From an uncultured Prevotellaceae bacterium (GTDB lineage Bacteria; Bacteroidota; Bacteroidia; Bacteroidales; Bacteroidaceae), in assembly GCA_947166655.1 (NCBI GenBank), contig CAMVFC010000001.1, positions 10,390 through 74,389 of the forward strand: 64,000 nucleotides of DNA, given 5' to 3'. This document shows positions 1 to 64,000 of the stretch, piece after piece. The notes beneath the pieces are model-generated. The model was not told the DNA's origin. It made no database searches and saw only the letters and a list, made by a program, of their open reading frames with translations. Within the stretch, counting starts at the first letter, position 1; each line of letters starts with the position of its first letter. The position numbers and the translations under genes were made by a program.

Positions 1-639
1 GAGAGACTCTTCCGCGACCACGAGCAACTCCTGCTCACGGGAGGCTCCATGCTCTACATCGATGCTGTATGCAACGGCATCGACGACATCCCAACCATCA
101 GTACTGACGTGCGAGAGCACCTGCGAGAGCGGCTTCAGGACGAAGGTCTCGAACGCCTGTGCGAGGAGTTGCGCCTGCTCGACCCCGAATATTATGCTCA
201 GGCCGACCTGCACAACACACGCCGCATCGTCCACGCGCTCGAGGTGTGCTACCAGAGTGGCCGGACCTTCACCAGCTTCCGCACCGCCACACATAAGCAG
301 CGGCCCTTCCGCATCGTCAAACTCGGACTGCGACGCGAGCGCGAAGAAATCTTCGCACGAATCAATTCGCGCGTGGACCAGATGATGGCCGACGGCCTGC
401 TGGAGGAAGCACGCACACTGCTGCCACACCGCGATGAGAACGCCCTCAACACCGTCGGCTACAAGGAAATGTTTCAGGTGCTCGACGGCACATGGGAACT
501 ACCGTTCGCCGTAGAACGAATGAAAAAGAACACACGCGTCTACGCGAAGAAACAAATGACATGGTTTGCTCGTGACCCGGAGATACAATGGTTCCACCCC
601 GACGAGCCGAAACTCACCAACACCCTTCTGAACCTATGA
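1..639 (+). CDS. miaA: tRNA dimethylallyltransferase MiaA, 5'-truncated by window edge
   Basis: Frame 1 is open from base 1 (ERLFRDHEQLLLTGGSMLYIDAV...). MiaA-type motifs TRRIVHALEV, NTVGYKE and RVYAKKQMTWF are present. Stop TGA at 637-639. Confidence 0.9.
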   Translation, partial: ERLFRDHEQLLLTGGSMLYIDAVCNGIDDIPTISTDVREHLRERLQDEGLERLCEELRLLDPEYYAQADLHNTRRIVHALEVCYQSGRTFTSFRTATHKQRPFRIVKLGLRREREEIFARINSRVDQMMADGLLEEARTLLPHRDENALNTVGYKEMFQVLDGTWELPFAVERMKKNTRVYAKKQMTWFARDPEIQWFHPDEPKLTNTLLNL

Positions 640-3074
640 AGAGCATCTTCCCCAATCATTGGCGCGACAAGATTCGTCGCCTATACGCCGGACCCTGGTA
701 CCGCCGCCTCGCGGTATGGTTGGCCACCGTCATCCTCGCCGTGATACTCCTGCTCGGAGCCGTAGATATTAACTTCCTCTGGCTCTTCGGACGCTCGCCC
801 GGCATGAAACAAATCAAAGACCCTGTCACCAACGAGGCCAGCGAGATATACAGCGCCGACAGCGTGCTCATCGGACGTTTCTTCAGCGAGAACAGGACAC
901 GCGTCAGCTTCGAGGAAATCAGTCCCGTCGTCATACGCACGCTCATCGCCACAGAGGACGAACGCTTCTACCGCCATCACGGCGTGGACATCGTCGGACT
1001 CTTCGCAGCAGCGAAAGACATCGCTGGCGGACACGCACGTGGAGCCAGCACCATCACACAGCAGCTGGCAAAGAATCTGTTCCGCGTACGCACACAGTAC
1101 ACCACAGGACTCTTCGGACACATCCCGGGGCTGAAGATTCTTATCATGAAAGCCAAGGAATGGATTGTCGCCTTCAAACTCGAGATGGCTTATTCGAAAG
1201 AGGAAATCTTAACCATGTACCTCAACACCGTCGACTTCGGTTCCAACAGTTTCGGCATACAGACGGCTGCACGAACCTACTTCGGCACCACACCGGACCG
1301 CCTCAACTACGAGCAGGCCGCCACGCTGATCGGACTGCTCAAGGCCACCAGTTCATACAACCCACGCCTGCACCCCAAAGCCTCGAAGGAACGACGCAAC
1401 ATCGTCCTGCAAAACCTATATGAACACGGCGGCATCGTCCTGCATGGCGAGCCTGCTACGGCGAAGCAGTTCGACAGCCTCTGTGCACTCCCCGTCACCT
1501 GCGTGGAATACGTCGAAGAAAGTAGCTACGACGGAATGGCGCCCTACTTCCGCACCAACCTGCAAGAACAGATCAACCAGATCTGCGATGCGGGCCTCCT
1601 CTACGGCGGAATGCAGGAACGGCTCGACCTCTATGCCGACGGCCTGCGAATCTACACGACCATCGACACACGAATGCAGCGATATGCCGAGGAGGCTGTC
1701 AGACAACAGATGCGACGCCTGCAACAGCGCTTCGACGAGCACTGGCGCGGACAGCATCCCTGGCAGGACGCACAGCACCGAGAGATTCCGGGCTTCATCG
1801 AGCGGCTGGCGCGACGCACCGACGCCTACAAGCAGCTTGCGGCTCAGTTCCCCGACCAACCCGACAGCATCGACTTCTACCTCAACCAACCGCACCGCGT
1901 GCGGCTGTTCAGTTACGACGGACCCATCTACCGAGACATTTCGACACTCGACTCCATCCGCTACATGGTCAGCTTTCTGCACACTGGCTTCGTAGCCATC
2001 GAGCCTGACACACGCGAAGTAAAGGCATGGGTGGGCGACATCAATTTTGATTTCTGGAAATACGACAAGGTCACCGCAGCCCGCCAACCGGGTTCCACGT
2101 TCAAGCTCTTTGTCTACACAGAAGCCATGAACAAGGGACTCACGCCCTGCGAGATGCGCCTCGACGGATGGTTCACCGCCCAAGACTCCACAGGACGGCA
2201 GCCACAGCGATGGATTCCTCACAACGCCAACGGCAGTTACTCTGGCGCTTACATGAGTCTCAAACTTGCCTTCGCACAAAGCATCAACAGCATCGCGGCT
2301 AAACTCGGTTACGAAGTAGGCATCCACGATATCGCCAAAACGGCACACGCCATGGGCATACATACCAAGCTCGAAGAAGTGCCGGCCCTCAGCCTCGGAG
2401 CCAGCGACGTCACACTCTTCGACCTGGTCAACGCGTACTGCACCGTCGTAGACGACGGACGCTATTGCCCACCCATCATGGTCAGCCGCATTCTGGACAG
2501 AGACGGACACCTCCTCTATGAGGCAAAGCCAGAACCCAAGCAGGCCATCCCATACCGCTCGGCATTCTTCATGCAACAGATGCTGCGCGGAGGTCTCACG
2601 CAACCCGGAGGAACCAGTGCGGCTCTCTGGCAATACATCAATCCCGTACTGGGCAAGACGGAGTTCGGCGGCAAGACGGGGACTTCCAACAATCACTCCG
2701 ACGCCTGGTACGTAGGCATCACGCCGAAACTCGTGGCAGGTGCATGGGTGGGTGGCGAATACCGAAGCATACACTTCCGCACCGGTGCGCTCGGACAAGG
2801 AAGCCGTACGGCATTACCTATCTTCGGCAAATTCATCGCCAGCGTACTGCGCGACCGCCATTTCAGCAAATACTGTGTACCTTTTGCACCGCCACGCGAC
2901 GACATCGATCGCAGCGCCTACGAGTGTGCCCTCAGCATCGACCTGCCAAGAGACACCTTCGACGTGGATAGCATCCTTCCGCCCGCCACCCTCGAACCGG
3001 TGGAGGACAACGCTTTCGACCCCGACAAAATCGAAATCACGCCCGAGGACCTCGGCATTGATATCAGCCTATAA
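636..3074 (+). CDS. mrcA: Bifunctional penicillin-binding protein 1A (GT51 transglycosylase + transpeptidase)
   Basis: N-terminal TM anchor LAVWLATVILAVILLLGAV. GT51 motifs ATEDERFYRHHGVD and GASTITQQLAKN. Transpeptidase motifs STFK (SxxK), SIN (SxN) and KTGTSN (KTG). Start placed at ATG 636 (MKSIF...), which overlaps the miaA stop as ATGA; the ORF-track start at 588 lies inside miaA. Confidence 0.93.
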   Translation: MKSIFPNHWRDKIRRLYAGPWYRRLAVWLATVILAVILLLGAVDINFLWLFGRSPGMKQIKDPVTNEASEIYSADSVLIGRFFSENRTRVSFEEISPVVIRTLIATEDERFYRHHGVDIVGLFAAAKDIAGGHARGASTITQQLAKNLFRVRTQYTTGLFGHIPGLKILIMKAKEWIVAFKLEMAYSKEEILTMYLNTVDFGSNSFGIQTAARTYFGTTPDRLNYEQAATLIGLLKATSSYNPRLHPKASKERRNIVLQNLYEHGGIVLHGEPATAKQFDSLCALPVTCVEYVEESSYDGMAPYFRTNLQEQINQICDAGLLYGGMQERLDLYADGLRIYTTIDTRMQRYAEEAVRQQMRRLQQRFDEHWRGQHPWQDAQHREIPGFIERLARRTDAYKQLAAQFPDQPDSIDFYLNQPHRVRLFSYDGPIYRDISTLDSIRYMVSFLHTGFVAIEPDTREVKAWVGDINFDFWKYDKVTAARQPGSTFKLFVYTEAMNKGLTPCEMRLDGWFTAQDSTGRQPQRWIPHNANGSYSGAYMSLKLAFAQSINSIAAKLGYEVGIHDIAKTAHAMGIHTKLEEVPALSLGASDVTLFDLVNAYCTVVDDGRYCPPIMVSRILDRDGHLLYEAKPEPKQAIPYRSAFFMQQMLRGGLTQPGGTSAALWQYINPVLGKTEFGGKTGTSNNHSDAWYVGITPKLVAGAWVGGEYRSIHFRTGALGQGSRTALPIFGKFIASVLRDRHFSKYCVPFAPPRDDIDRSAYECALSIDLPRDTFDVDSILPPATLEPVEDNAFDPDKIEITPEDLGIDISL

Positions 3075-3082
3075 GAGGAACT

Positions 3083-5053
3083 ATGCCTGCGTCCCAACCC
3101 ACCATAGACACCAGCACACCCGAGTTCCAGGCGGCCCTGAACATGATTCGGTTCACCCATCAGTCGGTGTTCCTCACCGGCAAGGCGGGAACGGGCAAGA
3201 GCACGTTCTTGCGTTATGTGAAGGAGAACACGAAGAAGAAATGCGTCGTGCTGGCACCGACCGGCATCGCGGCCATCAACGCAGGAGGCGTCACTCTGCA
3301 CAGCTTCTTCAAGCTGCCCTTCCATCCGCTCACGCCCGATGACCCACGCTATGCAGGGCGACGCATACGTGACTTCCTTAAGTACGGCAAGGAACACATA
3401 CAGCTCCTGCAGAGCCTCGAGCTTATCATCATCGACGAGATCTCCATGGTGCGAGCCGATATCATCGACTTCATCGACCGCATCCTACGAACCTACAACC
3501 ACAATCCGCGGATACCTTTTGGAGGTAAGCAGATGCTCCTCATCGGCGACGTCTATCAGTTGGAGCCTGTCGTCAAGCAAGACGAGCGAGATATCCTCAT
3601 GCGCTTCTACCCCTCGCCCTTCTTCTTCTCGGCACACGTTTTCCGACAGATGGAATTGGTCTCTATTGAACTCACCAAAGTCTACCGTCAACAGGACCAA
3701 CAGTTCATCGCCATCCTCGACCGCATCCGGACCAACACCCTCCTTCCCGCCGACCTTTCCCTCCTCAACACCCGCGTCATCCCCGCCCATACGACCAGCG
3801 TGCCCGCTGCACCCAGTGCACCCAACGAGCCCACTGCGCCCAACGAGCCAAGCGAGTCCGGTGTGCCCAGCGGTTTTCCCGCTGGGGCCTCCCTTTCCCC
3901 CGGGACCACCTCTCCCGCCGCCTCCTTTGCTCCCGCCGGGGCTGCCACCTCTTCTCCCGCCCCCACGCACCTTGGCATCACCCTCTGCACCCGTCGCGAT
4001 GACGTCGATTTCATTAATGACCACGAGCTCGACCGCCTCGACGGCGATGCTATCACCCTGCGCGGCAGCATCCAAGGCGAGTTCCCCAGCTCCTCGCTAC
4101 CTACGCTCCTTGAGTTGGAAATCAAGCTCGGTGCACAAGTCATCTTCGTCAAGAACGATCAGAACAAGCAATGGGTCAACGGCACTCTCGGCACCATCAT
4201 CGGTATCAGCGAAGAGCCCTACGGCCTCCTCGTCTATACCGAAGAAGGACAGGAAGTACTCGTCGAAGAAGCACAGTGGGCCAACGTACGCTACACCTAC
4301 AACGAGAAAGAGAAAAAGATTGAAGAGGAGGAACTCGGCACGTTCACGCAGTTCCCCATTCGCCTGGCATGGGCCATCACCATACACAAGAGCCAGGGCC
4401 TCACTTTCCAACGAGCCAACATCGACTTTGGCACAGGCACTTTTGCAGGTGGGCAGGCCTATGTAGCACTCAGTCGCTGCACTTCGCTCGAAGGGATGAC
4501 GCTACGACGCCCCATCAGCCGGACCGACATCTTTGTACGCCCGGAGATTGTGCAGTTTGCGGCACAGTTCAACAACCCGCAAGCCCTGGAACGCGCCATG
4601 CAGGCCGCCAAGGCTGACATCGAATACGCCGCAGCGGCACAGGCCTTCGACCAACGCAAGTGGGACGACGTTCTCCATCACTTCTTCACGGCCATACACG
4701 CCCGCTACGACATCGAGCAACCCGCAGCACAACGGCTCATCCGCAGGAAACTTAATACAATCTCACGCCTGCAGGCTGAAAATGAAAGCCTCAAGAAGCA
4801 ACTCAAGAAGCGCATCAAGCTGCTCAAGCAGTTTGCTGAGGAATATTACCTTCTGGGAAACGAAAGCCTCAAAGAGTTCCAAAACAACCGTGCCGCACTG
4901 CGCAACTACCAAAAAGCTGTTGACCTTTGGCCCGACTTCGAAGCGGCACAGCAGCGCCTCGGTGACTGCTTCGACCGCGACGGACAGCGTGAAGAAGCCG
5001 AGAAGCACTGGGCGATAGCTGCGAAACTGAAGAAAAGAAAGAAGAGACGCTAA
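3083..5053 (+). CDS. PIF1/RecD-family (SF1B) DNA helicase with internal low-complexity linker and C-terminal helical tail
   Basis: Walker A GKAGTGKST, Walker B IIIDEISMV, and motifs GDVYQLEPV, AITIHKSQGLTF and YVALSRCTSLEG. A P/A/S-rich insert is encoded at about 3790-3970. The last ~150 aa are charged and helical. Confidence 0.85.
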   Translation: MPASQPTIDTSTPEFQAALNMIRFTHQSVFLTGKAGTGKSTFLRYVKENTKKKCVVLAPTGIAAINAGGVTLHSFFKLPFHPLTPDDPRYAGRRIRDFLKYGKEHIQLLQSLELIIIDEISMVRADIIDFIDRILRTYNHNPRIPFGGKQMLLIGDVYQLEPVVKQDERDILMRFYPSPFFFSAHVFRQMELVSIELTKVYRQQDQQFIAILDRIRTNTLLPADLSLLNTRVIPAHTTSVPAAPSAPNEPTAPNEPSESGVPSGFPAGASLSPGTTSPAASFAPAGAATSSPAPTHLGITLCTRRDDVDFINDHELDRLDGDAITLRGSIQGEFPSSSLPTLLELEIKLGAQVIFVKNDQNKQWVNGTLGTIIGISEEPYGLLVYTEEGQEVLVEEAQWANVRYTYNEKEKKIEEEELGTFTQFPIRLAWAITIHKSQGLTFQRANIDFGTGTFAGGQAYVALSRCTSLEGMTLRRPISRTDIFVRPEIVQFAAQFNNPQALERAMQAAKADIEYAAAAQAFDQRKWDDVLHHFFTAIHARYDIEQPAAQRLIRRKLNTISRLQAENESLKKQLKKRIKLLKQFAEEYYLLGNESLKEFQNNRAALRNYQKAVDLWPDFEAAQQRLGDCFDRDGQREEAEKHWAIAAKLKKRKKRR

Positions 5054-5111
5054 AGCCGTTAAATAAACTTAATATTTACACACGCGCACATGTTCCTTAT
5101 ATAATTATAAC

Positions 5112-5119
5112 TACTTTTG
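5112..5119 (+). promoter_or_regulatory. Candidate Bacteroidota -7 promoter box TACTTTTG upstream of GH43 gene
   Basis: Matches TAnnTTTG, 30 nt upstream of ATG 5149, in an AT-rich spacer. Confidence 0.4.
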
Positions 5120-5148
5120 GAGCAGAAAACTGACTAAACTAAAGCATT

Positions 5149-6126
5149 ATGAATATCAAAAAAGGAGTTATCCTGACGATGGCCATGGCTATGGCCGTCA
5201 CTATGAGTGCAAAAAAGAAAACAAGCGCCTACCTCTTTACCTACTTTACGGGCAATGCTCCCGAGAAAGAGCAAATCTGCTATGCCATCTCTCACGACGG
5301 ATGGAACTACACACCCCTTAACGACGGCAAACCTATCATCGCCTCCAAAGACATCGCCCGCACCGGATGCGTGCGCGACCCGCATATCCTGCGCGGCAAG
5401 GGAGGATGGTTCTACATGGTAGTCACCGACATGAAATCATCACTCGGATGGAGCAGCAACCGCGGCATGGTGCTTATGCGTTCGAAAGACTTGGTCAACT
5501 GGGAACATCATACAGTGCACTTCCCTACCCGCTACAAAGGAACGATGTTTGAGCACGTCACACGCGTATGGGCGCCGCAGACCATCTATGACGAGCGCAC
5601 CCACCGCTACATCGTCTATTTCTCCATCCTGACAGACGACGGCTCCTGCCCCTACGACCGCGTCTATTGGGCCTATGCCAACAAGGACTTCAGCGACCTC
5701 GGCGAACCGCACCTCCTCTTTGACATGCGCTCCGCCAGCATCGACACCGACATCGTACGCGACGACGACGGACTGCTGCACATCTTCTTCAAGACAGAAG
5801 GCGCCAAGCAGAAAGGCATTAAACAGTTCATCGCAAAAGACTTCTACGACGGCTCCACATGGGAACTGCAAGACGGATGGTGCCAAGACACAAACAAGCA
5901 AGTGGAAGGCTCCGGCGTGTTCCGCCTGCACGACGGCACGTGGGTGCTGATGTACGACTGCTACACCAGTGGCCACTACCAGTTCTGCAAGAGCACAGAC
6001 CTCAAGACATTCAAGCAGGTGCAAGACACGAAGACTGAAGGAGCATTCACGCCCCGCCACGGAACTGTCATTGCCATCACGGACAAGGAACTGAAACGTC
6101 TCCAGAAAGCGTTCCCCAACCATTAA
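5149..6126 (+). CDS. Secreted glycoside hydrolase family 43-like five-bladed beta-propeller enzyme
   Basis: Signal peptide MNIKKGVILTMAMAMAVTMSA. GH43-like blocks YLFTYFTGN, AISHDGWNY, VRDPHIL, FYMVVTD and VWAPQTIYD. Subfamily not assignable by eye. Confidence 0.7.
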   Translation: MNIKKGVILTMAMAMAVTMSAKKKTSAYLFTYFTGNAPEKEQICYAISHDGWNYTPLNDGKPIIASKDIARTGCVRDPHILRGKGGWFYMVVTDMKSSLGWSSNRGMVLMRSKDLVNWEHHTVHFPTRYKGTMFEHVTRVWAPQTIYDERTHRYIVYFSILTDDGSCPYDRVYWAYANKDFSDLGEPHLLFDMRSASIDTDIVRDDDGLLHIFFKTEGAKQKGIKQFIAKDFYDGSTWELQDGWCQDTNKQVEGSGVFRLHDGTWVLMYDCYTSGHYQFCKSTDLKTFKQVQDTKTEGAFTPRHGTVIAITDKELKRLQKAFPNH

Positions 6127-6163
6127 TAAGCACTTCACGAAATAAACAAACAGGAACAGCCCT

Positions 6164-8956
6164 ATGAAAAGATTTTTCATACTCCTTTTACTGTCACTTC
6201 CCTGCGTTGCGCTATGGGCTTCCAACATCCGGAAGTCCGTCAGTCAAGTCGCAGAAGGTGTAGATCTCACAGAGGATGTAGACTATCACATCACCTCTGC
6301 TACGCCATTTACGGATGAAGGCTTTGTCAACATTGTCAACACCGACCACGCCGTCATCATCTTTGACAACGTAAAGCCTTCGCTTGCGCTGAAACTTCTC
6401 AGCCATGTCTTCATCAACGGAGAGGCTGCCAAGAGCGAGTCGAACTGCCAGGTCAGACTTTATAACCGAGGTGCCATCCTCTATCCTTATGGAAGAGAGA
6501 GCACTTCCGAAAACGGTTTCCACCCACTCACGGTCTATGCCGAGCAGAACTGTACCGGTGAGTCCTACGAACGTTTTGCCCTGGAAAGCAGCGGCGGATA
6601 CATGAACACGCTGACAGCAGCCAAGCTGAACAACCGCATCCGCAGTTTCGTCCTCAAGCGCGGATACATGGTCACGTTCTCCCTTCGCGCCGAAGGCCGA
6701 GGCTATAGCCGCTGCTTCATCGCAGACAAGGAGGACCTTGTCATGAACACGCTGCCCTCCCTGATGGACAACCGCATCTCCTCTTACCGCATCTTCCGTT
6801 GGTACGACACCAGCAAGTCCGGACTCGCCAACAGCACCAACTACGAAGCCACACAGGCACTGAATGTCACCTCGTGCTACAGCTTCGGACTTGGAGAGAC
6901 ACGCCTTCCCGATGCCGAGTGCGTCCCGCATCACATCTATGAGGACTGGCCTTCCTCTTCTGCCTGCGGCGGCGTGAATTTCTCACCGCACATGAAGACC
7001 AACAACGAACCGGGCAACAGCGCCGATGACCATCCGCAGACCGTCGACCAGATCTTGGCGAACTGGGAGAACCTCATGCGAACGGGTATGCGTCTATGCT
7101 CACCGTCGTCTCACGACGGAAGCCTCAACCATCTTCGTGCATTCATGGATTCCATTGATGCCCGCGGATGGCGATGTGACATCATCGACCTCCACTGTTA
7201 TTGGGCCGAGGGCAGCTTCAGCACTTGGAGCTTCTATGACCAATGGGCCAACCGCTATGGACGCCCCATCTGGATTTCCGAATGGGTATGGGGCGCCTCC
7301 TGGAACAGCAACGGCGCTTTTGCCGGCAACGTGACCGAGGCACAGAACCGCGACGCCATCAAGCGCATCACTGAAAAGCTCAACGGATGGGACTGCATCG
7401 AACGTTACTACTACTGGAACAGCGAACGTGACCCGTCGCGCGTCTACAAGAACGGCAAGCTCACACCAGCGGGCGAGTACTATGCCTCCATGAACACCGG
7501 GCTCGGGTACTGCAACTACGGCAAATACATCCCGAAGACACCGCGCATGGTCTCGATCACAGACCTCGCTGTCACGTTCAATGCAAAGACGAACAAGGGC
7601 GAACTGACCTGGACCAACGCCAACGGCGACTTGACAGAAATGTCGGTCCTCCAGAAGAAGGTAAATAACGTCTGGACGGCACTCGTCACCATCCCCCAAA
7701 GCGACGAGAATACTCAGACCTACGCCATCGAGTTGGACGGTGCCGATGCCTTCGGCCTGCACGAATACCGCATCATGAACCTTGACGTCGACAACAAACG
7801 ACGCTACAGCAATATAGCCAGCGTATTCGTGGGCGGTGCCGAGGACCTGGGCGACATCATGGTGGGACGCATCGAAGTCACGAACAGCGACCTCTCCACC
7901 ATCTACTTCTCCAAGCAGGAAACAGCGCCGATGGTCTTCACCGGCATCCCGTCCAATGCGAACAACAGCAACGGATTAGTCAACCACCTCACGGCCATCA
8001 GTAAGGAAAGCTTCAAGTTCTTCTTCGACCCATGGACCGCCGGGACAGCCATGGAAATCACCAAGACAGAGTCCACCGACTTCATCTTGCTGCATCCTGG
8101 CAGAGGCACGTGGGGGACAATGCAATACGAGGCTGACACCTGTAAGTACGAGAATGCTTCGGGAGCTATCAGCAAGATGAGCCGCGGCGACACCATCGAG
8201 GTGACGTTCAAGGAGCCCTTCACGGAGATTCCCGTCGTACTCGTGCAGAACTTATACGCTGCGAGCAACAAGACGCCCACCTTCGCACGCGTCTTTGACG
8301 TGACCACAAAGGGCTTCAAGATGAGACTACTGAAACAAGAGGATGTCACCACTGCCATCGTGAACCAGTACTGCTTCTACCTCGCCGTCACGCCCGGAAC
8401 GGCATCCATCGGCGACACGGGCAAGCGTATCTCGGCAGGCATCGCAGACAACCCGACGGGCGGAGCAGGCACCATCCAGAACTACTTCCTTTCTCCAACA
8501 GGCGACACGCTTTATTTCGAGAATCCGTACATCATCGCAGGTGCTCAAACCCACTTCCTGGATGTGCCCAGCGTGATGCGTAAGGCATCCAATATCACCA
8601 AAAGCGAAACCGCCGAAGACGGGAAAACCCGTTTGCTGACCTATGGTATGCGCGTGAAGAGGCAAACGGATGCTACATCCACGATACCGACGGGCATGAA
8701 CACCGCCTCAAAGAGCGGCGATCTCATGGGATGGATTGTCATCGACAACGACCGCACGGGCAGCTCCATCAGCACGCCTGCCAGCAGCCACTCCAAGCTG
8801 TTCGTCGAGGTGCGTGGGCGACATATCTACCCCAGCGACCCCACTGCACGCATTTATACGGCAGCCGGCACGCGGGTACGTTCGGGACAGCAACTGCTTC
8901 CGGGCCTCTATATCGTCTCCAACAACCGCGAAAGCGTGAAGCTGATGTTACGCTAA
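6164..8956 (+). CDS. Large multidomain secreted glycosidase: clan GH-A 'glycosyl hydrolase catalytic core' (PF11790/GH128-like) with T9SS C-terminal sorting domain
   Basis: Signal peptide MKRFFILLLLSLPCVALWA. Candidate acid/base NNEP and nucleophile WISEW within MKTNNEPGNS...DLHCYWAEG...RPIWISEWVWG. C-terminal ...RIYTAAGTRVRSGQQLLPGLYIVSNNRESVKLMLR resembles a T9SS CTD. The N-terminal ~230 aa and the middle beta-rich regions are unassigned. Confidence 0.65.
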   Translation: MKRFFILLLLSLPCVALWASNIRKSVSQVAEGVDLTEDVDYHITSATPFTDEGFVNIVNTDHAVIIFDNVKPSLALKLLSHVFINGEAAKSESNCQVRLYNRGAILYPYGRESTSENGFHPLTVYAEQNCTGESYERFALESSGGYMNTLTAAKLNNRIRSFVLKRGYMVTFSLRAEGRGYSRCFIADKEDLVMNTLPSLMDNRISSYRIFRWYDTSKSGLANSTNYEATQALNVTSCYSFGLGETRLPDAECVPHHIYEDWPSSSACGGVNFSPHMKTNNEPGNSADDHPQTVDQILANWENLMRTGMRLCSPSSHDGSLNHLRAFMDSIDARGWRCDIIDLHCYWAEGSFSTWSFYDQWANRYGRPIWISEWVWGASWNSNGAFAGNVTEAQNRDAIKRITEKLNGWDCIERYYYWNSERDPSRVYKNGKLTPAGEYYASMNTGLGYCNYGKYIPKTPRMVSITDLAVTFNAKTNKGELTWTNANGDLTEMSVLQKKVNNVWTALVTIPQSDENTQTYAIELDGADAFGLHEYRIMNLDVDNKRRYSNIASVFVGGAEDLGDIMVGRIEVTNSDLSTIYFSKQETAPMVFTGIPSNANNSNGLVNHLTAISKESFKFFFDPWTAGTAMEITKTESTDFILLHPGRGTWGTMQYEADTCKYENASGAISKMSRGDTIEVTFKEPFTEIPVVLVQNLYAASNKTPTFARVFDVTTKGFKMRLLKQEDVTTAIVNQYCFYLAVTPGTASIGDTGKRISAGIADNPTGGAGTIQNYFLSPTGDTLYFENPYIIAGAQTHFLDVPSVMRKASNITKSETAEDGKTRLLTYGMRVKRQTDATSTIPTGMNTASKSGDLMGWIVIDNDRTGSSISTPASSHSKLFVEVRGRHIYPSDPTARIYTAAGTRVRSGQQLLPGLYIVSNNRESVKLMLR

Positions 8957-8973
8957 CGGCTTCGATACGACAA

Positions 8974-9010
8974 GACACGGGCGACCAGCAATGGCCGCCC
9001 GTGTCCTTTT
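8974..9010 (+). terminator. Rho-independent terminator after the T9SS glycosidase gene
   Basis: GACACGGGCG (8974-8983) pairs with CGCCCGTGTC (8996-9005) and is followed by CTTTT. Confidence 0.75.
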
Positions 9011-9123
9011 ATGAGGGGCCATCTGCCTGGTATCACCAGGGGGGAATGACCTCTGTGTTCAGCCGATATGCCACCCACCCTTTTAGCCTGCAGATGAAAG
9101 TGCAGAGAGTTCCTCCCGTTTTT

Positions 9124-9250
9124 CCAGTAACTTTTGATCAAAAGTGCCTTGAGTTTTGCCTTTTTTTCCTATAACTTTTCATCAAAAGTGCCTTGAGTTT
9201 CGACCCTTTTTCAAGTAACTTTTCGCCGAAAGTGCCTTGAGTTTTTTTCC
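9124..9250. repeat. Copy 1 of dispersed tandem-repeat element (three ~44-bp units)
   Basis: Units at 9124-9167, 9168-9211 and 9212-9250 each contain TAACTTTT-N6-AAAGTGCCTTGAGTTT. Unit 1 holds the perfect palindrome ACTTTTGATCAAAAGT (9130-9145). Confidence 0.85.
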
Positions 9251-9773
9251 TCCCCCTATTCGCCTTCAAATGACAGTGCTGAAAGAGGCCCCACCCTCCC
9301 CATCGGCAGCAGGGAAAATCACTAAGAGAAATCATCCTTCTCGCCGCTAAAACAACGACCCTACTCGGGTAAAAAAACATCCTGCGGGCCCGCCGGTTCT
9401 GGCATAGTTCTCTGTATATCACAGCAAATAAAGCCACCGTTCCGCCTATGGGTCAAACCGCCTGTCAACGCCTGTTCCCATGGCCATGAACAGATGGCAC
9501 TGGGCGGTGACAACCTGCCCGCTCTTTGAGGCGACACGAACGAATGTACGTTGCCGCGTGACAGCGGAGACACCGAAACTGACAAAGCCCTCTCCCAATC
9601 GGCCATTGAGCCTACATTTTCTCACGCCATGACCTCCTAAACAATAAGGCACGGACGCCCGACCACAGCTTGCCGTTTTTCTTAAGAAGAGGCAAGGCAA
9701 GAATATTTGTTAAATTTCCTTAACATCCACGATTTATATCGGCCTCCGCGCGCGTAGTAATGAAAAAAAGGCT

Positions 9774-9781
9774 TAATTTTG
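9774..9781 (+). promoter_or_regulatory. Candidate -7 promoter box TAATTTTG for the FAS1/SusC locus
   Basis: Matches TAnnTTTG, about 100 nt upstream of ATG 9882. Confidence 0.35.
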
Positions 9782-9881
9782 ACCGCTTGAATGTGAGATT
9801 CTCCTAATATGAAAGACCTTATCAGGTCGCAATTTACCTATAAGCACAACAACTAAACAAACTATAACAATCTCAATTTCA

Positions 9882-12800
9882 ATGTGTATGAGAAACCGAT
9901 TTAGCACATTTGGCAAGCACGCGCCACGCGCGTTGTGCTTGCTGGCTATTTGTGGGCTAACATGGGCATGCAAGGACGACTACACGCTCGACGACGAAAA
10001 GCCGAGCTGGCTGAACTCCAGCATCTATCAGAGCCTGCAAAATGGCATGAAAGAGACTGACGCAAACGGCCAGGAAGTGACACACACCTTCCAGACTTAT
10101 CTGCGTCTGTTGGCCGACCCTGAAGTCAATCCCGCCAATGCACGTCCGCTCACGGAAGTCCTGAACAGAACAGGCTCCAAGACCGTCTTCGCCGCCGACG
10201 ACGAAGCGTGGAATGCCTTCTTCCGCCGCAACGGACAACTGCCCGAGACCAATCCCTGGCACAATGCCACAAGCTACGAAGGTCTGAGCGCAGCACAGAA
10301 AAAGCTGCTCATTCATACCAGTATGCTCAACAACGCCATCGTGATGGAAAACCTCGCCAGCAGCGACGGCTCCGGTCAGACACCTCCCACACGTGGCGAA
10401 TACATGCGACGTTTTACAGACGTCATGCTGACTGACTCGATCACATTCATCCCTGCAGACCAAGTACCCTATGCTTACAATGCAGAGAAAGTCTACCAGC
10501 CCGACAACGAAGGCAAAGTCTATACGCCCGAGACCAACTACTGGGCTCGCTTCAGTTCACGCAAAAACGGAAAAGGCGTCTACATCGTGTCTGACTCCAC
10601 CGCCAGCATGATGCTCCACTTCACCGCCGAGCACATGTCCAAGCAGTCCATCACAGACGCCGACTTCGCTATCTTCATGGGACGCGAGCGCAAGACCAGC
10701 GACGTGCACATCTACGACGCACTGCTCGCTCAGAAGGACCAAGTGGCAGAGAACGGATACCTCAACCGCACGGAAAAGGTGATTACGCCTCTCCCCAACA
10801 TGGCAGAAGTGATCCGCACCAACGGAAAAACCAACATCTTCAGCCATATCCTCGACCGCTTCTCGTATCCCTCATACAACGTAGCTGTAACTGAGGCTTA
10901 TAAGACGCTGCACCCCGAGTTTACCGACTCCATCTTCACACGCCACTATTTCGCACAGATCGGCCCCTTCCACCAGGCTTGGCTGACGGGCCCCGACGGA
11001 GAAAAGTTCCAGGACAGCGACGGTGAAGTGGCGCTGAAGTACGATCCGGGATGGAATGGTTTCTACGATGAGACCGACCTGCGCACCGACATGGCAGCCA
11101 TGTTCGTCCCCAGCGATGACATCCTTTGGGACTACTTCGCTGAAGGCGGTGGCGGATGGCAGCTTGTCCTCACCTACTCCACCGATCCCTTTGCTGAAGT
11201 AACACGCGGTGACTACGAGGCTCTTTACAGGAAGATTGACGACATACCCATCTCCACCCTGCAAGACCTGGTGAACGTGATCATGTTCCGTTCCTTCACA
11301 GGCTCTGTACCGAGCAAGATGACTCAGCTGCGCAACGATGCTCAGGAAGACATGTTCGCACAAGAGGATATTGAGCAGATTGACACCTGCATGCTGGCCA
11401 ACAACGGTGCCGTATATATAATGAAGAAGGTGTACGGACCGGCCAAATATACCTCTGTCGCTGCTCCGGCCTATATCAGCAAGCGCAACAATATCATACG
11501 ATGGGCCATTGACAACGGTAGAATCGAGAGTCAAGACCAGATGAAACTGAACTACTACGCCTATCTGATGGCTATGAAGTCCAAGTTCACCCTCTTCCTG
11601 CCGAGCGATCAGGCCATGAAGCGTTATTTCGACCCCGTCAGCTTCACGAGCCAGAAGCCTCGTGTCTTGGAACTCACCTACACGGGTAAAGGCACCTTCC
11701 CCTTGAGCAACAGGCTTCTCCGCTTTGACCCTGCCACCGCTACGTCGGGCGAGGCATGGGGCAACGAGAACATCTCTAACGATGAAATCGTCAACCGACT
11801 GAAAGATATTCTGGAAAGCCACACCATCGTTCACGACGGTACGAACCCCATCGACAGCGAGGATGAGTACTATCTCACCAAGAACGGCTCCGCCATCAAG
11901 ATGACACGCGACGCCAACAACCGCATCATCAAGGTGCAAGGCGGTTACCAACTGGAGAACGAACGCGCCGGACTCACCTCAGGCGACCGCGGAACAATCT
12001 CCATCGAGGTTACACCTGAGAACACCAACCAGATGGAGAACGGTCGCACTTACGTGCTCGACGATGCACCCATCATTCCCGCAAGCAAGAGCGTCTACGG
12101 CATCCTGACTCAAGATCTGACCGAGAACGGTCCCTTCTCTGAGTTCTATAGCCTGACCGAGTCCAACGACGAAATCATCAAAGCCTGCGGTCTGGTGCGC
12201 TCCACGCTGAAGAGTAACGAACTGACCCGTGCGCTGAATAAGTACCACGTCTTCGTCAATAACTTAGGCGGCGTCGACCAGAACATCCAGTTCTTCAACA
12301 ACTACTGGTACACCGTTCTGGTTCCTTCCAACGAAGCCATCAAACAGGCCGTTGCTAAAGGACTTCCTACATGGGAATCCATTCTGGAAGACTACGAAAG
12401 CCTCCCCTACTACGAGGCTATCATGAAGAACGGAACTCACACGGTGAATGGGCAGACAATCGAAGAGCCTTATGTGATTGACACGACCAACAACAATGAT
12501 ACCATTTGGGTGAAGACATCACAATACACTGACCGTTGCCTGCTTCACGCAGACAGCCTGCGACTCCAGGCCAAGATTACCTTCCTCAACAACTTCGTTC
12601 GCGGACACTTCCTGGACAACAGCATCTTCGCCGACAAGTCCGAACGTCCTGCCGCCGACTATGTGACATCCAGCTATAACAACGAACTGGGCGTCTTCGT
12701 GAAGGTACACTGCCAGCGCATCAAAGAAGGCGGCAAGACCATACTTCAAGTGCGCGACGACCTGAAAGATGAGAACGGGAACCTGACTTCACCCTACCTC

Positions 12801-13085
12801 ACCGTCAGCGAAGACTATAAGAACATTATGGCGCGCGACCTCACGTGCACGCGTACCAATAATTATTATTCGCCCACCGCAGCCAACTCAATGAACAACA
12901 TCATTATCCAAGGCTCCAGCTTTGCTGTCATCCATCAGATCAATGGCGTTCTGAACCATACGCCTCTCAAAGAAGACGGCACCTACGACATCGACTTTAA
13001 TGATGAAAGCGACTGCAAGGCTTATCTTAAAGAATTTGCAATCCCCGAAGAGGTAACCCTGAAAAGATTAAAAGCAAGACTATGA
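9882..13085 (+). CDS. Large multi-FAS1 (fasciclin) domain surface lipoprotein
   Basis: Lipobox LTWAC followed by KDD. Repeated FAS1 H1-like motifs KTVFAADDEAWNAF, FTLFLPSDQAMKRYF and YTVLVPSNEAIKQAV, with H2-like NNGAVYIMKKVYGP. The stop overlaps the SusC start (ATGA at 13082-13085). Confidence 0.75.
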   Translation: MCMRNRFSTFGKHAPRALCLLAICGLTWACKDDYTLDDEKPSWLNSSIYQSLQNGMKETDANGQEVTHTFQTYLRLLADPEVNPANARPLTEVLNRTGSKTVFAADDEAWNAFFRRNGQLPETNPWHNATSYEGLSAAQKKLLIHTSMLNNAIVMENLASSDGSGQTPPTRGEYMRRFTDVMLTDSITFIPADQVPYAYNAEKVYQPDNEGKVYTPETNYWARFSSRKNGKGVYIVSDSTASMMLHFTAEHMSKQSITDADFAIFMGRERKTSDVHIYDALLAQKDQVAENGYLNRTEKVITPLPNMAEVIRTNGKTNIFSHILDRFSYPSYNVAVTEAYKTLHPEFTDSIFTRHYFAQIGPFHQAWLTGPDGEKFQDSDGEVALKYDPGWNGFYDETDLRTDMAAMFVPSDDILWDYFAEGGGGWQLVLTYSTDPFAEVTRGDYEALYRKIDDIPISTLQDLVNVIMFRSFTGSVPSKMTQLRNDAQEDMFAQEDIEQIDTCMLANNGAVYIMKKVYGPAKYTSVAAPAYISKRNNIIRWAIDNGRIESQDQMKLNYYAYLMAMKSKFTLFLPSDQAMKRYFDPVSFTSQKPRVLELTYTGKGTFPLSNRLLRFDPATATSGEAWGNENISNDEIVNRLKDILESHTIVHDGTNPIDSEDEYYLTKNGSAIKMTRDANNRIIKVQGGYQLENERAGLTSGDRGTISIEVTPENTNQMENGRTYVLDDAPIIPASKSVYGILTQDLTENGPFSEFYSLTESNDEIIKACGLVRSTLKSNELTRALNKYHVFVNNLGGVDQNIQFFNNYWYTVLVPSNEAIKQAVAKGLPTWESILEDYESLPYYEAIMKNGTHTVNGQTIEEPYVIDTTNNNDTIWVKTSQYTDRCLLHADSLRLQAKITFLNNFVRGHFLDNSIFADKSERPAADYVTSSYNNELGVFVKVHCQRIKEGGKTILQVRDDLKDENGNLTSPYLTVSEDYKNIMARDLTCTRTNNYYSPTAANSMNNIIIQGSSFAVIHQINGVLNHTPLKEDGTYDIDFNDESDCKAYLKEFAIPEEVTLKRLKARL

Positions 13086-16000
13086 ATAAAATCATCAAAC
13101 TGATACTGCTTTGGACCGTTTGCCTCTTGGCAACCAATGTCAGTGCCCAACAGCGACGTATTTCAGGTACCGTATCGGATGACTTCGATGTAGTGCCTGG
13201 AGCCAATGTCGTTGAGCGAGACAAAAATAACCGTATTGTCAGTGCCACCGTCACAGACATGAATGGTAACTTCACGCTAAATGTCAAGGATCCCAACAAT
13301 ACGCTCTCTATCACGTTCATGGGTCTGAAGCCGTGGGCGCAGAAGATTGGTACGCGCAATGTCTTCAAGGTCAAGTTGGAAGACAACACCAAGACGATGA
13401 AAGACGTCACAATCGTCGCCAAGAAGAAACAACAGAGCGGCGGATTGTCGATTCCCGTGCGCGAGTTGGCCGGTGCCACACAGACCTTCAACATGGAAGA
13501 AATGGAGGGTATGGCCTTCGAGTCTGTCGACCAGGCCCTGCAAGGTCAGATCGCTGGTCTTGATATCGTGCAGAACTCTGGTAACCTTGGTGCAGGTACG
13601 ACCATGCGTCTGCGTGGTACAACCACCATCAATGGTAATGCACAGCCGCTGATTGTCGTGAACGACCACATCTTCGAGCTCCCCGAAGACGCACAGGATG
13701 TGAACTTCGAGACGATGGATAATGAAGAACAGTTCTCCACGCTGCTTAACGTGAATCCCGAAGACATCGAGAGCATCGAGGTGCTGAAGGATGCCTCCAC
13801 AGCAAAGTGGGGTTCCCGTGGTGCCAATGGTGTCATCGAGATTAAGCTCCGCCGCGGTCACCGTGGTCCCACCAACGTCACCTTCTCCTATCGTTTCAAC
13901 GGAACATGGCAGCCCGATGGCTACAACATGCTCGACGGTGACGGCTACACCATGATGCTGAAGGAAGCCTATTACAATCCTCAGCAGATTGCCACCAACC
14001 TCCTTGAGTTGGACTACAACACGGAATATCCCTACATATACAACCACTTCAGCCACAACACCGACTGGATTGACGCAGTCAAGCAGTTCGGTCAGGAACA
14101 TAAATATTATGTGACACTCTCCGGCGGTGGCGAAAAGGCTACATTCCGTATTTCTGCAGGCTACGATAAGAGCAAGGGCTCCATCATCGCTCAGAAGATG
14201 GACCGCTTCACCACTCAGACGGCTTTGGACTATTGGGTCAGCGACCGCATCAAGTTCAGTTCCAACATTGGCTTGACGTTCACCACCAACTACAAGAACA
14301 ACCCAAACAACATCCTCGCCCGTGCTTACAATGCCATGCCTAACATGAGCATCTATGAATACGATGCACAAGGCAATAGAACTGGCAACTATTTCAACCT
14401 TCTGCCGTTAGCAATGACGGTAGGCGGTAACAACCAAGCCAGCGGCACCGCCAACGACGGTACGAAAACCAGCTGGAACCTGCGAGACATGTTCTTCAAT
14501 GGCAACCCCGTCGCCTCTGCACGTAACGCATGGAACAAGGAACGCCAGTACAACCTCACGCCGCAGTTCTCTATCGACTACAAACTGCTTGGTAAAGACG
14601 ACGATGAGACACAACTCAACTATAAGGGTGATGTCCAGCTCAACGTCTACAACACCTCCAACGACACTTATCTGCCTGCTGAACTTCGTAATATTCCCTG
14701 GCAGTACGGTGGCAAGAATGGTTTGAACATCGGCACCAACCAGCGCAACGAAGTGGGCAATTCCGAGTACAAGAGCTTAGAGTTCACCACACGCCACGAC
14801 CTGCAGTTCTATCCCAAGTTCAAGAACGAGGACTTCAGTCTCAGCGCACTCTTGCGTTGGGAACTGGCCAGTGGTTCCTCCAGCAGCCAGAACACCAACC
14901 TCTGGAACGTGCCTAACGGCATCACCGACCCCACGGTTACTGCATTGCTGAATACGGCAGGTGCTTACAACAACGAATGGCGTAACATGAGCGTCTTCGC
15001 TCAGGCACACTTCTCCTATAAGAGTAAGTATAACCTCGATGTATCTGTTCGTACCGATGGTAATACCAACTTCGGCAAGGGCCACAAGTTCGGCACCTTC
15101 CCGTTCTTCGGTGCCCGTTGGAACATCATCGACGAGCCCTGGATGAAATGGTCGCGCAACATTCTGAGCATGTTGGCCTTCCGTCCCACCTATGGTATGA
15201 CAGGTTACACCAGCGGTAGCTTCAACCAGTACAACCGCTACGGTCAGAGCGGTCTCTACAACGGCCACACGGTGGTACGTCCCGAGAACCTCTCCCTGAA
15301 AGAGATTCGCTGGCAGAAGACACGCAAGATTAACTTAGGTTTCAACGTTGGATTCCTCGATGATTTGATTGGCTTCGAGCTGGATATCTACGACCACAAG
15401 ACCACCGACCTGATCATGGACAACTACCGTATTGCTTCGGCTAACGGCTATACCAGCCTCGCCAAGGTAAACGCAGGTACCCTCCGCAACAAGGGTTGGG
15501 AATTGAATGCCCACACGGGATGGTTCGCCAAGGTCGGCAAGTTCCAGATGAAACTGCGTGGTAACATCAACCAGAACTTCAATGAAGTCGAAGAGATGGA
15601 CCCGCTATTGTTGGAAAGCTTGAATGGTGCTGATACGTATCAGCCTGGAAACCTTGCATACAATCAGCGCGTACAGGTGGGCAACGCCCTCGGATCCATC
15701 TACGGCCTGAAGTACAAAGGTGTCTACAAGTATGACTACGAGCACAACGGATATACGACATCTTCCATTGCTGCTTACGGATACGCCGACACAGGCAACG
15801 GCTTTGATGCTGCTGGCAATCCCATCAACACGGCTGCCGCTGCGGCACGTCGAGGCGATATCGCAACTTGCCCCATCGCATACGATGCCGATGGCAATAT
15901 GCTGACAGACAAGCAGGGCAATCCCCTTCCCATGTACTACTGCTACAACGAGAGTTATCGCTATAAGTTCCAGGGTGGTGATGCCATCTACGAGGACATC

Positions 16001-16552
16001 AACCACGATGGTCAGATTGACCGCTACGACATGGTTTACCTCGGCAACTCCAACCCGAAATGGTATGGCGGCTTTGGCTTCACTCTCAAATATGAACGCC
16101 TGCAGCTCACCACCGGTTTCAACTTCCGTATCGGCAATCAAATCGTCAACATGGCTCGTATGAATGCCGAGAGTATGCAGACCAATGTCAATCAGAGTTT
16201 TGCCACCACCTGGCGTTGGCGCAAGAATGGAGACGAGACATCCATCCCACGTGCCCTCAACACCAGCGGCATGAGCAGCTACAACTCTCTCCCCAGCGAC
16301 CGATACGTAGAGGATGGCGACTATCTGCGCCTGCAATACGTGCAGCTCAGCTATGACATCGACCCCAAGATTCTCAAGAAGTGGGGCATCCGTCAGCTGA
16401 AGTTCTTCGCTTCCGTCAACAACCTTTGGTGCTGGACCAAGTACACCGGTGTGGATCCCGACGTCAGCCCGCAAGGCTATGCCGTCAGCTTGGATAACAA
16501 CCGTACGCCGCGTACCCGTTCCTTCACCGCAAGTATCAACCTTGGTTTCTAA
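13082..16552 (+). CDS. SusC/RagA-family TonB-dependent outer-membrane transporter (pair 1)
   Basis: Signal peptide, carboxypeptidase-regulatory-like N-domain (ISGTVSD...GANVVE...TDMNGNF) and plug (DIESIEVLKDASTAKWGSRGANGVIEIKLRRG). A long beta-barrel ends in INLGF. No STN signalling domain. Confidence 0.92.
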   Translation: MNKIIKLILLWTVCLLATNVSAQQRRISGTVSDDFDVVPGANVVERDKNNRIVSATVTDMNGNFTLNVKDPNNTLSITFMGLKPWAQKIGTRNVFKVKLEDNTKTMKDVTIVAKKKQQSGGLSIPVRELAGATQTFNMEEMEGMAFESVDQALQGQIAGLDIVQNSGNLGAGTTMRLRGTTTINGNAQPLIVVNDHIFELPEDAQDVNFETMDNEEQFSTLLNVNPEDIESIEVLKDASTAKWGSRGANGVIEIKLRRGHRGPTNVTFSYRFNGTWQPDGYNMLDGDGYTMMLKEAYYNPQQIATNLLELDYNTEYPYIYNHFSHNTDWIDAVKQFGQEHKYYVTLSGGGEKATFRISAGYDKSKGSIIAQKMDRFTTQTALDYWVSDRIKFSSNIGLTFTTNYKNNPNNILARAYNAMPNMSIYEYDAQGNRTGNYFNLLPLAMTVGGNNQASGTANDGTKTSWNLRDMFFNGNPVASARNAWNKERQYNLTPQFSIDYKLLGKDDDETQLNYKGDVQLNVYNTSNDTYLPAELRNIPWQYGGKNGLNIGTNQRNEVGNSEYKSLEFTTRHDLQFYPKFKNEDFSLSALLRWELASGSSSSQNTNLWNVPNGITDPTVTALLNTAGAYNNEWRNMSVFAQAHFSYKSKYNLDVSVRTDGNTNFGKGHKFGTFPFFGARWNIIDEPWMKWSRNILSMLAFRPTYGMTGYTSGSFNQYNRYGQSGLYNGHTVVRPENLSLKEIRWQKTRKINLGFNVGFLDDLIGFELDIYDHKTTDLIMDNYRIASANGYTSLAKVNAGTLRNKGWELNAHTGWFAKVGKFQMKLRGNINQNFNEVEEMDPLLLESLNGADTYQPGNLAYNQRVQVGNALGSIYGLKYKGVYKYDYEHNGYTTSSIAAYGYADTGNGFDAAGNPINTAAAAARRGDIATCPIAYDADGNMLTDKQGNPLPMYYCYNESYRYKFQGGDAIYEDINHDGQIDRYDMVYLGNSNPKWYGGFGFTLKYERLQLTTGFNFRIGNQIVNMARMNAESMQTNVNQSFATTWRWRKNGDETSIPRALNTSGMSSYNSLPSDRYVEDGDYLRLQYVQLSYDIDPKILKKWGIRQLKFFASVNNLWCWTKYTGVDPDVSPQGYAVSLDNNRTPRTRSFTASINLGF

Positions 16553-16564
16553 ATCTGAACGGAC

Positions 16565-18430
16565 ATGAAAAGATTCTATCAATTCAAGAATATCGCACTG
16601 ATGAGCCTGATGGCGCTCGGTGCAACCTCCTGCGAAGACTGGCTGACGCTCTATCCTCAGGATCGCATCGTCGAAGAGAACTTCTGGGAGGACAAGAATG
16701 ACCTCGAAGGTGTCCGCTATGCGGCTTACAGCCAAATGGCTGGTACCATCTCTAATATGATTATCTGGGGAGACCTGCGCTCTGACAGCTATCAGCTCAA
16801 TTCCGATTTCACCGTTTCGTCTGACGGAAACGGAACAGCTGCCAAGAACACACACGATCAGTACAAGAAAGTGGTGGAAGCACAGCTGGATTCCACAATG
16901 TCATTCTACGACTGGGGTAGCGTTTACACCACCATTAACTTCTGCAACAAGGTGCTGCAACACGGCCCGGAAGTATTGGCCAACGATGCTCAGTTCACAG
17001 AACTGGAATGGCAGGAGATGAAGGCTGAGATGACAGCTCTGCGCGCCCTCAACTACTTCTACCTGATACGAGCTTTCAAGGATATACCTTACAGCACTCG
17101 CGTCATCAACTCCGATGAGGAAGTCATCGACTTCCCTCTCTCCAATGGGTTGAGCGTCCTGGATACGCTGATTACAGACGTGCGTCAAGTCGCTGGTCAG
17201 GGGCGAAACCGCTTCACCTCCATTTACGACACTCACGGCATGATGACCAACACCAGCATCTATGCGCTTTTGGCCGAGATGTACCTGTGGCGTAGTGCTC
17301 TGCGCGAAGGTCGCAGCGGTGATAATGTCATTGGAGCAAATGACAGTACAACAACGACTACCGCCGGTTTCACCGAAGCACAAATCAAGGCCGACTGTGA
17401 CAGCGTAGTTTTCTACGGTCAGCTCTCACTCGATGCCTTGGCCAACCAGAATGCCTTGTCACTGACAGGAGGACTGGATCGCACCTCTAAACGCACAAAA
17501 AACTATGGTGCCGGCATCCCCAATTCCGAACTGCTCGCCAACGAGTCGATGTCCAGCTCTTATGAGAGTGGTTCATCTCCCTACGTCAGCAGCTACACGG
17601 CCATCTTTAATTCCGGCCTCTACGGAGAAGGAGGCAATAGCAGTGAAAGCATGTTCGAGATGCAGTTCAACGATACCGACAAACGCAAGAACGGTACGGT
17701 CGCTCATTTCTGGGGTGCTCCACAAGAAAACAACTGCCACCTCTCCGTCAGCAACACGACGATTCTGAACATCTATGCCAGCAGTCAGGACAAGATGAAC
17801 AAAGACAGCCGTAACTGGTACAGCTGCTCTAACCTCATGTCTACGAGCATTCGTCCTCTGGCTGGCTATTACATGTTCAAATGGATGAACTGTAATTTCG
17901 AGAACAACAACAAGACAATCTCCACCAAGACCTCATCTACCGACTACAGTCACTGGATTTTCTATCGCCAGACCGATGTCATGCTGATGATGGCCGAGGC
18001 TTATGCCGTGCTGGGTAACTTCGACAAGTGCCGCAGTATTGTAGATGCCATCCACAAGCGCTCCACGGTGGGTGAAGTCGCAGCCGAAGGTTCCTCCAAC
18101 AACAAGGCCAACTGCCTCAAGCTTGTGATGAACGAGCGTCAGATTGAACTGCTCGGTGAAGGCAAACGTTGGTTCGACCTTGTTCGTTATGCAGAGCGAA
18201 TCGGCGGTGGCGTCAACCCGGATGTCCGCGAACCTCAATATCTGGATGGAACCAAGGGTGTACAGGAAATCATCACCGAATATCTTGCTAAATCCAACTC
18301 GGACCTAAAGGATATTTATAATCATCGTATCAAGAACCGCTATGGCCTCTACAGCCCCATCTACTACATGGAACTGAAGGCCAGCCACGGACAGATGGTA
18401 CAAAACCCCGTCTGGAACAGAGAGAAGTAA
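16565..18430 (+). CDS. SusD/RagB-family nutrient-binding lipoprotein (pair 1)
   Basis: Lipobox GATSC followed by EDW. The TPR-like SusD hallmark NERQIELLGEGKRWFDLVRY lies near the C-terminus. Positioned immediately after SusC. Confidence 0.88.
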   Translation: MKRFYQFKNIALMSLMALGATSCEDWLTLYPQDRIVEENFWEDKNDLEGVRYAAYSQMAGTISNMIIWGDLRSDSYQLNSDFTVSSDGNGTAAKNTHDQYKKVVEAQLDSTMSFYDWGSVYTTINFCNKVLQHGPEVLANDAQFTELEWQEMKAEMTALRALNYFYLIRAFKDIPYSTRVINSDEEVIDFPLSNGLSVLDTLITDVRQVAGQGRNRFTSIYDTHGMMTNTSIYALLAEMYLWRSALREGRSGDNVIGANDSTTTTTAGFTEAQIKADCDSVVFYGQLSLDALANQNALSLTGGLDRTSKRTKNYGAGIPNSELLANESMSSSYESGSSPYVSSYTAIFNSGLYGEGGNSSESMFEMQFNDTDKRKNGTVAHFWGAPQENNCHLSVSNTTILNIYASSQDKMNKDSRNWYSCSNLMSTSIRPLAGYYMFKWMNCNFENNNKTISTKTSSTDYSHWIFYRQTDVMLMMAEAYAVLGNFDKCRSIVDAIHKRSTVGEVAAEGSSNNKANCLKLVMNERQIELLGEGKRWFDLVRYAERIGGGVNPDVREPQYLDGTKGVQEIITEYLAKSNSDLKDIYNHRIKNRYGLYSPIYYMELKASHGQMVQNPVWNREK

Positions 18431-18457
18431 CCGAACAACCTGCTAATCTTGTAACGT

Positions 18458-20668
18458 ATGAAACAACGTTCTATTTTCCAACATGTAAGTCAACTCCTCA
18501 TGGGGATATGCTGTATCTCCATGCTGATGGCCTGCACAGAGGAGATTGATACGTCCAACCGCTACACCTTCACCGAAGAGACGATTCTCAGCTATCTGGA
18601 GAAGCATGAGCAATACAGCGATTATGTGCAGCTTATCAAGCAAGTGCCCGTGAGTAGCGTGTCGGAATCTACCGTTGCACAGTTACTCTCAGCACGTGGC
18701 CATTTCACCTGTTTTGCCCCTACCAATGAGGCTATTCAGCTTTACTTGGACTCCCTACAGCGGAAAGGCATCTTAACGGAAGCCTCCTGGGAAGCTTTGC
18801 AGGCGTCGGAGAGCCTTGACTCGATCAGCAAGGTCATCGTCTACAACAGCATCATCGACGGTGGCGACATTCAGTACTATGAGACCTCCGACTTCCCTAA
18901 AAAGGATAATGACGAGTTCCCCATTTCCAACATGAACGATCGCAAGCTGAGCATCATTCGCGGAAAAGTGAACACCGACAGCATCTATATCAATGGTGAA
19001 GTGCCCGTTTCCCTGAGTAATCGCGACATCGAAGCTATCAACGGCCGTATTCACGAAGTATCTCTGGTCATTGCTCCGAGCAATGATACCATGCGTGATA
19101 TCCTTCTGTTATGGTCCGAGGACAAGAATTCCGGCTACATGGTCATGGCCAAATTGATCCTCGCTTGCGGATTAAGTGATACACTGAGTGCCGTACGCGA
19201 CGAGGTCTATGAGGTGATGTATCAGAAGGGACAGATTCCAGACCTCCCGAAGCATAACACCTTCGGGCAAGTGGGCAGTGCTCCTTCACACCGCAAATAT
19301 GGCTTCACGATCTTCGCTGAACCCGATGCTCTGTGGGAGCGCACGCTCCAAAAGCCAGCAGAACAGATTACTGTGCAAGACGTCAAAGAGTTTCTCCTGA
19401 ATCAAGAAGCACTCAACGAGAATGGAATGACAACCGACGACAACTTTATGGACGAGAACAACATCCTCAATCTGTTCGTCACATATCATATCCTGCCTGA
19501 GCGAATCAGCCGAGACAAGTTGGTTGTGCACTACAATGAGAAGGGATACAACTACCAGACTTCGCAGAACTACACCATTGCCATCTCCGATTTTTATACG
19601 ACGATGGGCAAGCCCCGCCTGCTCAAAGTTTACGAAAGCAAGGAGAGCAACGGCATCTACCTCAACCGCTTCCCCATTCTGAGGAACGGACGAGGTGAGT
19701 ACTCACCTGAGAATCTGGACGTGAACGACTACCACGAAAGCGGTAAGTTCAAGAAGCTCTATGCAGAAGGCACCTATCTGAGAGAAGACGAGAACGAAGG
19801 CATACTTGTTCAGAACCCGACCGAGGTCGGCACCAGCACGGTAAACGCCCTCAATGGTCTGGTCTACCCCATCGAGAAGATCTTGGGCTGCACAGAGAAC
19901 GTTCGTCGCCAGATGCAGAGACAACGCATCCGTATCGACGCATCATCGATGTTCCCCGAGTTCATGAACAACGACCTGCGCGGCATTAAGCAGTTCTTTA
20001 CAGAAGGAGCTACCAACTGCCGCGGCTTCTCCACGGCCTATCAGTATCTGGCAGACGTGGAAATCAAGGAAGGTACCGAGTTCTATTACCTGCCCGGCCT
20101 CAACTGCGGTTGGTGTAACCTCGAAGCTGATGAGTTCAATGTCATTGGCCGATACGAGTTTACAATGAAGCTACCTCCCGTACCTTGCGAGGGGACCTAC
20201 GAGTTGCGCTTCGGCGTGGCTACGGGAACATCCCACCGTGGTATGTGCCAAGTCTATTGGGGTACAGACAAGAACAATTTGCCCGCACGCGGTATTCCTA
20301 TGGACCTTCGCGTCGGCGGAAGGTATCGTCGTCTGATTGGCGAGACCCAGACCTCCACCGTCGGTTGGGAAGAGGACAATGACGATCCCGAGCATAACGA
20401 CGAAATCGACAAGAAGATGCGTAACAACGGATTCATGAAAGCTCCAGAGGCCTGGACAGCTGTCCTTGGCTCCAGCACCACGGTCCGCACGTATGAATAT
20501 GTCACCCGTCGTATTCTTGTCAGGGAGCACATGGTACCCAACACGAATTACTACATCAAGTTCAAGTCCGTTCTTGACGACGAGAAAAAAGAATTCTTCA
20601 TGGACTATATCGAATACTGCGCCAAGGAAGTTTATGACAACCCCGAAGAAGGCGAAGATATCTGGTAA
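18458..20668 (+). CDS. FAS1 (fasciclin) domain lipoprotein with uncharacterised C-terminal domain (paralog A)
   Basis: Lipobox LMAC followed by TEEID. FAS1 H1 motif HFTCFAPTNEAIQLY and H2 motif AINGRIHEVSLVIAPS. The C-terminal ~400 aa are unassigned. Confidence 0.75.
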   Translation: MKQRSIFQHVSQLLMGICCISMLMACTEEIDTSNRYTFTEETILSYLEKHEQYSDYVQLIKQVPVSSVSESTVAQLLSARGHFTCFAPTNEAIQLYLDSLQRKGILTEASWEALQASESLDSISKVIVYNSIIDGGDIQYYETSDFPKKDNDEFPISNMNDRKLSIIRGKVNTDSIYINGEVPVSLSNRDIEAINGRIHEVSLVIAPSNDTMRDILLLWSEDKNSGYMVMAKLILACGLSDTLSAVRDEVYEVMYQKGQIPDLPKHNTFGQVGSAPSHRKYGFTIFAEPDALWERTLQKPAEQITVQDVKEFLLNQEALNENGMTTDDNFMDENNILNLFVTYHILPERISRDKLVVHYNEKGYNYQTSQNYTIAISDFYTTMGKPRLLKVYESKESNGIYLNRFPILRNGRGEYSPENLDVNDYHESGKFKKLYAEGTYLREDENEGILVQNPTEVGTSTVNALNGLVYPIEKILGCTENVRRQMQRQRIRIDASSMFPEFMNNDLRGIKQFFTEGATNCRGFSTAYQYLADVEIKEGTEFYYLPGLNCGWCNLEADEFNVIGRYEFTMKLPPVPCEGTYELRFGVATGTSHRGMCQVYWGTDKNNLPARGIPMDLRVGGRYRRLIGETQTSTVGWEEDNDDPEHNDEIDKKMRNNGFMKAPEAWTAVLGSSTTVRTYEYVTRRILVREHMVPNTNYYIKFKSVLDDEKKEFFMDYIEYCAKEVYDNPEEGEDIW

Positions 20669-20695
20669 GCCCAACTACAAAAACAATATCAACAA

Positions 20696-22915
20696 ATGAA
20701 GAACATCAAACGATATTATTCCATGCTGGCAGGCCTCTTAGCCCTTGTCATGGCCAGCGTGAACACAGGATGCACCGAGGACATTGATACAAGCAATCGG
20801 TACACCTTCACCGAGTATACCGTGCTCAGCTATCTTGAAGAGCATCCTGAATACTCAGAATACGTAGAATTGCTGAAGCAAGTCAAGATCAGCGATGTCA
20901 AAATCGGCACGCTCGAGAGTTCTACCGTAGCCCAGCTTCTGTCTGCCCGCGGCAACTTCACCTGCTTTGCACCCACCAACGATGCCATTCAGCTTTATCT
21001 GGACACGCTCCAGCGTAAGGGCATCATTACCGAGGCCTCCTGGGAGGGCCTGCAGGCATCTGAGAGCCTTGACTCCATCCGCAAGGTCATCGTTTACAAC
21101 AGTATCATCGACGGCGGCGACGTCACATTCTATGAAACGTCGACCTTCCCGAAGAGCGGTAACGAGTTCCACATTGCGAATCTCAACGATCGCAAGCTCA
21201 GTGTCATCCGCGGTACTGTTAACTCTGACAGCATCTACATTAACGGCGAATATCCTATCAGTCTGCAGAACCGTGATATCGAGGCCATCAACGGCCGCAT
21301 TCACGAGATGGCACAAGTCATTGCGCCGAGTAACGACACCATGGCCGACATTTTCCGGAAATGGATTCAGGAGAACGAAGGCCACTATCGCGTGATGGCT
21401 AAGCTCATCCTTGCCTGCGGTCTGGGAGACACGCTCAGCAAGGTCCGCGATGAAAATTGGGAGACCTACTGGCTCACGAAGAGTCCCAACATCGGCGACT
21501 TCGATAAAAACAACCCCCAGTCGGGTATTCCTCCCGAGCACCGCAAGTATGGCTTTACCATCTTTGCCGAGACCGATGAGACATGGGAATCTCTTCTGCC
21601 TGGTAAGACTGTTGAAAGCATTACTGTTGAAGACGTCAAGAACTATCTTGTTGAGCATAACGCCTACGAGGGTGCTTCCACAGACGAGAACTACAAGGAT
21701 CCCAACAACATCGTTAATCAGTTTGTTACCTACCACATCCTGCCCATGCGCATCAGCCGCGACAAGCTGGTGGTTCACTACAATGAGAAAGGCTACAACT
21801 ATGCCTCTTCCAGGAACTATACCATCGCCACTGCCGAATATTACACCACCATGGGTAAGCCTCGTCTTTTGAAAGTCTATGAGAGCTTTGAGAGTCAAGG
21901 CATCTACCTCAACCGCTTCCCCATACTCCGTAACGGACGCGGCCGTTTCTCTCCGGAAGAGGAAAACATCAACGACTACCGTGAGAGCGGCGACTTCTGT
22001 GAAATCAGAGGCACATACATGAGAGAGGATGAGAACGAGGGTGTCAAAGTTGAGAACAGCACTGAAGCCAATCTCACGACAGAGTCTACCCTCAACGGTA
22101 TCATTTACCCCATTCAGAAGGTGTTGGTCTACACCGACAACGTTCAGACTCAGCTGCAGCGTCAGCGCATCCGCTTCGACCTGGCTTCCATCCTTCCTGA
22201 GATGATGAGCAACGACATCCGTCGCCCGCTCGAGGCCTACCCCACCCTGCACGCCAGCTATCGCGGATTCCCCACCGATTACCAGTATTTCGACAACATC
22301 GAGATCAAGGAAGGTTCCCGCTTCTATTACCTCAATGGTCTGGGCAAGAACTGGTACAACTGGCAAGGTGATGAGTTTAATATCATCGGTCGCTACGAGT
22401 TTATCATCAAGCTGCCTCCCGTGCCCAAGGAGGGAAACTATGAACTGCGTCTGGCAGTACAGAGCAACTCCAACCTGCGCGGCATGTGTCAGGTTTACTG
22501 GGGTCCCGACAAGCAAAACCTTCCCGCCATCGGTATTCCTCTTGACATGCGTATGGGCGGACAATATCGTCGTCTGACCAACACTACGCAGCCCTCTATC
22601 GTAGGCTGGGTGGCCGACTCACAGTTGGATGGCCAGGAAGCCATCGACGAGGTCGACAAGATGATGCGTAACAACGGCTTCATGAAGGGTCCGGAGCACT
22701 TCAGCCCCACCCCCGGAAGTTCCACCACGGCACGCCAGCTGGCCGACCATACACGTCGTATCATGGTGAGTGCCCACATGGATCCCGACAAGACCTACTA
22801 CCTGAAGTTCAAATCGGTGCTGGATGACGAACTGAAGCAGTTCTTCATCGACTACATCGAGTACTGCGCCAAGGAAGTCTATGACAATCCTGTAGAAAGC
22901 GAAGATATCTGGTAA
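20696..22915 (+). CDS. FAS1 (fasciclin) domain lipoprotein (paralog B, tandem duplicate of 18458-20668)
   Basis: Lipobox NTGC followed by TEDID. Motifs NFTCFAPTNDAIQLY and AINGRIHEMAQVIAPS. Collinear with paralog A along the full length, including the tail FFIDYIEYCAKEVYDNPVESEDIW. Confidence 0.75.
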   Translation: MKNIKRYYSMLAGLLALVMASVNTGCTEDIDTSNRYTFTEYTVLSYLEEHPEYSEYVELLKQVKISDVKIGTLESSTVAQLLSARGNFTCFAPTNDAIQLYLDTLQRKGIITEASWEGLQASESLDSIRKVIVYNSIIDGGDVTFYETSTFPKSGNEFHIANLNDRKLSVIRGTVNSDSIYINGEYPISLQNRDIEAINGRIHEMAQVIAPSNDTMADIFRKWIQENEGHYRVMAKLILACGLGDTLSKVRDENWETYWLTKSPNIGDFDKNNPQSGIPPEHRKYGFTIFAETDETWESLLPGKTVESITVEDVKNYLVEHNAYEGASTDENYKDPNNIVNQFVTYHILPMRISRDKLVVHYNEKGYNYASSRNYTIATAEYYTTMGKPRLLKVYESFESQGIYLNRFPILRNGRGRFSPEEENINDYRESGDFCEIRGTYMREDENEGVKVENSTEANLTTESTLNGIIYPIQKVLVYTDNVQTQLQRQRIRFDLASILPEMMSNDIRRPLEAYPTLHASYRGFPTDYQYFDNIEIKEGSRFYYLNGLGKNWYNWQGDEFNIIGRYEFIIKLPPVPKEGNYELRLAVQSNSNLRGMCQVYWGPDKQNLPAIGIPLDMRMGGQYRRLTNTTQPSIVGWVADSQLDGQEAIDEVDKMMRNNGFMKGPEHFSPTPGSSTTARQLADHTRRIMVSAHMDPDKTYYLKFKSVLDDELKQFFIDYIEYCAKEVYDNPVESEDIW

Positions 22916-22935
22916 ATCAATAAAACATATAAGAT

Positions 22936-24828
22936 ATGACTAAAAAGAATTTCATCCGATTCATCCAGACAAGCCTTCTGGGCGCAGCCATCGCCGTGGC
23001 CCTGCCGGCTTGCACCGATGATCACTTCGATGTCGCCAATGGCGGCGGCGAAGGGAGCAATGCTACCAAGACCCTATGGGAGCAATTGGAGTCGCGCCCT
23101 GAGCTGAGCCACTTCGCAGACATCGTGAGCAAGACTCCTTATTTCAAGGATGAGGCTCATCCTTCCAAGAACTACACCTACAAGGATGTACTCAACAGCA
23201 CACAAGTCTTCACCGTCTTTGCCCCCACCAACGAGGCGTTTGACGATGCAGCTTACAACGATGCCTTGGAACTCCTGAAGACCGACCCCTACGATGTCTA
23301 TCTCCGTCTGGTCGGCAACCAGATTGCCATCCATCGCTATGTCGCCACAGGCACAGGCAAAGAAGAGCTGGTCACCATCAACAGTAAACGTGCCACTTTC
23401 GACCGCGCAGCAAAGACGTTCAAAGACCTGCCGCTCGCAAAAGCCAACATCGAGGCAACGAACGGTACACTCCACACGATGTCAACCCTGGCACCCTTTG
23501 CCTACAATATCTATGAGTATATCAAGGCTCACGGTGACCAATTCAGTGAGCTGAAGAAATGGATCACTGAACACGATACCATCTACTTCAGTGCAGACAA
23601 CAGCGTCGAGGGCGGCTCGGACAGAGACGGCAATCCCATCTACGTGGACAGCGTCTATTTCCGCACAAACACCCTGTTCAGCATCATTGATTACGAGAAA
23701 GCCAACCAAGACTGGCTGATTCCTCACAAAGCTTTCATGGGCAACATCGAGGCTGAGGACAGCGTCTGGGCTATGGCTCTCCCGACAGATGCGGCCTGGA
23801 ATGCCGCAGCCACCGCATTGACTCCAAACTATGTCTACTCCGCCCTATATACTAATAAGGAACGCGAGGACATTGGTGCTACAGGTGAGACGCTTGTCGG
23901 CGAGAGTGCCGAGTCCGACTCGCTGCAGAAGCTATCCATCCGCATGGACCTGGCTTCCGGGCTCCTCTTCAATGCACGCCTGCAGCCCCGCAAGGGCGAA
24001 GACCGCCGTTTCTGGACAGCAGAGACGTTTCAGGCGGCTGAGTTCCCCAAGATGTTCAACACACGCATCGACACCTTCACCTACGACAAGGAAGGTCTGC
24101 AGGATGTCAAGAACCTGCTCTTCGACGGCAACACGAATCCCATTGCAGTCAGCAACGGCCTCGTCTATCCCGTCAACAACTGGCGATTCTTCGAACCTTA
24201 TGGTGCCACAGACCTGGAGATCGAAGTTACTGACCGCAGCATCTTCCAGTACAGCAACCTCGGTACGACGCGCGTTGAGTACGTAGCCTTCAACAACTCC
24301 ACCAGTGCTCTGAGCAAAGACAGCTTATTGGGCAGTGTGTATAAGGATCGTTTCTACTACATCAGCAACGGCACCTCTGCTCCCAGCATCAACATCAAGC
24401 TTATCGACACCGAGCACAACCGTCAGGTAATGAGTAACGTGGAGTACGAAATCGGCTTCGTCATGGTTCCCGACTTCTTCCGTGCCAATCCCGACAGCAT
24501 CGTCTCCACCAACCCGGAACGCATTGCAGTGCAGAAGAACAAGCTCCGCGCACAGATCACCTATAACAATGGCGTCACCAGCCGCGGTGCCGTGGAAGAG
24601 AAGAGAAGCAGCAACTTCGACTTCGAGTATGCCGGCACGAAGGTAGATACTATCTGGATCGATGCCGACGAGAAGCCGATGACCTTCACGTTCCCCAAGT
24701 CCTACAAGAACATCATCAAGAGCTATCCGACGCTGAACATCACGTCGCGCTCTCGCTCTTCGGACCTCCGCGACAATTATCAGCATCCCTTCTCCATCGA
24801 CCGCATCATCCTGCGTGCAAAGAGATAA
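22936..24828 (+). CDS. FAS1 (fasciclin) domain lipoprotein, third type
   Basis: Lipobox LPAC followed by TDDHFD. Motifs VFTVFAPTNEAFDDA and ATNGTLHTMSTLAPF. The rest is unassigned. Confidence 0.72.
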   Translation: MTKKNFIRFIQTSLLGAAIAVALPACTDDHFDVANGGGEGSNATKTLWEQLESRPELSHFADIVSKTPYFKDEAHPSKNYTYKDVLNSTQVFTVFAPTNEAFDDAAYNDALELLKTDPYDVYLRLVGNQIAIHRYVATGTGKEELVTINSKRATFDRAAKTFKDLPLAKANIEATNGTLHTMSTLAPFAYNIYEYIKAHGDQFSELKKWITEHDTIYFSADNSVEGGSDRDGNPIYVDSVYFRTNTLFSIIDYEKANQDWLIPHKAFMGNIEAEDSVWAMALPTDAAWNAAATALTPNYVYSALYTNKEREDIGATGETLVGESAESDSLQKLSIRMDLASGLLFNARLQPRKGEDRRFWTAETFQAAEFPKMFNTRIDTFTYDKEGLQDVKNLLFDGNTNPIAVSNGLVYPVNNWRFFEPYGATDLEIEVTDRSIFQYSNLGTTRVEYVAFNNSTSALSKDSLLGSVYKDRFYYISNGTSAPSINIKLIDTEHNRQVMSNVEYEIGFVMVPDFFRANPDSIVSTNPERIAVQKNKLRAQITYNNGVTSRGAVEEKRSSNFDFEYAGTKVDTIWIDADEKPMTFTFPKSYKNIIKSYPTLNITSRSRSSDLRDNYQHPFSIDRIILRAKR

Positions 24829-24864
24829 GTTAAACCTGTGTTGACCCTATAAACATCTAAAGAC

Positions 24865-27800
24865 ATGAGAAAAAGATTCAACAAATCGATCTTAGATAAA
24901 GCAGTTCGCCCGGCCCTCTGCCTGGCCCTGCTGGCCGGCATGGGAACAACGCCAGCCTTCGCTCAGGACGATGTATCCGAAGAAGTCCAGGCTCCCCGCC
25001 GCGTTGTCAAGAAGCAGAAAGTCTATGAGACCCGTCCCGTGGCCGGCACCATCACCGATGCCGCCACCGGCCAGCCCATGGGCGGCGTACGCGTGCAAGC
25101 CCTTCAGCTGCCGCAGTATTCCACGCTGACCGAGGAAGACGGCACCTACAAGCTCGATGTGCCCACGTTCTGCGACGTGCTCGTCGTCGATGCACCCGAC
25201 TACAACCTCCTGCAGCTCCCCATCAAGGGACAGAAGGCACAGGATGCACAACTGCTGAGCAACGACTTCCGCAGTTTCTACACCGATGCCACGTCCATCA
25301 CCTCACAGCGTAAGGTGACCCTCAACGAGACCAGTTCCATCAGCGTCGAAACCGACATGCAGAACCTTCTGGCCGGTGACCTCCACTCCACCAACCGCAG
25401 CGGCCTGCTCGGACAGGGGGCTTACTTCACCATACGCGGTATCAACTCCCTCAATGCCAATGCCCAGCCGCTGTTTATCATCGACGGCAACATGGTCGAC
25501 CTCGAGGAAGAACGTACCAGCCTGCACGAAGGTTACTTCAACAACCTGCTGGCAGGTCTCGACCCTGAGAACGTCGAGAGCGTACAGGTCATCAAGAACG
25601 CCACTGCCCTCTACGGCGCCAAGGGTGCCAACGGCGTAGTCATCATCAACACCAAGCGCGGCCACAGCATGGCCACCAAGATTAACGTTCGCATCTACGG
25701 CGGCGTAGAGTTGGCTCCCAGCCGCATCAAGATGATGGACGGTGCTGCCTACAAGACCTATCTGGGCGAGCTGGCAGGCACGGTGAAGGATATCCGCGAG
25801 AGCAAGGCTGGCGGCATCGACCGTTTCCCCTTCCTGAACAACAACTCCTTCTATTCGCCCATCTTCAACAACAACACCGATTGGCAGAAGGACATGTACC
25901 GCACCGCCCTCACACAGAACTACAAGGTGAGCGTGGAAGGTGGCGACGACATCGGTATGTACGCCCTCTCGTTGGGCTACACCACGGGCAAGTCCACCCT
26001 TAAGGGCAACGACTTCAGCCGTCTGAACCTGCGTTTCAACACCGACATCAAGGTCTTCGAGAAGGTACATGCCGGCATCGACATCGCTTACAACCAGACC
26101 TCCTACAGTGTCCTCGACAACGGATGGAGCGAGTCCTACGACATGCAGAACATCGGTTCCACCAACGTCCTGGGTGTCATTCAGGCTCCGTTCCTCTCGC
26201 CCTATGCCTGGTACCTCAACGAGAACTGGCAGCAGCAACCCAACCAGAAGCTGCTCCTCTCCGGCGAATACGCAGGCAAGTACGCCAGCACCAATGCCGG
26301 CCGATGGATTCAGAACCCCTTCTCCTTCCCCAAGAGCCTCGGCATCAACGAGAGCCTGCGCAACCCCTATTGGATTCTGTCCAACGGAGAAGGTGACAAC
26401 AAGAACCACGCCGAGCTGACGCAGATCAGCATCAACTTCGCACCACGCTACGAGGTGAACAAACACCTCACCATCAGCGACCGTTTCAACTACACCCTCA
26501 ACCGCAACAACGAGAAGTACTTCCTGCCCATCAATGGTGCCACGATGTTCACTCTCACCGACCTCGGTGACATCTCGTCCGTACTGAAGTCGCAGTTCAC
26601 CAAGGAGACAACCATCAACAACGACTTCCGCATCCGTTGGAACAACGTCTATGGTGCCCACAGCATCGACGTCTTCGGCGGCTGGCGCTACAACAACTAC
26701 AGCTACAGCTATTCCTACATGCGCGGTTATAACAATGAGAACGACAAACTGCCCAACATCTCCGAGAACATGCAGTACGTCAACTATGGCGGCACGAAGG
26801 ACAACTGGATTGACATGGCTTACTACGCCAACGTCGACTACAACTTCAAGAACCGCTATTTCGCTCAGGTGACAGCCTCTGCACAGTCCAGCAGCCGCTT
26901 CGGTAAGGAGACTGACGGCGGCATCAAGCTCGGCGGCGTCAGCTGGGGTGTCTTCCCCAGCCTGCAGCTCGGATGGCTCATCAGCAGCGAGCCCTGGTTC
27001 CGCCCCGGCAAAGCCGTACAGTACCTGAAGCTCACCGCCGGCATCGACCAGAGCGGTAACGACGGCATCGACTACTATGCCGCCCGCACCTACTGGGAGA
27101 GCCAGCAGATGACAGAGAACACGGTGGGCCTTGTGCTCAAGAACATCGAGAACACCAGCATTCAGTGGGAAACCACCACACGCTTCAATGTGGCGCTCGA
27201 AGGTTCGTTCCTGAACAACCGCATCAACGCCGGCGTAGACTTCTTCTGGAGCACAACGAACAACCTGCTCACGATGAAGGACCTCGACTACATTGCCGGT
27301 GTGAAGAAATACTGGACCAACGATGGCCAGCTGAAGAACCGCGGCTTCGAAGCACGCGCTAACGCAGCCATCATCAACACGAAAGACTTCAAGTGGGAAC
27401 TCGGCGCCACCGTCGGACACTACAAGAACGAAATCACCAAGCTGCCCAGCTCCGATGTCATCACACAGAAAGACATCCACGGCAACACCACCAACGTCAT
27501 CCACGGCTACACCAACAGCATCTACGGCACCGACAACGTGCTCACCGCCGTGGGCTATGCCGCAGGCACCTTCTTCGGATGGGAGACCAACGGCGTACTG
27601 GCCGACGATGCAGAGGCCAGCACCGCAGGCCAGCAGGGATACCTGAAGTACCCCACCGGCATCAAGGAAGACCCCTATCGCAACTTCCAGGCAGGTGACG
27701 TCCGCTTCGTCGATCAGAACGGCGACGGCGTCATCGACGACAACGACAAGGTGGCCATCGGCAATCCCAACCCCGACATCTACGGCAACATCTTCACCAA

Positions 27801-28269
27801 CCTCACTTGGAAGAACCTTCGCCTCGACGTCAACCTCAAGTACTCTCTGGGCAACGATGTCTTCAACTATCAGCGCTCCATCATCGAAGGCGGCAACACC
27901 ACCTACAACCAGACCAAGGCCGTGCAGAACCGCTGGACCTACGAAGGCCAGCGCACCGACGTGCCGAAGGCCTGCTACGCCACCAGCGAGGACTGGCGCA
28001 ATAACGAGCGCTTCTCTGACCGTTGGATCGAGGACGGCAGCTACTTGAAGGTGAAGAACATTCGCCTCACCTACACCTTCCCCTTCCGCAACGAGTTCCT
28101 CCAGGGCCTGCGCGTCTGGGGTGAGGCAAACAATGTCCTCACGCTCACCAAGTACTACGGCACCGACCCCGAGACCTCCAGCCGCAACAGCGTCCTCTAT
28201 CAAGGCATCGACACCGGCCTTCTCTCTCTGGGCCGCAGCTTCAATGTCGGTGTGACCATCAACCTCTAA
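24865..28269 (+). CDS. SusC/RagA-family TonB-dependent outer-membrane transporter (pair 2)
   Basis: Signal peptide ending AFAQDD, carboxypeptidase-regulatory-like domain (VAGTITDAATGQPMGGVRV) and plug (NVESVQVIKNATALYGAKGANGVVIINTKRG), followed by a long barrel. Confidence 0.92.
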   Translation: MRKRFNKSILDKAVRPALCLALLAGMGTTPAFAQDDVSEEVQAPRRVVKKQKVYETRPVAGTITDAATGQPMGGVRVQALQLPQYSTLTEEDGTYKLDVPTFCDVLVVDAPDYNLLQLPIKGQKAQDAQLLSNDFRSFYTDATSITSQRKVTLNETSSISVETDMQNLLAGDLHSTNRSGLLGQGAYFTIRGINSLNANAQPLFIIDGNMVDLEEERTSLHEGYFNNLLAGLDPENVESVQVIKNATALYGAKGANGVVIINTKRGHSMATKINVRIYGGVELAPSRIKMMDGAAYKTYLGELAGTVKDIRESKAGGIDRFPFLNNNSFYSPIFNNNTDWQKDMYRTALTQNYKVSVEGGDDIGMYALSLGYTTGKSTLKGNDFSRLNLRFNTDIKVFEKVHAGIDIAYNQTSYSVLDNGWSESYDMQNIGSTNVLGVIQAPFLSPYAWYLNENWQQQPNQKLLLSGEYAGKYASTNAGRWIQNPFSFPKSLGINESLRNPYWILSNGEGDNKNHAELTQISINFAPRYEVNKHLTISDRFNYTLNRNNEKYFLPINGATMFTLTDLGDISSVLKSQFTKETTINNDFRIRWNNVYGAHSIDVFGGWRYNNYSYSYSYMRGYNNENDKLPNISENMQYVNYGGTKDNWIDMAYYANVDYNFKNRYFAQVTASAQSSSRFGKETDGGIKLGGVSWGVFPSLQLGWLISSEPWFRPGKAVQYLKLTAGIDQSGNDGIDYYAARTYWESQQMTENTVGLVLKNIENTSIQWETTTRFNVALEGSFLNNRINAGVDFFWSTTNNLLTMKDLDYIAGVKKYWTNDGQLKNRGFEARANAAIINTKDFKWELGATVGHYKNEITKLPSSDVITQKDIHGNTTNVIHGYTNSIYGTDNVLTAVGYAAGTFFGWETNGVLADDAEASTAGQQGYLKYPTGIKEDPYRNFQAGDVRFVDQNGDGVIDDNDKVAIGNPNPDIYGNIFTNLTWKNLRLDVNLKYSLGNDVFNYQRSIIEGGNTTYNQTKAVQNRWTYEGQRTDVPKACYATSEDWRNNERFSDRWIEDGSYLKVKNIRLTYTFPFRNEFLQGLRVWGEANNVLTLTKYYGTDPETSSRNSVLYQGIDTGLLSLGRSFNVGVTINL

Positions 28270-28282
28270 TCAGACAAGAAAC

Positions 28283-30691
28283 ATGAAAAAGAATCTCATT
28301 AAATCTCTTTTCCTGGCCTTGGCGTTGAGTGTCGGTTTCTCCTCTTGCGAGGATATGCTCACGCCCGATATGGATCGTCACAACGAGGTTGACGAATTGG
28401 CCACCGATACGCTCTATTCCTACTGGGGCATCCTGCGCAGCCTGCAGGGCATCGCCGAGCGCTATGTCATCCTCGGCGAATGCCGCGGCGATCTGGTCAG
28501 CGGCACCGAATACGTCAGCGATTCCATCCACTCCATCCTCGAGTTCGGCCGCGAGGGCGATGCCAGCGACGGCGCCTGCCGCTACCTGCAGGCCAGCGAC
28601 TTCTACCAGGTCATCAATTCCTGCAACGCCTACATCGCCCACTGCGACACCCTGAAGGTCACCGGCACCAACCGCAGCGTCATGCTGAAGGAGTATGCAC
28701 AGGTGGTCAGCATCCGTGCGTGGGTCTACATGCAGCTCGTGCTCACCTATGGCCGCGTGCCCTATTTCACCGAGCCCATGCTCTCCACGGCCGAGATTGA
28801 CAACTTCTGGAGTGCTCCCGAATACGTCAGCAACGAAGACCTGAGCGACAAGAGCGTCGTCACCGAACTCGAGAAGGTGCGCAACGTAGACACCCCGGAC
28901 TACGGCAACTATGGCCGCAACCCCGTCATCGCTGCCGCCACCCAGTGCCTGTTCCCGCAGAACCTCGTGCTCGGCGACATCTATCTGCTGAAAGCCAAGA
29001 AGGGCGACGTGGCCACCTATGCCAAGGCCGCGCAGTACTACTACGACTTCCTCAACACCAAGATGGGCGGCTGCATCAGTCCCAGCACCTACTACAACCT
29101 GCTGAACCGCGATCAGATCTCCGACCAGCTGTTCAACGCCCTCGATGCATGGTCGCAGATGTTCACCTCCAAGGTGAGCGTCTCCAGCAACAGCGAGGTC
29201 ATCACCGTCATCCCGAGTTCGCAGAACAAGCTCTGGGGCACGGTCAACCGCGGCATAGGACAGCTCTTCGGCTACAGCTCAGAGATCTCCGTACGCACTG
29301 AGGCCAGCGACACCACGACCTCGGCCAGCATCTCCCTGGACTACAACTTTCAGCATGAGCTCGATGCCTCACGCGCCTACATCAACCTGAACCACGCACA
29401 GACCTACGAGACCTACATCAACGACATCACCCGCTGCACGCCCATCGAAGGAGGCTTCGATGCCCGTCTGGGTGCGGCCACCATCGATGTGCAGAACCGC
29501 GAGGGCGACGGCACTCAGGTCAGATTCGTACAGAAACAGAACCCTCGCTTGATTTTCTCCACCACCTACCCCATCATCTACCGCAAGGGTAATGTCTGGC
29601 TCCGCTTTGCCGAGGCGCTGAACGGTGCTGGCTTCCCGGGCTATGCCTTCGCCATCCTCAAGAGCGGCCTCTGCGGTAACAGCAACTGGCTGCCCACGAG
29701 CGAGACGCAGTATCAGCCTAAGACGTCTAAAGCCTACGATGCATCAGAGATTAAGGTCGATATAGAAGGACAAAAGGACACGGTGTTCTATGAGAACAAG
29801 AAAGACTGGTATTATCACCTCTACCAGCGGGCTTATACCGAGCAGGCAGAGGTCCTGAATGATACCATCCTCACCAACCATGGATGGAGCTTTGGCACAG
29901 ACAGCCTCAGTGCCGAGGATTTCAGCACCATCTTCAACAACATGAAAGCGCAGCAAGATGACGCTGGTGAGTGGAAAGTTAATTATGAATATTACTTCAT
30001 TTATATCCTGTTAGATAATTGGGCCTATAACACCCATTCAGCCGATCTGAAATTTGTTCCCACCAGCTACTATCCCTGGCCCGATCCGGGTCTGACGAAC
30101 CTCGTATGCAACCACATTCCCCTGCAGGAGATGCAAGCTGCCCGTTCGGCAGGCTTCCTGAACTTCACTACGCTCTACCTGCGTGGCATAAACAATTCGC
30201 AGAGCATCGCCGTCGCTCCCAGTCAGTACGGCATGGGAACAAGCTCAGCACTGGACCTCTACACACGCAACCAGGATCCTGTTACGATGGGCATCCATGC
30301 CCGCGGCTGCGGCCTCATCCGCTACGACGAGCGAAACACCACGTTCAACTACACCACTCAGGTGAACAAGATGCTGGGCAAATATGAGAACAATCTGCTG
30401 CCCACAGATACGGCAGGCCAGACGAGGACGCTCACCCGCGAAGAGATCTACGCTCCCGAGAACAAGGAGAAAGTGCAGATCGCCATTGCCGACCTCATCC
30501 TCGACGAGATGGCGCTGGAGACCAGCTTCGAGGGCAACCGCTTCTTCGACCTGGTGCGCTATGCCCGCTTCCGCGGCGACAACGACCAGCTGGCCAAGCG
30601 CGTTGCCGCACGCAGCGGCAGCGAGGATGCCGGACTGCGCAGCTATCTGCAGAGCACGGACAACTGGTTCTTCAAGATTCCCACCCGTTAA
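28283..30691 (+). CDS. SusD/RagB-family lipoprotein (pair 2), unusually long (802 aa)
   Basis: Lipobox GFSSC followed by EDM. C-terminal SusD hallmark ETSFEGNRFFDLVRYARF. Contains an AT-richer internal segment at about 29740-30065. Confidence 0.85.
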   Translation: MKKNLIKSLFLALALSVGFSSCEDMLTPDMDRHNEVDELATDTLYSYWGILRSLQGIAERYVILGECRGDLVSGTEYVSDSIHSILEFGREGDASDGACRYLQASDFYQVINSCNAYIAHCDTLKVTGTNRSVMLKEYAQVVSIRAWVYMQLVLTYGRVPYFTEPMLSTAEIDNFWSAPEYVSNEDLSDKSVVTELEKVRNVDTPDYGNYGRNPVIAAATQCLFPQNLVLGDIYLLKAKKGDVATYAKAAQYYYDFLNTKMGGCISPSTYYNLLNRDQISDQLFNALDAWSQMFTSKVSVSSNSEVITVIPSSQNKLWGTVNRGIGQLFGYSSEISVRTEASDTTTSASISLDYNFQHELDASRAYINLNHAQTYETYINDITRCTPIEGGFDARLGAATIDVQNREGDGTQVRFVQKQNPRLIFSTTYPIIYRKGNVWLRFAEALNGAGFPGYAFAILKSGLCGNSNWLPTSETQYQPKTSKAYDASEIKVDIEGQKDTVFYENKKDWYYHLYQRAYTEQAEVLNDTILTNHGWSFGTDSLSAEDFSTIFNNMKAQQDDAGEWKVNYEYYFIYILLDNWAYNTHSADLKFVPTSYYPWPDPGLTNLVCNHIPLQEMQAARSAGFLNFTTLYLRGINNSQSIAVAPSQYGMGTSSALDLYTRNQDPVTMGIHARGCGLIRYDERNTTFNYTTQVNKMLGKYENNLLPTDTAGQTRTLTREEIYAPENKEKVQIAIADLILDEMALETSFEGNRFFDLVRYARFRGDNDQLAKRVAARSGSEDAGLRSYLQSTDNWFFKIPTR

Positions 30692-30715
30692 TCCCGCTCG
30701 TTCATACACCCTTTC

Positions 30716-30758
30716 AGCAGCTACGCCCGTTCCCTTCGGACGTAGCTGCTTTCGTTTT
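30716..30758 (+). terminator. Rho-independent terminator after SusD pair 2
   Basis: AGCAGCTACG (30716-30725) pairs with CGTAGCTGCT (30741-30750) and is followed by TTCGTTTTT. Confidence 0.75.
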
Positions 30759-30850
30759 TCCGACCCGCACGCCCCTGCACTGCCCCACCACGCCCGTGCC
30801 CCCATCCCTCAGCAGCCAACCAGGCCGCCTGCCACCGTCCGCAGTTCAGA

Positions 30851-31021
30851 CAGGGACTGCCGAGGGTCTGCGGTAAAAGTGTCTTGAGATTTGCAAAAAA
30901 CTCAAGGCAGATTTGTCCAAAACTCAAGGCAGATTTGTCCAAAACTCAAGGAAGATTTGCGCAAAAGTCAAGGCAGATTTGCGCAAAAGTCTTAAGAAAA
31001 AAAGCGGTGACACTTTCAGAC
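30851..31021. repeat. Copy 2 of dispersed tandem-repeat element (inverted relative to copy 4)
   Basis: Head CAGGGACTGCCGAGGGTCTGCGG, then 21-24-bp units (AAAACTCAAGGCAGATTTGTCC x2, AAAACTCAAGGAAGATTTGCGC, AAAAGTCAAGGCAGATTTGCGC), and tail GCGGTGACACTTTCAGAC. Confidence 0.9.
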
Positions 31022-31041
31022 TGCCCGACACACCCTGCCGT

Positions 31042-31120
31042 GAGGGGTTGTTCCATCACGATGGAACGATGGTTCCATCACCATGGAACGATGGTTCCAT
31101 CACGATGGAACAAACCCCTC
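31042..31120. promoter_or_regulatory. Array of three 18-bp palindromes (GTTCCATC-N2-GATGGAAC type) at 22-bp spacing, closed by GAGGGGTT/AACCCCTC
   Basis: GTTCCATCACGATGGAAC, GTTCCATCACCATGGAAC and GTTCCATCACGATGGAAC, each separated by GATG. Located about 100 nt upstream of the lacZ -7 box. Function is inferred only. Confidence 0.5.
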
Positions 31121-31220
31121 TTGCTGCAGTATCCTCTCTCACCGCCTGCGGAGCAGAGCCGCACTGCGGGCTGTGCTGCGCATTTTCCTTAGAAAAATTT
31201 GGTCTGAATGGCAATAATGA

Positions 31221-34463
<3,243 letters not shown>

Positions 34464-34469
34464 CCAAGA

Positions 34470-34507
34470 GCCCCCGCCCTCACTGCGAGGGAGGGGGCAC
34501 CTTTCAA
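34470..34507 (+). terminator. Candidate terminator after lacZ
   Basis: GCCCCCGCCCTC pairs with GAGGGAGGGGGC (one mismatch) and is followed by ACCTTTC, a weak T-tract. Confidence 0.45.
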
Positions 34508-34554
34508 GAACTAAACGTTAACATCCTGCCTTGCTGCATAATAAAGAATCTATA

Positions 34555-36615
34555 ATGTCTGAAAAGAATAAGCAAACAGCAAAAGCATCCACCCCCTCCC
34601 TCACGAAGAGGGCAGGGGGTGGGACTGCTTCCTCACCTGACAAGAGGGCTGCAAGCGGGTCCGCTTCCTCGGCGGAAGCGGTGAAGAGACTCCTGAGCAG
34701 CCCTCTTGTCTGGTGGCTCCTCGTTCTCTTCGCCCTGGCAGCCGCCGGCATCACACTGGTGCGCTTAGAGAGCGAGACTTTGCTGCGCGCTCAGGAACTC
34801 AACCTGTGGCTGCCCACGGGGCTGTACTGGAAGACCATGATGCAGTACCCCGGCGGCGCTGCATCATGGCTGGCCACTTACCTCACCCAGTACTTCTTCT
34901 ATCCCTGGCTCGGCACTGGCATCCTCTGCGCACTATGGCTCATCATCTGCCTGCTGCTCGCATGGACGTATCGCCTTAAAGGACCCTGGATCGCGCTGAC
35001 GCTGCTCGTCCCGATGGCCTTGCTGGCGGCCTTCACACAGACGGGCTACTGGATTTACTATCAGAAACTCCAGGGACACCTCTTTGTGCCCACCGTCGGC
35101 GTACTGTTCGCCGTGCTTTGCCTCTGCGTGCAGCGGCTGCTGGACATGACCTTGCCCGCCAAGGCTACCCGCTGGACACAGCACGCATGGATGGCTCTCG
35201 TCTGCTGCGTGGGCTATCCTTTCTTCGGCGCCTGGGCCTTAGGGGCTACAGCCCTGCTGGCTCTCTACAGCTTTGCCGCATCCGCTTCGGACTCTGACTT
35301 TCCGATCCGCCGAGGACTGGCTGCCCTCCTTCTCGCACTCATCCTCATTGCCGCCGTCCCGCAGATCTACTACCAGCGACTGTTCGAGATGACCGAACGC
35401 ACCTACGTCTACGTGGCGGCACTACCCTCCATGCGCTACGGCAAGGACAGCTTCGAGCAGTACCGCCTACCCTACTACGCCATTATCCTGGCTTTCCTTC
35501 TCATCACGGCTGTGCGTGTGGCCGAAGGGTTCCCCTCCGCCAGACGCCTGAAGCCCTGGGCTAAGAACCTCATCGTCCTCGCCCTCCTCGCTCTCGCCGT
35601 CATCGGCGTGCAGCAAGCCTGGTACCGCGATGTCAACTTCCAGAAGGAACTGGCCATGAACCGTGCGGTGGAAGAATGCGACTGGGAACGCGTCCTCACC
35701 TATGCCCGCGATGGCAGCAGCGATGTCAAGCCTACGCGGCAAATCGTACTCTACAAGAACCTGGCCCTCTTCCGCCTGGGACGCGCCGGCGACGAGATGT
35801 TCCACTACCCCGAAGGCGCCACACCGCAGAACGTGCCCTGGCGCGTTCACATGACACAGGTCGGCGGAAAACTTATCTACTACCACTACGGCAAGGAGAA
35901 CTTCTGCTACCGCTGGTGCATGGAAGACGGCGTGGAGTTCGGGTGGAAGGCAGAGACGCTGAAGTTCATGGCGCGCACCAGCCTGCTCAACCGCGAGTGG
36001 GTGGTAGCCCGCAAATATCTCGACCTGCTGAAGAAGACGACATTCCATCGTCCCTGGGCCGAGCACTACGAGAAGCTACTGGCTAACCCCGATGCGTTCG
36101 ACCTGTCGAAGCTCGAAGCCTCTGTCCAGGCGGGCAAACCTCTCATGGAAGAGAGAGACATGAAGGAGTTCGCTCCCATCATGCACCTTATGACCTACCC
36201 CGACCGCCTCGACGGTGACAACACGCTCATCGAGATGTATCTCCTGCAAACCTTTGCTCGCGGCAACGGCGACGACCCGCTCTTCCAGGAGATGACGCTC
36301 ATCTGCGCACTCTACATGAAGGATATTGACATCTTCTGGCCGCGCTTCATGAAGTACGCCACCATGCACCCGAACGAACGGATGCCGAGGCACTACCAGG
36401 AAGCGGCCTACCTCTACGGACACTTGGAGAACAAGGTGGACATCAGTCACATGCCGTTTGACCAGCAGGTCCGAGACACCTACGACCGCTTCATGAAGTT
36501 CAACACCCAATGTGGCCCGATGACCGACGAGCAGAAAGCCGTAGCCTTCTATCCGCAGTTCGGCGACACCTTCTATTATTTCTATTTCCTGGTAAGAAAC
36601 CAAAAGACAAATTAA
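34555..36615 (+). CDS. Polytopic membrane protein with soluble C-terminal domain (DUF6057-like, from memory)
   Basis: S/A/G-rich cytoplasmic N-terminus, followed by about 9-10 hydrophobic helices (LVWWLLVLFALAAAGITLV, ...QYPGGAASWLATYLTQYFFYPWLGTGILCALW...) and a ~330-aa helical soluble domain. An alternative start lies at 34531. Confidence 0.6.
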   Translation: MSEKNKQTAKASTPSLTKRAGGGTASSPDKRAASGSASSAEAVKRLLSSPLVWWLLVLFALAAAGITLVRLESETLLRAQELNLWLPTGLYWKTMMQYPGGAASWLATYLTQYFFYPWLGTGILCALWLIICLLLAWTYRLKGPWIALTLLVPMALLAAFTQTGYWIYYQKLQGHLFVPTVGVLFAVLCLCVQRLLDMTLPAKATRWTQHAWMALVCCVGYPFFGAWALGATALLALYSFAASASDSDFPIRRGLAALLLALILIAAVPQIYYQRLFEMTERTYVYVAALPSMRYGKDSFEQYRLPYYAIILAFLLITAVRVAEGFPSARRLKPWAKNLIVLALLALAVIGVQQAWYRDVNFQKELAMNRAVEECDWERVLTYARDGSSDVKPTRQIVLYKNLALFRLGRAGDEMFHYPEGATPQNVPWRVHMTQVGGKLIYYHYGKENFCYRWCMEDGVEFGWKAETLKFMARTSLLNREWVVARKYLDLLKKTTFHRPWAEHYEKLLANPDAFDLSKLEASVQAGKPLMEERDMKEFAPIMHLMTYPDRLDGDNTLIEMYLLQTFARGNGDDPLFQEMTLICALYMKDIDIFWPRFMKYATMHPNERMPRHYQEAAYLYGHLENKVDISHMPFDQQVRDTYDRFMKFNTQCGPMTDEQKAVAFYPQFGDTFYYFYFLVRNQKTN

Positions 36616-36620
36616 GACAC

Positions 36621-38324
36621 ATGACTGACAAGAAGAAACGCCGTTGGCCCCTCTGGGCTATCGTCGCACTCATTATCTTCCTCCTCATTATATTCGCCGG
36701 TACGGGCTTTGCCATTTTCGGTGGCAAGGCAAAGGTGCCTTCTTCCTTCACAGAAGTCAACACCCTGCCCACCATCTACCCCGACTACGTGGGCGTCACT
36801 GTACCTCTCAACATTGCCCCTCTGCATTTCCACATCGACCACGATGCCGAAGCTACGGACTTTGTCACTCGCGTCACCGCGGGGGACGAGGAATGGACTT
36901 TCGGCGGCGAGGACGTGCGTCCGGGCCTGAAGAGATGGCACGCCATGGTGGACAAGGCGCTCACTGCCGACGGCCGACTGAAGGTAGAGGTCTTTACGAA
37001 GCAGCAGGAACAATGGCAGCGGATGAAGCCATTTGACATCTTCGTCTGCAAGGACAGCATCGACCCCTACATCTCCTACCGACTCATCTCGCCAAGTTAT
37101 GTGACCTACGAGGACCTGACGCTCAACCAGCGCTGCCTGGAGACGTTCGACGAAAGCCTCATCTACGGCAATATGATCAATGGCGACGAGCACAACGGGC
37201 AGTGCATCAACTGCCACCACGTCCAGGCCTACGACCCGCAGCGCCTGCAGTTCCACGTTCGACAGTATCTCGGCGGCACCGTCATCGCCTACGATGGCCA
37301 GCTGCAGAAGGTCAACCTCAAGACCGACAGCACGCTCTCCGCAGGCGTCTACCCCTCCTGGCATCCCACGAAGCCTTGGATCGTTTACTCCACTAACAGT
37401 ACCGGACAGAGCTTTCACACGCGCGACGTGCAGAAGATAGAGGTTCAAGACACCAAGAGTTGTCTCATCTTCTACGACCTTGAGAACAACACTGTCACGC
37501 CCATCACCCGTGACACCACCGACCTCGACTGTTTCCCCTTCTGGAGTCCCGACGGACGTTACATCTATTATGTCAGTGCCCACTGGCAGCGTCGCGATAC
37601 CGTCAACATCGACTTCGAACTCATCAAGAACTATAAAGAGGTACAGTACAACCTCTACCGCATGGCGTTCGACGAGCAGACACGCAGCTTCGGCCCTCGC
37701 CAGCTGGTATATGATGCCGTCGGACGCAACCGCAGCGTCACCCTGCCCCGTATCTCACCCGACGGACGTTGGCTGATGTTCACTCAAGGAAAGTTCGGTG
37801 TCTTCCACATCTGGCACAACGATGCCGACCTCTTCCTCCTGGACCTCAAGAAAGAAGTGCCTGTGCCCGAGCCTATCGCCTATACGTCATACTCGCCCGA
37901 CAACCTGCCCGAAGGTGTCTTGCCGCCGACGGCAAACAACATAGAGCGGGAAGAAGCTGCCGACAGTCTTCGCGAAGCAGCGGGCGCGCGCTATCCGCTG
38001 CCCGAGAACATACGAGCCATTGACGAGCTGAACTCTCCCGACGTGGAGAGCTACCACTCTTGGTCGAGCAACGGCGCCTGGGTCATCTTCTCCAGCCGAC
38101 GCACCGACGGAAACTTCACACGCCCCTTCATTGCCCACTTCGACGGCAACGGACATTTCACACGCCCCTTCGAGCTTCCGCAGGACAACCCGCAGTATCA
38201 CCGCGAGTTCCTTCGCAGCTACAACATTCCCGAGTTCATGAGCGGGCCCGTCACCATTCGTCCGCAGGAATTTGCTGACATCATCAAGAAAGACGCCACG
38301 CAGGCTCAGCTGAAAATGAAATAA
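36621..38324 (+). CDS. Membrane-anchored periplasmic protein with single CxxCH motif and TolB/PD40-like beta-propeller repeats
   Basis: N-terminal anchor WPLWAIVALIIFLLIIFAGTGFAIF. CINCH motif at 37203-37217. Propeller-like repeats WHPTKPWIVYS, FWSPDGRYIYYVS, ISPDGRWLMFT and WSSNGAWVIFSS. Starts 5 nt after the upstream stop; the ORF-track start at 36510 overlaps the upstream gene. Confidence 0.55.
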   Translation: MTDKKKRRWPLWAIVALIIFLLIIFAGTGFAIFGGKAKVPSSFTEVNTLPTIYPDYVGVTVPLNIAPLHFHIDHDAEATDFVTRVTAGDEEWTFGGEDVRPGLKRWHAMVDKALTADGRLKVEVFTKQQEQWQRMKPFDIFVCKDSIDPYISYRLISPSYVTYEDLTLNQRCLETFDESLIYGNMINGDEHNGQCINCHHVQAYDPQRLQFHVRQYLGGTVIAYDGQLQKVNLKTDSTLSAGVYPSWHPTKPWIVYSTNSTGQSFHTRDVQKIEVQDTKSCLIFYDLENNTVTPITRDTTDLDCFPFWSPDGRYIYYVSAHWQRRDTVNIDFELIKNYKEVQYNLYRMAFDEQTRSFGPRQLVYDAVGRNRSVTLPRISPDGRWLMFTQGKFGVFHIWHNDADLFLLDLKKEVPVPEPIAYTSYSPDNLPEGVLPPTANNIEREEAADSLREAAGARYPLPENIRAIDELNSPDVESYHSWSSNGAWVIFSSRRTDGNFTRPFIAHFDGNGHFTRPFELPQDNPQYHREFLRSYNIPEFMSGPVTIRPQEFADIIKKDATQAQLKMK

Positions 38325-38326
38325 GA

Positions 38327-38366
38327 GACTCTCCCCGCCCTCCCTCAAAGGGCGGGAGAGTTTTCA
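38327..38366 (+). terminator. Rho-independent terminator
   Basis: CTCTCCCCGCCC (38329-38340) pairs with GGGCGGGAGAG (38350-38360), with one bulge, and is followed by TTTTCATTT. Confidence 0.7.
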
Positions 38367-38387
38367 TTTCAAGAATCAAAAATATTA

Positions 38388-40898
38388 TTGTGCCCCAACA
38401 TGGCAAAACCTTACGACCCATCTTCAAGAGCACACCTTCTCCCCCTTGAACAAGGGCGGAGGACAGATGTTCTCCTTCCTCTTCTCCTCTTCTCGTCCTT
38501 TCTCTGTCCCCTGTTGCTCCGTGCCCAAGGCACACTTGCCGACTACCAGCATGCCTATGCCGTGCAGAAGGAGTATTCATGGGCCAAAGTCAAGAACCAT
38601 GTCGACGATGCACGTTGGCTGCCCGACGGTCGCTTCCAGTATCACCTCACCGACGGTCAGGGCGGTGGCCTCTGGCACTTCGGACAAATAAACACCACCT
38701 CCGCCACTTCCCCCGACGGCACTGCGACAGCCAGCACAAGCCCCTTCCCTGCCGAAGTCATTACTCTCGCCGACAGCACCTCAGCCCATCCCGTCGAGAC
38801 GCAGCACGCCGCAGGTGCGCGACGCTTCTCCCGCCGCGACAATCGCGTCCGCTTCATCGCCAACCCCACCAAGCGCCGCCACGAACGTCACTGGATGGAA
38901 ACCGACGACGAGCGCAGTGCCGACCCAGTTCTGTCGCCCGACTCCTCCCTTGTTGCTTTCATCCGCAACGACAATGTATGGGTGGCCCGGCCAGACGGAT
39001 CGGAAGCACGTGCCCTCTCCGTGGAAGGCACACTCAGCCATTACTTCAGCAGCTACATCCAGTGGAGCCCCGATGGCCGCTATGTCGCCACCTGCCGTAT
39101 CCGTCCCGTCGATAAGCGCTACGTCTACTATGTAGAGTCGTCGCCCGCTGACCAGCTACAGCCAGTCCTCCATAAGCAGGAATATGCAAAGCCCGGTGAC
39201 GAGCTGGCACAGAAGACACCCTACATCTTCGAGGTCGCTACAGGCAAGTCTGTACACCCCGAAGCCCATCTCATCGCCCATCAGTACGACCTCTCACGGC
39301 TGCAATGGCGCAACGACAACCGCGGCATACGCTTCGACTACAACCAACGAGGCCATAAGCTCTATCGCATCTACGAGATGGATGCTCCCGCATCAGCCCA
39401 GGCATCAAAAAACCGCGCCCAAGCATCAAAAGAGAACACATCGAAGGCCCAAGCATCAAAAAGCCCCGCCCAAGCATCAAAAGGTTCCGCCCAAGCATCA
39501 AAAAGCCCCGCAGCCTTTTCCTCCGGTCCAAGCGCCGTGGTGCCTTCGCCGTCCGGCGAAGTCCCCCTCCGCACCCTTATCGAGGAGCGCGCCGACACCT
39601 ATGTACGCTACTCCACCTACATCCGCCAAGACCTTCACGGCGACAGCCTCATCCTCTGGCTCAGTGAGCGCGACGGCTTCCCCCACCTCTATCTCTTCGA
39701 CACCGCCAAGGGCAAGATGCGCCAGCTCACTCGTGGCAGTTGGTGCGTCCGTCGCCTTATCCATATAGACGAGGAGCGAGACATCATTTATTTCACCGCC
39801 AATGGTCGCAACGCTGGCGAGGACCCCTACCATATCCACTACTACCGAGTCAGCCTCGACGGCAGCAGCCTTCAGGACCTCACCCCCGAGCCCGGCAACC
39901 ACTACGCCCGCTTCAACGCCGATTACTCCGCCCTCATCGACACTTATTCAACCCAGGACACCCCTCCCACCACTAAGGTGAGAGCGCTCGGCGATTTCGT
40001 CGCCGAGAAAAAACGCCCTGCCAAGAAGGCCCTCTTCGCGGAGAAAACCCACCTTGCCGAGAAGACCCTCGCCACCGCCGACATCACTGCCCTGCAAGCC
40101 ACCGGCTGGACAGCACCCGAAATCTTTGTGGCCCCAGGTCGCGACGGGAAGACACCCATGTGGGGCATCATTCAGCGACCCTCGCATTTCGACCCCTCAA
40201 AGAAATATCCTGTCATTGAATATATCTATGCCGGCCCGGGCGACAGCTACACGCCCAAGTCCTTCCAACCCTACAATTATTATACCTCTTCCTTGGCCGA
40301 GCTTGGTTTCATCGTCGTGCAACTTGACGCCATGGGCACCAGCAACCGCGGCAAGGCCTTCGAAGAAATATGCTACAAGAACCTCAAGGACGCCGGTTTC
40401 CCCGACCGCATCGCATGGATAAAAGCCGCAGCCGAGAAATATCCCTACATGGACATTAACCGAGTAGGCATCTACGGCTGCTCGGCCGGCGGACAGGAAA
40501 GCACGGCTGCTGTCCTCTTCCACGGCGACTTCTACAAGGCAGCCTACAGCGCCTGCGGCTGCCACGATAACCGCATGGACAAAATCTGGTGGAACGAGCA
40601 GTGGATGGGCTATCCCGTGGACTCCTCCTACGTTGAATGTTCCAATGTCGAGAACGCCCATCGTCTGGAACGACCCCTCATGCTCGTCGTGGGAGAATTA
40701 GACGACAACGTCGACCCCGCCAGCACCATGCAGGTGGCTGATGCACTCATCCGTGCCAACAAGCCCTTCGAGCTCGTCGTCATCCCCGGCGCTCATCACA
40801 CCGTCGGCGAGAGCTACGGCGAACACAAGCGCTTCGATTTCTTTGTCAAGCACCTCCTCGGCGTAGAGCCACCAGCATGGAACAGCCTCAATCCCTAA
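38388..40898 (+). CDS. S9-family serine peptidase (DPP IV-type beta-propeller + alpha/beta-hydrolase) with low-complexity insertions
   Basis: Propeller repeats (LSPDSSLVAFIRNDNVWV, WSPDGRYVATC). Catalytic elbow GIYGCSAGG, Asp context GELDDNVD and His context PGAHHTV. Signal-like LLPLLLFSSFLCPLLLRAQG. The exact start is uncertain (38388 or 38400). Confidence 0.85.
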   Translation: MCPNMAKPYDPSSRAHLLPLEQGRRTDVLLPLLLFSSFLCPLLLRAQGTLADYQHAYAVQKEYSWAKVKNHVDDARWLPDGRFQYHLTDGQGGGLWHFGQINTTSATSPDGTATASTSPFPAEVITLADSTSAHPVETQHAAGARRFSRRDNRVRFIANPTKRRHERHWMETDDERSADPVLSPDSSLVAFIRNDNVWVARPDGSEARALSVEGTLSHYFSSYIQWSPDGRYVATCRIRPVDKRYVYYVESSPADQLQPVLHKQEYAKPGDELAQKTPYIFEVATGKSVHPEAHLIAHQYDLSRLQWRNDNRGIRFDYNQRGHKLYRIYEMDAPASAQASKNRAQASKENTSKAQASKSPAQASKGSAQASKSPAAFSSGPSAVVPSPSGEVPLRTLIEERADTYVRYSTYIRQDLHGDSLILWLSERDGFPHLYLFDTAKGKMRQLTRGSWCVRRLIHIDEERDIIYFTANGRNAGEDPYHIHYYRVSLDGSSLQDLTPEPGNHYARFNADYSALIDTYSTQDTPPTTKVRALGDFVAEKKRPAKKALFAEKTHLAEKTLATADITALQATGWTAPEIFVAPGRDGKTPMWGIIQRPSHFDPSKKYPVIEYIYAGPGDSYTPKSFQPYNYYTSSLAELGFIVVQLDAMGTSNRGKAFEEICYKNLKDAGFPDRIAWIKAAAEKYPYMDINRVGIYGCSAGGQESTAAVLFHGDFYKAAYSACGCHDNRMDKIWWNEQWMGYPVDSSYVECSNVENAHRLERPLMLVVGELDDNVDPASTMQVADALIRANKPFELVVIPGAHHTVGESYGEHKRFDFFVKHLLGVEPPAWNSLNP
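39391..39512 (+). repeat. In-frame tandem repeat GCCCA(A/G)GCATCAAAA... encoding (A)QASK units inside the S9 peptidase gene
   Basis: Five copies of the core, giving ASAQASKNRAQASKENTSKAQASKSPAQASKGSAQASKSPA. Confidence 0.85.
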
Positions 40899-40953
40899 CC
40901 CACATTCTAACGGGCGAAGCAGGAAAAAAGCAGACCTTCGCCATACGAGTTTC

Positions 40954-42120
40954 ATGAATACTGAAAAAGAAAATACAAACAGCCAGGCAGCCTTCCCCTC
41001 CCCTCACCCCGCAGGAAGAGAGGTGGGCAGCAAGGCACTCCTGTCTCCCTCTCAGATTTCCCTTTGGCAGCAGTTGCTCTCAGCCGCCCGCCATATCGTC
41101 ATTACGTGCCATCGCGGGCCCGACGGCGACGCTATCGGCTCCACTACCGCCCTGGCATCCTGGCTCCGACGTCGTTATCCGGAGGCCGACATCCGTATCG
41201 TCGCCCCCACTCTTTTCCCAGACTTCCTCAAATGGGTGCCGGGCGCCGAGGACATTCTCCTTTATGAGAAGCACGAGGACGAGGTGCGCCCCGTCATTGA
41301 GCAGTCCGACCTCGTCATCCTCTGCGACCACGGCGAGCTCAAACGCATGTGGACGCTCGGCGATGTCGTCCGCGACCACCCCACCCCGCGCATCATGATC
41401 GACCACCATCTCGATCCCGAACCCGGCATCGCCGACCTGGTCATCTCCCATCCCGACCTCTCGTCCACGTGCGAAGTGCTCTTGCGCATCATGCTGGAGC
41501 TGGAGCCTGCATCGGCATCCCCCTCCGCGTCCGTGGCCGAGGGCTGTCCTGCCGAGGCCCTTCCGCTGCTCACCCACGACGAAGCCGTCTCCCTCTACAC
41601 CGGCATGATGACCGACACCGGCGCCTTCACCTACGCCAGCTCTCGCCCCGAGATCTTCGAACTCATCAGCATCCTCCTCCGCTACGGCATCGACAAAGAC
41701 AAGATCTACCGCAACGTCTTCTACACCTGCAGCCCCAACCGCATGAAACTTCAGGGCTACATGCTCTATGCCAAGCTCGACGTGTGGAAGAAAGCCCATA
41801 CCGCCCTCATGACTTTCACCAATGCCGAGCGTCGGCGCTTCGGCACCCTCAACGGTGACACCGAGGGCCTTGTCAACCTGCCTCTGCAGATTCTCGGCAT
41901 GAAGCTCTCCATCTTCCTCCGTGAAGACACCGAGCACCCCTGCATCCGCGTCTCGCTGCGTTCTGTCGATGACTTCCCGTGCAACGAGATGGCCGCAGAG
42001 TTCTTCGGCGGCGGAGGCCACAAGAACGCTGCCGGAGGCGAAGTCTGGGGCACCATGGACGATGCCGTCGCCATCGCCAAGAAAGCCGTCCAGAAATATC
42101 TCCCTCTTCTGAAAGAATGA
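40954..42120 (+). CDS. nrnA: DHH/DHHA1 phosphoesterase (NrnA-like oligoribonuclease / pAp phosphatase)
   Basis: Motifs HRGPDGDAIGS, IMIDHH and GGGHKNAAGG. Confidence 0.85.
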   Translation: MNTEKENTNSQAAFPSPHPAGREVGSKALLSPSQISLWQQLLSAARHIVITCHRGPDGDAIGSTTALASWLRRRYPEADIRIVAPTLFPDFLKWVPGAEDILLYEKHEDEVRPVIEQSDLVILCDHGELKRMWTLGDVVRDHPTPRIMIDHHLDPEPGIADLVISHPDLSSTCEVLLRIMLELEPASASPSASVAEGCPAEALPLLTHDEAVSLYTGMMTDTGAFTYASSRPEIFELISILLRYGIDKDKIYRNVFYTCSPNRMKLQGYMLYAKLDVWKKAHTALMTFTNAERRRFGTLNGDTEGLVNLPLQILGMKLSIFLREDTEHPCIRVSLRSVDDFPCNEMAAEFFGGGGHKNAAGGEVWGTMDDAVAIAKKAVQKYLPLLKE

Positions 42121-42140
42121 AACAACCTAATATAAATTAT

Positions 42141-44648
42141 ATGAAGAAACTTCTCACCCTGCTCGTCGCATGTGCTGCTTTGTCGCAGCACCCCCTCGTG
42201 GCTTCTCCCCACATCAGCGGCACCGACTACACCGAGGCTACCCAACGCTCCGGCACCGTCCTCGAACAGATCATCAAGGTCAATAACTATTGGCAGGCAC
42301 ACAACACGCCCTACGTGCGTTCCTTCTGGGATCACGCCGCCTACCACACCGGTAACATGGAAGCCTACCGCCTCACAGGTCGTGCCGACTGGTACGCCTA
42401 CACCGACAAGTGGTGCCGCCACAACGAGTGGAAAGGCGCCAAATCCGACGACCGCTCGCGCTGGAAATACAAAACCTACGGCGAAGGGCAGGACTTCGTA
42501 CTCTTCGGCGACTGGCAGATCTGCTTCCAGACCTATATAGATATGTATAACCTCGTCCCGGCCCCCTACAAGGTGGCCCGCGCCATCGAAGTGATGAGCC
42601 ACGAATGCTCTATGCAGGACACCCACTTCTGGTGGTGGGCCGACGCTCTCTATATGGTGATGCCCGTCATGACGAAGATGTACCTGCTCACGGGCGAGGT
42701 CAAATACCTCGACAAGCTTTATGAGAACTTCCTCTGGAGCGACAGTCTGATGTACGACAAGGACGAGCAGCTCTACTACCGCGACGCCAAGTACATCTAC
42801 CCGAAGGTGAAGACCGCCTGCAACGGCGGCAAGAGCTTCTGGGCACGTGGCGACGGATGGGTGCTCGCCGGCCTGGCCAAAGTGCTGGCCGACATGCCGC
42901 AGGACTATCACGGTCGCCCCATCTTCGTGCAGCGTTTCCGCGAGCTGGCCGAAGGCGTGGCCCGCGTGCAGCGGCCCGACGGCTATTGGAGCCGCTCCAT
43001 GCTCTGCGAGGATGACGCCCCCGGCCCCGAGACCTCCGGCACGGCTTTCTTCTGCTATGGCCTCGCATGGGGCGTCAACAACGGCTACCTCGACAAGGCC
43101 ACCTTTGAGCCGGTCATCCTGAAAGCCTGGAAATATCTCTCGGAGACGGCCCTGCAGCCCGATGGCAGCATCGGTTTCGTGCAGCCCATCGGCGAGAAGC
43201 CCGACCCCACCAAGACCGTCGATGCCCACTCCCAGGCTCCCTTCGGCACGGGTGCATGGCTGCTGGCAGCCTGCGAGATGGTGCGCTACATCAACGCCGA
43301 CCCGCTGATTCCCCTGCCCGACCCCGACAAGACGACCAACTCTGTCTATCACCACACGCCCGGCACCCCCACCGTCAGCGCAGGCAGTGCTTTCCCCGCC
43401 GCCACCCTCAACGGCCGTCCCACCGCTGCGGACCCTATGCTTCGCTACCGCGGACATGAGGAGTTCGGCAGCTACGAGATAGCCAACCCCACCGACGAAC
43501 TCGTCTCGCAGGTCATACAGATCGGGACGATGGACGCACTGAAGCGCGCCAACATCGCCGTTGCCCGCGAATTCTTCTTCCTCGACGGCGACCGCAACGA
43601 GGTACCCTACCAGATCACACACGACGGCCGCATCCTGGTCTTTGCCACCGTGCGCCCACACAGCAGCATCGCCCTCACCATGTGGAAAGGACAGCCCCTC
43701 GACTATGAACTCACGGCCAACGGACGCATTTACCCCAACCGTTGGGACGACCTGGTCTGGGAGAACGACCGCTCGGCATGGCGCTTCTACGGCCCCGATG
43801 CACACAAACACATGAAGAACGCGGCCTACGGCTTCGACACCTTTGTCAAGAACACACCCCACCCCATGCAGGATCAGCTCTACCACAACGAGCTCACCTC
43901 CTACGGCGTCAACAACCGCATGAAGAAGGATAAGAGCGCGCTCAACTGGAACGAGGTACACCGGGGCTACACCTACCACCGCAACCACGGTGCAGGCATG
44001 GATGCCTACACCGTCGGAGCTACCCTCGGTGCCGGTGCCGCTGCCCTCGTGGCAAAGGACGGCTCGCTGCTCTATCCGCTCTACTATGAGAAAGCCGAGA
44101 TCCTCGACAACGGGCCCCTCCGCTTCACCGTCCGCATGACCATGCCCCGGCAGAGCCTGAACGGCGACAGCATCCGCGAGATCCGCCTCATCACCCAGGA
44201 CTGCGGCAGCCACTTCGCCCGCGTCGAGATCACCTACGAGGGCCTCGACCGCGCCACGCCCGTCTGTGCCGGCATCGTCGTCCACGAAGCAGCCCCCACG
44301 GCCTATACCTTAAATAAGAAAGAAGGCTTCGTCACCTATGCCGAGCCCCTCGACCTGGCCGACAAGCGCATGAACGGCGAGCACTACCTCGGCATCTTCA
44401 TGCCTCCAATGAAAAATGAAAAATTAAAAATGAAAAATGAGGTGAAGTATCTTCCCTTGAGCGAGAAGCGTGCCGGCGGCATCGGCCACGCCCTCATCCA
44501 AGGCACCTACCAGCCCGGACAGCCTTTCGTCTACTACACCGGCAGCGCCTGGAGCCTCTACGACGTCCCCACCCACGCCATCTGGCAGCAGACGCTGCGC
44601 CACGAAGCGGCCATCCTGCAAAACGGTCTGCAACTCACAGAACACTAA
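42141..44648 (+). CDS. Fusion protein: GH105/GH88-type unsaturated uronyl hydrolase domain + DUF4861-like C-terminal domain
   Basis: Signal peptide MKKLLTLLVACAALS. The (alpha/alpha)6 PF07470-like blocks are FWDHAAYHTGNMEAYRLTG, WWADALYMVMP and FWARGDGWVLAGLAKVL. The C-terminal half (NRWDDLVWENDRSAWRFYGP...) resembles DUF4861 from memory. An alternative start at 42117 overlaps the nrnA stop. Confidence 0.72.
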   Translation: MKKLLTLLVACAALSQHPLVASPHISGTDYTEATQRSGTVLEQIIKVNNYWQAHNTPYVRSFWDHAAYHTGNMEAYRLTGRADWYAYTDKWCRHNEWKGAKSDDRSRWKYKTYGEGQDFVLFGDWQICFQTYIDMYNLVPAPYKVARAIEVMSHECSMQDTHFWWWADALYMVMPVMTKMYLLTGEVKYLDKLYENFLWSDSLMYDKDEQLYYRDAKYIYPKVKTACNGGKSFWARGDGWVLAGLAKVLADMPQDYHGRPIFVQRFRELAEGVARVQRPDGYWSRSMLCEDDAPGPETSGTAFFCYGLAWGVNNGYLDKATFEPVILKAWKYLSETALQPDGSIGFVQPIGEKPDPTKTVDAHSQAPFGTGAWLLAACEMVRYINADPLIPLPDPDKTTNSVYHHTPGTPTVSAGSAFPAATLNGRPTAADPMLRYRGHEEFGSYEIANPTDELVSQVIQIGTMDALKRANIAVAREFFFLDGDRNEVPYQITHDGRILVFATVRPHSSIALTMWKGQPLDYELTANGRIYPNRWDDLVWENDRSAWRFYGPDAHKHMKNAAYGFDTFVKNTPHPMQDQLYHNELTSYGVNNRMKKDKSALNWNEVHRGYTYHRNHGAGMDAYTVGATLGAGAAALVAKDGSLLYPLYYEKAEILDNGPLRFTVRMTMPRQSLNGDSIREIRLITQDCGSHFARVEITYEGLDRATPVCAGIVVHEAAPTAYTLNKKEGFVTYAEPLDLADKRMNGEHYLGIFMPPMKNEKLKMKNEVKYLPLSEKRAGGIGHALIQGTYQPGQPFVYYTGSAWSLYDVPTHAIWQQTLRHEAAILQNGLQLTEH

Positions 44649-44654
44649 AAAGTC

Positions 44655-45917
44655 ATGAAACAAACGATCCTCACCCTTTTGCTGTCAGCCTGCTGCCTCA
44701 CCCTTTCCGCAGCGTCTGACACCCTCCTGCCTGCATGGTTCGGCCAGGAAGATGCCTCCACACGCATCGGCATCGCGCCGCCTGCGACCGACGAAGCTCA
44801 AGCCCGCTCCATCGCTCTCATCAATGCCACCTTGAGCTATCTGCGCACACAGCAGGAGGGCAAGATGGCAGGCCACACCAGTTACAAACTTTCTACGGAA
44901 GGGGAAGGCGCCGACGACTACGACTCCTACCTACAGATCACCAGCAAGAGCGCTGTCCGCTACAGCGATTTCGACTGCAAGATTCTCGATGAATACCGCA
45001 ACAGCCGCGGAGAGTACTTCGTCCGCTGCCGCTTCAGCAAGAACGCCTCTGCGCACAGCCACTTATCCATCGAGCAGGAGATGCGAAGTACAGGCTACGG
45101 CGAACATTCCGACCAGCTTCTTACGGCAAAGATAGAGCTGACGCTGAAAGACCATCGTTTCCAGAGTCTGTTCAGATGTGACGTGAAAGATGGCCAAGAC
45201 GCCGCCGTGACCATTGCTACGAAAGAAGGCGAAGTGGCGCTTCCACAAGGCCTGTCTTACGGACGATGGACAGCCAGCAAGACCTCGGGCTACAGCTCTC
45301 TGCCTTTTGCCCCCGCAGAAATGGGCCTGTCATTAGGAGCCCTTCAGCTGTCGACCTACTGCATGCTGCCTTTCATCCCCAAGCGCATGGCGGCTTCCGG
45401 GCAAATCATGTCCCAGTCCACCAATGAAGAAAACGGCGGCGACAAGGGCTTCTCTTACCGCTCCATTTTCAGCGCCCTCTCAGACTCCGTCTGCACGCCC
45501 TATGACATCCGCTTCGGTTCCCTGTCCAAGAAGGGCCTCCAACTGCAAATCCAGCACGCTAACTTTAATGATACCGAGAGCAGCTACGAGACACCCGGGA
45601 CGGTGCAAGCAGGAGCGTTCGCCGACAACGACCGAAGCACGGGCATTCAGCGACTGATGCAGGCACAGACCTTGTACATCTCCGGCCTCTTCGAAGCGTG
45701 GACTTACAAGAGCCGTGAGCAGCAGTCTGAGGGCACCTTCAGCAGCGAGCAGAGCACTTTACGGACCACTGTAAGCAGAAACTCTGCCACCAACATTGGC
45801 GTTCGCTGGGATTTCAGCAATGTTCCCTCCGAGAAAGCCTTGCGCGCCGAGGTAAAGAAAGCGGTGAAGAACGGACAAGCCTTCCCCCGCCACGGCTTCT
45901 GGGTTTCCATCCGATAA
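44655..45917 (+). CDS. Exported protein of unknown function (420 aa)
   Basis: Signal peptide MKQTILTLLLSACCLTLSAAS. Starts 6 nt after the upstream stop and is followed by a strong terminator. No motif recognised. Confidence 0.6.
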   Translation: MKQTILTLLLSACCLTLSAASDTLLPAWFGQEDASTRIGIAPPATDEAQARSIALINATLSYLRTQQEGKMAGHTSYKLSTEGEGADDYDSYLQITSKSAVRYSDFDCKILDEYRNSRGEYFVRCRFSKNASAHSHLSIEQEMRSTGYGEHSDQLLTAKIELTLKDHRFQSLFRCDVKDGQDAAVTIATKEGEVALPQGLSYGRWTASKTSGYSSLPFAPAEMGLSLGALQLSTYCMLPFIPKRMAASGQIMSQSTNEENGGDKGFSYRSIFSALSDSVCTPYDIRFGSLSKKGLQLQIQHANFNDTESSYETPGTVQAGAFADNDRSTGIQRLMQAQTLYISGLFEAWTYKSREQQSEGTFSSEQSTLRTTVSRNSATNIGVRWDFSNVPSEKALRAEVKKAVKNGQAFPRHGFWVSIR

Positions 45918-45978
45918 GGTTTTCGGCGAGCGTTTCCCACAGCTTCCACGCGCGAAACAGAGCTTCACGCTCACAGAT

Positions 45979-46027
45979 GTGGCCGGAGTTTCAACCCCTT
46001 CTGTTGAAACTCCGGCCACTCTTTTCT
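45979..46027 (+). terminator. Rho-independent terminator
   Basis: Perfect 17-bp stem: GTGGCCGGAGTTTCAAC (45979-45995) pairs with GTTGAAACTCCGGCCAC (46003-46019), followed by TCTTTTCT. Confidence 0.9.
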
Positions 46028-46156
46028 GAAACCCTTGGGACTTTTGCAAAAAACTCTTGGCATTTTTGCCCAAAACTCTTAAGGGTTTTTGCCAAAACTC
46101 TTGACACTTTTTGCGAAAACCTTTAAGACTTTCAGCCGAGGCCCTCAAGAGTCTGG
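46024..46156. repeat. Copy 3 of dispersed tandem-repeat element
   Basis: Five units of 21-23 bp at 46028-46137 (for example AAAAACTCTTGGCATTTTTGCCC, AAAACTCTTAAGGGTTTTTGCC, AAAACTCTTGACACTTTTTGCG). Tail is CCGAGGCCCTC. Confidence 0.88.
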
Positions 46157-46230
46157 CGCAGAAGCCCTGTCGCTGTTCGCCAGGAACGGACGGCGATGGG
46201 CGGTAAGTCACTGCAAACCACGCCTATAGC

Positions 46231-47175
46231 TCAAGGAACCAGGGGCGTGACGGCCATGGGCACGAGGTTGGCGGCATGGGCGGCCTGCTGGGCCAGCGCT
46301 GCCTGCTCGGCGGTGACGCCCTTGGGACGGTACTTGAAGCCTACGGCCGAGACGCCGGTGAGGGCTTCGAGCCATGTGCATGCCGCAATGTAGCGACCTA
46401 TGGCGAGGTTGAGGTGATAGCCGTCGCGCGTCAGCTCGCGGTTGACGACGGCTTTCTTTCCCGCCCCCGTGGAAGGAAGGTTGACGAGCGACGTGGCGCG
46501 CGCATTCTGGATAGCCGTGCCCGTGGGGACGTAGAACGACAGGTCGTCCTCGTGATAGCGCATGGCCACCTCCACGGCTGTGGTGATGTTGGCGTACATC
46601 AGGTACTGGTTGCGGTCGTAGTTGGCAAAACCCTTGTGGTCGGAGTCCTGCGCGTAGGCCCATGTCTGCTGGAAGCCCAGCCGCACAGAGTCGACGCGCG
46701 CCAGAGCTCGCACATAGCCGATCATCAGGCTGAGCCCCGGCTCGTAGGTGTCGGGCCGTCCGGCATCGTAGCTCACCTGCTGGAAGGTGATGACGTCCCA
46801 GGGCTCGTCGGTGATGATGGCACGCAGGCTCTTCCCTTTCTGATTGGTGCGCTTGCCGCCCACGACCTTACGGTATTCTGTCGCCGTGGCGCGGGTCGAA
46901 GCATCGCGCCAGTGGGCAGCCAGGCTCTGTCCAGGGCGGTAGGCATTGCCGATGACGAACTCATAGCCGGCCTCGCGCCCCAACTCATAAAGGTGCTGCT
47001 CCACAGCATCCTCGGAAAAAGAATTACCGATGGCCAGCACGCGCAGCGTGGTCAGTGCCTGCTGCGCCAGTGCGCCTTCTGCGGCGAACACGAGGAGCAG
47101 CGCCAAGGTGCGCAGGCGGAAGGCCCAGGCTCCCTGTAGTCCCACGAGGGGGAAGAAAGAACGATTCATGTGCAT
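46231..47175 (-). CDS. DUF4886-type SGNH/GDSL-like hydrolase-fold protein, secreted
   Basis: Signal peptide ending ALAQQ. Motifs LAIGNSFSEDA and DGYHLN. The start could instead be 47169. Confidence 0.75.
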   Translation of the reverse strand: MHMNRSFFPLVGLQGAWAFRLRTLALLLVFAAEGALAQQALTTLRVLAIGNSFSEDAVEQHLYELGREAGYEFVIGNAYRPGQSLAAHWRDASTRATATEYRKVVGGKRTNQKGKSLRAIITDEPWDVITFQQVSYDAGRPDTYEPGLSLMIGYVRALARVDSVRLGFQQTWAYAQDSDHKGFANYDRNQYLMYANITTAVEVAMRYHEDDLSFYVPTGTAIQNARATSLVNLPSTGAGKKAVVNRELTRDGYHLNLAIGRYIAACTWLEALTGVSAVGFKYRPKGVTAEQAALAQQAAHAANLVPMAVTPLVP

Positions 47176-47203
47176 CCGTTGTTCAGTTTCTGTTTACAGC
47201 CTG

Positions 47204-47211
47204 CAAAAGTA
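47204..47211 (-). promoter_or_regulatory. Candidate -7 box TACTTTTG (minus strand) for the DUF4886 gene
   Basis: The plus strand reads CAAAAGTA, about 30 nt upstream of the start. Confidence 0.4.
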
Positions 47212-47244
47212 GGCATTATCAGCAGAACCGACAAGGATTTGCGC

Positions 47245-47410
47245 AAAAAAAGAACGAGGAATGACGAATGATGAATGACGAATGACGAATGACGAATAAG
47301 TTTTTCTAATGGCTTTTGACACACTTACTGCCATCAAAAGTAATCCTTATTCGTCATTTGTCATTCGTCATTCGTCATTCATCACTCTTCATTCTTCACT
47401 CTTCATTAAG
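47245..47410 (-). terminator. Giant hairpin built of heptad tandem repeats (GAATGAC)n / (GTCATTC)n followed (minus strand) by a T7 tract; probable terminator of the pyrophosphatase gene
   Basis: Left arm 47256-47300 is GAG GAATGAC GAATGAT GAATGAC GAATGAC GAATGAC GAATAAG. Right arm from 47347 is CTTATTC GTCATTT GTCATTC GTCATTC GTCATTC ATCACTC.... The plus-strand run AAAAAAA at 47245-47251 becomes the T-run after the stem on the minus strand. Confidence 0.6.
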
Positions 47411-47439
47411 TTCTTCACTAAGATTACCACGTACAGCCC

Positions 47440-49632
47440 TTAGGAGAAAGCCACCGTCAGGCCTGCCATGACGATGCTGACCATGGACATGAGCTTGATG
47501 AGGATATTGAGCGAAGGGCCGCTGGTGTCCTTGAAGGGATCGCCGACGGTGTCGCCAACGATGGTGGCTTTATGGGCAAAGCTGCCCTTGCCGCCGAAGT
47601 TTCCCTCCTCCACCATCTTCTTAGCATTGTCCCAGGCACCGCCGGCATTGGCCATGAAGACGGCCAGCGTGAAGCCGCCGGCCAGCCCGCCGACAAGCAG
47701 ACCCAGCACGCCGGCCACGCCGAGCACCAGCCCCACGACGATGGGGATGGCGATGGCCAGCAGCGAGGGGAAGATCATCTCGTGCTGAGCGGCACGCGTG
47801 GAAATCTCGACGCACGAGCCATAGTCGGGCGTGGCCTGGCCCTCGAGGATACCTTTGATCTCGCGGAACTGGCGGCGCACCTCTTCGACCATCTTCTGTG
47901 CGGCACGTCCCACGGCTTCCATCGTCAGGCCACAGAACAGGAAGGCGGCCATGGCGCCGATGAAAGCGCCCACCAGCACGCGCGGGTTCATCAGGTTGAC
48001 CTGGAAATAGTTCATGAAGTCGGGGATGGTGGCGTCGGCAGCGCTGATGACCTCGCCGCGGAGGTTCGTCAACGTCGTGCCGGCACGTTCCATGGCAATC
48101 TTTATCTCCTCGATATAAGAGGCCAGCAGGGCCAGGGCCGTCAGGGCTGCCGAACCGATGGCGAAGCCTTTGCCCGTGGCGGCTGTCGTGTTGCCGAGGG
48201 CATCGAGGGCGTCCGTGCGATGGCGCACTTCCTCGCCCAGCTCGCTCATCTCAGCGTTGCCGCCGGCGTTGTCGGCGATGGGGCCATACGCGTCGGTGGC
48301 CAGCGTGATGCCCAGCGTGGAGAGCATGCCGACGGCAGCAATGCCAATGCCGTAGAGGCCCTTCGAGAGCGCCTCGGCCGACATCTGCATGTCGAAACCG
48401 TTGGCAAAGAGATAGCTGAGCATGATGGCCACGCCGATGGTGACAACGGGGATGCACGTCGAAATCATGCCCGTACCGATGCCCTTGATGATCACCGTGG
48501 CAGAGCCTGTCAGGCCAGCCTCGGAGATCTTCTGCGTAGGTTTGTAGGAGTGGGAGGTGTAGTACTCGGTCGCCTGCCCGATGATGACGCCGGCGGCCAG
48601 GCCGGTGACGACGGAGCAGGAGAGACCCAGCCAGTTGTCTATCCCTAACAGATAAAGGATGGCAAACGTCGCCACGGCGATGAGCGCCGCCGAGACGTTG
48701 GTGCCAACGGCCAGCGAGTGAAGCAGGTCGCGCATGGTAGCGCCTTCCTTCGTGCGCACCAGGTAAATGCCGAAGATGCTCAGGAAGACGCCCACGGCGG
48801 CTATCAGCATGGGGGCCACGACGGCTTTCATCTGCATCTCGCCGCTCATGGCAAAGGCTGTGGCGCCGAGGGCTGCCGTGGAGAGGATGCTTCCGCAGTA
48901 GCTCTCGTACAAGTCGGCCCCCATACCAGCCACGTCACCCACGTTGTCGCCCACGTTGTCGGCTATGGTAGCAGGGTTACGCGGGTCGTCCTCAGGGATG
49001 TCAGCCTCGACCTTTCCCACGATGTCGGCTCCCACATCGGCCGCCTTTGTGTAGATGCCGCCGCCCACGCGGGCAAACAAAGCCTGCGTCGAGGCGCCCA
49101 TGCCGAAGGTGAGCATGGTGGTGGTAATCGTGATGAGCGCCATGCGGTCGCCCTCATAGAACTGGCTCAGGATGATGAACCAAATGGCGATGTCGAGCAG
49201 TCCGAGGCCGACGACAGTCAAACCCATGACGGCACCGCTGCGGAAGGCAATGCGCAGACCGCCGTCGAGGCTGCGGCGGGCGGCATTGGCCGTACGGGCA
49301 CTGGCGTAGGTCGCCGTCTTCATGCCGAAGAAACCGGCCAGGCCGGAGAAGAAGCCGCCCGTGAGGAAGGCAAACGGCACCCACGGGTTCTGCCACTTCA
49401 GGACGTAGGCCATGAAGGCAAACACGATGGCCAGCACCACGAACACCAAGGTGACCACCTTGTACTGCTGCTTCAGATAGGCCATGGCGCCGCGGCGCAC
49501 ATGGCCCGCTATCTCACGCATCCGAGGCGTGCCCTCGTCCGCAGCCATCATCGTGCGGAAGAAGTAATAGGCCATGCCCAACGCCACGACGGACGCCACG
49601 GGCACGAGCCAGAAAGCTTGAGGTAAGTTCAT
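47440..49632 (-). CDS. hppA: Membrane-integral ion-translocating pyrophosphatase, K+-dependent type
   Basis: Motifs GGIYTKAADVGADIVGKVE, DNVGDNVGDVAGMGADL and GNTTAATGKGFAIGSAAL. The Ala in GNTTAA marks the K+-dependent subfamily. About 16 TM helices. Confidence 0.96.
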   Translation of the reverse strand: MNLPQAFWLVPVASVVALGMAYYFFRTMMAADEGTPRMREIAGHVRRGAMAYLKQQYKVVTLVFVVLAIVFAFMAYVLKWQNPWVPFAFLTGGFFSGLAGFFGMKTATYASARTANAARRSLDGGLRIAFRSGAVMGLTVVGLGLLDIAIWFIILSQFYEGDRMALITITTTMLTFGMGASTQALFARVGGGIYTKAADVGADIVGKVEADIPEDDPRNPATIADNVGDNVGDVAGMGADLYESYCGSILSTAALGATAFAMSGEMQMKAVVAPMLIAAVGVFLSIFGIYLVRTKEGATMRDLLHSLAVGTNVSAALIAVATFAILYLLGIDNWLGLSCSVVTGLAAGVIIGQATEYYTSHSYKPTQKISEAGLTGSATVIIKGIGTGMISTCIPVVTIGVAIMLSYLFANGFDMQMSAEALSKGLYGIGIAAVGMLSTLGITLATDAYGPIADNAGGNAEMSELGEEVRHRTDALDALGNTTAATGKGFAIGSAALTALALLASYIEEIKIAMERAGTTLTNLRGEVISAADATIPDFMNYFQVNLMNPRVLVGAFIGAMAAFLFCGLTMEAVGRAAQKMVEEVRRQFREIKGILEGQATPDYGSCVEISTRAAQHEMIFPSLLAIAIPIVVGLVLGVAGVLGLLVGGLAGGFTLAVFMANAGGAWDNAKKMVEEGNFGGKGSFAHKATIVGDTVGDPFKDTSGPSLNILIKLMSMVSIVMAGLTVAFS

Positions 49633-49727
49633 AAGGTTAAAGGTTTTATAGGTTGATAAGTTTATAGCATCGTCTATGTGTTCATCCGTTAAAAGGTTAT
49701 ATATTCATCCATTAATATGTTCGTCTG

Positions 49728-52139
49728 TCAGTCGACGAAGTACACGCGCTTGACGCGGGGCGAGACGGAGGTAAGAATCTCGTAGGGGATGGTGCCAATG
49801 GCAGCGGAGAGGACGCTGGGCGAAAGCTCAGGACCGAAGATGACAGCGGTGTCGCCCTCCTGGCAGTCTATGTCCGTGACGTCTATCATGCAGACGTCCA
49901 TGCAGATATTGCCCACATAGGGAGCCTTCTTTCCGTTCACCAGACAGTAGCCGTGCCCGCAGCCCAGGCCACGGTCCAAGCCGTCGGCATAGCCGATGGG
50001 CAGGGCTGCGATGCGGCTGTCGCGCGTGAGATGTCCGCGACGCGAGTAGCCCACGGTCTCGTCGGCCGGCACATCGTGAATCTGCAGGATGGTCGTCTTC
50101 AAAGTAGAGATGCACGTCAAGCGGTCCTCCTCGCCCTCGACGGGGTCGATGCCATAGAGGCCGAGACCGAGACGCACCATCTCGCAGTGGCGCTCGGGGA
50201 AGCGAGGGATGCCGGCAGAATTGCAGATGTGGCGCAGAATGCGGAAGGGGAAGGCTGCCTGCAACTGCTCTGCAGCTGCCGTAAAGAGTTCCCACTGGCG
50301 CAGAGAGAAAGCATCGAAATCCTCAGAGTCCGAACCCACGAAGTGAGAAAACACGGAGCGGGGGATGAGCGCCTGCTGGGCACGCAGGCGTTGGATAAGC
50401 AGGGGCATGTCATGTACGGGGTCGAATCCCAGACGGTGCATACCCGTATCCAGCTTAATGTGTATCGGGAAAGAGGTGATACCCTCGCGCTCGGCAGCGT
50501 GACAGAGCGCTTCGAGCAGACGGAAGCTGTACACCTCGGGCTCAAGATTGTACTCGAAGAGAGTGTGGAAGCTGGACATCTCGGGGTTCATGATCATGAT
50601 GTTGGCCGTGATACCCGCGCGACGCAGCTCGACGCCCTCATCGGCTACGGCCACGGCCAGATAGTCGACACGATGGTCTTGAAGCGTCTTGGCCACCTCG
50701 ACAGCACCGGCTCCATAGGCAGAAGCCTTCACCATGCACACCAGCTTGGTCTCGGGTTTCATGAACGAGCGGTAGTAGTCCAGATTGTCCACTACGGCCG
50801 AGAGGTTCACTTCGAGCACTGTCTCGTGAACTTTCTGCACGAGGGCATCGGCGATACGGTCGAAGCGGGCCTGACGGGCGCCCTTGATGAGGACGACGCG
50901 GTCGCGCAAGTCGGCAAAGACAGACGATGCCAGGAAGGCTTCGACAGAGGGGAACAGGGAGCGATGCCCATTCTCAACGTTTGCCAGGCCGGCACTGACT
51001 TCGCGACCGATGCCAATCAGTTCGTCCACGCCGTACTCGTCGGCCAGGCGTACGACCTGGGCATAGAGGTCGGTCAGCGTGAGGCCCGTCTGCTTGATGT
51101 CGGAAAGAATCAGCGTGCGACGACGGCCGGCAGCATCGGGACGACGGCGCATAAAGTCGAGAGCGATCTCAAGGGAAGCCAGATCGCTATTGCAAGTGTC
51201 TGTGATCAGGGTGCAGCCCGCGCGTCCTTCCTTCACCTCGAGGCGCATGGCCACAGGCTCGAGACGCGCCACACGCTCGCGAATCGTAGGCTCATCGAGA
51301 CCCAGATAGCGGCACACGCAGACGCAATGGGCTATGTTCTCCCGGCTGGCAGCATCGAGGTGCAGGGAAGCATCCGACGCGAAGTAAGAGGACAGGCCCT
51401 CGTCCTTCATGCTCCAGCCTATCAGCTGTCCCTGAAAGCCGCTCTTGCGGATACATTCTTCCACTATCTCGTCGTCGGCATTAAAGATCAGGGCTTTGGC
51501 GTGACGGAACAACCGCAGTTTCTCGCGGCATTTCTCCTCGCGGCTGGCGAAGTTCTCGTCGTGGGCAGGACCCAGGTGGGTGAGCACGCCGAGCGTCGGC
51601 TGGATAATGGCTTCGAGGGCTTCCATCTCGCCTGGTTCGCTGATGCCGGCTTCAAAGAGGCCCAACTGCGTCTCTGAAGTCAGGCGCCACACCGAGAGAG
51701 GAACACCAATCTGCGAGTTCCACGAGCGCGGCGAACGGGTGATATTGAAGTCGGGCGCCAGCAGTTGGTAGAGCCACTCCTTGACGATGGTCTTACCATT
51801 GCTGCCAGTGATGCCGATGATGGGACACTCAAACTCTTCACGATGACGCTCTGCCAGGCGTTGTAAGGCCCTCAAAGGCGAGGGTACCAGCAGATAATTA
51901 GCGTCTGGCTCGGGGCACTCGGGCAGCTGACTCACTACGAAAGCGCGCACGCCACGCCGGTAGAGTTCGGGAATGTAACGATGTCCGTCGTTCTTCTGCG
52001 TACGGATGGCAAAGAAAAGGGTCGTCTCAGGAAAGACGAGCGAGCGGCTGTCTGTCAGCAGCCAGTCCACAGAGGCATCGGCCGTGCCCGTTCGATGAGC
52101 GCCGATGAGTGTGGATATCAATGAGATTGAATAGGTCAT
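49728..52139 (-). CDS. murF-alr: Bifunctional UDP-MurNAc-tripeptide:D-Ala-D-Ala ligase (MurF) / alanine racemase (Alr)
   Basis: The N-terminal half has the Mur ligase P-loop GITGSNGKT. The C-terminal half has the Alr PLP-lysine context MVKASAYGAGA plus barrel and C-terminal domains. Confidence 0.92.
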   Translation of the reverse strand: MTYSISLISTLIGAHRTGTADASVDWLLTDSRSLVFPETTLFFAIRTQKNDGHRYIPELYRRGVRAFVVSQLPECPEPDANYLLVPSPLRALQRLAERHREEFECPIIGITGSNGKTIVKEWLYQLLAPDFNITRSPRSWNSQIGVPLSVWRLTSETQLGLFEAGISEPGEMEALEAIIQPTLGVLTHLGPAHDENFASREEKCREKLRLFRHAKALIFNADDEIVEECIRKSGFQGQLIGWSMKDEGLSSYFASDASLHLDAASRENIAHCVCVCRYLGLDEPTIRERVARLEPVAMRLEVKEGRAGCTLITDTCNSDLASLEIALDFMRRRPDAAGRRRTLILSDIKQTGLTLTDLYAQVVRLADEYGVDELIGIGREVSAGLANVENGHRSLFPSVEAFLASSVFADLRDRVVLIKGARQARFDRIADALVQKVHETVLEVNLSAVVDNLDYYRSFMKPETKLVCMVKASAYGAGAVEVAKTLQDHRVDYLAVAVADEGVELRRAGITANIMIMNPEMSSFHTLFEYNLEPEVYSFRLLEALCHAAEREGITSFPIHIKLDTGMHRLGFDPVHDMPLLIQRLRAQQALIPRSVFSHFVGSDSEDFDAFSLRQWELFTAAAEQLQAAFPFRILRHICNSAGIPRFPERHCEMVRLGLGLYGIDPVEGEEDRLTCISTLKTTILQIHDVPADETVGYSRRGHLTRDSRIAALPIGYADGLDRGLGCGHGYCLVNGKKAPYVGNICMDVCMIDVTDIDCQEGDTAVIFGPELSPSVLSAAIGTIPYEILTSVSPRVKRVYFVD

Positions 52140-53098
52140 GGTTCGATATGGTATTTTTCCATAATGGCATTAACTTGTTCCTGTGTGCGCTCGCGGAAGC
52201 GAATGGCAGCCGGCGACTCAGGGTCGTCCGGCCGATGCAGCAGGGCCTTGCGAATCGGTTCGTAGTCGACGAGGAAGCGGTGCGTCTCGGCATCCAGCCA
52301 CCGGTCGGCAAAGCGTTCCCAGATATAGTCCACCGCCTGCGGTGAAGGATGCAGCATGTCGACGTCAAAGAAGCGGTAGTCGCGCAGCTCATCGAGTTGA
52401 ATCTCGTAGGCAGGGAAGTAGCTTGCCTGCTCCGGCCGGCGACGAACCACCTCGTCCACCGCCAGCAGCAGCACCGACTTGGCCAACCGGCTCTCGTGAA
52501 ATCCGTATTTGGAATAGCGGTATGGCGAGACGGTCAAGATAATCTGCGACTGGGGAAACAGGCTACAGATGCGGTCCAGCGCATCGGCAGCCTCGGCCAC
52601 CGACAGGTTACGCTCCACGAACTCGGCCTGCGGACGCTTGTGGCAATTACCGACCACAAGGGAAGGAGCGCCGGCAGGCGAGGCGTCGGCCGCAGCATCT
52701 GCCGGACAGGCGGGGCGTTCGTAATAGCGATTGGTGCCCAGGGTGATGATCAGCGTGTCGGGATTCCAGCCGAACAGACGTCCGCGCGCCGAGAGAATCC
52801 CGGCCTGACACGCCTCACGCGTCGATGCGTTCTTTGAGCTGTCGGCCAGCCAGCAGTGCCATCGCCCGTCCTCATCAGCAAAATACAGAGCATCCTCCAT
52901 CAGGTTTTGCGTCAACATCTGGAGGATGCTCAGTGGGTTATACAGCACACCAAAGGGATTGACCAAGGCTGGCAAGCCACTCTGGCGCATCTTCTGTCCT
53001 ATCTTCTCAGCGAAACACGAGCCGATGAAGGCGATGTGATTACGAAGTCCCAAGAGGCGCTTCGGCTGAGGTATTTCTATCGTCGTTTGTAATTTCAT
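52136..53098 (-). CDS. GSCFA-domain protein
   Basis: Eponymous motif IAFIGSCFAEKIG. The stop overlaps the murF-alr start (ATGA). Start placed at ATG 53098 (MKLQTT...), not the ORF-track 53113. Confidence 0.85.
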   Translation of the reverse strand: MKLQTTIEIPQPKRLLGLRNHIAFIGSCFAEKIGQKMRQSGLPALVNPFGVLYNPLSILQMLTQNLMEDALYFADEDGRWHCWLADSSKNASTREACQAGILSARGRLFGWNPDTLIITLGTNRYYERPACPADAAADASPAGAPSLVVGNCHKRPQAEFVERNLSVAEAADALDRICSLFPQSQIILTVSPYRYSKYGFHESRLAKSVLLLAVDEVVRRRPEQASYFPAYEIQLDELRDYRFFDVDMLHPSPQAVDYIWERFADRWLDAETHRFLVDYEPIRKALLHRPDDPESPAAIRFRERTQEQVNAIMEKYHIEP

Positions 53099-53102
53099 GC
53101 TG

Positions 53103-53110
53103 CAAAGATA
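53103..53110 (-). promoter_or_regulatory. Candidate -7 box TATCTTTG (minus strand) for GSCFA/murF-alr
   Basis: The plus strand reads CAAAGATA, only 5 nt upstream of ATG 53098, which would imply a leaderless or near-leaderless mRNA. Confidence 0.3.
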
Positions 53111-53154
53111 CACCTTTTTTATGATTTAGCGCACGACAAATCATAAATTATGAC

Positions 53155-53162
53155 TATCTTTG
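53155..53162 (+). promoter_or_regulatory. Candidate -7 box TATCTTTG for dxs
   Basis: Matches TAnnTTTG, 18 nt upstream of ATG 53180. It lies inside the ORF-track N-terminal extension (53150), which favours the 53180 start. Confidence 0.45.
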
Positions 53163-53179
53163 CAGCGCAAACATATCTT

Positions 53180-55081
53180 ATGAAAGAAAATAAGCCCAAC
53201 GAATATACCCTTTTGCAGCAAATACAGCTGCCAAAGGACCTACGTAGCCTCCCGTTGAAGGACCTGCCCGAGGTGTGCAGGGAACTACGCAAGGACATTA
53301 TTGCCGAAGTGGCCGACAATCCCGGACACTTTGCTTCGAGCCTCGGCGTCGTCGAGTTGACGGTTGCACTGCATTATGTCTTCGACACGCCCTACGACCG
53401 CATCGTCTGGGATGTCGGTCATCAGGCTTATGGACATAAGATCCTCACAGGACGGCGCGAAGCATTCTCCACCAATCGCCATCTCCACGGCATCAAGCCC
53501 TTCCCTTCGCCCGAAGAGAGCGAGTACGATGCCTTCACAGCCGGGCACGCCAGCAACAGCATCTCGGCGGCACTCGGTATGGCTCTGGCTGCCAAGGCTA
53601 AGGAAGAAGAGCATCGGCACGTGGTGGCCGTCATCGGAGACGGGTCGATGAGCGGCGGTCTGGCCTACGAAGGTCTGAACAACGCTGCCAACACACCCAA
53701 CGACGTGCTCATCATCCTTAACGACAACAACATGAGTATCGACCGCAGCGTCGGCGGCATGAAGAACTTGCTGCTTCGTCTGCAGACCAGTCACACCTAT
53801 AACAGATGGCGCGACCGCGCGGCTCGCAAGATGTTCTCCTGGGGATGGCTCGACGAAAGACGCAGGCGCAGCATCCTCCGCTTCAACAATTCCGTGAAAT
53901 CGTTCCTCACCCGACAGCAGAATGTCTTTGAGGGAATGAACATCCGCTACTTCGGCCCTGCCGACGGGCACGACGTCATCGAACTCGTGAAGACCCTGCG
54001 CGTCATCAAGGACATGCGGGGCCCCAAGCTATTCCATATCCACACTATCAAGGGAAAGGGCTTCGAGCCGGCCGAGCACGGAGGCGCCGTCTGGCACGCA
54101 CCGGGCAAGTTCGACCCGCAGACCGGCCAACTGATTCGCTGCGACGAGACGGGAATGCCGCCTAAGTTCCAGGATGTCTTCGGAAAGACGCTTCTCGAGC
54201 TGGCCCGGTCGAACGAGCGCATCGTGGGCGTCACGCCGGCCATGCCGTCGGGTTGCTCCATGAACATCATGATGGAAGCCATGCCCAACCGCGCTTACGA
54301 CGTAGGCATTGCCGAGGGACACGCCGTCACTTTCTCTGCCGGCATGGCAAAAGACGGGCTGCAGCCGTTCTGCAACATCTATTCCAGCTTTGCCCAGCGC
54401 GCCTACGACAACCTCATCCACGACGTCTGCATCTCGCGGCTGAACGTGGTGCTCTGCCTGGACCGTGCCGGATTGGTCGGCGAAGACGGGCCCACACACC
54501 ATGGCGCTTTCGACCTGGCTTACCTGCGTCCCATCCCCCACCTCACCATCGCTTCGCCGATGGACGAGCACGAACTGCGCCATTTGATGTACACTGCTCA
54601 GCTGCCCGACCGCGGGCCTTTCGTCATTCGCTATCCGCGCGGACGCGGTTCGCAAGTCGACTGGCAGTGTCCGATGCACGAGATTCCCATCGGACACGGG
54701 CGCAAGCTGAAGGACGGAGCCGACGTCGCCGTGCTCACCATCGGGCCGATTGGCGTGACAGCACAGGAAGCCATCCGTCAGGCCGAGGCAGAACGTCCAG
54801 GGCTGACCGTGGCACACTACGACATGCGCTTCCTCAAGCCCCTCGATGACCGGTTGCTCACGGAGGTGGCCGCACGCTTCCGCCGCGTGATCACCATCGA
54901 GGACGGCGTGCGCACGGGCGGCCTGGGCAGTGCCGTGCTCGAGTGGATGTCCGACCATGGGGCGGCTCCGCACGTCATCCGGCTGGGGCTGCCCGACCAT
55001 TTCGTCGAGCACGGAACCATACAAGAACTCCATCGTCTCTGCGGCATCGACGCGGAAAGCATCAAAAAGGCCATCTTATGA
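53180..55081 (+). CDS. dxs: 1-deoxy-D-xylulose-5-phosphate synthase
   Basis: Motifs [47 protein letters not shown] and [14 protein letters not shown]. Confidence 0.96.
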
Positions 55082-56457
55082 AAATCATCATCGCCGGCGC
55101 AGGCGCCGTGGGCAGCCACCTCGCCGCCTTACTTTCCAAGGAGAACCACGACATCGTCGTCCTGGACGAGGATGCCGACAAGCTGGCCAACGCCACCGGC
55201 GAGCTCGACGTGATGACGCTCTGCATCAAGCCTACGAGCATCCGCGGGCTGAAAGAAGCCGGCACGCCGCAGGCCGACCTTTTCATCGCCGTCACGCCTT
55301 CCGAGACCAAGAACCTGACCTGCTGCACCCTGGCGCACCACCTGGGAGCGCGCAAGACCGTGGCCCGTATCGACAATGCCGAATACCTGCAGCCGAAGAA
55401 CGCCGCGTTCTTCTCGTCCTCCGGCATCGAGTCGCTCATTTACCCCGAGGTGCTGGCCGCCCAGGAGATTGCCGAAGGGGTGAAACGCTCGTGGGTCAGA
55501 CAATACTGGGAGGTGCGCGACGGGGCGCTCATCATCCTGGGTATCAAGCTGCGCGAAGAGGCCTCCAGCCTCTACGGCAAGCAGCTGAAAGACCTCTGCC
55601 CCCCGGATTCGCCCTACCATATCGTTGCCATCAAGCGCGACGAGACAACCATCATCCCCGGCGGCTTTGACGAGCTCTGCCAGGGCGACATCGCCTACTT
55701 CATGACCACCAAGAAGTATGTGCCCTACATCCGCCAGCTCGTGGGCAAAGAGAGCTACCCCGACGTCCGTAAACTGATGATTATGGGCGGCGGACGCATT
55801 GCCGTGCAGACCTGCCGCCTGCTGCCCGACTACATGAATGCCAAGATCATCGAGCGCGACTACAACCGCTGTCGTCAGCTGGCCGACGTGCTGGAGAACG
55901 ACGATGTGATGGTCATCAACGGCGACGGCCGAGACACCCAACTGCTGCTCGACGAAGGCATCCGGACGACACAGGCTTTCTGCGCCCTCACGCCGGAGAC
56001 CGAGACCAACATCCTGGCCTGCCTGGCCGCCAAGCGCATGGGCGTCCGCAAGACGGTGGCGCTGGTGGAAAACAACGAATACATCACGATGGCCGAGAAG
56101 CTCGACATCGGCACTATTATTAATAAGAAGAGCATCGCCGCCAGCCACATCTACCAGATGCTGCTCGAGGCCGATGTGGCCAGCGTGAAGAGCCTGACCA
56201 TCGCCGATGCCGATGTGGCCGAGTTCGACGTCGTCGAAGGCGCGCTTGTCACCCAGCAGCCTGTCATGAAGCTGTCCCTGCCCAAGGGCATCACCCTCGG
56301 CGGACTGGTCCGCAACGGCGAAGGCGTGCTCATCAACGGCCACACACAGATACAGCCCGGCGATCACGTCGTCGCCTTCTCGCGTACGGCGATGTTCAAG
56401 CAGCTGGACCGCTACTTCAGCAAGCCCAAGGAGGGCTTGTTCAGTATATTTCATTAA
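55078..56457 (+). CDS. trkA: Trk-system potassium uptake protein TrkA (two RCK/NAD-binding domains)
   Basis: [16 protein letters not shown] (GxGxxG) and a second Rossmann start [12 protein letters not shown]. The start overlaps the dxs stop (ATGA at 55078-55081). Confidence 0.9.
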
Positions 56458-56486
56458 CCCTTTTTATTCACCCTAAAAACTTTGTT

Positions 56487-58586
56487 ATGAAGAGAAAACA
56501 CCCTTCATCCAAGGCGGTTGTGTTCAACCGCTTCTGCCGTAAAGGCTACGCTGTCTTCGCCAGTCTGCACCGCGAAGTGCGCATCGGCGTGCTCACCGTG
56601 GGCATGTTGGCCAGCGTGATTCTGCCCAAAGTGCAGGCCTCGCAGGCTACGACAGCTCCCACCCTCGAGGACGAGGCCGAAGAGCAAGAACTACAGGAAG
56701 TGGCGGTGGCGGGCACGATGACGCCGCTGAGCCAGCTGCAATCGGCACGCATCGTCGGCGTCATCACACGCCAGCAGATTGAATCCTCTGCGGCGCAGAG
56801 TATCAACGACCTTCTGAAATTAGCCGTCGGCGTGGACGTCCGACAACGTGGCGGCTTTGGTATTCAATCGGACATCTCTATCGACGGCGGCACGTTCGAC
56901 CAGATTACGCTCCTGCTGAACGGCGTCTGCCTCTCCTCCCCCCACACCGGACATCTCGCTGCCGACTTCCCCGTCAGCCTCTCCGACATTGAGCGCATCG
57001 AAGTACTCGAGGGCGCTGCCTCGCGCGTCTATGGAGCATCGGCCTTCGGCGGAGCCATCAACATCGTCACCAAGGAAGGTGAAGCGACGCTCGACAAGGA
57101 GAAGATCCTCTCGGCAGAACTCGGCGGACACGGCGGCAGCTACGCCACTTTCGGCGCCGACGCCCGCGTTGCCCTTCGCCAACGCCAGTCCTCACCGGCG
57201 GCCAAGGGCTGGGCAGGCTCTCTCTCAGCAGCCTATCAGCGCTCCGACGGCGCCACCGCCAACAGCCGTTTCTCCCGCGGCAATGCGTATCTGCGGGGCC
57301 TCTATGATGCCGACGATTTCCGCATCGACTGGCAGGCAGGCTACAGCCAGAAGAGCTACGGCGCCAACACTTTCTACAGCGCCGCTTATCCCAACCAATA
57401 CGAGCGCAACCGTCGCTTCTTCGTCAGTGCCGGCGCAGAGACGAAAGGGCCCGTGCGCGTGCGGCCGGAAGTCTTCTGGAATCGCCTCTACGATAACTTC
57501 GAACTCATCCACGACACGCCGACGGGCGAGAATTTCCACCGCACCGACGTCCACGGCGCACGCATCACAGCCAGCCTGGCATGGGCGGCCGGACGCACAG
57601 CCATCGGTGCCGAAGTGCGCGAGGAAGAGATTCTCAGCACCAGCCTCGGCCTGCCTTATGCCGATGCCACGGCGGCTGTGCCCTTCCCACGCGTGTGGCC
57701 GCATCAGGACGGCGGCCTGCGATACAGCCGCAGCGACAGCCGCACCAACCTCAGCATCAATGCCGAGCACACCCTTCTGCTGCCACACTTCACCGCCAGC
57801 GTGGGGCTGCTGGCCAACAAGAATACACGCTTCGACAGCCACCTGCGTTTCTATCCGGGCATCGACTTAGCCTATACACCCGACGAGCACTGGCGCATCT
57901 TCGCCTCCTACAACAAAGGTTTCCGACTGCCCACCTTCACCGACCTCTACTACAAAAGCCCCACGCACGAAGGCAACCAGGGCATGAAGGCCGAAGAGAG
58001 CCACAGCTTCCAGCTCGGCGCGTCGCTGAAGATGCAGATCTCCCAGGCCCGCGTAGCGCTGCTGGCCAAGGGTTTCTATCACCGCGGCAACGACCTCATC
58101 GACTGGGTCATGTACACCGCCGACGATGTCTTTCACAGCGCCAACTTCGACATGGACAATTTCGGCGCACAGGCTCAGGCCACCGTGCAGATGGCCGGGT
58201 GCGAACTCCAGGCAGGATATACCTTTATCCATCAGGACCGACGCGACGACGCCGTCATCTTCAAGTCCAACTACGCCATGGAGTACCTGCGCCACAAGGT
58301 GGTGGCCACACTCTCCCACCCCATCGTCTCGCGTCTCTCGGCGGCGTGGTCCTTCCGGTGGCAAGACCGCACGGGCAGCTATCTGCTCTATGAGAATGCG
58401 CAGTCCACGGGACGCCTCGTCGACTACTCGCCCTACGCCACGCTCGACCTGAAGCTTCGCTGGACGGCGCCGCACTACGAGCTATGGGCCGAAGCCACCA
58501 ACCTCACCGACCATCGCTACTACGACCTCGGCAACATCCCGCAGCCGGGCATCGTCGTCCTCGGAGGCATCAGGATTCGGCTGTAA
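56487..58586 (+). CDS. TonB-dependent outer-membrane receptor (non-SusC type, about 700 aa)
   Basis: Plug motifs ITRQQIESSAAQSINDLLKLAVGVDV, SIDGGTFDQITLLLNG and IERIEVLEGAASRVYGASAFGGAINIVTK, followed by a 22-strand-like barrel. Substrate unknown. Confidence 0.85.
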   Translation: MKRKHPSSKAVVFNRFCRKGYAVFASLHREVRIGVLTVGMLASVILPKVQASQATTAPTLEDEAEEQELQEVAVAGTMTPLSQLQSARIVGVITRQQIESSAAQSINDLLKLAVGVDVRQRGGFGIQSDISIDGGTFDQITLLLNGVCLSSPHTGHLAADFPVSLSDIERIEVLEGAASRVYGASAFGGAINIVTKEGEATLDKEKILSAELGGHGGSYATFGADARVALRQRQSSPAAKGWAGSLSAAYQRSDGATANSRFSRGNAYLRGLYDADDFRIDWQAGYSQKSYGANTFYSAAYPNQYERNRRFFVSAGAETKGPVRVRPEVFWNRLYDNFELIHDTPTGENFHRTDVHGARITASLAWAAGRTAIGAEVREEEILSTSLGLPYADATAAVPFPRVWPHQDGGLRYSRSDSRTNLSINAEHTLLLPHFTASVGLLANKNTRFDSHLRFYPGIDLAYTPDEHWRIFASYNKGFRLPTFTDLYYKSPTHEGNQGMKAEESHSFQLGASLKMQISQARVALLAKGFYHRGNDLIDWVMYTADDVFHSANFDMDNFGAQAQATVQMAGCELQAGYTFIHQDRRDDAVIFKSNYAMEYLRHKVVATLSHPIVSRLSAAWSFRWQDRTGSYLLYENAQSTGRLVDYSPYATLDLKLRWTAPHYELWAEATNLTDHRYYDLGNIPQPGIVVLGGIRIRL

Positions 58587-58617
58587 GACGGCCCTGCCAT
58601 TGACACCATGCTGTTAA

Positions 58618-58658
58618 GAGCGGTGACACTTCGTCTGAAAGTGTCACCGCTCATTTTC
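58618..58658 (+). terminator. Rho-independent terminator after TonB-dependent receptor
   Basis: GAGCGGTGACACTT (58618-58631) pairs with AAGTGTCACCGCTC (58639-58652) and is followed by ATTTTCC. Confidence 0.85.
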
Positions 58659-58804
58659 CTAAAGACTTTTGCCGAAGTTTGCCTTGACTTTTGTGAATTT
58701 CTGCCTTGATTTTTGTGCAAAACTCAAGGCACTTTTACCAAAAACTCTTGGCAGTTTTTCGCAAAACTCAAGACACTTTTTCCGGAGGCCCTCGGCAGTC
58801 CCTG
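58653..58804. repeat. Copy 4 of dispersed tandem-repeat element
   Basis: Units in both orientations: TGCCTTGACTTTTGTGAATTTC and TGCCTTGATTTTTGTGC, then AAAACTCAAGGCACTTTTACC, AAAAACTCTTGGCAGTTTTTCGC and AAAACTCAAGACACTTTTTCC. Tail is GGAGGCCCTCGGCAGTCCCTG. Confidence 0.9.
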
Positions 58805-58872
58805 CCCAAACGGCTGCCAGTGGCGGCCAAAGCCCTGAGGAGTGGCAGCTGAAGCCTGAGCCGTCCGACCCT

Positions 58873-58924
58873 AAAAAGAAGAACCTGCCTGCCGCCTTTT
58901 TACGGTGACAGACAGGTTTCTTTA
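58873..58924. terminator. Possible bidirectional hairpin downstream of gdhA
   Basis: AAAAAGAAGAACCTGCCTG ... CAGACAGGTTTCTTT is an imperfect stem flanked by an A-run and a T-run. Confidence 0.35.
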
Positions 58925-59065
58925 TGGGCGAAGGCATCCTTCTGCGCTGAGCCTTTGTCGCATTCTCCGACCGATTTTCGCGTTTACCGCCAACGGTAAT
59001 CGCGTTTAACGTCAGCGATTATTTCTTCTTCCGTCAACGGCCCTGCGGGAATGCCATCGGCGACC

Positions 59066-60403
59066 TCAGACGATGCCCTGGGCCATCATGGCTTTCGCCA
59101 CCTTCATGAAGCCGGCGATGTTAGCGCCTTTCACGTAGTTGACATAGCCGTCGGGCTCGGTTCCGTACTTCACGCACTGCGCGTGGATAGCGTGCATGAT
59201 GCCGTGCAGCCGCTGGTCCACCTCCTCGGCGCTCCAGCTGATGTGCATGGCGTTCTGGCTCATCTCCAGTCCGCTGGTAGCCACGCCGCCGGCATTCACG
59301 GCCTTGCCCGGCGCAAAGATCATCTTAGCTTCGATGAAGGCATCGATGGCCTCGGGCGTACAGCCCATGTTGGAGATCTCGCCGACACACTGAACTCCGT
59401 TCGCGATAAGCTGCTTGGCATCGTCGCCGTTGAGCTCGTTCTGCGTGGCACACGGCAGAGCGATGTCGCACTTCACTTCCCAAGGCTTCTTACCGGGGAA
59501 GAACTGCGCGCCGGGGAACTCCTCTGCATAGGGTGCACACACATCGTTGCCGCTGGCACGAAGCTCGAGCATGTAATCAATCTTCTCGCCACTGATGCCC
59601 GCAGGGTCATAGATATAGCCGTCGGGGCCACTGATGGTGACGACTTTGGCTCCCAGCTGCGTGGCTTTCGTAGCAGCGCCCCAGGCCACATTGCCGAAGC
59701 CGCTGATGGCCACCGTCTTGCCCTTGATGTCCTTGCCGTGGGTGGAGAGCATCTCGTTGACGAAGTAGAGACCGCCGAAGCCCGTCGCTTCGGGACGCAC
59801 CAGCGAGCCGCCGTACTCCAGACCCTTGCCCGTGAGCACGCCGCTCCAGTCGCGCGTCAGCTTCTTGTACTGGCCGAAGAGGTAGCCGATCTCGCGGGCA
59901 CCGACGCCGATGTCGCCGGCGGGCACGTCCACCTCAGGACCGATGTAGCGGAACAGTTCGCTCATGAAGGCCTGGCAGAAGCGCATGATTTCGGCATCGC
60001 TCTTGCCGCGCGGGCTGAAATCCGAACCGCCCTTGCCGCCACCCATGGGAAGCGTGGTCAAGGCATTCTTGAAAGTCTGCTCGAAGCCGAGGAACTTCAG
60101 GATGGACAGGTTCACACTGGCGTGGAAACGCAAGCCGCCCTTGTACGGGCCGATAGCTGAATTGAACTGCACACGGTAGCCCAGATTCACCTGCACCTCG
60201 CCCTTGTCGTCCACCCAGGGCACGCGGAACGTGATGATACGCTCGGGCTCCACCAGCCGCTCTATCAACTTGGCACGCTCGAACTCGGGGTGCTGGTTGT
60301 AGACCTCTTCAATGCTCATGAGCACCTCGCGAACAGCTTGCAGATACTCTTTCTCTCCTGGATGCTTGGCTTCCAGGTTAGCCATAATCGTTTCAATCTT
60401 CAT
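59066..60403 (-). CDS. gdhA: NAD(P)-specific glutamate dehydrogenase
   Basis: Motifs GPYKGGLRFH, LPMGGGKGGSDF and GFGNVAWGAA. The 445-aa length is typical of hexameric GDH. Confidence 0.96.
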   Translation of the reverse strand: MKIETIMANLEAKHPGEKEYLQAVREVLMSIEEVYNQHPEFERAKLIERLVEPERIITFRVPWVDDKGEVQVNLGYRVQFNSAIGPYKGGLRFHASVNLSILKFLGFEQTFKNALTTLPMGGGKGGSDFSPRGKSDAEIMRFCQAFMSELFRYIGPEVDVPAGDIGVGAREIGYLFGQYKKLTRDWSGVLTGKGLEYGGSLVRPEATGFGGLYFVNEMLSTHGKDIKGKTVAISGFGNVAWGAATKATQLGAKVVTISGPDGYIYDPAGISGEKIDYMLELRASGNDVCAPYAEEFPGAQFFPGKKPWEVKCDIALPCATQNELNGDDAKQLIANGVQCVGEISNMGCTPEAIDAFIEAKMIFAPGKAVNAGGVATSGLEMSQNAMHISWSAEEVDQRLHGIMHAIHAQCVKYGTEPDGYVNYVKGANIAGFMKVAKAMMAQGIV

Positions 60404-60466
60404 GGTGAGTTTATTAGTTTATAAATGGATGAAGTTGGTAAGTTGCTTCGTTGTCTGTTGACACTG

Positions 60467-60474
60467 CAAAATTA
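60467..60474 (-). promoter_or_regulatory. Candidate -7 box TAATTTTG (minus strand) for gdhA
   Basis: The plus strand reads CAAAATTA, about 64 nt upstream of ATG 60403. Confidence 0.4.
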
Positions 60475-60537
60475 CGCTTTTTCCCGTTCCCCGCCAAACT
60501 TTTGCGCCTTTTCTTGGCGGGTTTCGGCGAAAAGCCC

Positions 60538-60545
60538 TATCTTTG
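60538..60545 (+). promoter_or_regulatory. Candidate -7 box TATCTTTG for the DPP IV gene
   Basis: Matches TAnnTTTG, 36 nt upstream of ATG 60581. Confidence 0.45.
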
Positions 60546-60580
60546 TGCCACAAAAGAAGTAACAATATAAAACTATCAGC

Positions 60581-62782
60581 ATGATGAAAAGACTCCTTAT
60601 CCTGATGGTGGCCGCGGTATGCGCGGTCACGACGGTCTGCGCACAACAACAATTGTCGCTGGACGATATCTTTCGAGGAACCTATGCCGCACGAGGCGTG
60701 CGCGGCGTACGCCCGCTGCTGGACGGCGAGCGCTATGCGCAGATGGACGGCAAGCAGATCACGGCCTACTCCTTCCGCACGGGCGAGCAGACCGATGTGC
60801 TCTTCGACGTCGAACAGACAAAAGGCGACTGCCACATCGAGAACTTCTCGGACTACATCATGAGCCCCGACGAGAAGAACATCCTCATCCAGACCAACCG
60901 ACAGCCCATCTATCGGCACTCGGCCACGGCCACCTATTATATATATAATGTGCGCAACCGCACGCTCGAACCGCTCAGCGACGGCGGACCGCAGGAGGTG
61001 CCGGCCTTCTCCAAGGACGGAACGATGATCGCCTTCGTGCGCTCGGGCAACCTCTACCTGGTGAAACTGCTGTTCGGCAATGCCGAAGTGCAGGTGACGA
61101 AGGACGGCGAGTTCAACAAGATTATCAACGGCAAGCCCGACTGGGTGAACGAGGAGGAGTTCTCCTTCGACCGTGCCTTCGACTTCAATGCCGACGGAAC
61201 CATGCTCGCATGGATACGCTATGACGAGTCGGCCGTGCGCGAATTCTCGTTCCCCCTCTACAAGGGGGGACTGCCCGCACGCGAGGAGTTCGCCGACTAT
61301 CCCGGACAGTACACTTACAAATACCCGATCGCCGGAGAACGCAACTCCAGCGTAAGCGTGCATTCCTACGACATCAAGAGCCATCGCATACAGAAAATGA
61401 GACTTCCCCTGGACGAGGAGGGCTACGTGCCGCGCATACAGTTCACCAACGACCCCAACCGCCTGCTCATTCTCACACAGAACAGACACCAGGACCGCCT
61501 CGACATCTACGCCGCCGACCCGCGCTCCACGGAGTGCAAGCTCATCGTACGCGACCAGGTGCAGCCGTACATCACCGAGGAACCCTATAAGAACCTGCAA
61601 CTCTTCGACGGGGGATTTGTGCTGATGAGCGAGCGCTCGGGCTTCAACCACCTCTATCTCTACGACCTCAACGGCACGATGAAGCGGCAGCTCACGCAGG
61701 GCGACTTCGTCGTCACCAGCTTCTATGGCTACGACCCCAAGACGGGCGACACCTACTACGCCGCCAACGAACAGGGGCCGCAGTACCGCGCCGTCTACCG
61801 CGCCGACGCCAAAGGCCGCGTGACTTGTCTCACGGAACAGAAAGGCACCCACAGCGCCATCTTCTCCAAGACGTTCAGATACTTCATGGACACCTACAGC
61901 AGCACCACCACGCCCACCACGGTGACGCTGTGCGACGCCAAGGGAAAGGTGCTACGCACGATGGAGGACAACGCAAGCCTGAAAGACAATGTCGAGCGCA
62001 TGAAGCTGCCGACGCCGCAGTTCTTCTCGTTCCGCACGGGCGAGGGCGTAGAGCTTAATGGATACATGGTGCGCCCCACGGACTTCTCCGAGAACAGGAA
62101 GTACCCCGTCATCCTGTTCCAATACAGCGGCCCCGGCTCGCAGCAAGTGCTCGATCAGTGGAACATCGGCAACATGGGCGGCGCCATGCTGGAACGCTAT
62201 CTGGCTTCGCAGGGCTTCATCTGCGTCTGCGTGGACGGACGCGGCACGGGCGGTCGCGGAGCTAAATTCGAGAAGCAGACTTACCTGCACCTGGGACAGC
62301 TCGAAGCCAAGGACCAGGTGGAGACGGCTCTTTACATGGGCTCGCTGCCTTACGTCGACAAGGAGCGCATCGGCATCTGGGGATGGAGCTACGGAGGTTT
62401 CTGCACGCTGATGTCCATGATGGAAGGGCGAGGCGTCTTTGCCGCAGGCGTGGCCGTAGCGCCGGTGACTAACTACCGGTTCTACGACTCCGTGTACACC
62501 GAGCGCTACATGCGCACGCCGAAGGAGAATCCCAAGGGCTACGACGACAATCCCATGACGCGTGCCAGCCAGCTGCACGGGGCTTTGCTGCTGTGTCACG
62601 GAACGGCCGACGACAACGTCCACTACCGGAACACGGCCGAACTCACAGAGGCCCTCGTGCAGGCCGACAAACCTTTCATGCAGCTCGTCTACACAAACCG
62701 CAACCACAGCATCTACGGCGGACGCACACGCCTGCATCTCTACAAGAGCATCACGCAGTGGTTCAAGGACCACCTGCAATGA
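60581..62782 (+). CDS. dpp4: Dipeptidyl-peptidase IV (S9B family)
   Basis: Signal peptide MMKRLLILMVAAVCAVTTVCA. Motifs KPDWVNEEEFSF, GIWGWSYGG (nucleophile), HGTADDNVH and NRNHSIYG. Confidence 0.92.
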   Translation: MMKRLLILMVAAVCAVTTVCAQQQLSLDDIFRGTYAARGVRGVRPLLDGERYAQMDGKQITAYSFRTGEQTDVLFDVEQTKGDCHIENFSDYIMSPDEKNILIQTNRQPIYRHSATATYYIYNVRNRTLEPLSDGGPQEVPAFSKDGTMIAFVRSGNLYLVKLLFGNAEVQVTKDGEFNKIINGKPDWVNEEEFSFDRAFDFNADGTMLAWIRYDESAVREFSFPLYKGGLPAREEFADYPGQYTYKYPIAGERNSSVSVHSYDIKSHRIQKMRLPLDEEGYVPRIQFTNDPNRLLILTQNRHQDRLDIYAADPRSTECKLIVRDQVQPYITEEPYKNLQLFDGGFVLMSERSGFNHLYLYDLNGTMKRQLTQGDFVVTSFYGYDPKTGDTYYAANEQGPQYRAVYRADAKGRVTCLTEQKGTHSAIFSKTFRYFMDTYSSTTTPTTVTLCDAKGKVLRTMEDNASLKDNVERMKLPTPQFFSFRTGEGVELNGYMVRPTDFSENRKYPVILFQYSGPGSQQVLDQWNIGNMGGAMLERYLASQGFICVCVDGRGTGGRGAKFEKQTYLHLGQLEAKDQVETALYMGSLPYVDKERIGIWGWSYGGFCTLMSMMEGRGVFAAGVAVAPVTNYRFYDSVYTERYMRTPKENPKGYDDNPMTRASQLHGALLLCHGTADDNVHYRNTAELTEALVQADKPFMQLVYTNRNHSIYGGRTRLHLYKSITQWFKDHLQ

Positions 62783-62785
62783 TAC

Positions 62786-62828
62786 GAAAAAAGAGCCCTC
62801 CGCAAACGCTGCGGAGGGCTCTTTCTTT
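62786..62828. terminator. Bidirectional rho-independent terminator between convergent genes
   Basis: AAGAGCCCTCCGCA (62791-62804) pairs with TGCGGAGGGCTCTT (62810-62823). It is flanked by an A-run upstream and TTCTTT downstream. Confidence 0.85.
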
Positions 62829-62832
62829 GTGC

Positions 62833-64000
62833 TTAGTGAAGGACTTTCTTCACACTCCCGTCGGCCATGCGCACCAGGTTGATGCCGCGGACGGGGCGGC
62901 TGAGACGTTTGCCGTCCACGCCATAGCGTGCCACCTCACGCTCGCCGCCCGTGCGCATATCGTGCACGGCAGCCTCTTCGGCCGTGAGGACAGTCTTCTG
63001 GTCGGCATTGACGAAGCGCTTGGCGGTCTTGTCATACAGCAAAGCCACGACACGCAGCTCCGTTGCCTTTTTGGCCAGCGCGTTGCTCTTGATGTTGAAC
63101 TTGGAGGAATGGCTCACCGACTGTTCTTCCTGCACCAATGTCTTCAGGCTGCCCGCAATACCGCTGACAATACCGTTGGCTGCGACGGCGACGTCGTCGT
63201 AGACGATGCCCTCCACTGACGCAGGCCACTCCGTAGCTTCCTTCAGATAAGGATCGCTGTCATACATTCCGGCAAAATAGGCATAGAAGTTGGTCTGTGC
63301 CCAGTTGGCGCCACTGCCTGTCAGGCCGTCAGCCACCAGGACGTAAGCCATCAGATAAGGAGCTGACGCGCGGTTGAGCAGGAAGGTGACATCCGTCGTG
63401 AAGGAGATGATGCCCGTCGTCTCGTCCAGGATGGGCTGCTGCAGTTCGACGGCAGCCTCAGCCAGATGGTTCTGCTCGTCTTCGATGACGGCACCAAGCC
63501 CCCAGCCATCGCTGTTTTCGCCCATATAGGGGTCCACGGAACGATAGCGGTTGACCTCAGCCGACGGGAAAGAATGACCCGAGATCAGCGAGGAGAATGC
63601 CGACACCTGCATGGGGTCGGTCGAGCTTCCGCTACCGCTGTGGATGGACATCAGCACGGCCTGGTCGCCGTACTCCTGGCGAGCGCGCTTCAAGCCCTGC
63701 AGCCCACGCGGACACCAGCCGCACCATGTGCCGGTGTATTCCTCGACGACGGTGCGACGCGGCACTTTGCGTGTGATGGTGACGAGCGAGCCCGAAGCCG
63801 ATTTGCCCGTGGTAGCTTCATTTTCCACGCCGTTCACTTTCGTCAGCGTGATGACGTGGTTCTGCACACCGGTCTCGGACGGAGCCGGCACGTCGAAGGC
63901 GACTGGCTGGTAAGCACCGAACGTGGTGATTGGCTGCTCGAAGTCGATATGCAGCGTGTCGCTGTTGACACCTCCGGCACGCACCACGTAGTCGAGGCTG
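62833..64000 (-). CDS. Thioredoxin-fold (WCGWC) secreted protein, Omp28-related from memory, with T9SS C-terminal sorting domain; 5' end beyond window
   Basis: The frame stays open to base 64000. Motif EEYTGTWCGWCPRG is present. The C-terminus ...ARYGVDGKRLSRPVRGINLVRMADGSVKKVLH resembles a T9SS CTD. Confidence 0.6.
   Translation of the reverse strand, partial: SLDYVVRAGGVNSDTLHIDFEQPITTFGAYQPVAFDVPAPSETGVQNHVITLTKVNGVENEATTGKSASGSLVTITRKVPRRTVVEEYTGTWCGWCPRGLQGLKRARQEYGDQAVLMSIHSGSGSSTDPMQVSAFSSLISGHSFPSAEVNRYRSVDPYMGENSDGWGLGAVIEDEQNHLAEAAVELQQPILDETTGIISFTTDVTFLLNRASAPYLMAYVLVADGLTGSGANWAQTNFYAYFAGMYDSDPYLKEATEWPASVEGIVYDDVAVAANGIVSGIAGSLKTLVQEEQSVSHSSKFNIKSNALAKKATELRVVALLYDKTAKRFVNADQKTVLTAEEAAVHDMRTGGEREVARYGVDGKRLSRPVRGINLVRMADGSVKKVLH

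Follow-up and report, generated by a model that had tools for sequence, protein, structure and literature searches.

A candidate interspersed repeat with an internal 22-bp minisatellite at gene 3' ends in an uncultured Prevotellaceae bacterium

Four intergenic arrays and their gene context

The DNA analysed here is a stretch of 64,000 nucleotides (hereafter the window; 57% G+C) from an uncultured Prevotellaceae bacterium. Tracts of short tandem units lie at four positions along it, which we number sites 1 to 4 (Table 1). All four are confined to intergenic DNA at gene 3' ends, two of them between tandem and two between convergent gene pairs, with none between divergent genes. The original prediction had placed four such tracts in non-coding DNA, and this is confirmed: the units that it quoted are found at their coordinates by direct sequence check, and no credible coding sequence is overlapped by any copy. 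The gdh gene that faces site 4 has a best match of 98% identity, and the named matches are 'Bacteroidaceae bacterium' MAGs. For gdh and for the TonB-dependent receptor on the opposite side of the same site, no exact-protein match is on record.

The periodicity of the tracts was examined with several measures. TRF returned a period of 22 at site 2 (30887-30988, 4.6 copies, 90% matches), site 3 (46029-46132) and site 4 (58664-58782), and a period of 44 at site 1 (9119-9245); the core-to-core distance is likewise 22 bp at sites 2-4 and 44 bp at site 1. When one mismatch is allowed, 19 matches to the junction motif TTTTGNNNAAAANTC occur in the 64-kb window, where 0.59 would be expected. None of 100 shuffles reached 19, and every one of the 19 matches falls inside the four tracts. 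A looser, generic definition of such arrays picked up nothing but sites 2 and 4 within the window and gave zero arrays in about 936 kb of unrelated loci. An nhmmer profile was built from the four window copies together with one copy from a metagenome, and this profile returned exactly four copies within the 64 kb and none at other window positions. Because independent assemblies reproduce sites 2 and 3, the arrays are not an assembly artefact: site 2 is found again in L118, and site 3 is identical in L122 and differs by 3 SNPs in L149.

A hairpin terminator had been predicted ahead of every copy. This is clear at sites 2, 3 and 4, but at site 1 only a weak 5-bp hairpin could be made out by eye, which the terminator scan did not flag. 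The hairpin upstream of site 2 is distinct from the element, stands ~75 bp ahead of it and is kept in element-free sister species. At site 3 the terminator of the upstream gene leads directly into the array, which begins at the T-run. The site 4 array also begins at a T-run, that of the long, perfect hairpin terminating the TonB-dependent receptor gene, and here the right flank of the element supplies the loop and the 3' arm of the hairpin itself. Next to site 2 there is also a separate 22-bp phased palindromic array (31050-31111), which is conserved across species and resembles a true operator.

Table 1. Positions in the window of the element copies, their arrays, the neighbouring genes and the upstream terminators. 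L and R denote the left and right flanks, from which the polarity of each copy was read.
Feature	Position	Strand	Remarks
Site 1, element copy 1	9092..9290	-	R->L on + strand; nhmmer coordinates, approximate
Site 2, element copy 2	30831..31021	+	L->R on + strand; from alignment with site 4; nhmmer E=3.8e-51
Site 3, element copy 3	46020..46158	-	R->L on + strand; nhmmer coordinates, approximate
Site 4, element copy 4	58633..58824	-	R->L on + strand; from alignment with site 2; nhmmer
Site 1 array	9112-9248		6 contiguous units; manual segmentation, concatenation verified in sequence
Site 2 array	30875-31007		6 contiguous units; manual segmentation, concatenation verified in sequence
Site 3 array	46026-46132		5 contiguous units; manual segmentation, concatenation verified in sequence
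Site 4 array	58647-58781		6 contiguous units; manual segmentation, concatenation verified in sequence
Glycoside hydrolase gene	6164-8956	+	Upstream of site 1; tandem pair
First gene of polysaccharide utilisation locus	9882	+	Downstream of site 1; tandem pair
Last SusD-like gene of same locus	28283-30691	+	Upstream of site 2; tandem pair
GH2 beta-galactosidase gene		+	Downstream of site 2; tandem pair
Gene before site 3	44655-45917	+	Convergent pair
DUF4886 gene		-	Facing site 3; convergent pair
TonB-dependent receptor gene	56487-58586	+	Before site 4; convergent pair
gdh		-	Facing site 4; convergent pair
Terminator of SusD-like gene	30718-30752	+	Hairpin and T-run; by eye and in alignments with L118, L119; L120, L121
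Terminator of gene 44655-45917	45979-46019	+	Perfect 17-bp-stem hairpin; directly abuts copy 3
Terminator of TonB-dependent receptor gene	58618-58652	+	14-bp-stem hairpin; 3' arm and loop homologous to R flank of copy 2

Architecture and distribution of the element

The best reading of the four tracts is that they are copies of one non-coding element of ~140-200 bp, which contains five or six 22-bp units. The extents first proposed for the tracts did capture the arrays, but alignment and nhmmer show that the element is longer and includes non-repeat flanks. Sites 2 and 4 align locally, in opposite orientation, at ~80% identity across 191 bp that include these flanks; identity among the copies is only about 65-80%. 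A left flank (CAGGGACTGCCGAGGGYCT) and a right flank (GCGGTGACACTTTCAGAC) are common to these two sites and the two motifs occur at no other window position, with the right flank partly present also in site 1 and in L107, the metagenome copy. At site 2 the left flank (30831-30874) contains CAGGGACTGCCGAGGGTCT, and in the alignment with site 4 it ends in ...CAGGGACTGCCGAGGGYCTSCGG. The right end consists of a terminal unit, AAAAGTCTTAAGAAAAAAAG, followed by the right flank at 31004-31021. The minisatellite is therefore bounded by a distinct non-repeat leader and tail, with flanks of ~15-45 nt and arrays that are uniformly of 5-6 units.

The unit has a 22-nt consensus, AAAACTCAAGGCAGATTTGTCC, and takes the form A4-CTC(AA/TT)GGCA-N2-T3-5-N3-4, which can also be written as a nested quasi-palindrome, CAAAACT-CAAGGC-AGNTTTG. 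Its A/T-tract arms keep register, and the core between them is CTCAAGGCAG or CTCTTGGCAG, each of which can also appear as its reverse complement. Where units of sites 2 and 4 are aligned, they are distinguished by such core flips, and in three of the six units of site 4 the core is inverted relative to copy 2. Site 1 and L107 belong to the same subtype, in which an internal-type unit alternates with a terminal-type unit (AAAAGTTACTGGAAAAA); at site 1 this alternation accounts for the 44-bp period. Based on these features, the layout that we propose would start with a short GC-rich left flank and continue into the minisatellite, in which five or six 22-bp units follow one another without gaps, each made up of an A-tract, a CTC-WW-GGCA core and a T-tract. 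The array would then close with a terminal unit (AAAAGT..RG-A5-7), followed by a right flank that would either be, or abut, a hairpin and T-run.

At the homology boundaries neither terminal inverted repeats nor target-site duplications were found, by eye or by alignment. The 191-bp block shared by sites 2 and 4 ends in GCCACCGTCC... and ...CACTTTCAGAC, which are not mutual inverted repeats. The short sequence TTCAGAC stands at both ends of site 2, but site 4 lacks it at its left end and L118 has an altered form.

Strain and species comparisons were possible at site 2. Across the SusD-like gene, L118 matches the window at 98-100% identity, except for one mosaic segment, and it represents the same species. 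Its copy of site 2 has one 22-bp unit fewer, and SNPs are denser there than in the coding flanks. Because these conspecific strains differ by a 22-bp indel, which is not a multiple of three, a coding role is argued against, and coding potential was rejected on this ground. At site 3 the array and its flanks are about equally conserved between strains.

Three contigs from sister species (L119, L120 and L121), whose SusD-like proteins are 80-84% identical, are without the element at site 2. The upstream terminator hairpin is retained in 3/3, and the TTCCATCA..GGAAC palindromes upstream of the GH2 gene are retained in L119 and L121; L120 ends before that point. Between these retained signals the three carry unrelated sequence with no units, and the nhmmer profile gave zero matches in any of them. 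Site 2 is thus occupied in both the window and L118 but empty in L119-L121, where the flanks are too diverged to fix exact junctions. About 60 kb of sequence from relatives with a 96% identical gdh held no copy, with the nhmmer profile included in the search. Because these relatives differ in synteny downstream of gdh, site 4 is without an orthologous comparison.

Wider searches yielded little. With a stricter pattern, a scan of JGI metagenomes gave 10 matches, of which only L107 is genuine; this copy is of the site-1 type and lies 3' of a ferredoxin-like gene and its terminator. Pattern scans of IMG/VR returned coding-repeat noise and no true copy, and blastn against a plasmid collection and a phage collection gave no match in either. 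On reference-genome contigs the degenerate pattern AAAASTCWWGRCANNTTTNNNNAAAA found at least 102 single chance matches in unrelated phyla. Searches of the literature on Prevotella repeat elements likewise gave no description of the element, and neither did a search of papers citing BrickBuilt, a minisatellite-containing MITE of Porphyromonas gingivalis (Klein et al. 2015, Mob DNA 6:18, PMC4596501). As far as these sequence searches reach, the distribution is very narrow and lineage-specific in the collections and relatives covered. Two further arrays with a period of 21-22 bp, at L117 4580-4660 and L103 7032-7150, share only a 7-9-nt core with the element, and the nhmmer profile does not detect them.

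Transcript, promoter and DNA-level readings

Predicted folding of the four sites gave structures more stable than shuffles for both strands in every case (8/8, z -1.9 to -5.0), the most stable being the minus strand of site 4 at -51.2 kcal/mol. This stability arises because oppositely oriented units pair with each other, and stable pairing is found only between different units and not within a single unit. The units are quasi-palindromic and able to pair in opposite orientations, as had been proposed. Such folds would suit an RNA-level element, either a read-through 3' UTR or an independent sRNA, whose hairpins stabilise or regulate the flanking mRNAs in the manner of REP or BOX. BrickBuilt regions offer some support here, as they are transcribed and one of them overlaps a reported sRNA (PMC4596501). 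However, fold architecture varies by site with no common form, and folding is about as good on one strand as on the other. A long-stem terminator hairpin with its T-run precedes the array at sites 2, 3 and 4, and little read-through is expected there because the array lies beyond that hairpin. Orientation to the upstream gene is also variable, being the same in 4/5 loci (sites 1, 3, 4 and L107). In Rfam we found no match at gathering thresholds, and at E<=5 only sub-threshold miRNA-hairpin noise at site 3; nor does a canonical -7 box lie in or beside the arrays. The structured 3' UTR or sRNA that was first named as the main alternative is weak on this evidence, and we regard an RNA-level role as markedly unlikely.

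The same units bear some resemblance to promoter sequence. Most hold AnnTTTG (cAgaTTTG, gActTTTG), their reverse complements hold gAgtTTTG, and sites 1 and 2 lie upstream of plus-strand genes. Segments of BrickBuilt are, moreover, active in E. coli reporters (PMC4596501). The arrays might accordingly act as weak, possibly bidirectional Bacteroidetes promoters, with nAnnTTTG on both strands giving downstream or antisense transcription. Against this, the units carry nAnnTTTG only, without the full TAnnTTTG of the Bacteroidetes -7 box that this genome uses. Each of the eight intergenic TAnnTTTG matches in the window is found shortly before a gene start and outside the arrays; among them are separate boxes at 9774 and 31222 for the genes that follow sites 1 and 2. 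Sites 3 and 4 lie between convergent genes. The TTTG-to-TTTG distance of 22 bp also falls about 4-5 bp short of the -33/-7 geometry of Bacteroides promoters, reportedly set out by Bayley and colleagues in 2000. Because no array carries TAnnTTTG, the promoter reading was rejected as the main explanation, and we consider it very improbable. A sigma-54 reading (TGGCA..TTGC) was rejected separately, since the offset between GG and GC, judged by eye, is 9 nt and not 12.

The regularity of the arrays raises a different possibility, that of a phased site acting at the level of DNA. Here the array would present six binding sites on the same helical face, or an intrinsically curved segment, to a nucleoid-associated or other dimeric protein, with CAAAACT-N6-AGNTTTG as inverted half-sites, and would serve as an insulator, roadblock or topological element between transcription units. 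The 22-bp core spacing is strict at all sites despite 20-35% divergence, the A/T-tract half-sites hold their position even where the core is flipped, and array length is similar across copies. Of the window's three convergent gene junctions, two bear the element, and the neighbouring palindromic array beside site 2, conserved across species, is operator-like. Curvature was predicted with a wedge model that uses Bolshoy parameters and reproduces the difference between A4T4 and T4A4. By this model, sites 1, 3 and 4 rank among the most curved 1% of the window, and site 2 reaches the 97th percentile.

The predicted curvature is nevertheless moderate: it amounts to 27-47 degrees, whereas the ideal controls A4T4 and A6N4 give 63-72, and it does not exceed that of ordinary promoter regions. 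Several comparisons also speak against a phased binding site. Conspecific strains differ in unit number; the sister species without the element retain the terminator and, in two cases, the operator-like signals as well; homology reaches into non-repeat flanks that a binding array does not need; and the distribution across JGI metagenomes and IMG/VR is extremely narrow. To our knowledge there is no candidate binding protein. The strict 22-bp register and the predicted curvature of sites 1, 3 and 4 favour the phased protein-binding array of the original prediction, but the comparative evidence points elsewhere and we judge this reading unlikely.

A broader form of the same idea is that terminator-side arrays in Prevotella-like Bacteroidales, whose period is 21-22 bp and whose TCAAG/CTTGA core is framed by A- and T-tracts, make up a wider undescribed class. 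Its possible members would include L117 and L103, and register would be kept either by the binding of a lineage-specific DNA-binding or nucleoid protein, or by curved DNA that insulates convergent units. As the resemblance of the element to those two arrays is weak, we would treat such a class as quite unlikely.

Contiguous direct repeats of about 22 bp are also typical of classical iterons and of transposase end-sites, and the 21-kb polysaccharide utilisation locus has site 1 on one side and site 2, inverted relative to it, on the other. The units could be replicon iterons, or the end-binding sites of a large integrated element of the Tn7 or Mu type. However, the window ORFs include no transposase, integrase, rep or par genes, and four separate arrays stand among ordinary chromosomal genes within 64 kb. 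The plasmid and phage collections are without a match, and the sister species share the SusD-like gene, the terminator and the first part of the region that follows without the site 2 array. Plasmid iterons such as the 22-bp repeats of R6K likewise span two helical turns in contiguous direct repeats, but they form a single origin beside a rep gene, in contrast to the four chromosomal intergenic sites seen here. We find this origin for the arrays barely credible.

Relation to known repeats and preferred interpretation

To place the element among known repeats, we compared it with several described families. BrickBuilt consists of a leader, a 23-nt minisatellite and a tail, and is intergenic, species-restricted and strain-variable in unit number (PMC4596501). 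It lies near terminators in 10/19 cases (PMC4596501). Both elements belong to hosts of the order Bacteroidales, and both set spacerless tandem units, of 23 nt there and 22 nt here, between a leader and a different tail. They also share an intergenic position, a narrow host range, a frequent Rho-independent terminator as neighbour, a variable unit number, predicted long stem-loops and the lack of an Rfam match. In sequence they differ: the 23-nt unit AGACCATAGTATCCTCTCATATG bears no resemblance to the 22-nt unit described above. The IS5-like terminal inverted repeats of BrickBuilt (GAGACCTTTGCA / TGCAAAGGTCTC) have no evident counterpart here, where GCAAAAGTCTT near the right end resembles the BrickBuilt 3' repeat and is simply the first part of a unit. 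BrickBuilt has flanks of up to about 300 nt and between 1 and 23 units per array, against about 15-45 nt and 5-6 units in the present element, whose quasi-palindromic A/T-tract units carry a core in either orientation. Judged by sequence organisation, BrickBuilt is the closest published analogue, with a layout that matches and a sequence that does not.

A second P. gingivalis element, PgRS/MITE464, has 41-nt internal tandem repeats, repetitive flanks and IS5-like terminal inverted repeats (PMC4596501). It resembles the present element as a MITE-like Bacteroidales element bearing an internal tandem repeat, and differs from it in all three of those features, its period of 41 nt included. Measured against classical MITEs, the element shows filled and empty sites among relatives but neither terminal inverted repeats nor target-site duplications. 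The original prediction had set the MITE class aside, but the closest published analogue is itself a MITE that bears a minisatellite.

A similar modular layout is known from another phylum. The BOX elements of Streptococcus pneumoniae, reportedly described by Martin and colleagues in 1992 and by Croucher and colleagues in 2011, are arranged as boxA-(boxB)n-boxC. The boxB module is 45 nt long, there are >100 copies per genome, and the ends resemble inverted repeats. In common with the present element, BOX has a tandem middle module of variable number between different end modules, and is intergenic, dispersed, hairpin-forming and lineage-specific. The phylum and the 45-nt unit differ, and BOX is set beside the element by modular layout only, with no sequence relation expected.

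REP and BIME sequences of Enterobacteria and Pseudomonas are GC-rich imperfect palindromes of 20-40 nt that are separated by linkers, mobilised by RAYT and able to stand alone as stem-loops. Binding of nucleoid proteins or gyrase is known for some of them, as is, for some, stabilisation of the upstream mRNA. They resemble the present element in being extragenic and species-specific, in their place at gene 3' ends and between convergent pairs, and in their clusters of short units in both orientations. In contrast, the units here are contiguous, have A/T-tract arms (CAAAACT / AGNTTTG) and form hairpins of marginal stability, and no RAYT (TnpA-REP) gene was found in the window. The earlier statement that the element matches neither a REP or BIME nor an Rfam family nor a CRISPR is upheld, the first because its unit arms are A/T tracts and not GC-rich palindromes, the second by the scans at both thresholds. 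A CRISPR array was rejected on the head-to-tail contiguity of the units, which leaves no unique spacers. Overall, we would class the element as a new family within an already known kind of intergenic repeat in bacteria.

Taken together, we lean, with modest confidence, towards an interspersed repeat of mosaic structure that is specific to this lineage, contains a minisatellite and is tolerated beside terminators. We favour this reading because of the shared flanks, the occurrence in both orientations, the polymorphism in unit number, the absence from sister species and the narrow distribution. Most likely it is a selfish or neutral repeat like BrickBuilt or BOX, rather than a new regulatory system. 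Some observations sit less easily with it. Copy identity (about 65-80%) is below that of typical recent MITE bursts. The near-uniform size of 5-6 units, the strict 22-bp register and the curvature would suit a selected function at the DNA level. The shared polarity in 4/5 loci and a site 3 array about as conserved between strains as its flanks also count against it.

As an interspersed repeat, the element would have dispersed within the lineage after the split from L119-L121, by a route that could be mobilisation in trans or recombination. Its mobility is inferred only from presence and absence, because the window offers no terminal inverted repeats, target-site duplications or transposase gene. 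Copies would persist where harm is least, just past terminators, and array length would change by replication slippage. The core flips (CTCAAGGCAG -> CTGCCAAGAG) could come from template switching inside the nested quasi-palindrome. Effects on the cell would be a by-product, the candidates being long read-through RNA hairpins, moderate curvature and, at site 4, the donation of a terminator arm, which may be an example of occasional co-option.

These results have some practical consequences. The metagenome contigs L148, L122 and L118 end at or near the element, which may therefore contribute to assembly breaks. Masking or annotation is advised, because spurious ORFs across the element (e.g. 30884-31192) put gene calls at risk. 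The length polymorphism between strains could also make it a strain marker. If the DNA-level reading were true, the arrays would point to a DNA-binding factor that organises gene ends in abundant gut bacteria, though the findings do not require it. At one site the element already contributes an arm to a gene's terminator hairpin. In an uncultured lineage of the gut or rumen type, it would join BrickBuilt as a second interspersed repeat of the Bacteroidales that contains a minisatellite of about 22 bp.

Element copies around the polysaccharide utilisation locus

The first two copies of the A/T-tract interspersed repeat (9092-9290 and 30831-31021) are mutually inverted, with their L ends pointing inward, and together they enclose the entire 21-kb polysaccharide utilisation locus (9882-30691). 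The layout looks like a composite arrangement, though it may be a coincidence. The locus contains two SusC/SusD-like pairs as well as the fasciclin-domain pair, whose members share ~71-78% DNA identity at a spacing of ~2247 bp. When compared with the conspecific strain contig L118, the SusD-like gene was 98-100% identical outside one segment of ~430 bp, which was only 50-72% identical and carried indels. This divergence suggests a surface-exposed segment that has undergone recombination or is diversifying.

Repeats and related features in the window and in contigs of relatives
Feature	Contig and positions	Unit and copies, or size	Setting
Fasciclin-domain genes, two neighbouring	window 18458-22915	736 and 739 aa	tandem duplication
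Divergent SusD-like segment	window 29716-30147	~430 bp	
Second 22-bp tandem array	window 31044-31117	GTTCCATCACGATGGAACGATG x2.8	
21-22-bp short tandem repeat	window 39396-39511	GCCCAAGCATCAAAAAGCCCC x3-5	within S9 peptidase ORF
Inverted heptamer arrays	window 47250-47407	GAATGAC x5.6 + ATTCGTC x8.4	between H+-pyrophosphatase gene 3' end and DUF4886 gene start
21-22-bp short tandem repeat	window 58819-58860	AGTGGCAGCCAAAGCCCTGAGG x2	adjoins site 4 L flank
21-22-bp array	L103 7032-7150; same array L105 2040-2158	TAGGCCATCAAGGGCAAGACAC x5.4	intergenic, convergent genes
A/T-tract array, 21-22 bp	L117 4580-4660	AAAAAAGCTCTTGATCTTTTT x3	intergenic, convergent genes

The palindromic array upstream of GH2

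The second 22-bp array precedes the -7 box (TAnnTTTG) of the beta-galactosidase gene GH2 by ~110-170 bp. It has no relation to the A/T-tract element, and each of its units is a palindrome with 8-bp arms. Whereas the element is absent at site 2 from the sister-species contigs L119 and L121, the array is kept in both as ATTATTCCATCATGA..GATGGAAC. It is a candidate operator, at which a regulator of either GH2 or the polysaccharide utilisation locus would bind. The mechanical ORF of GH2 begins with a TTG codon at 31227, within the TATCTTTG -7 box itself (31222-31229), and the real start codon is probably located further downstream.

The heptamer hairpin and contig ends

The two inverted heptamer arrays pair as a hairpin with arms of ~58 nt and 84% complementarity, and two minus-strand TAnnTTTG boxes (47204 and 47335) lie inside or adjoining it. 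Three short-read metagenome contigs of the same species have an end at or close to the element, the hairpin beside it or neighbouring repeats: L148 stops 51 bp past the gene at 44655-45917, L122 begins at the site 3 hairpin, and L118 stops within the GH2-upstream repeats, immediately past the element. The position of these termini suggests that such repeats break up assemblies.

Other 21-22-bp repeats in the lineage

The arrays found in relatives (L103/L105 and L117) share a TCAAG/CTTGA core with the element units of the window. An nhmmer profile built from the element copies did not detect either of these possible homologues. Minisatellites of ~22 bp seem to be unusually frequent in the lineage to which the window belongs.
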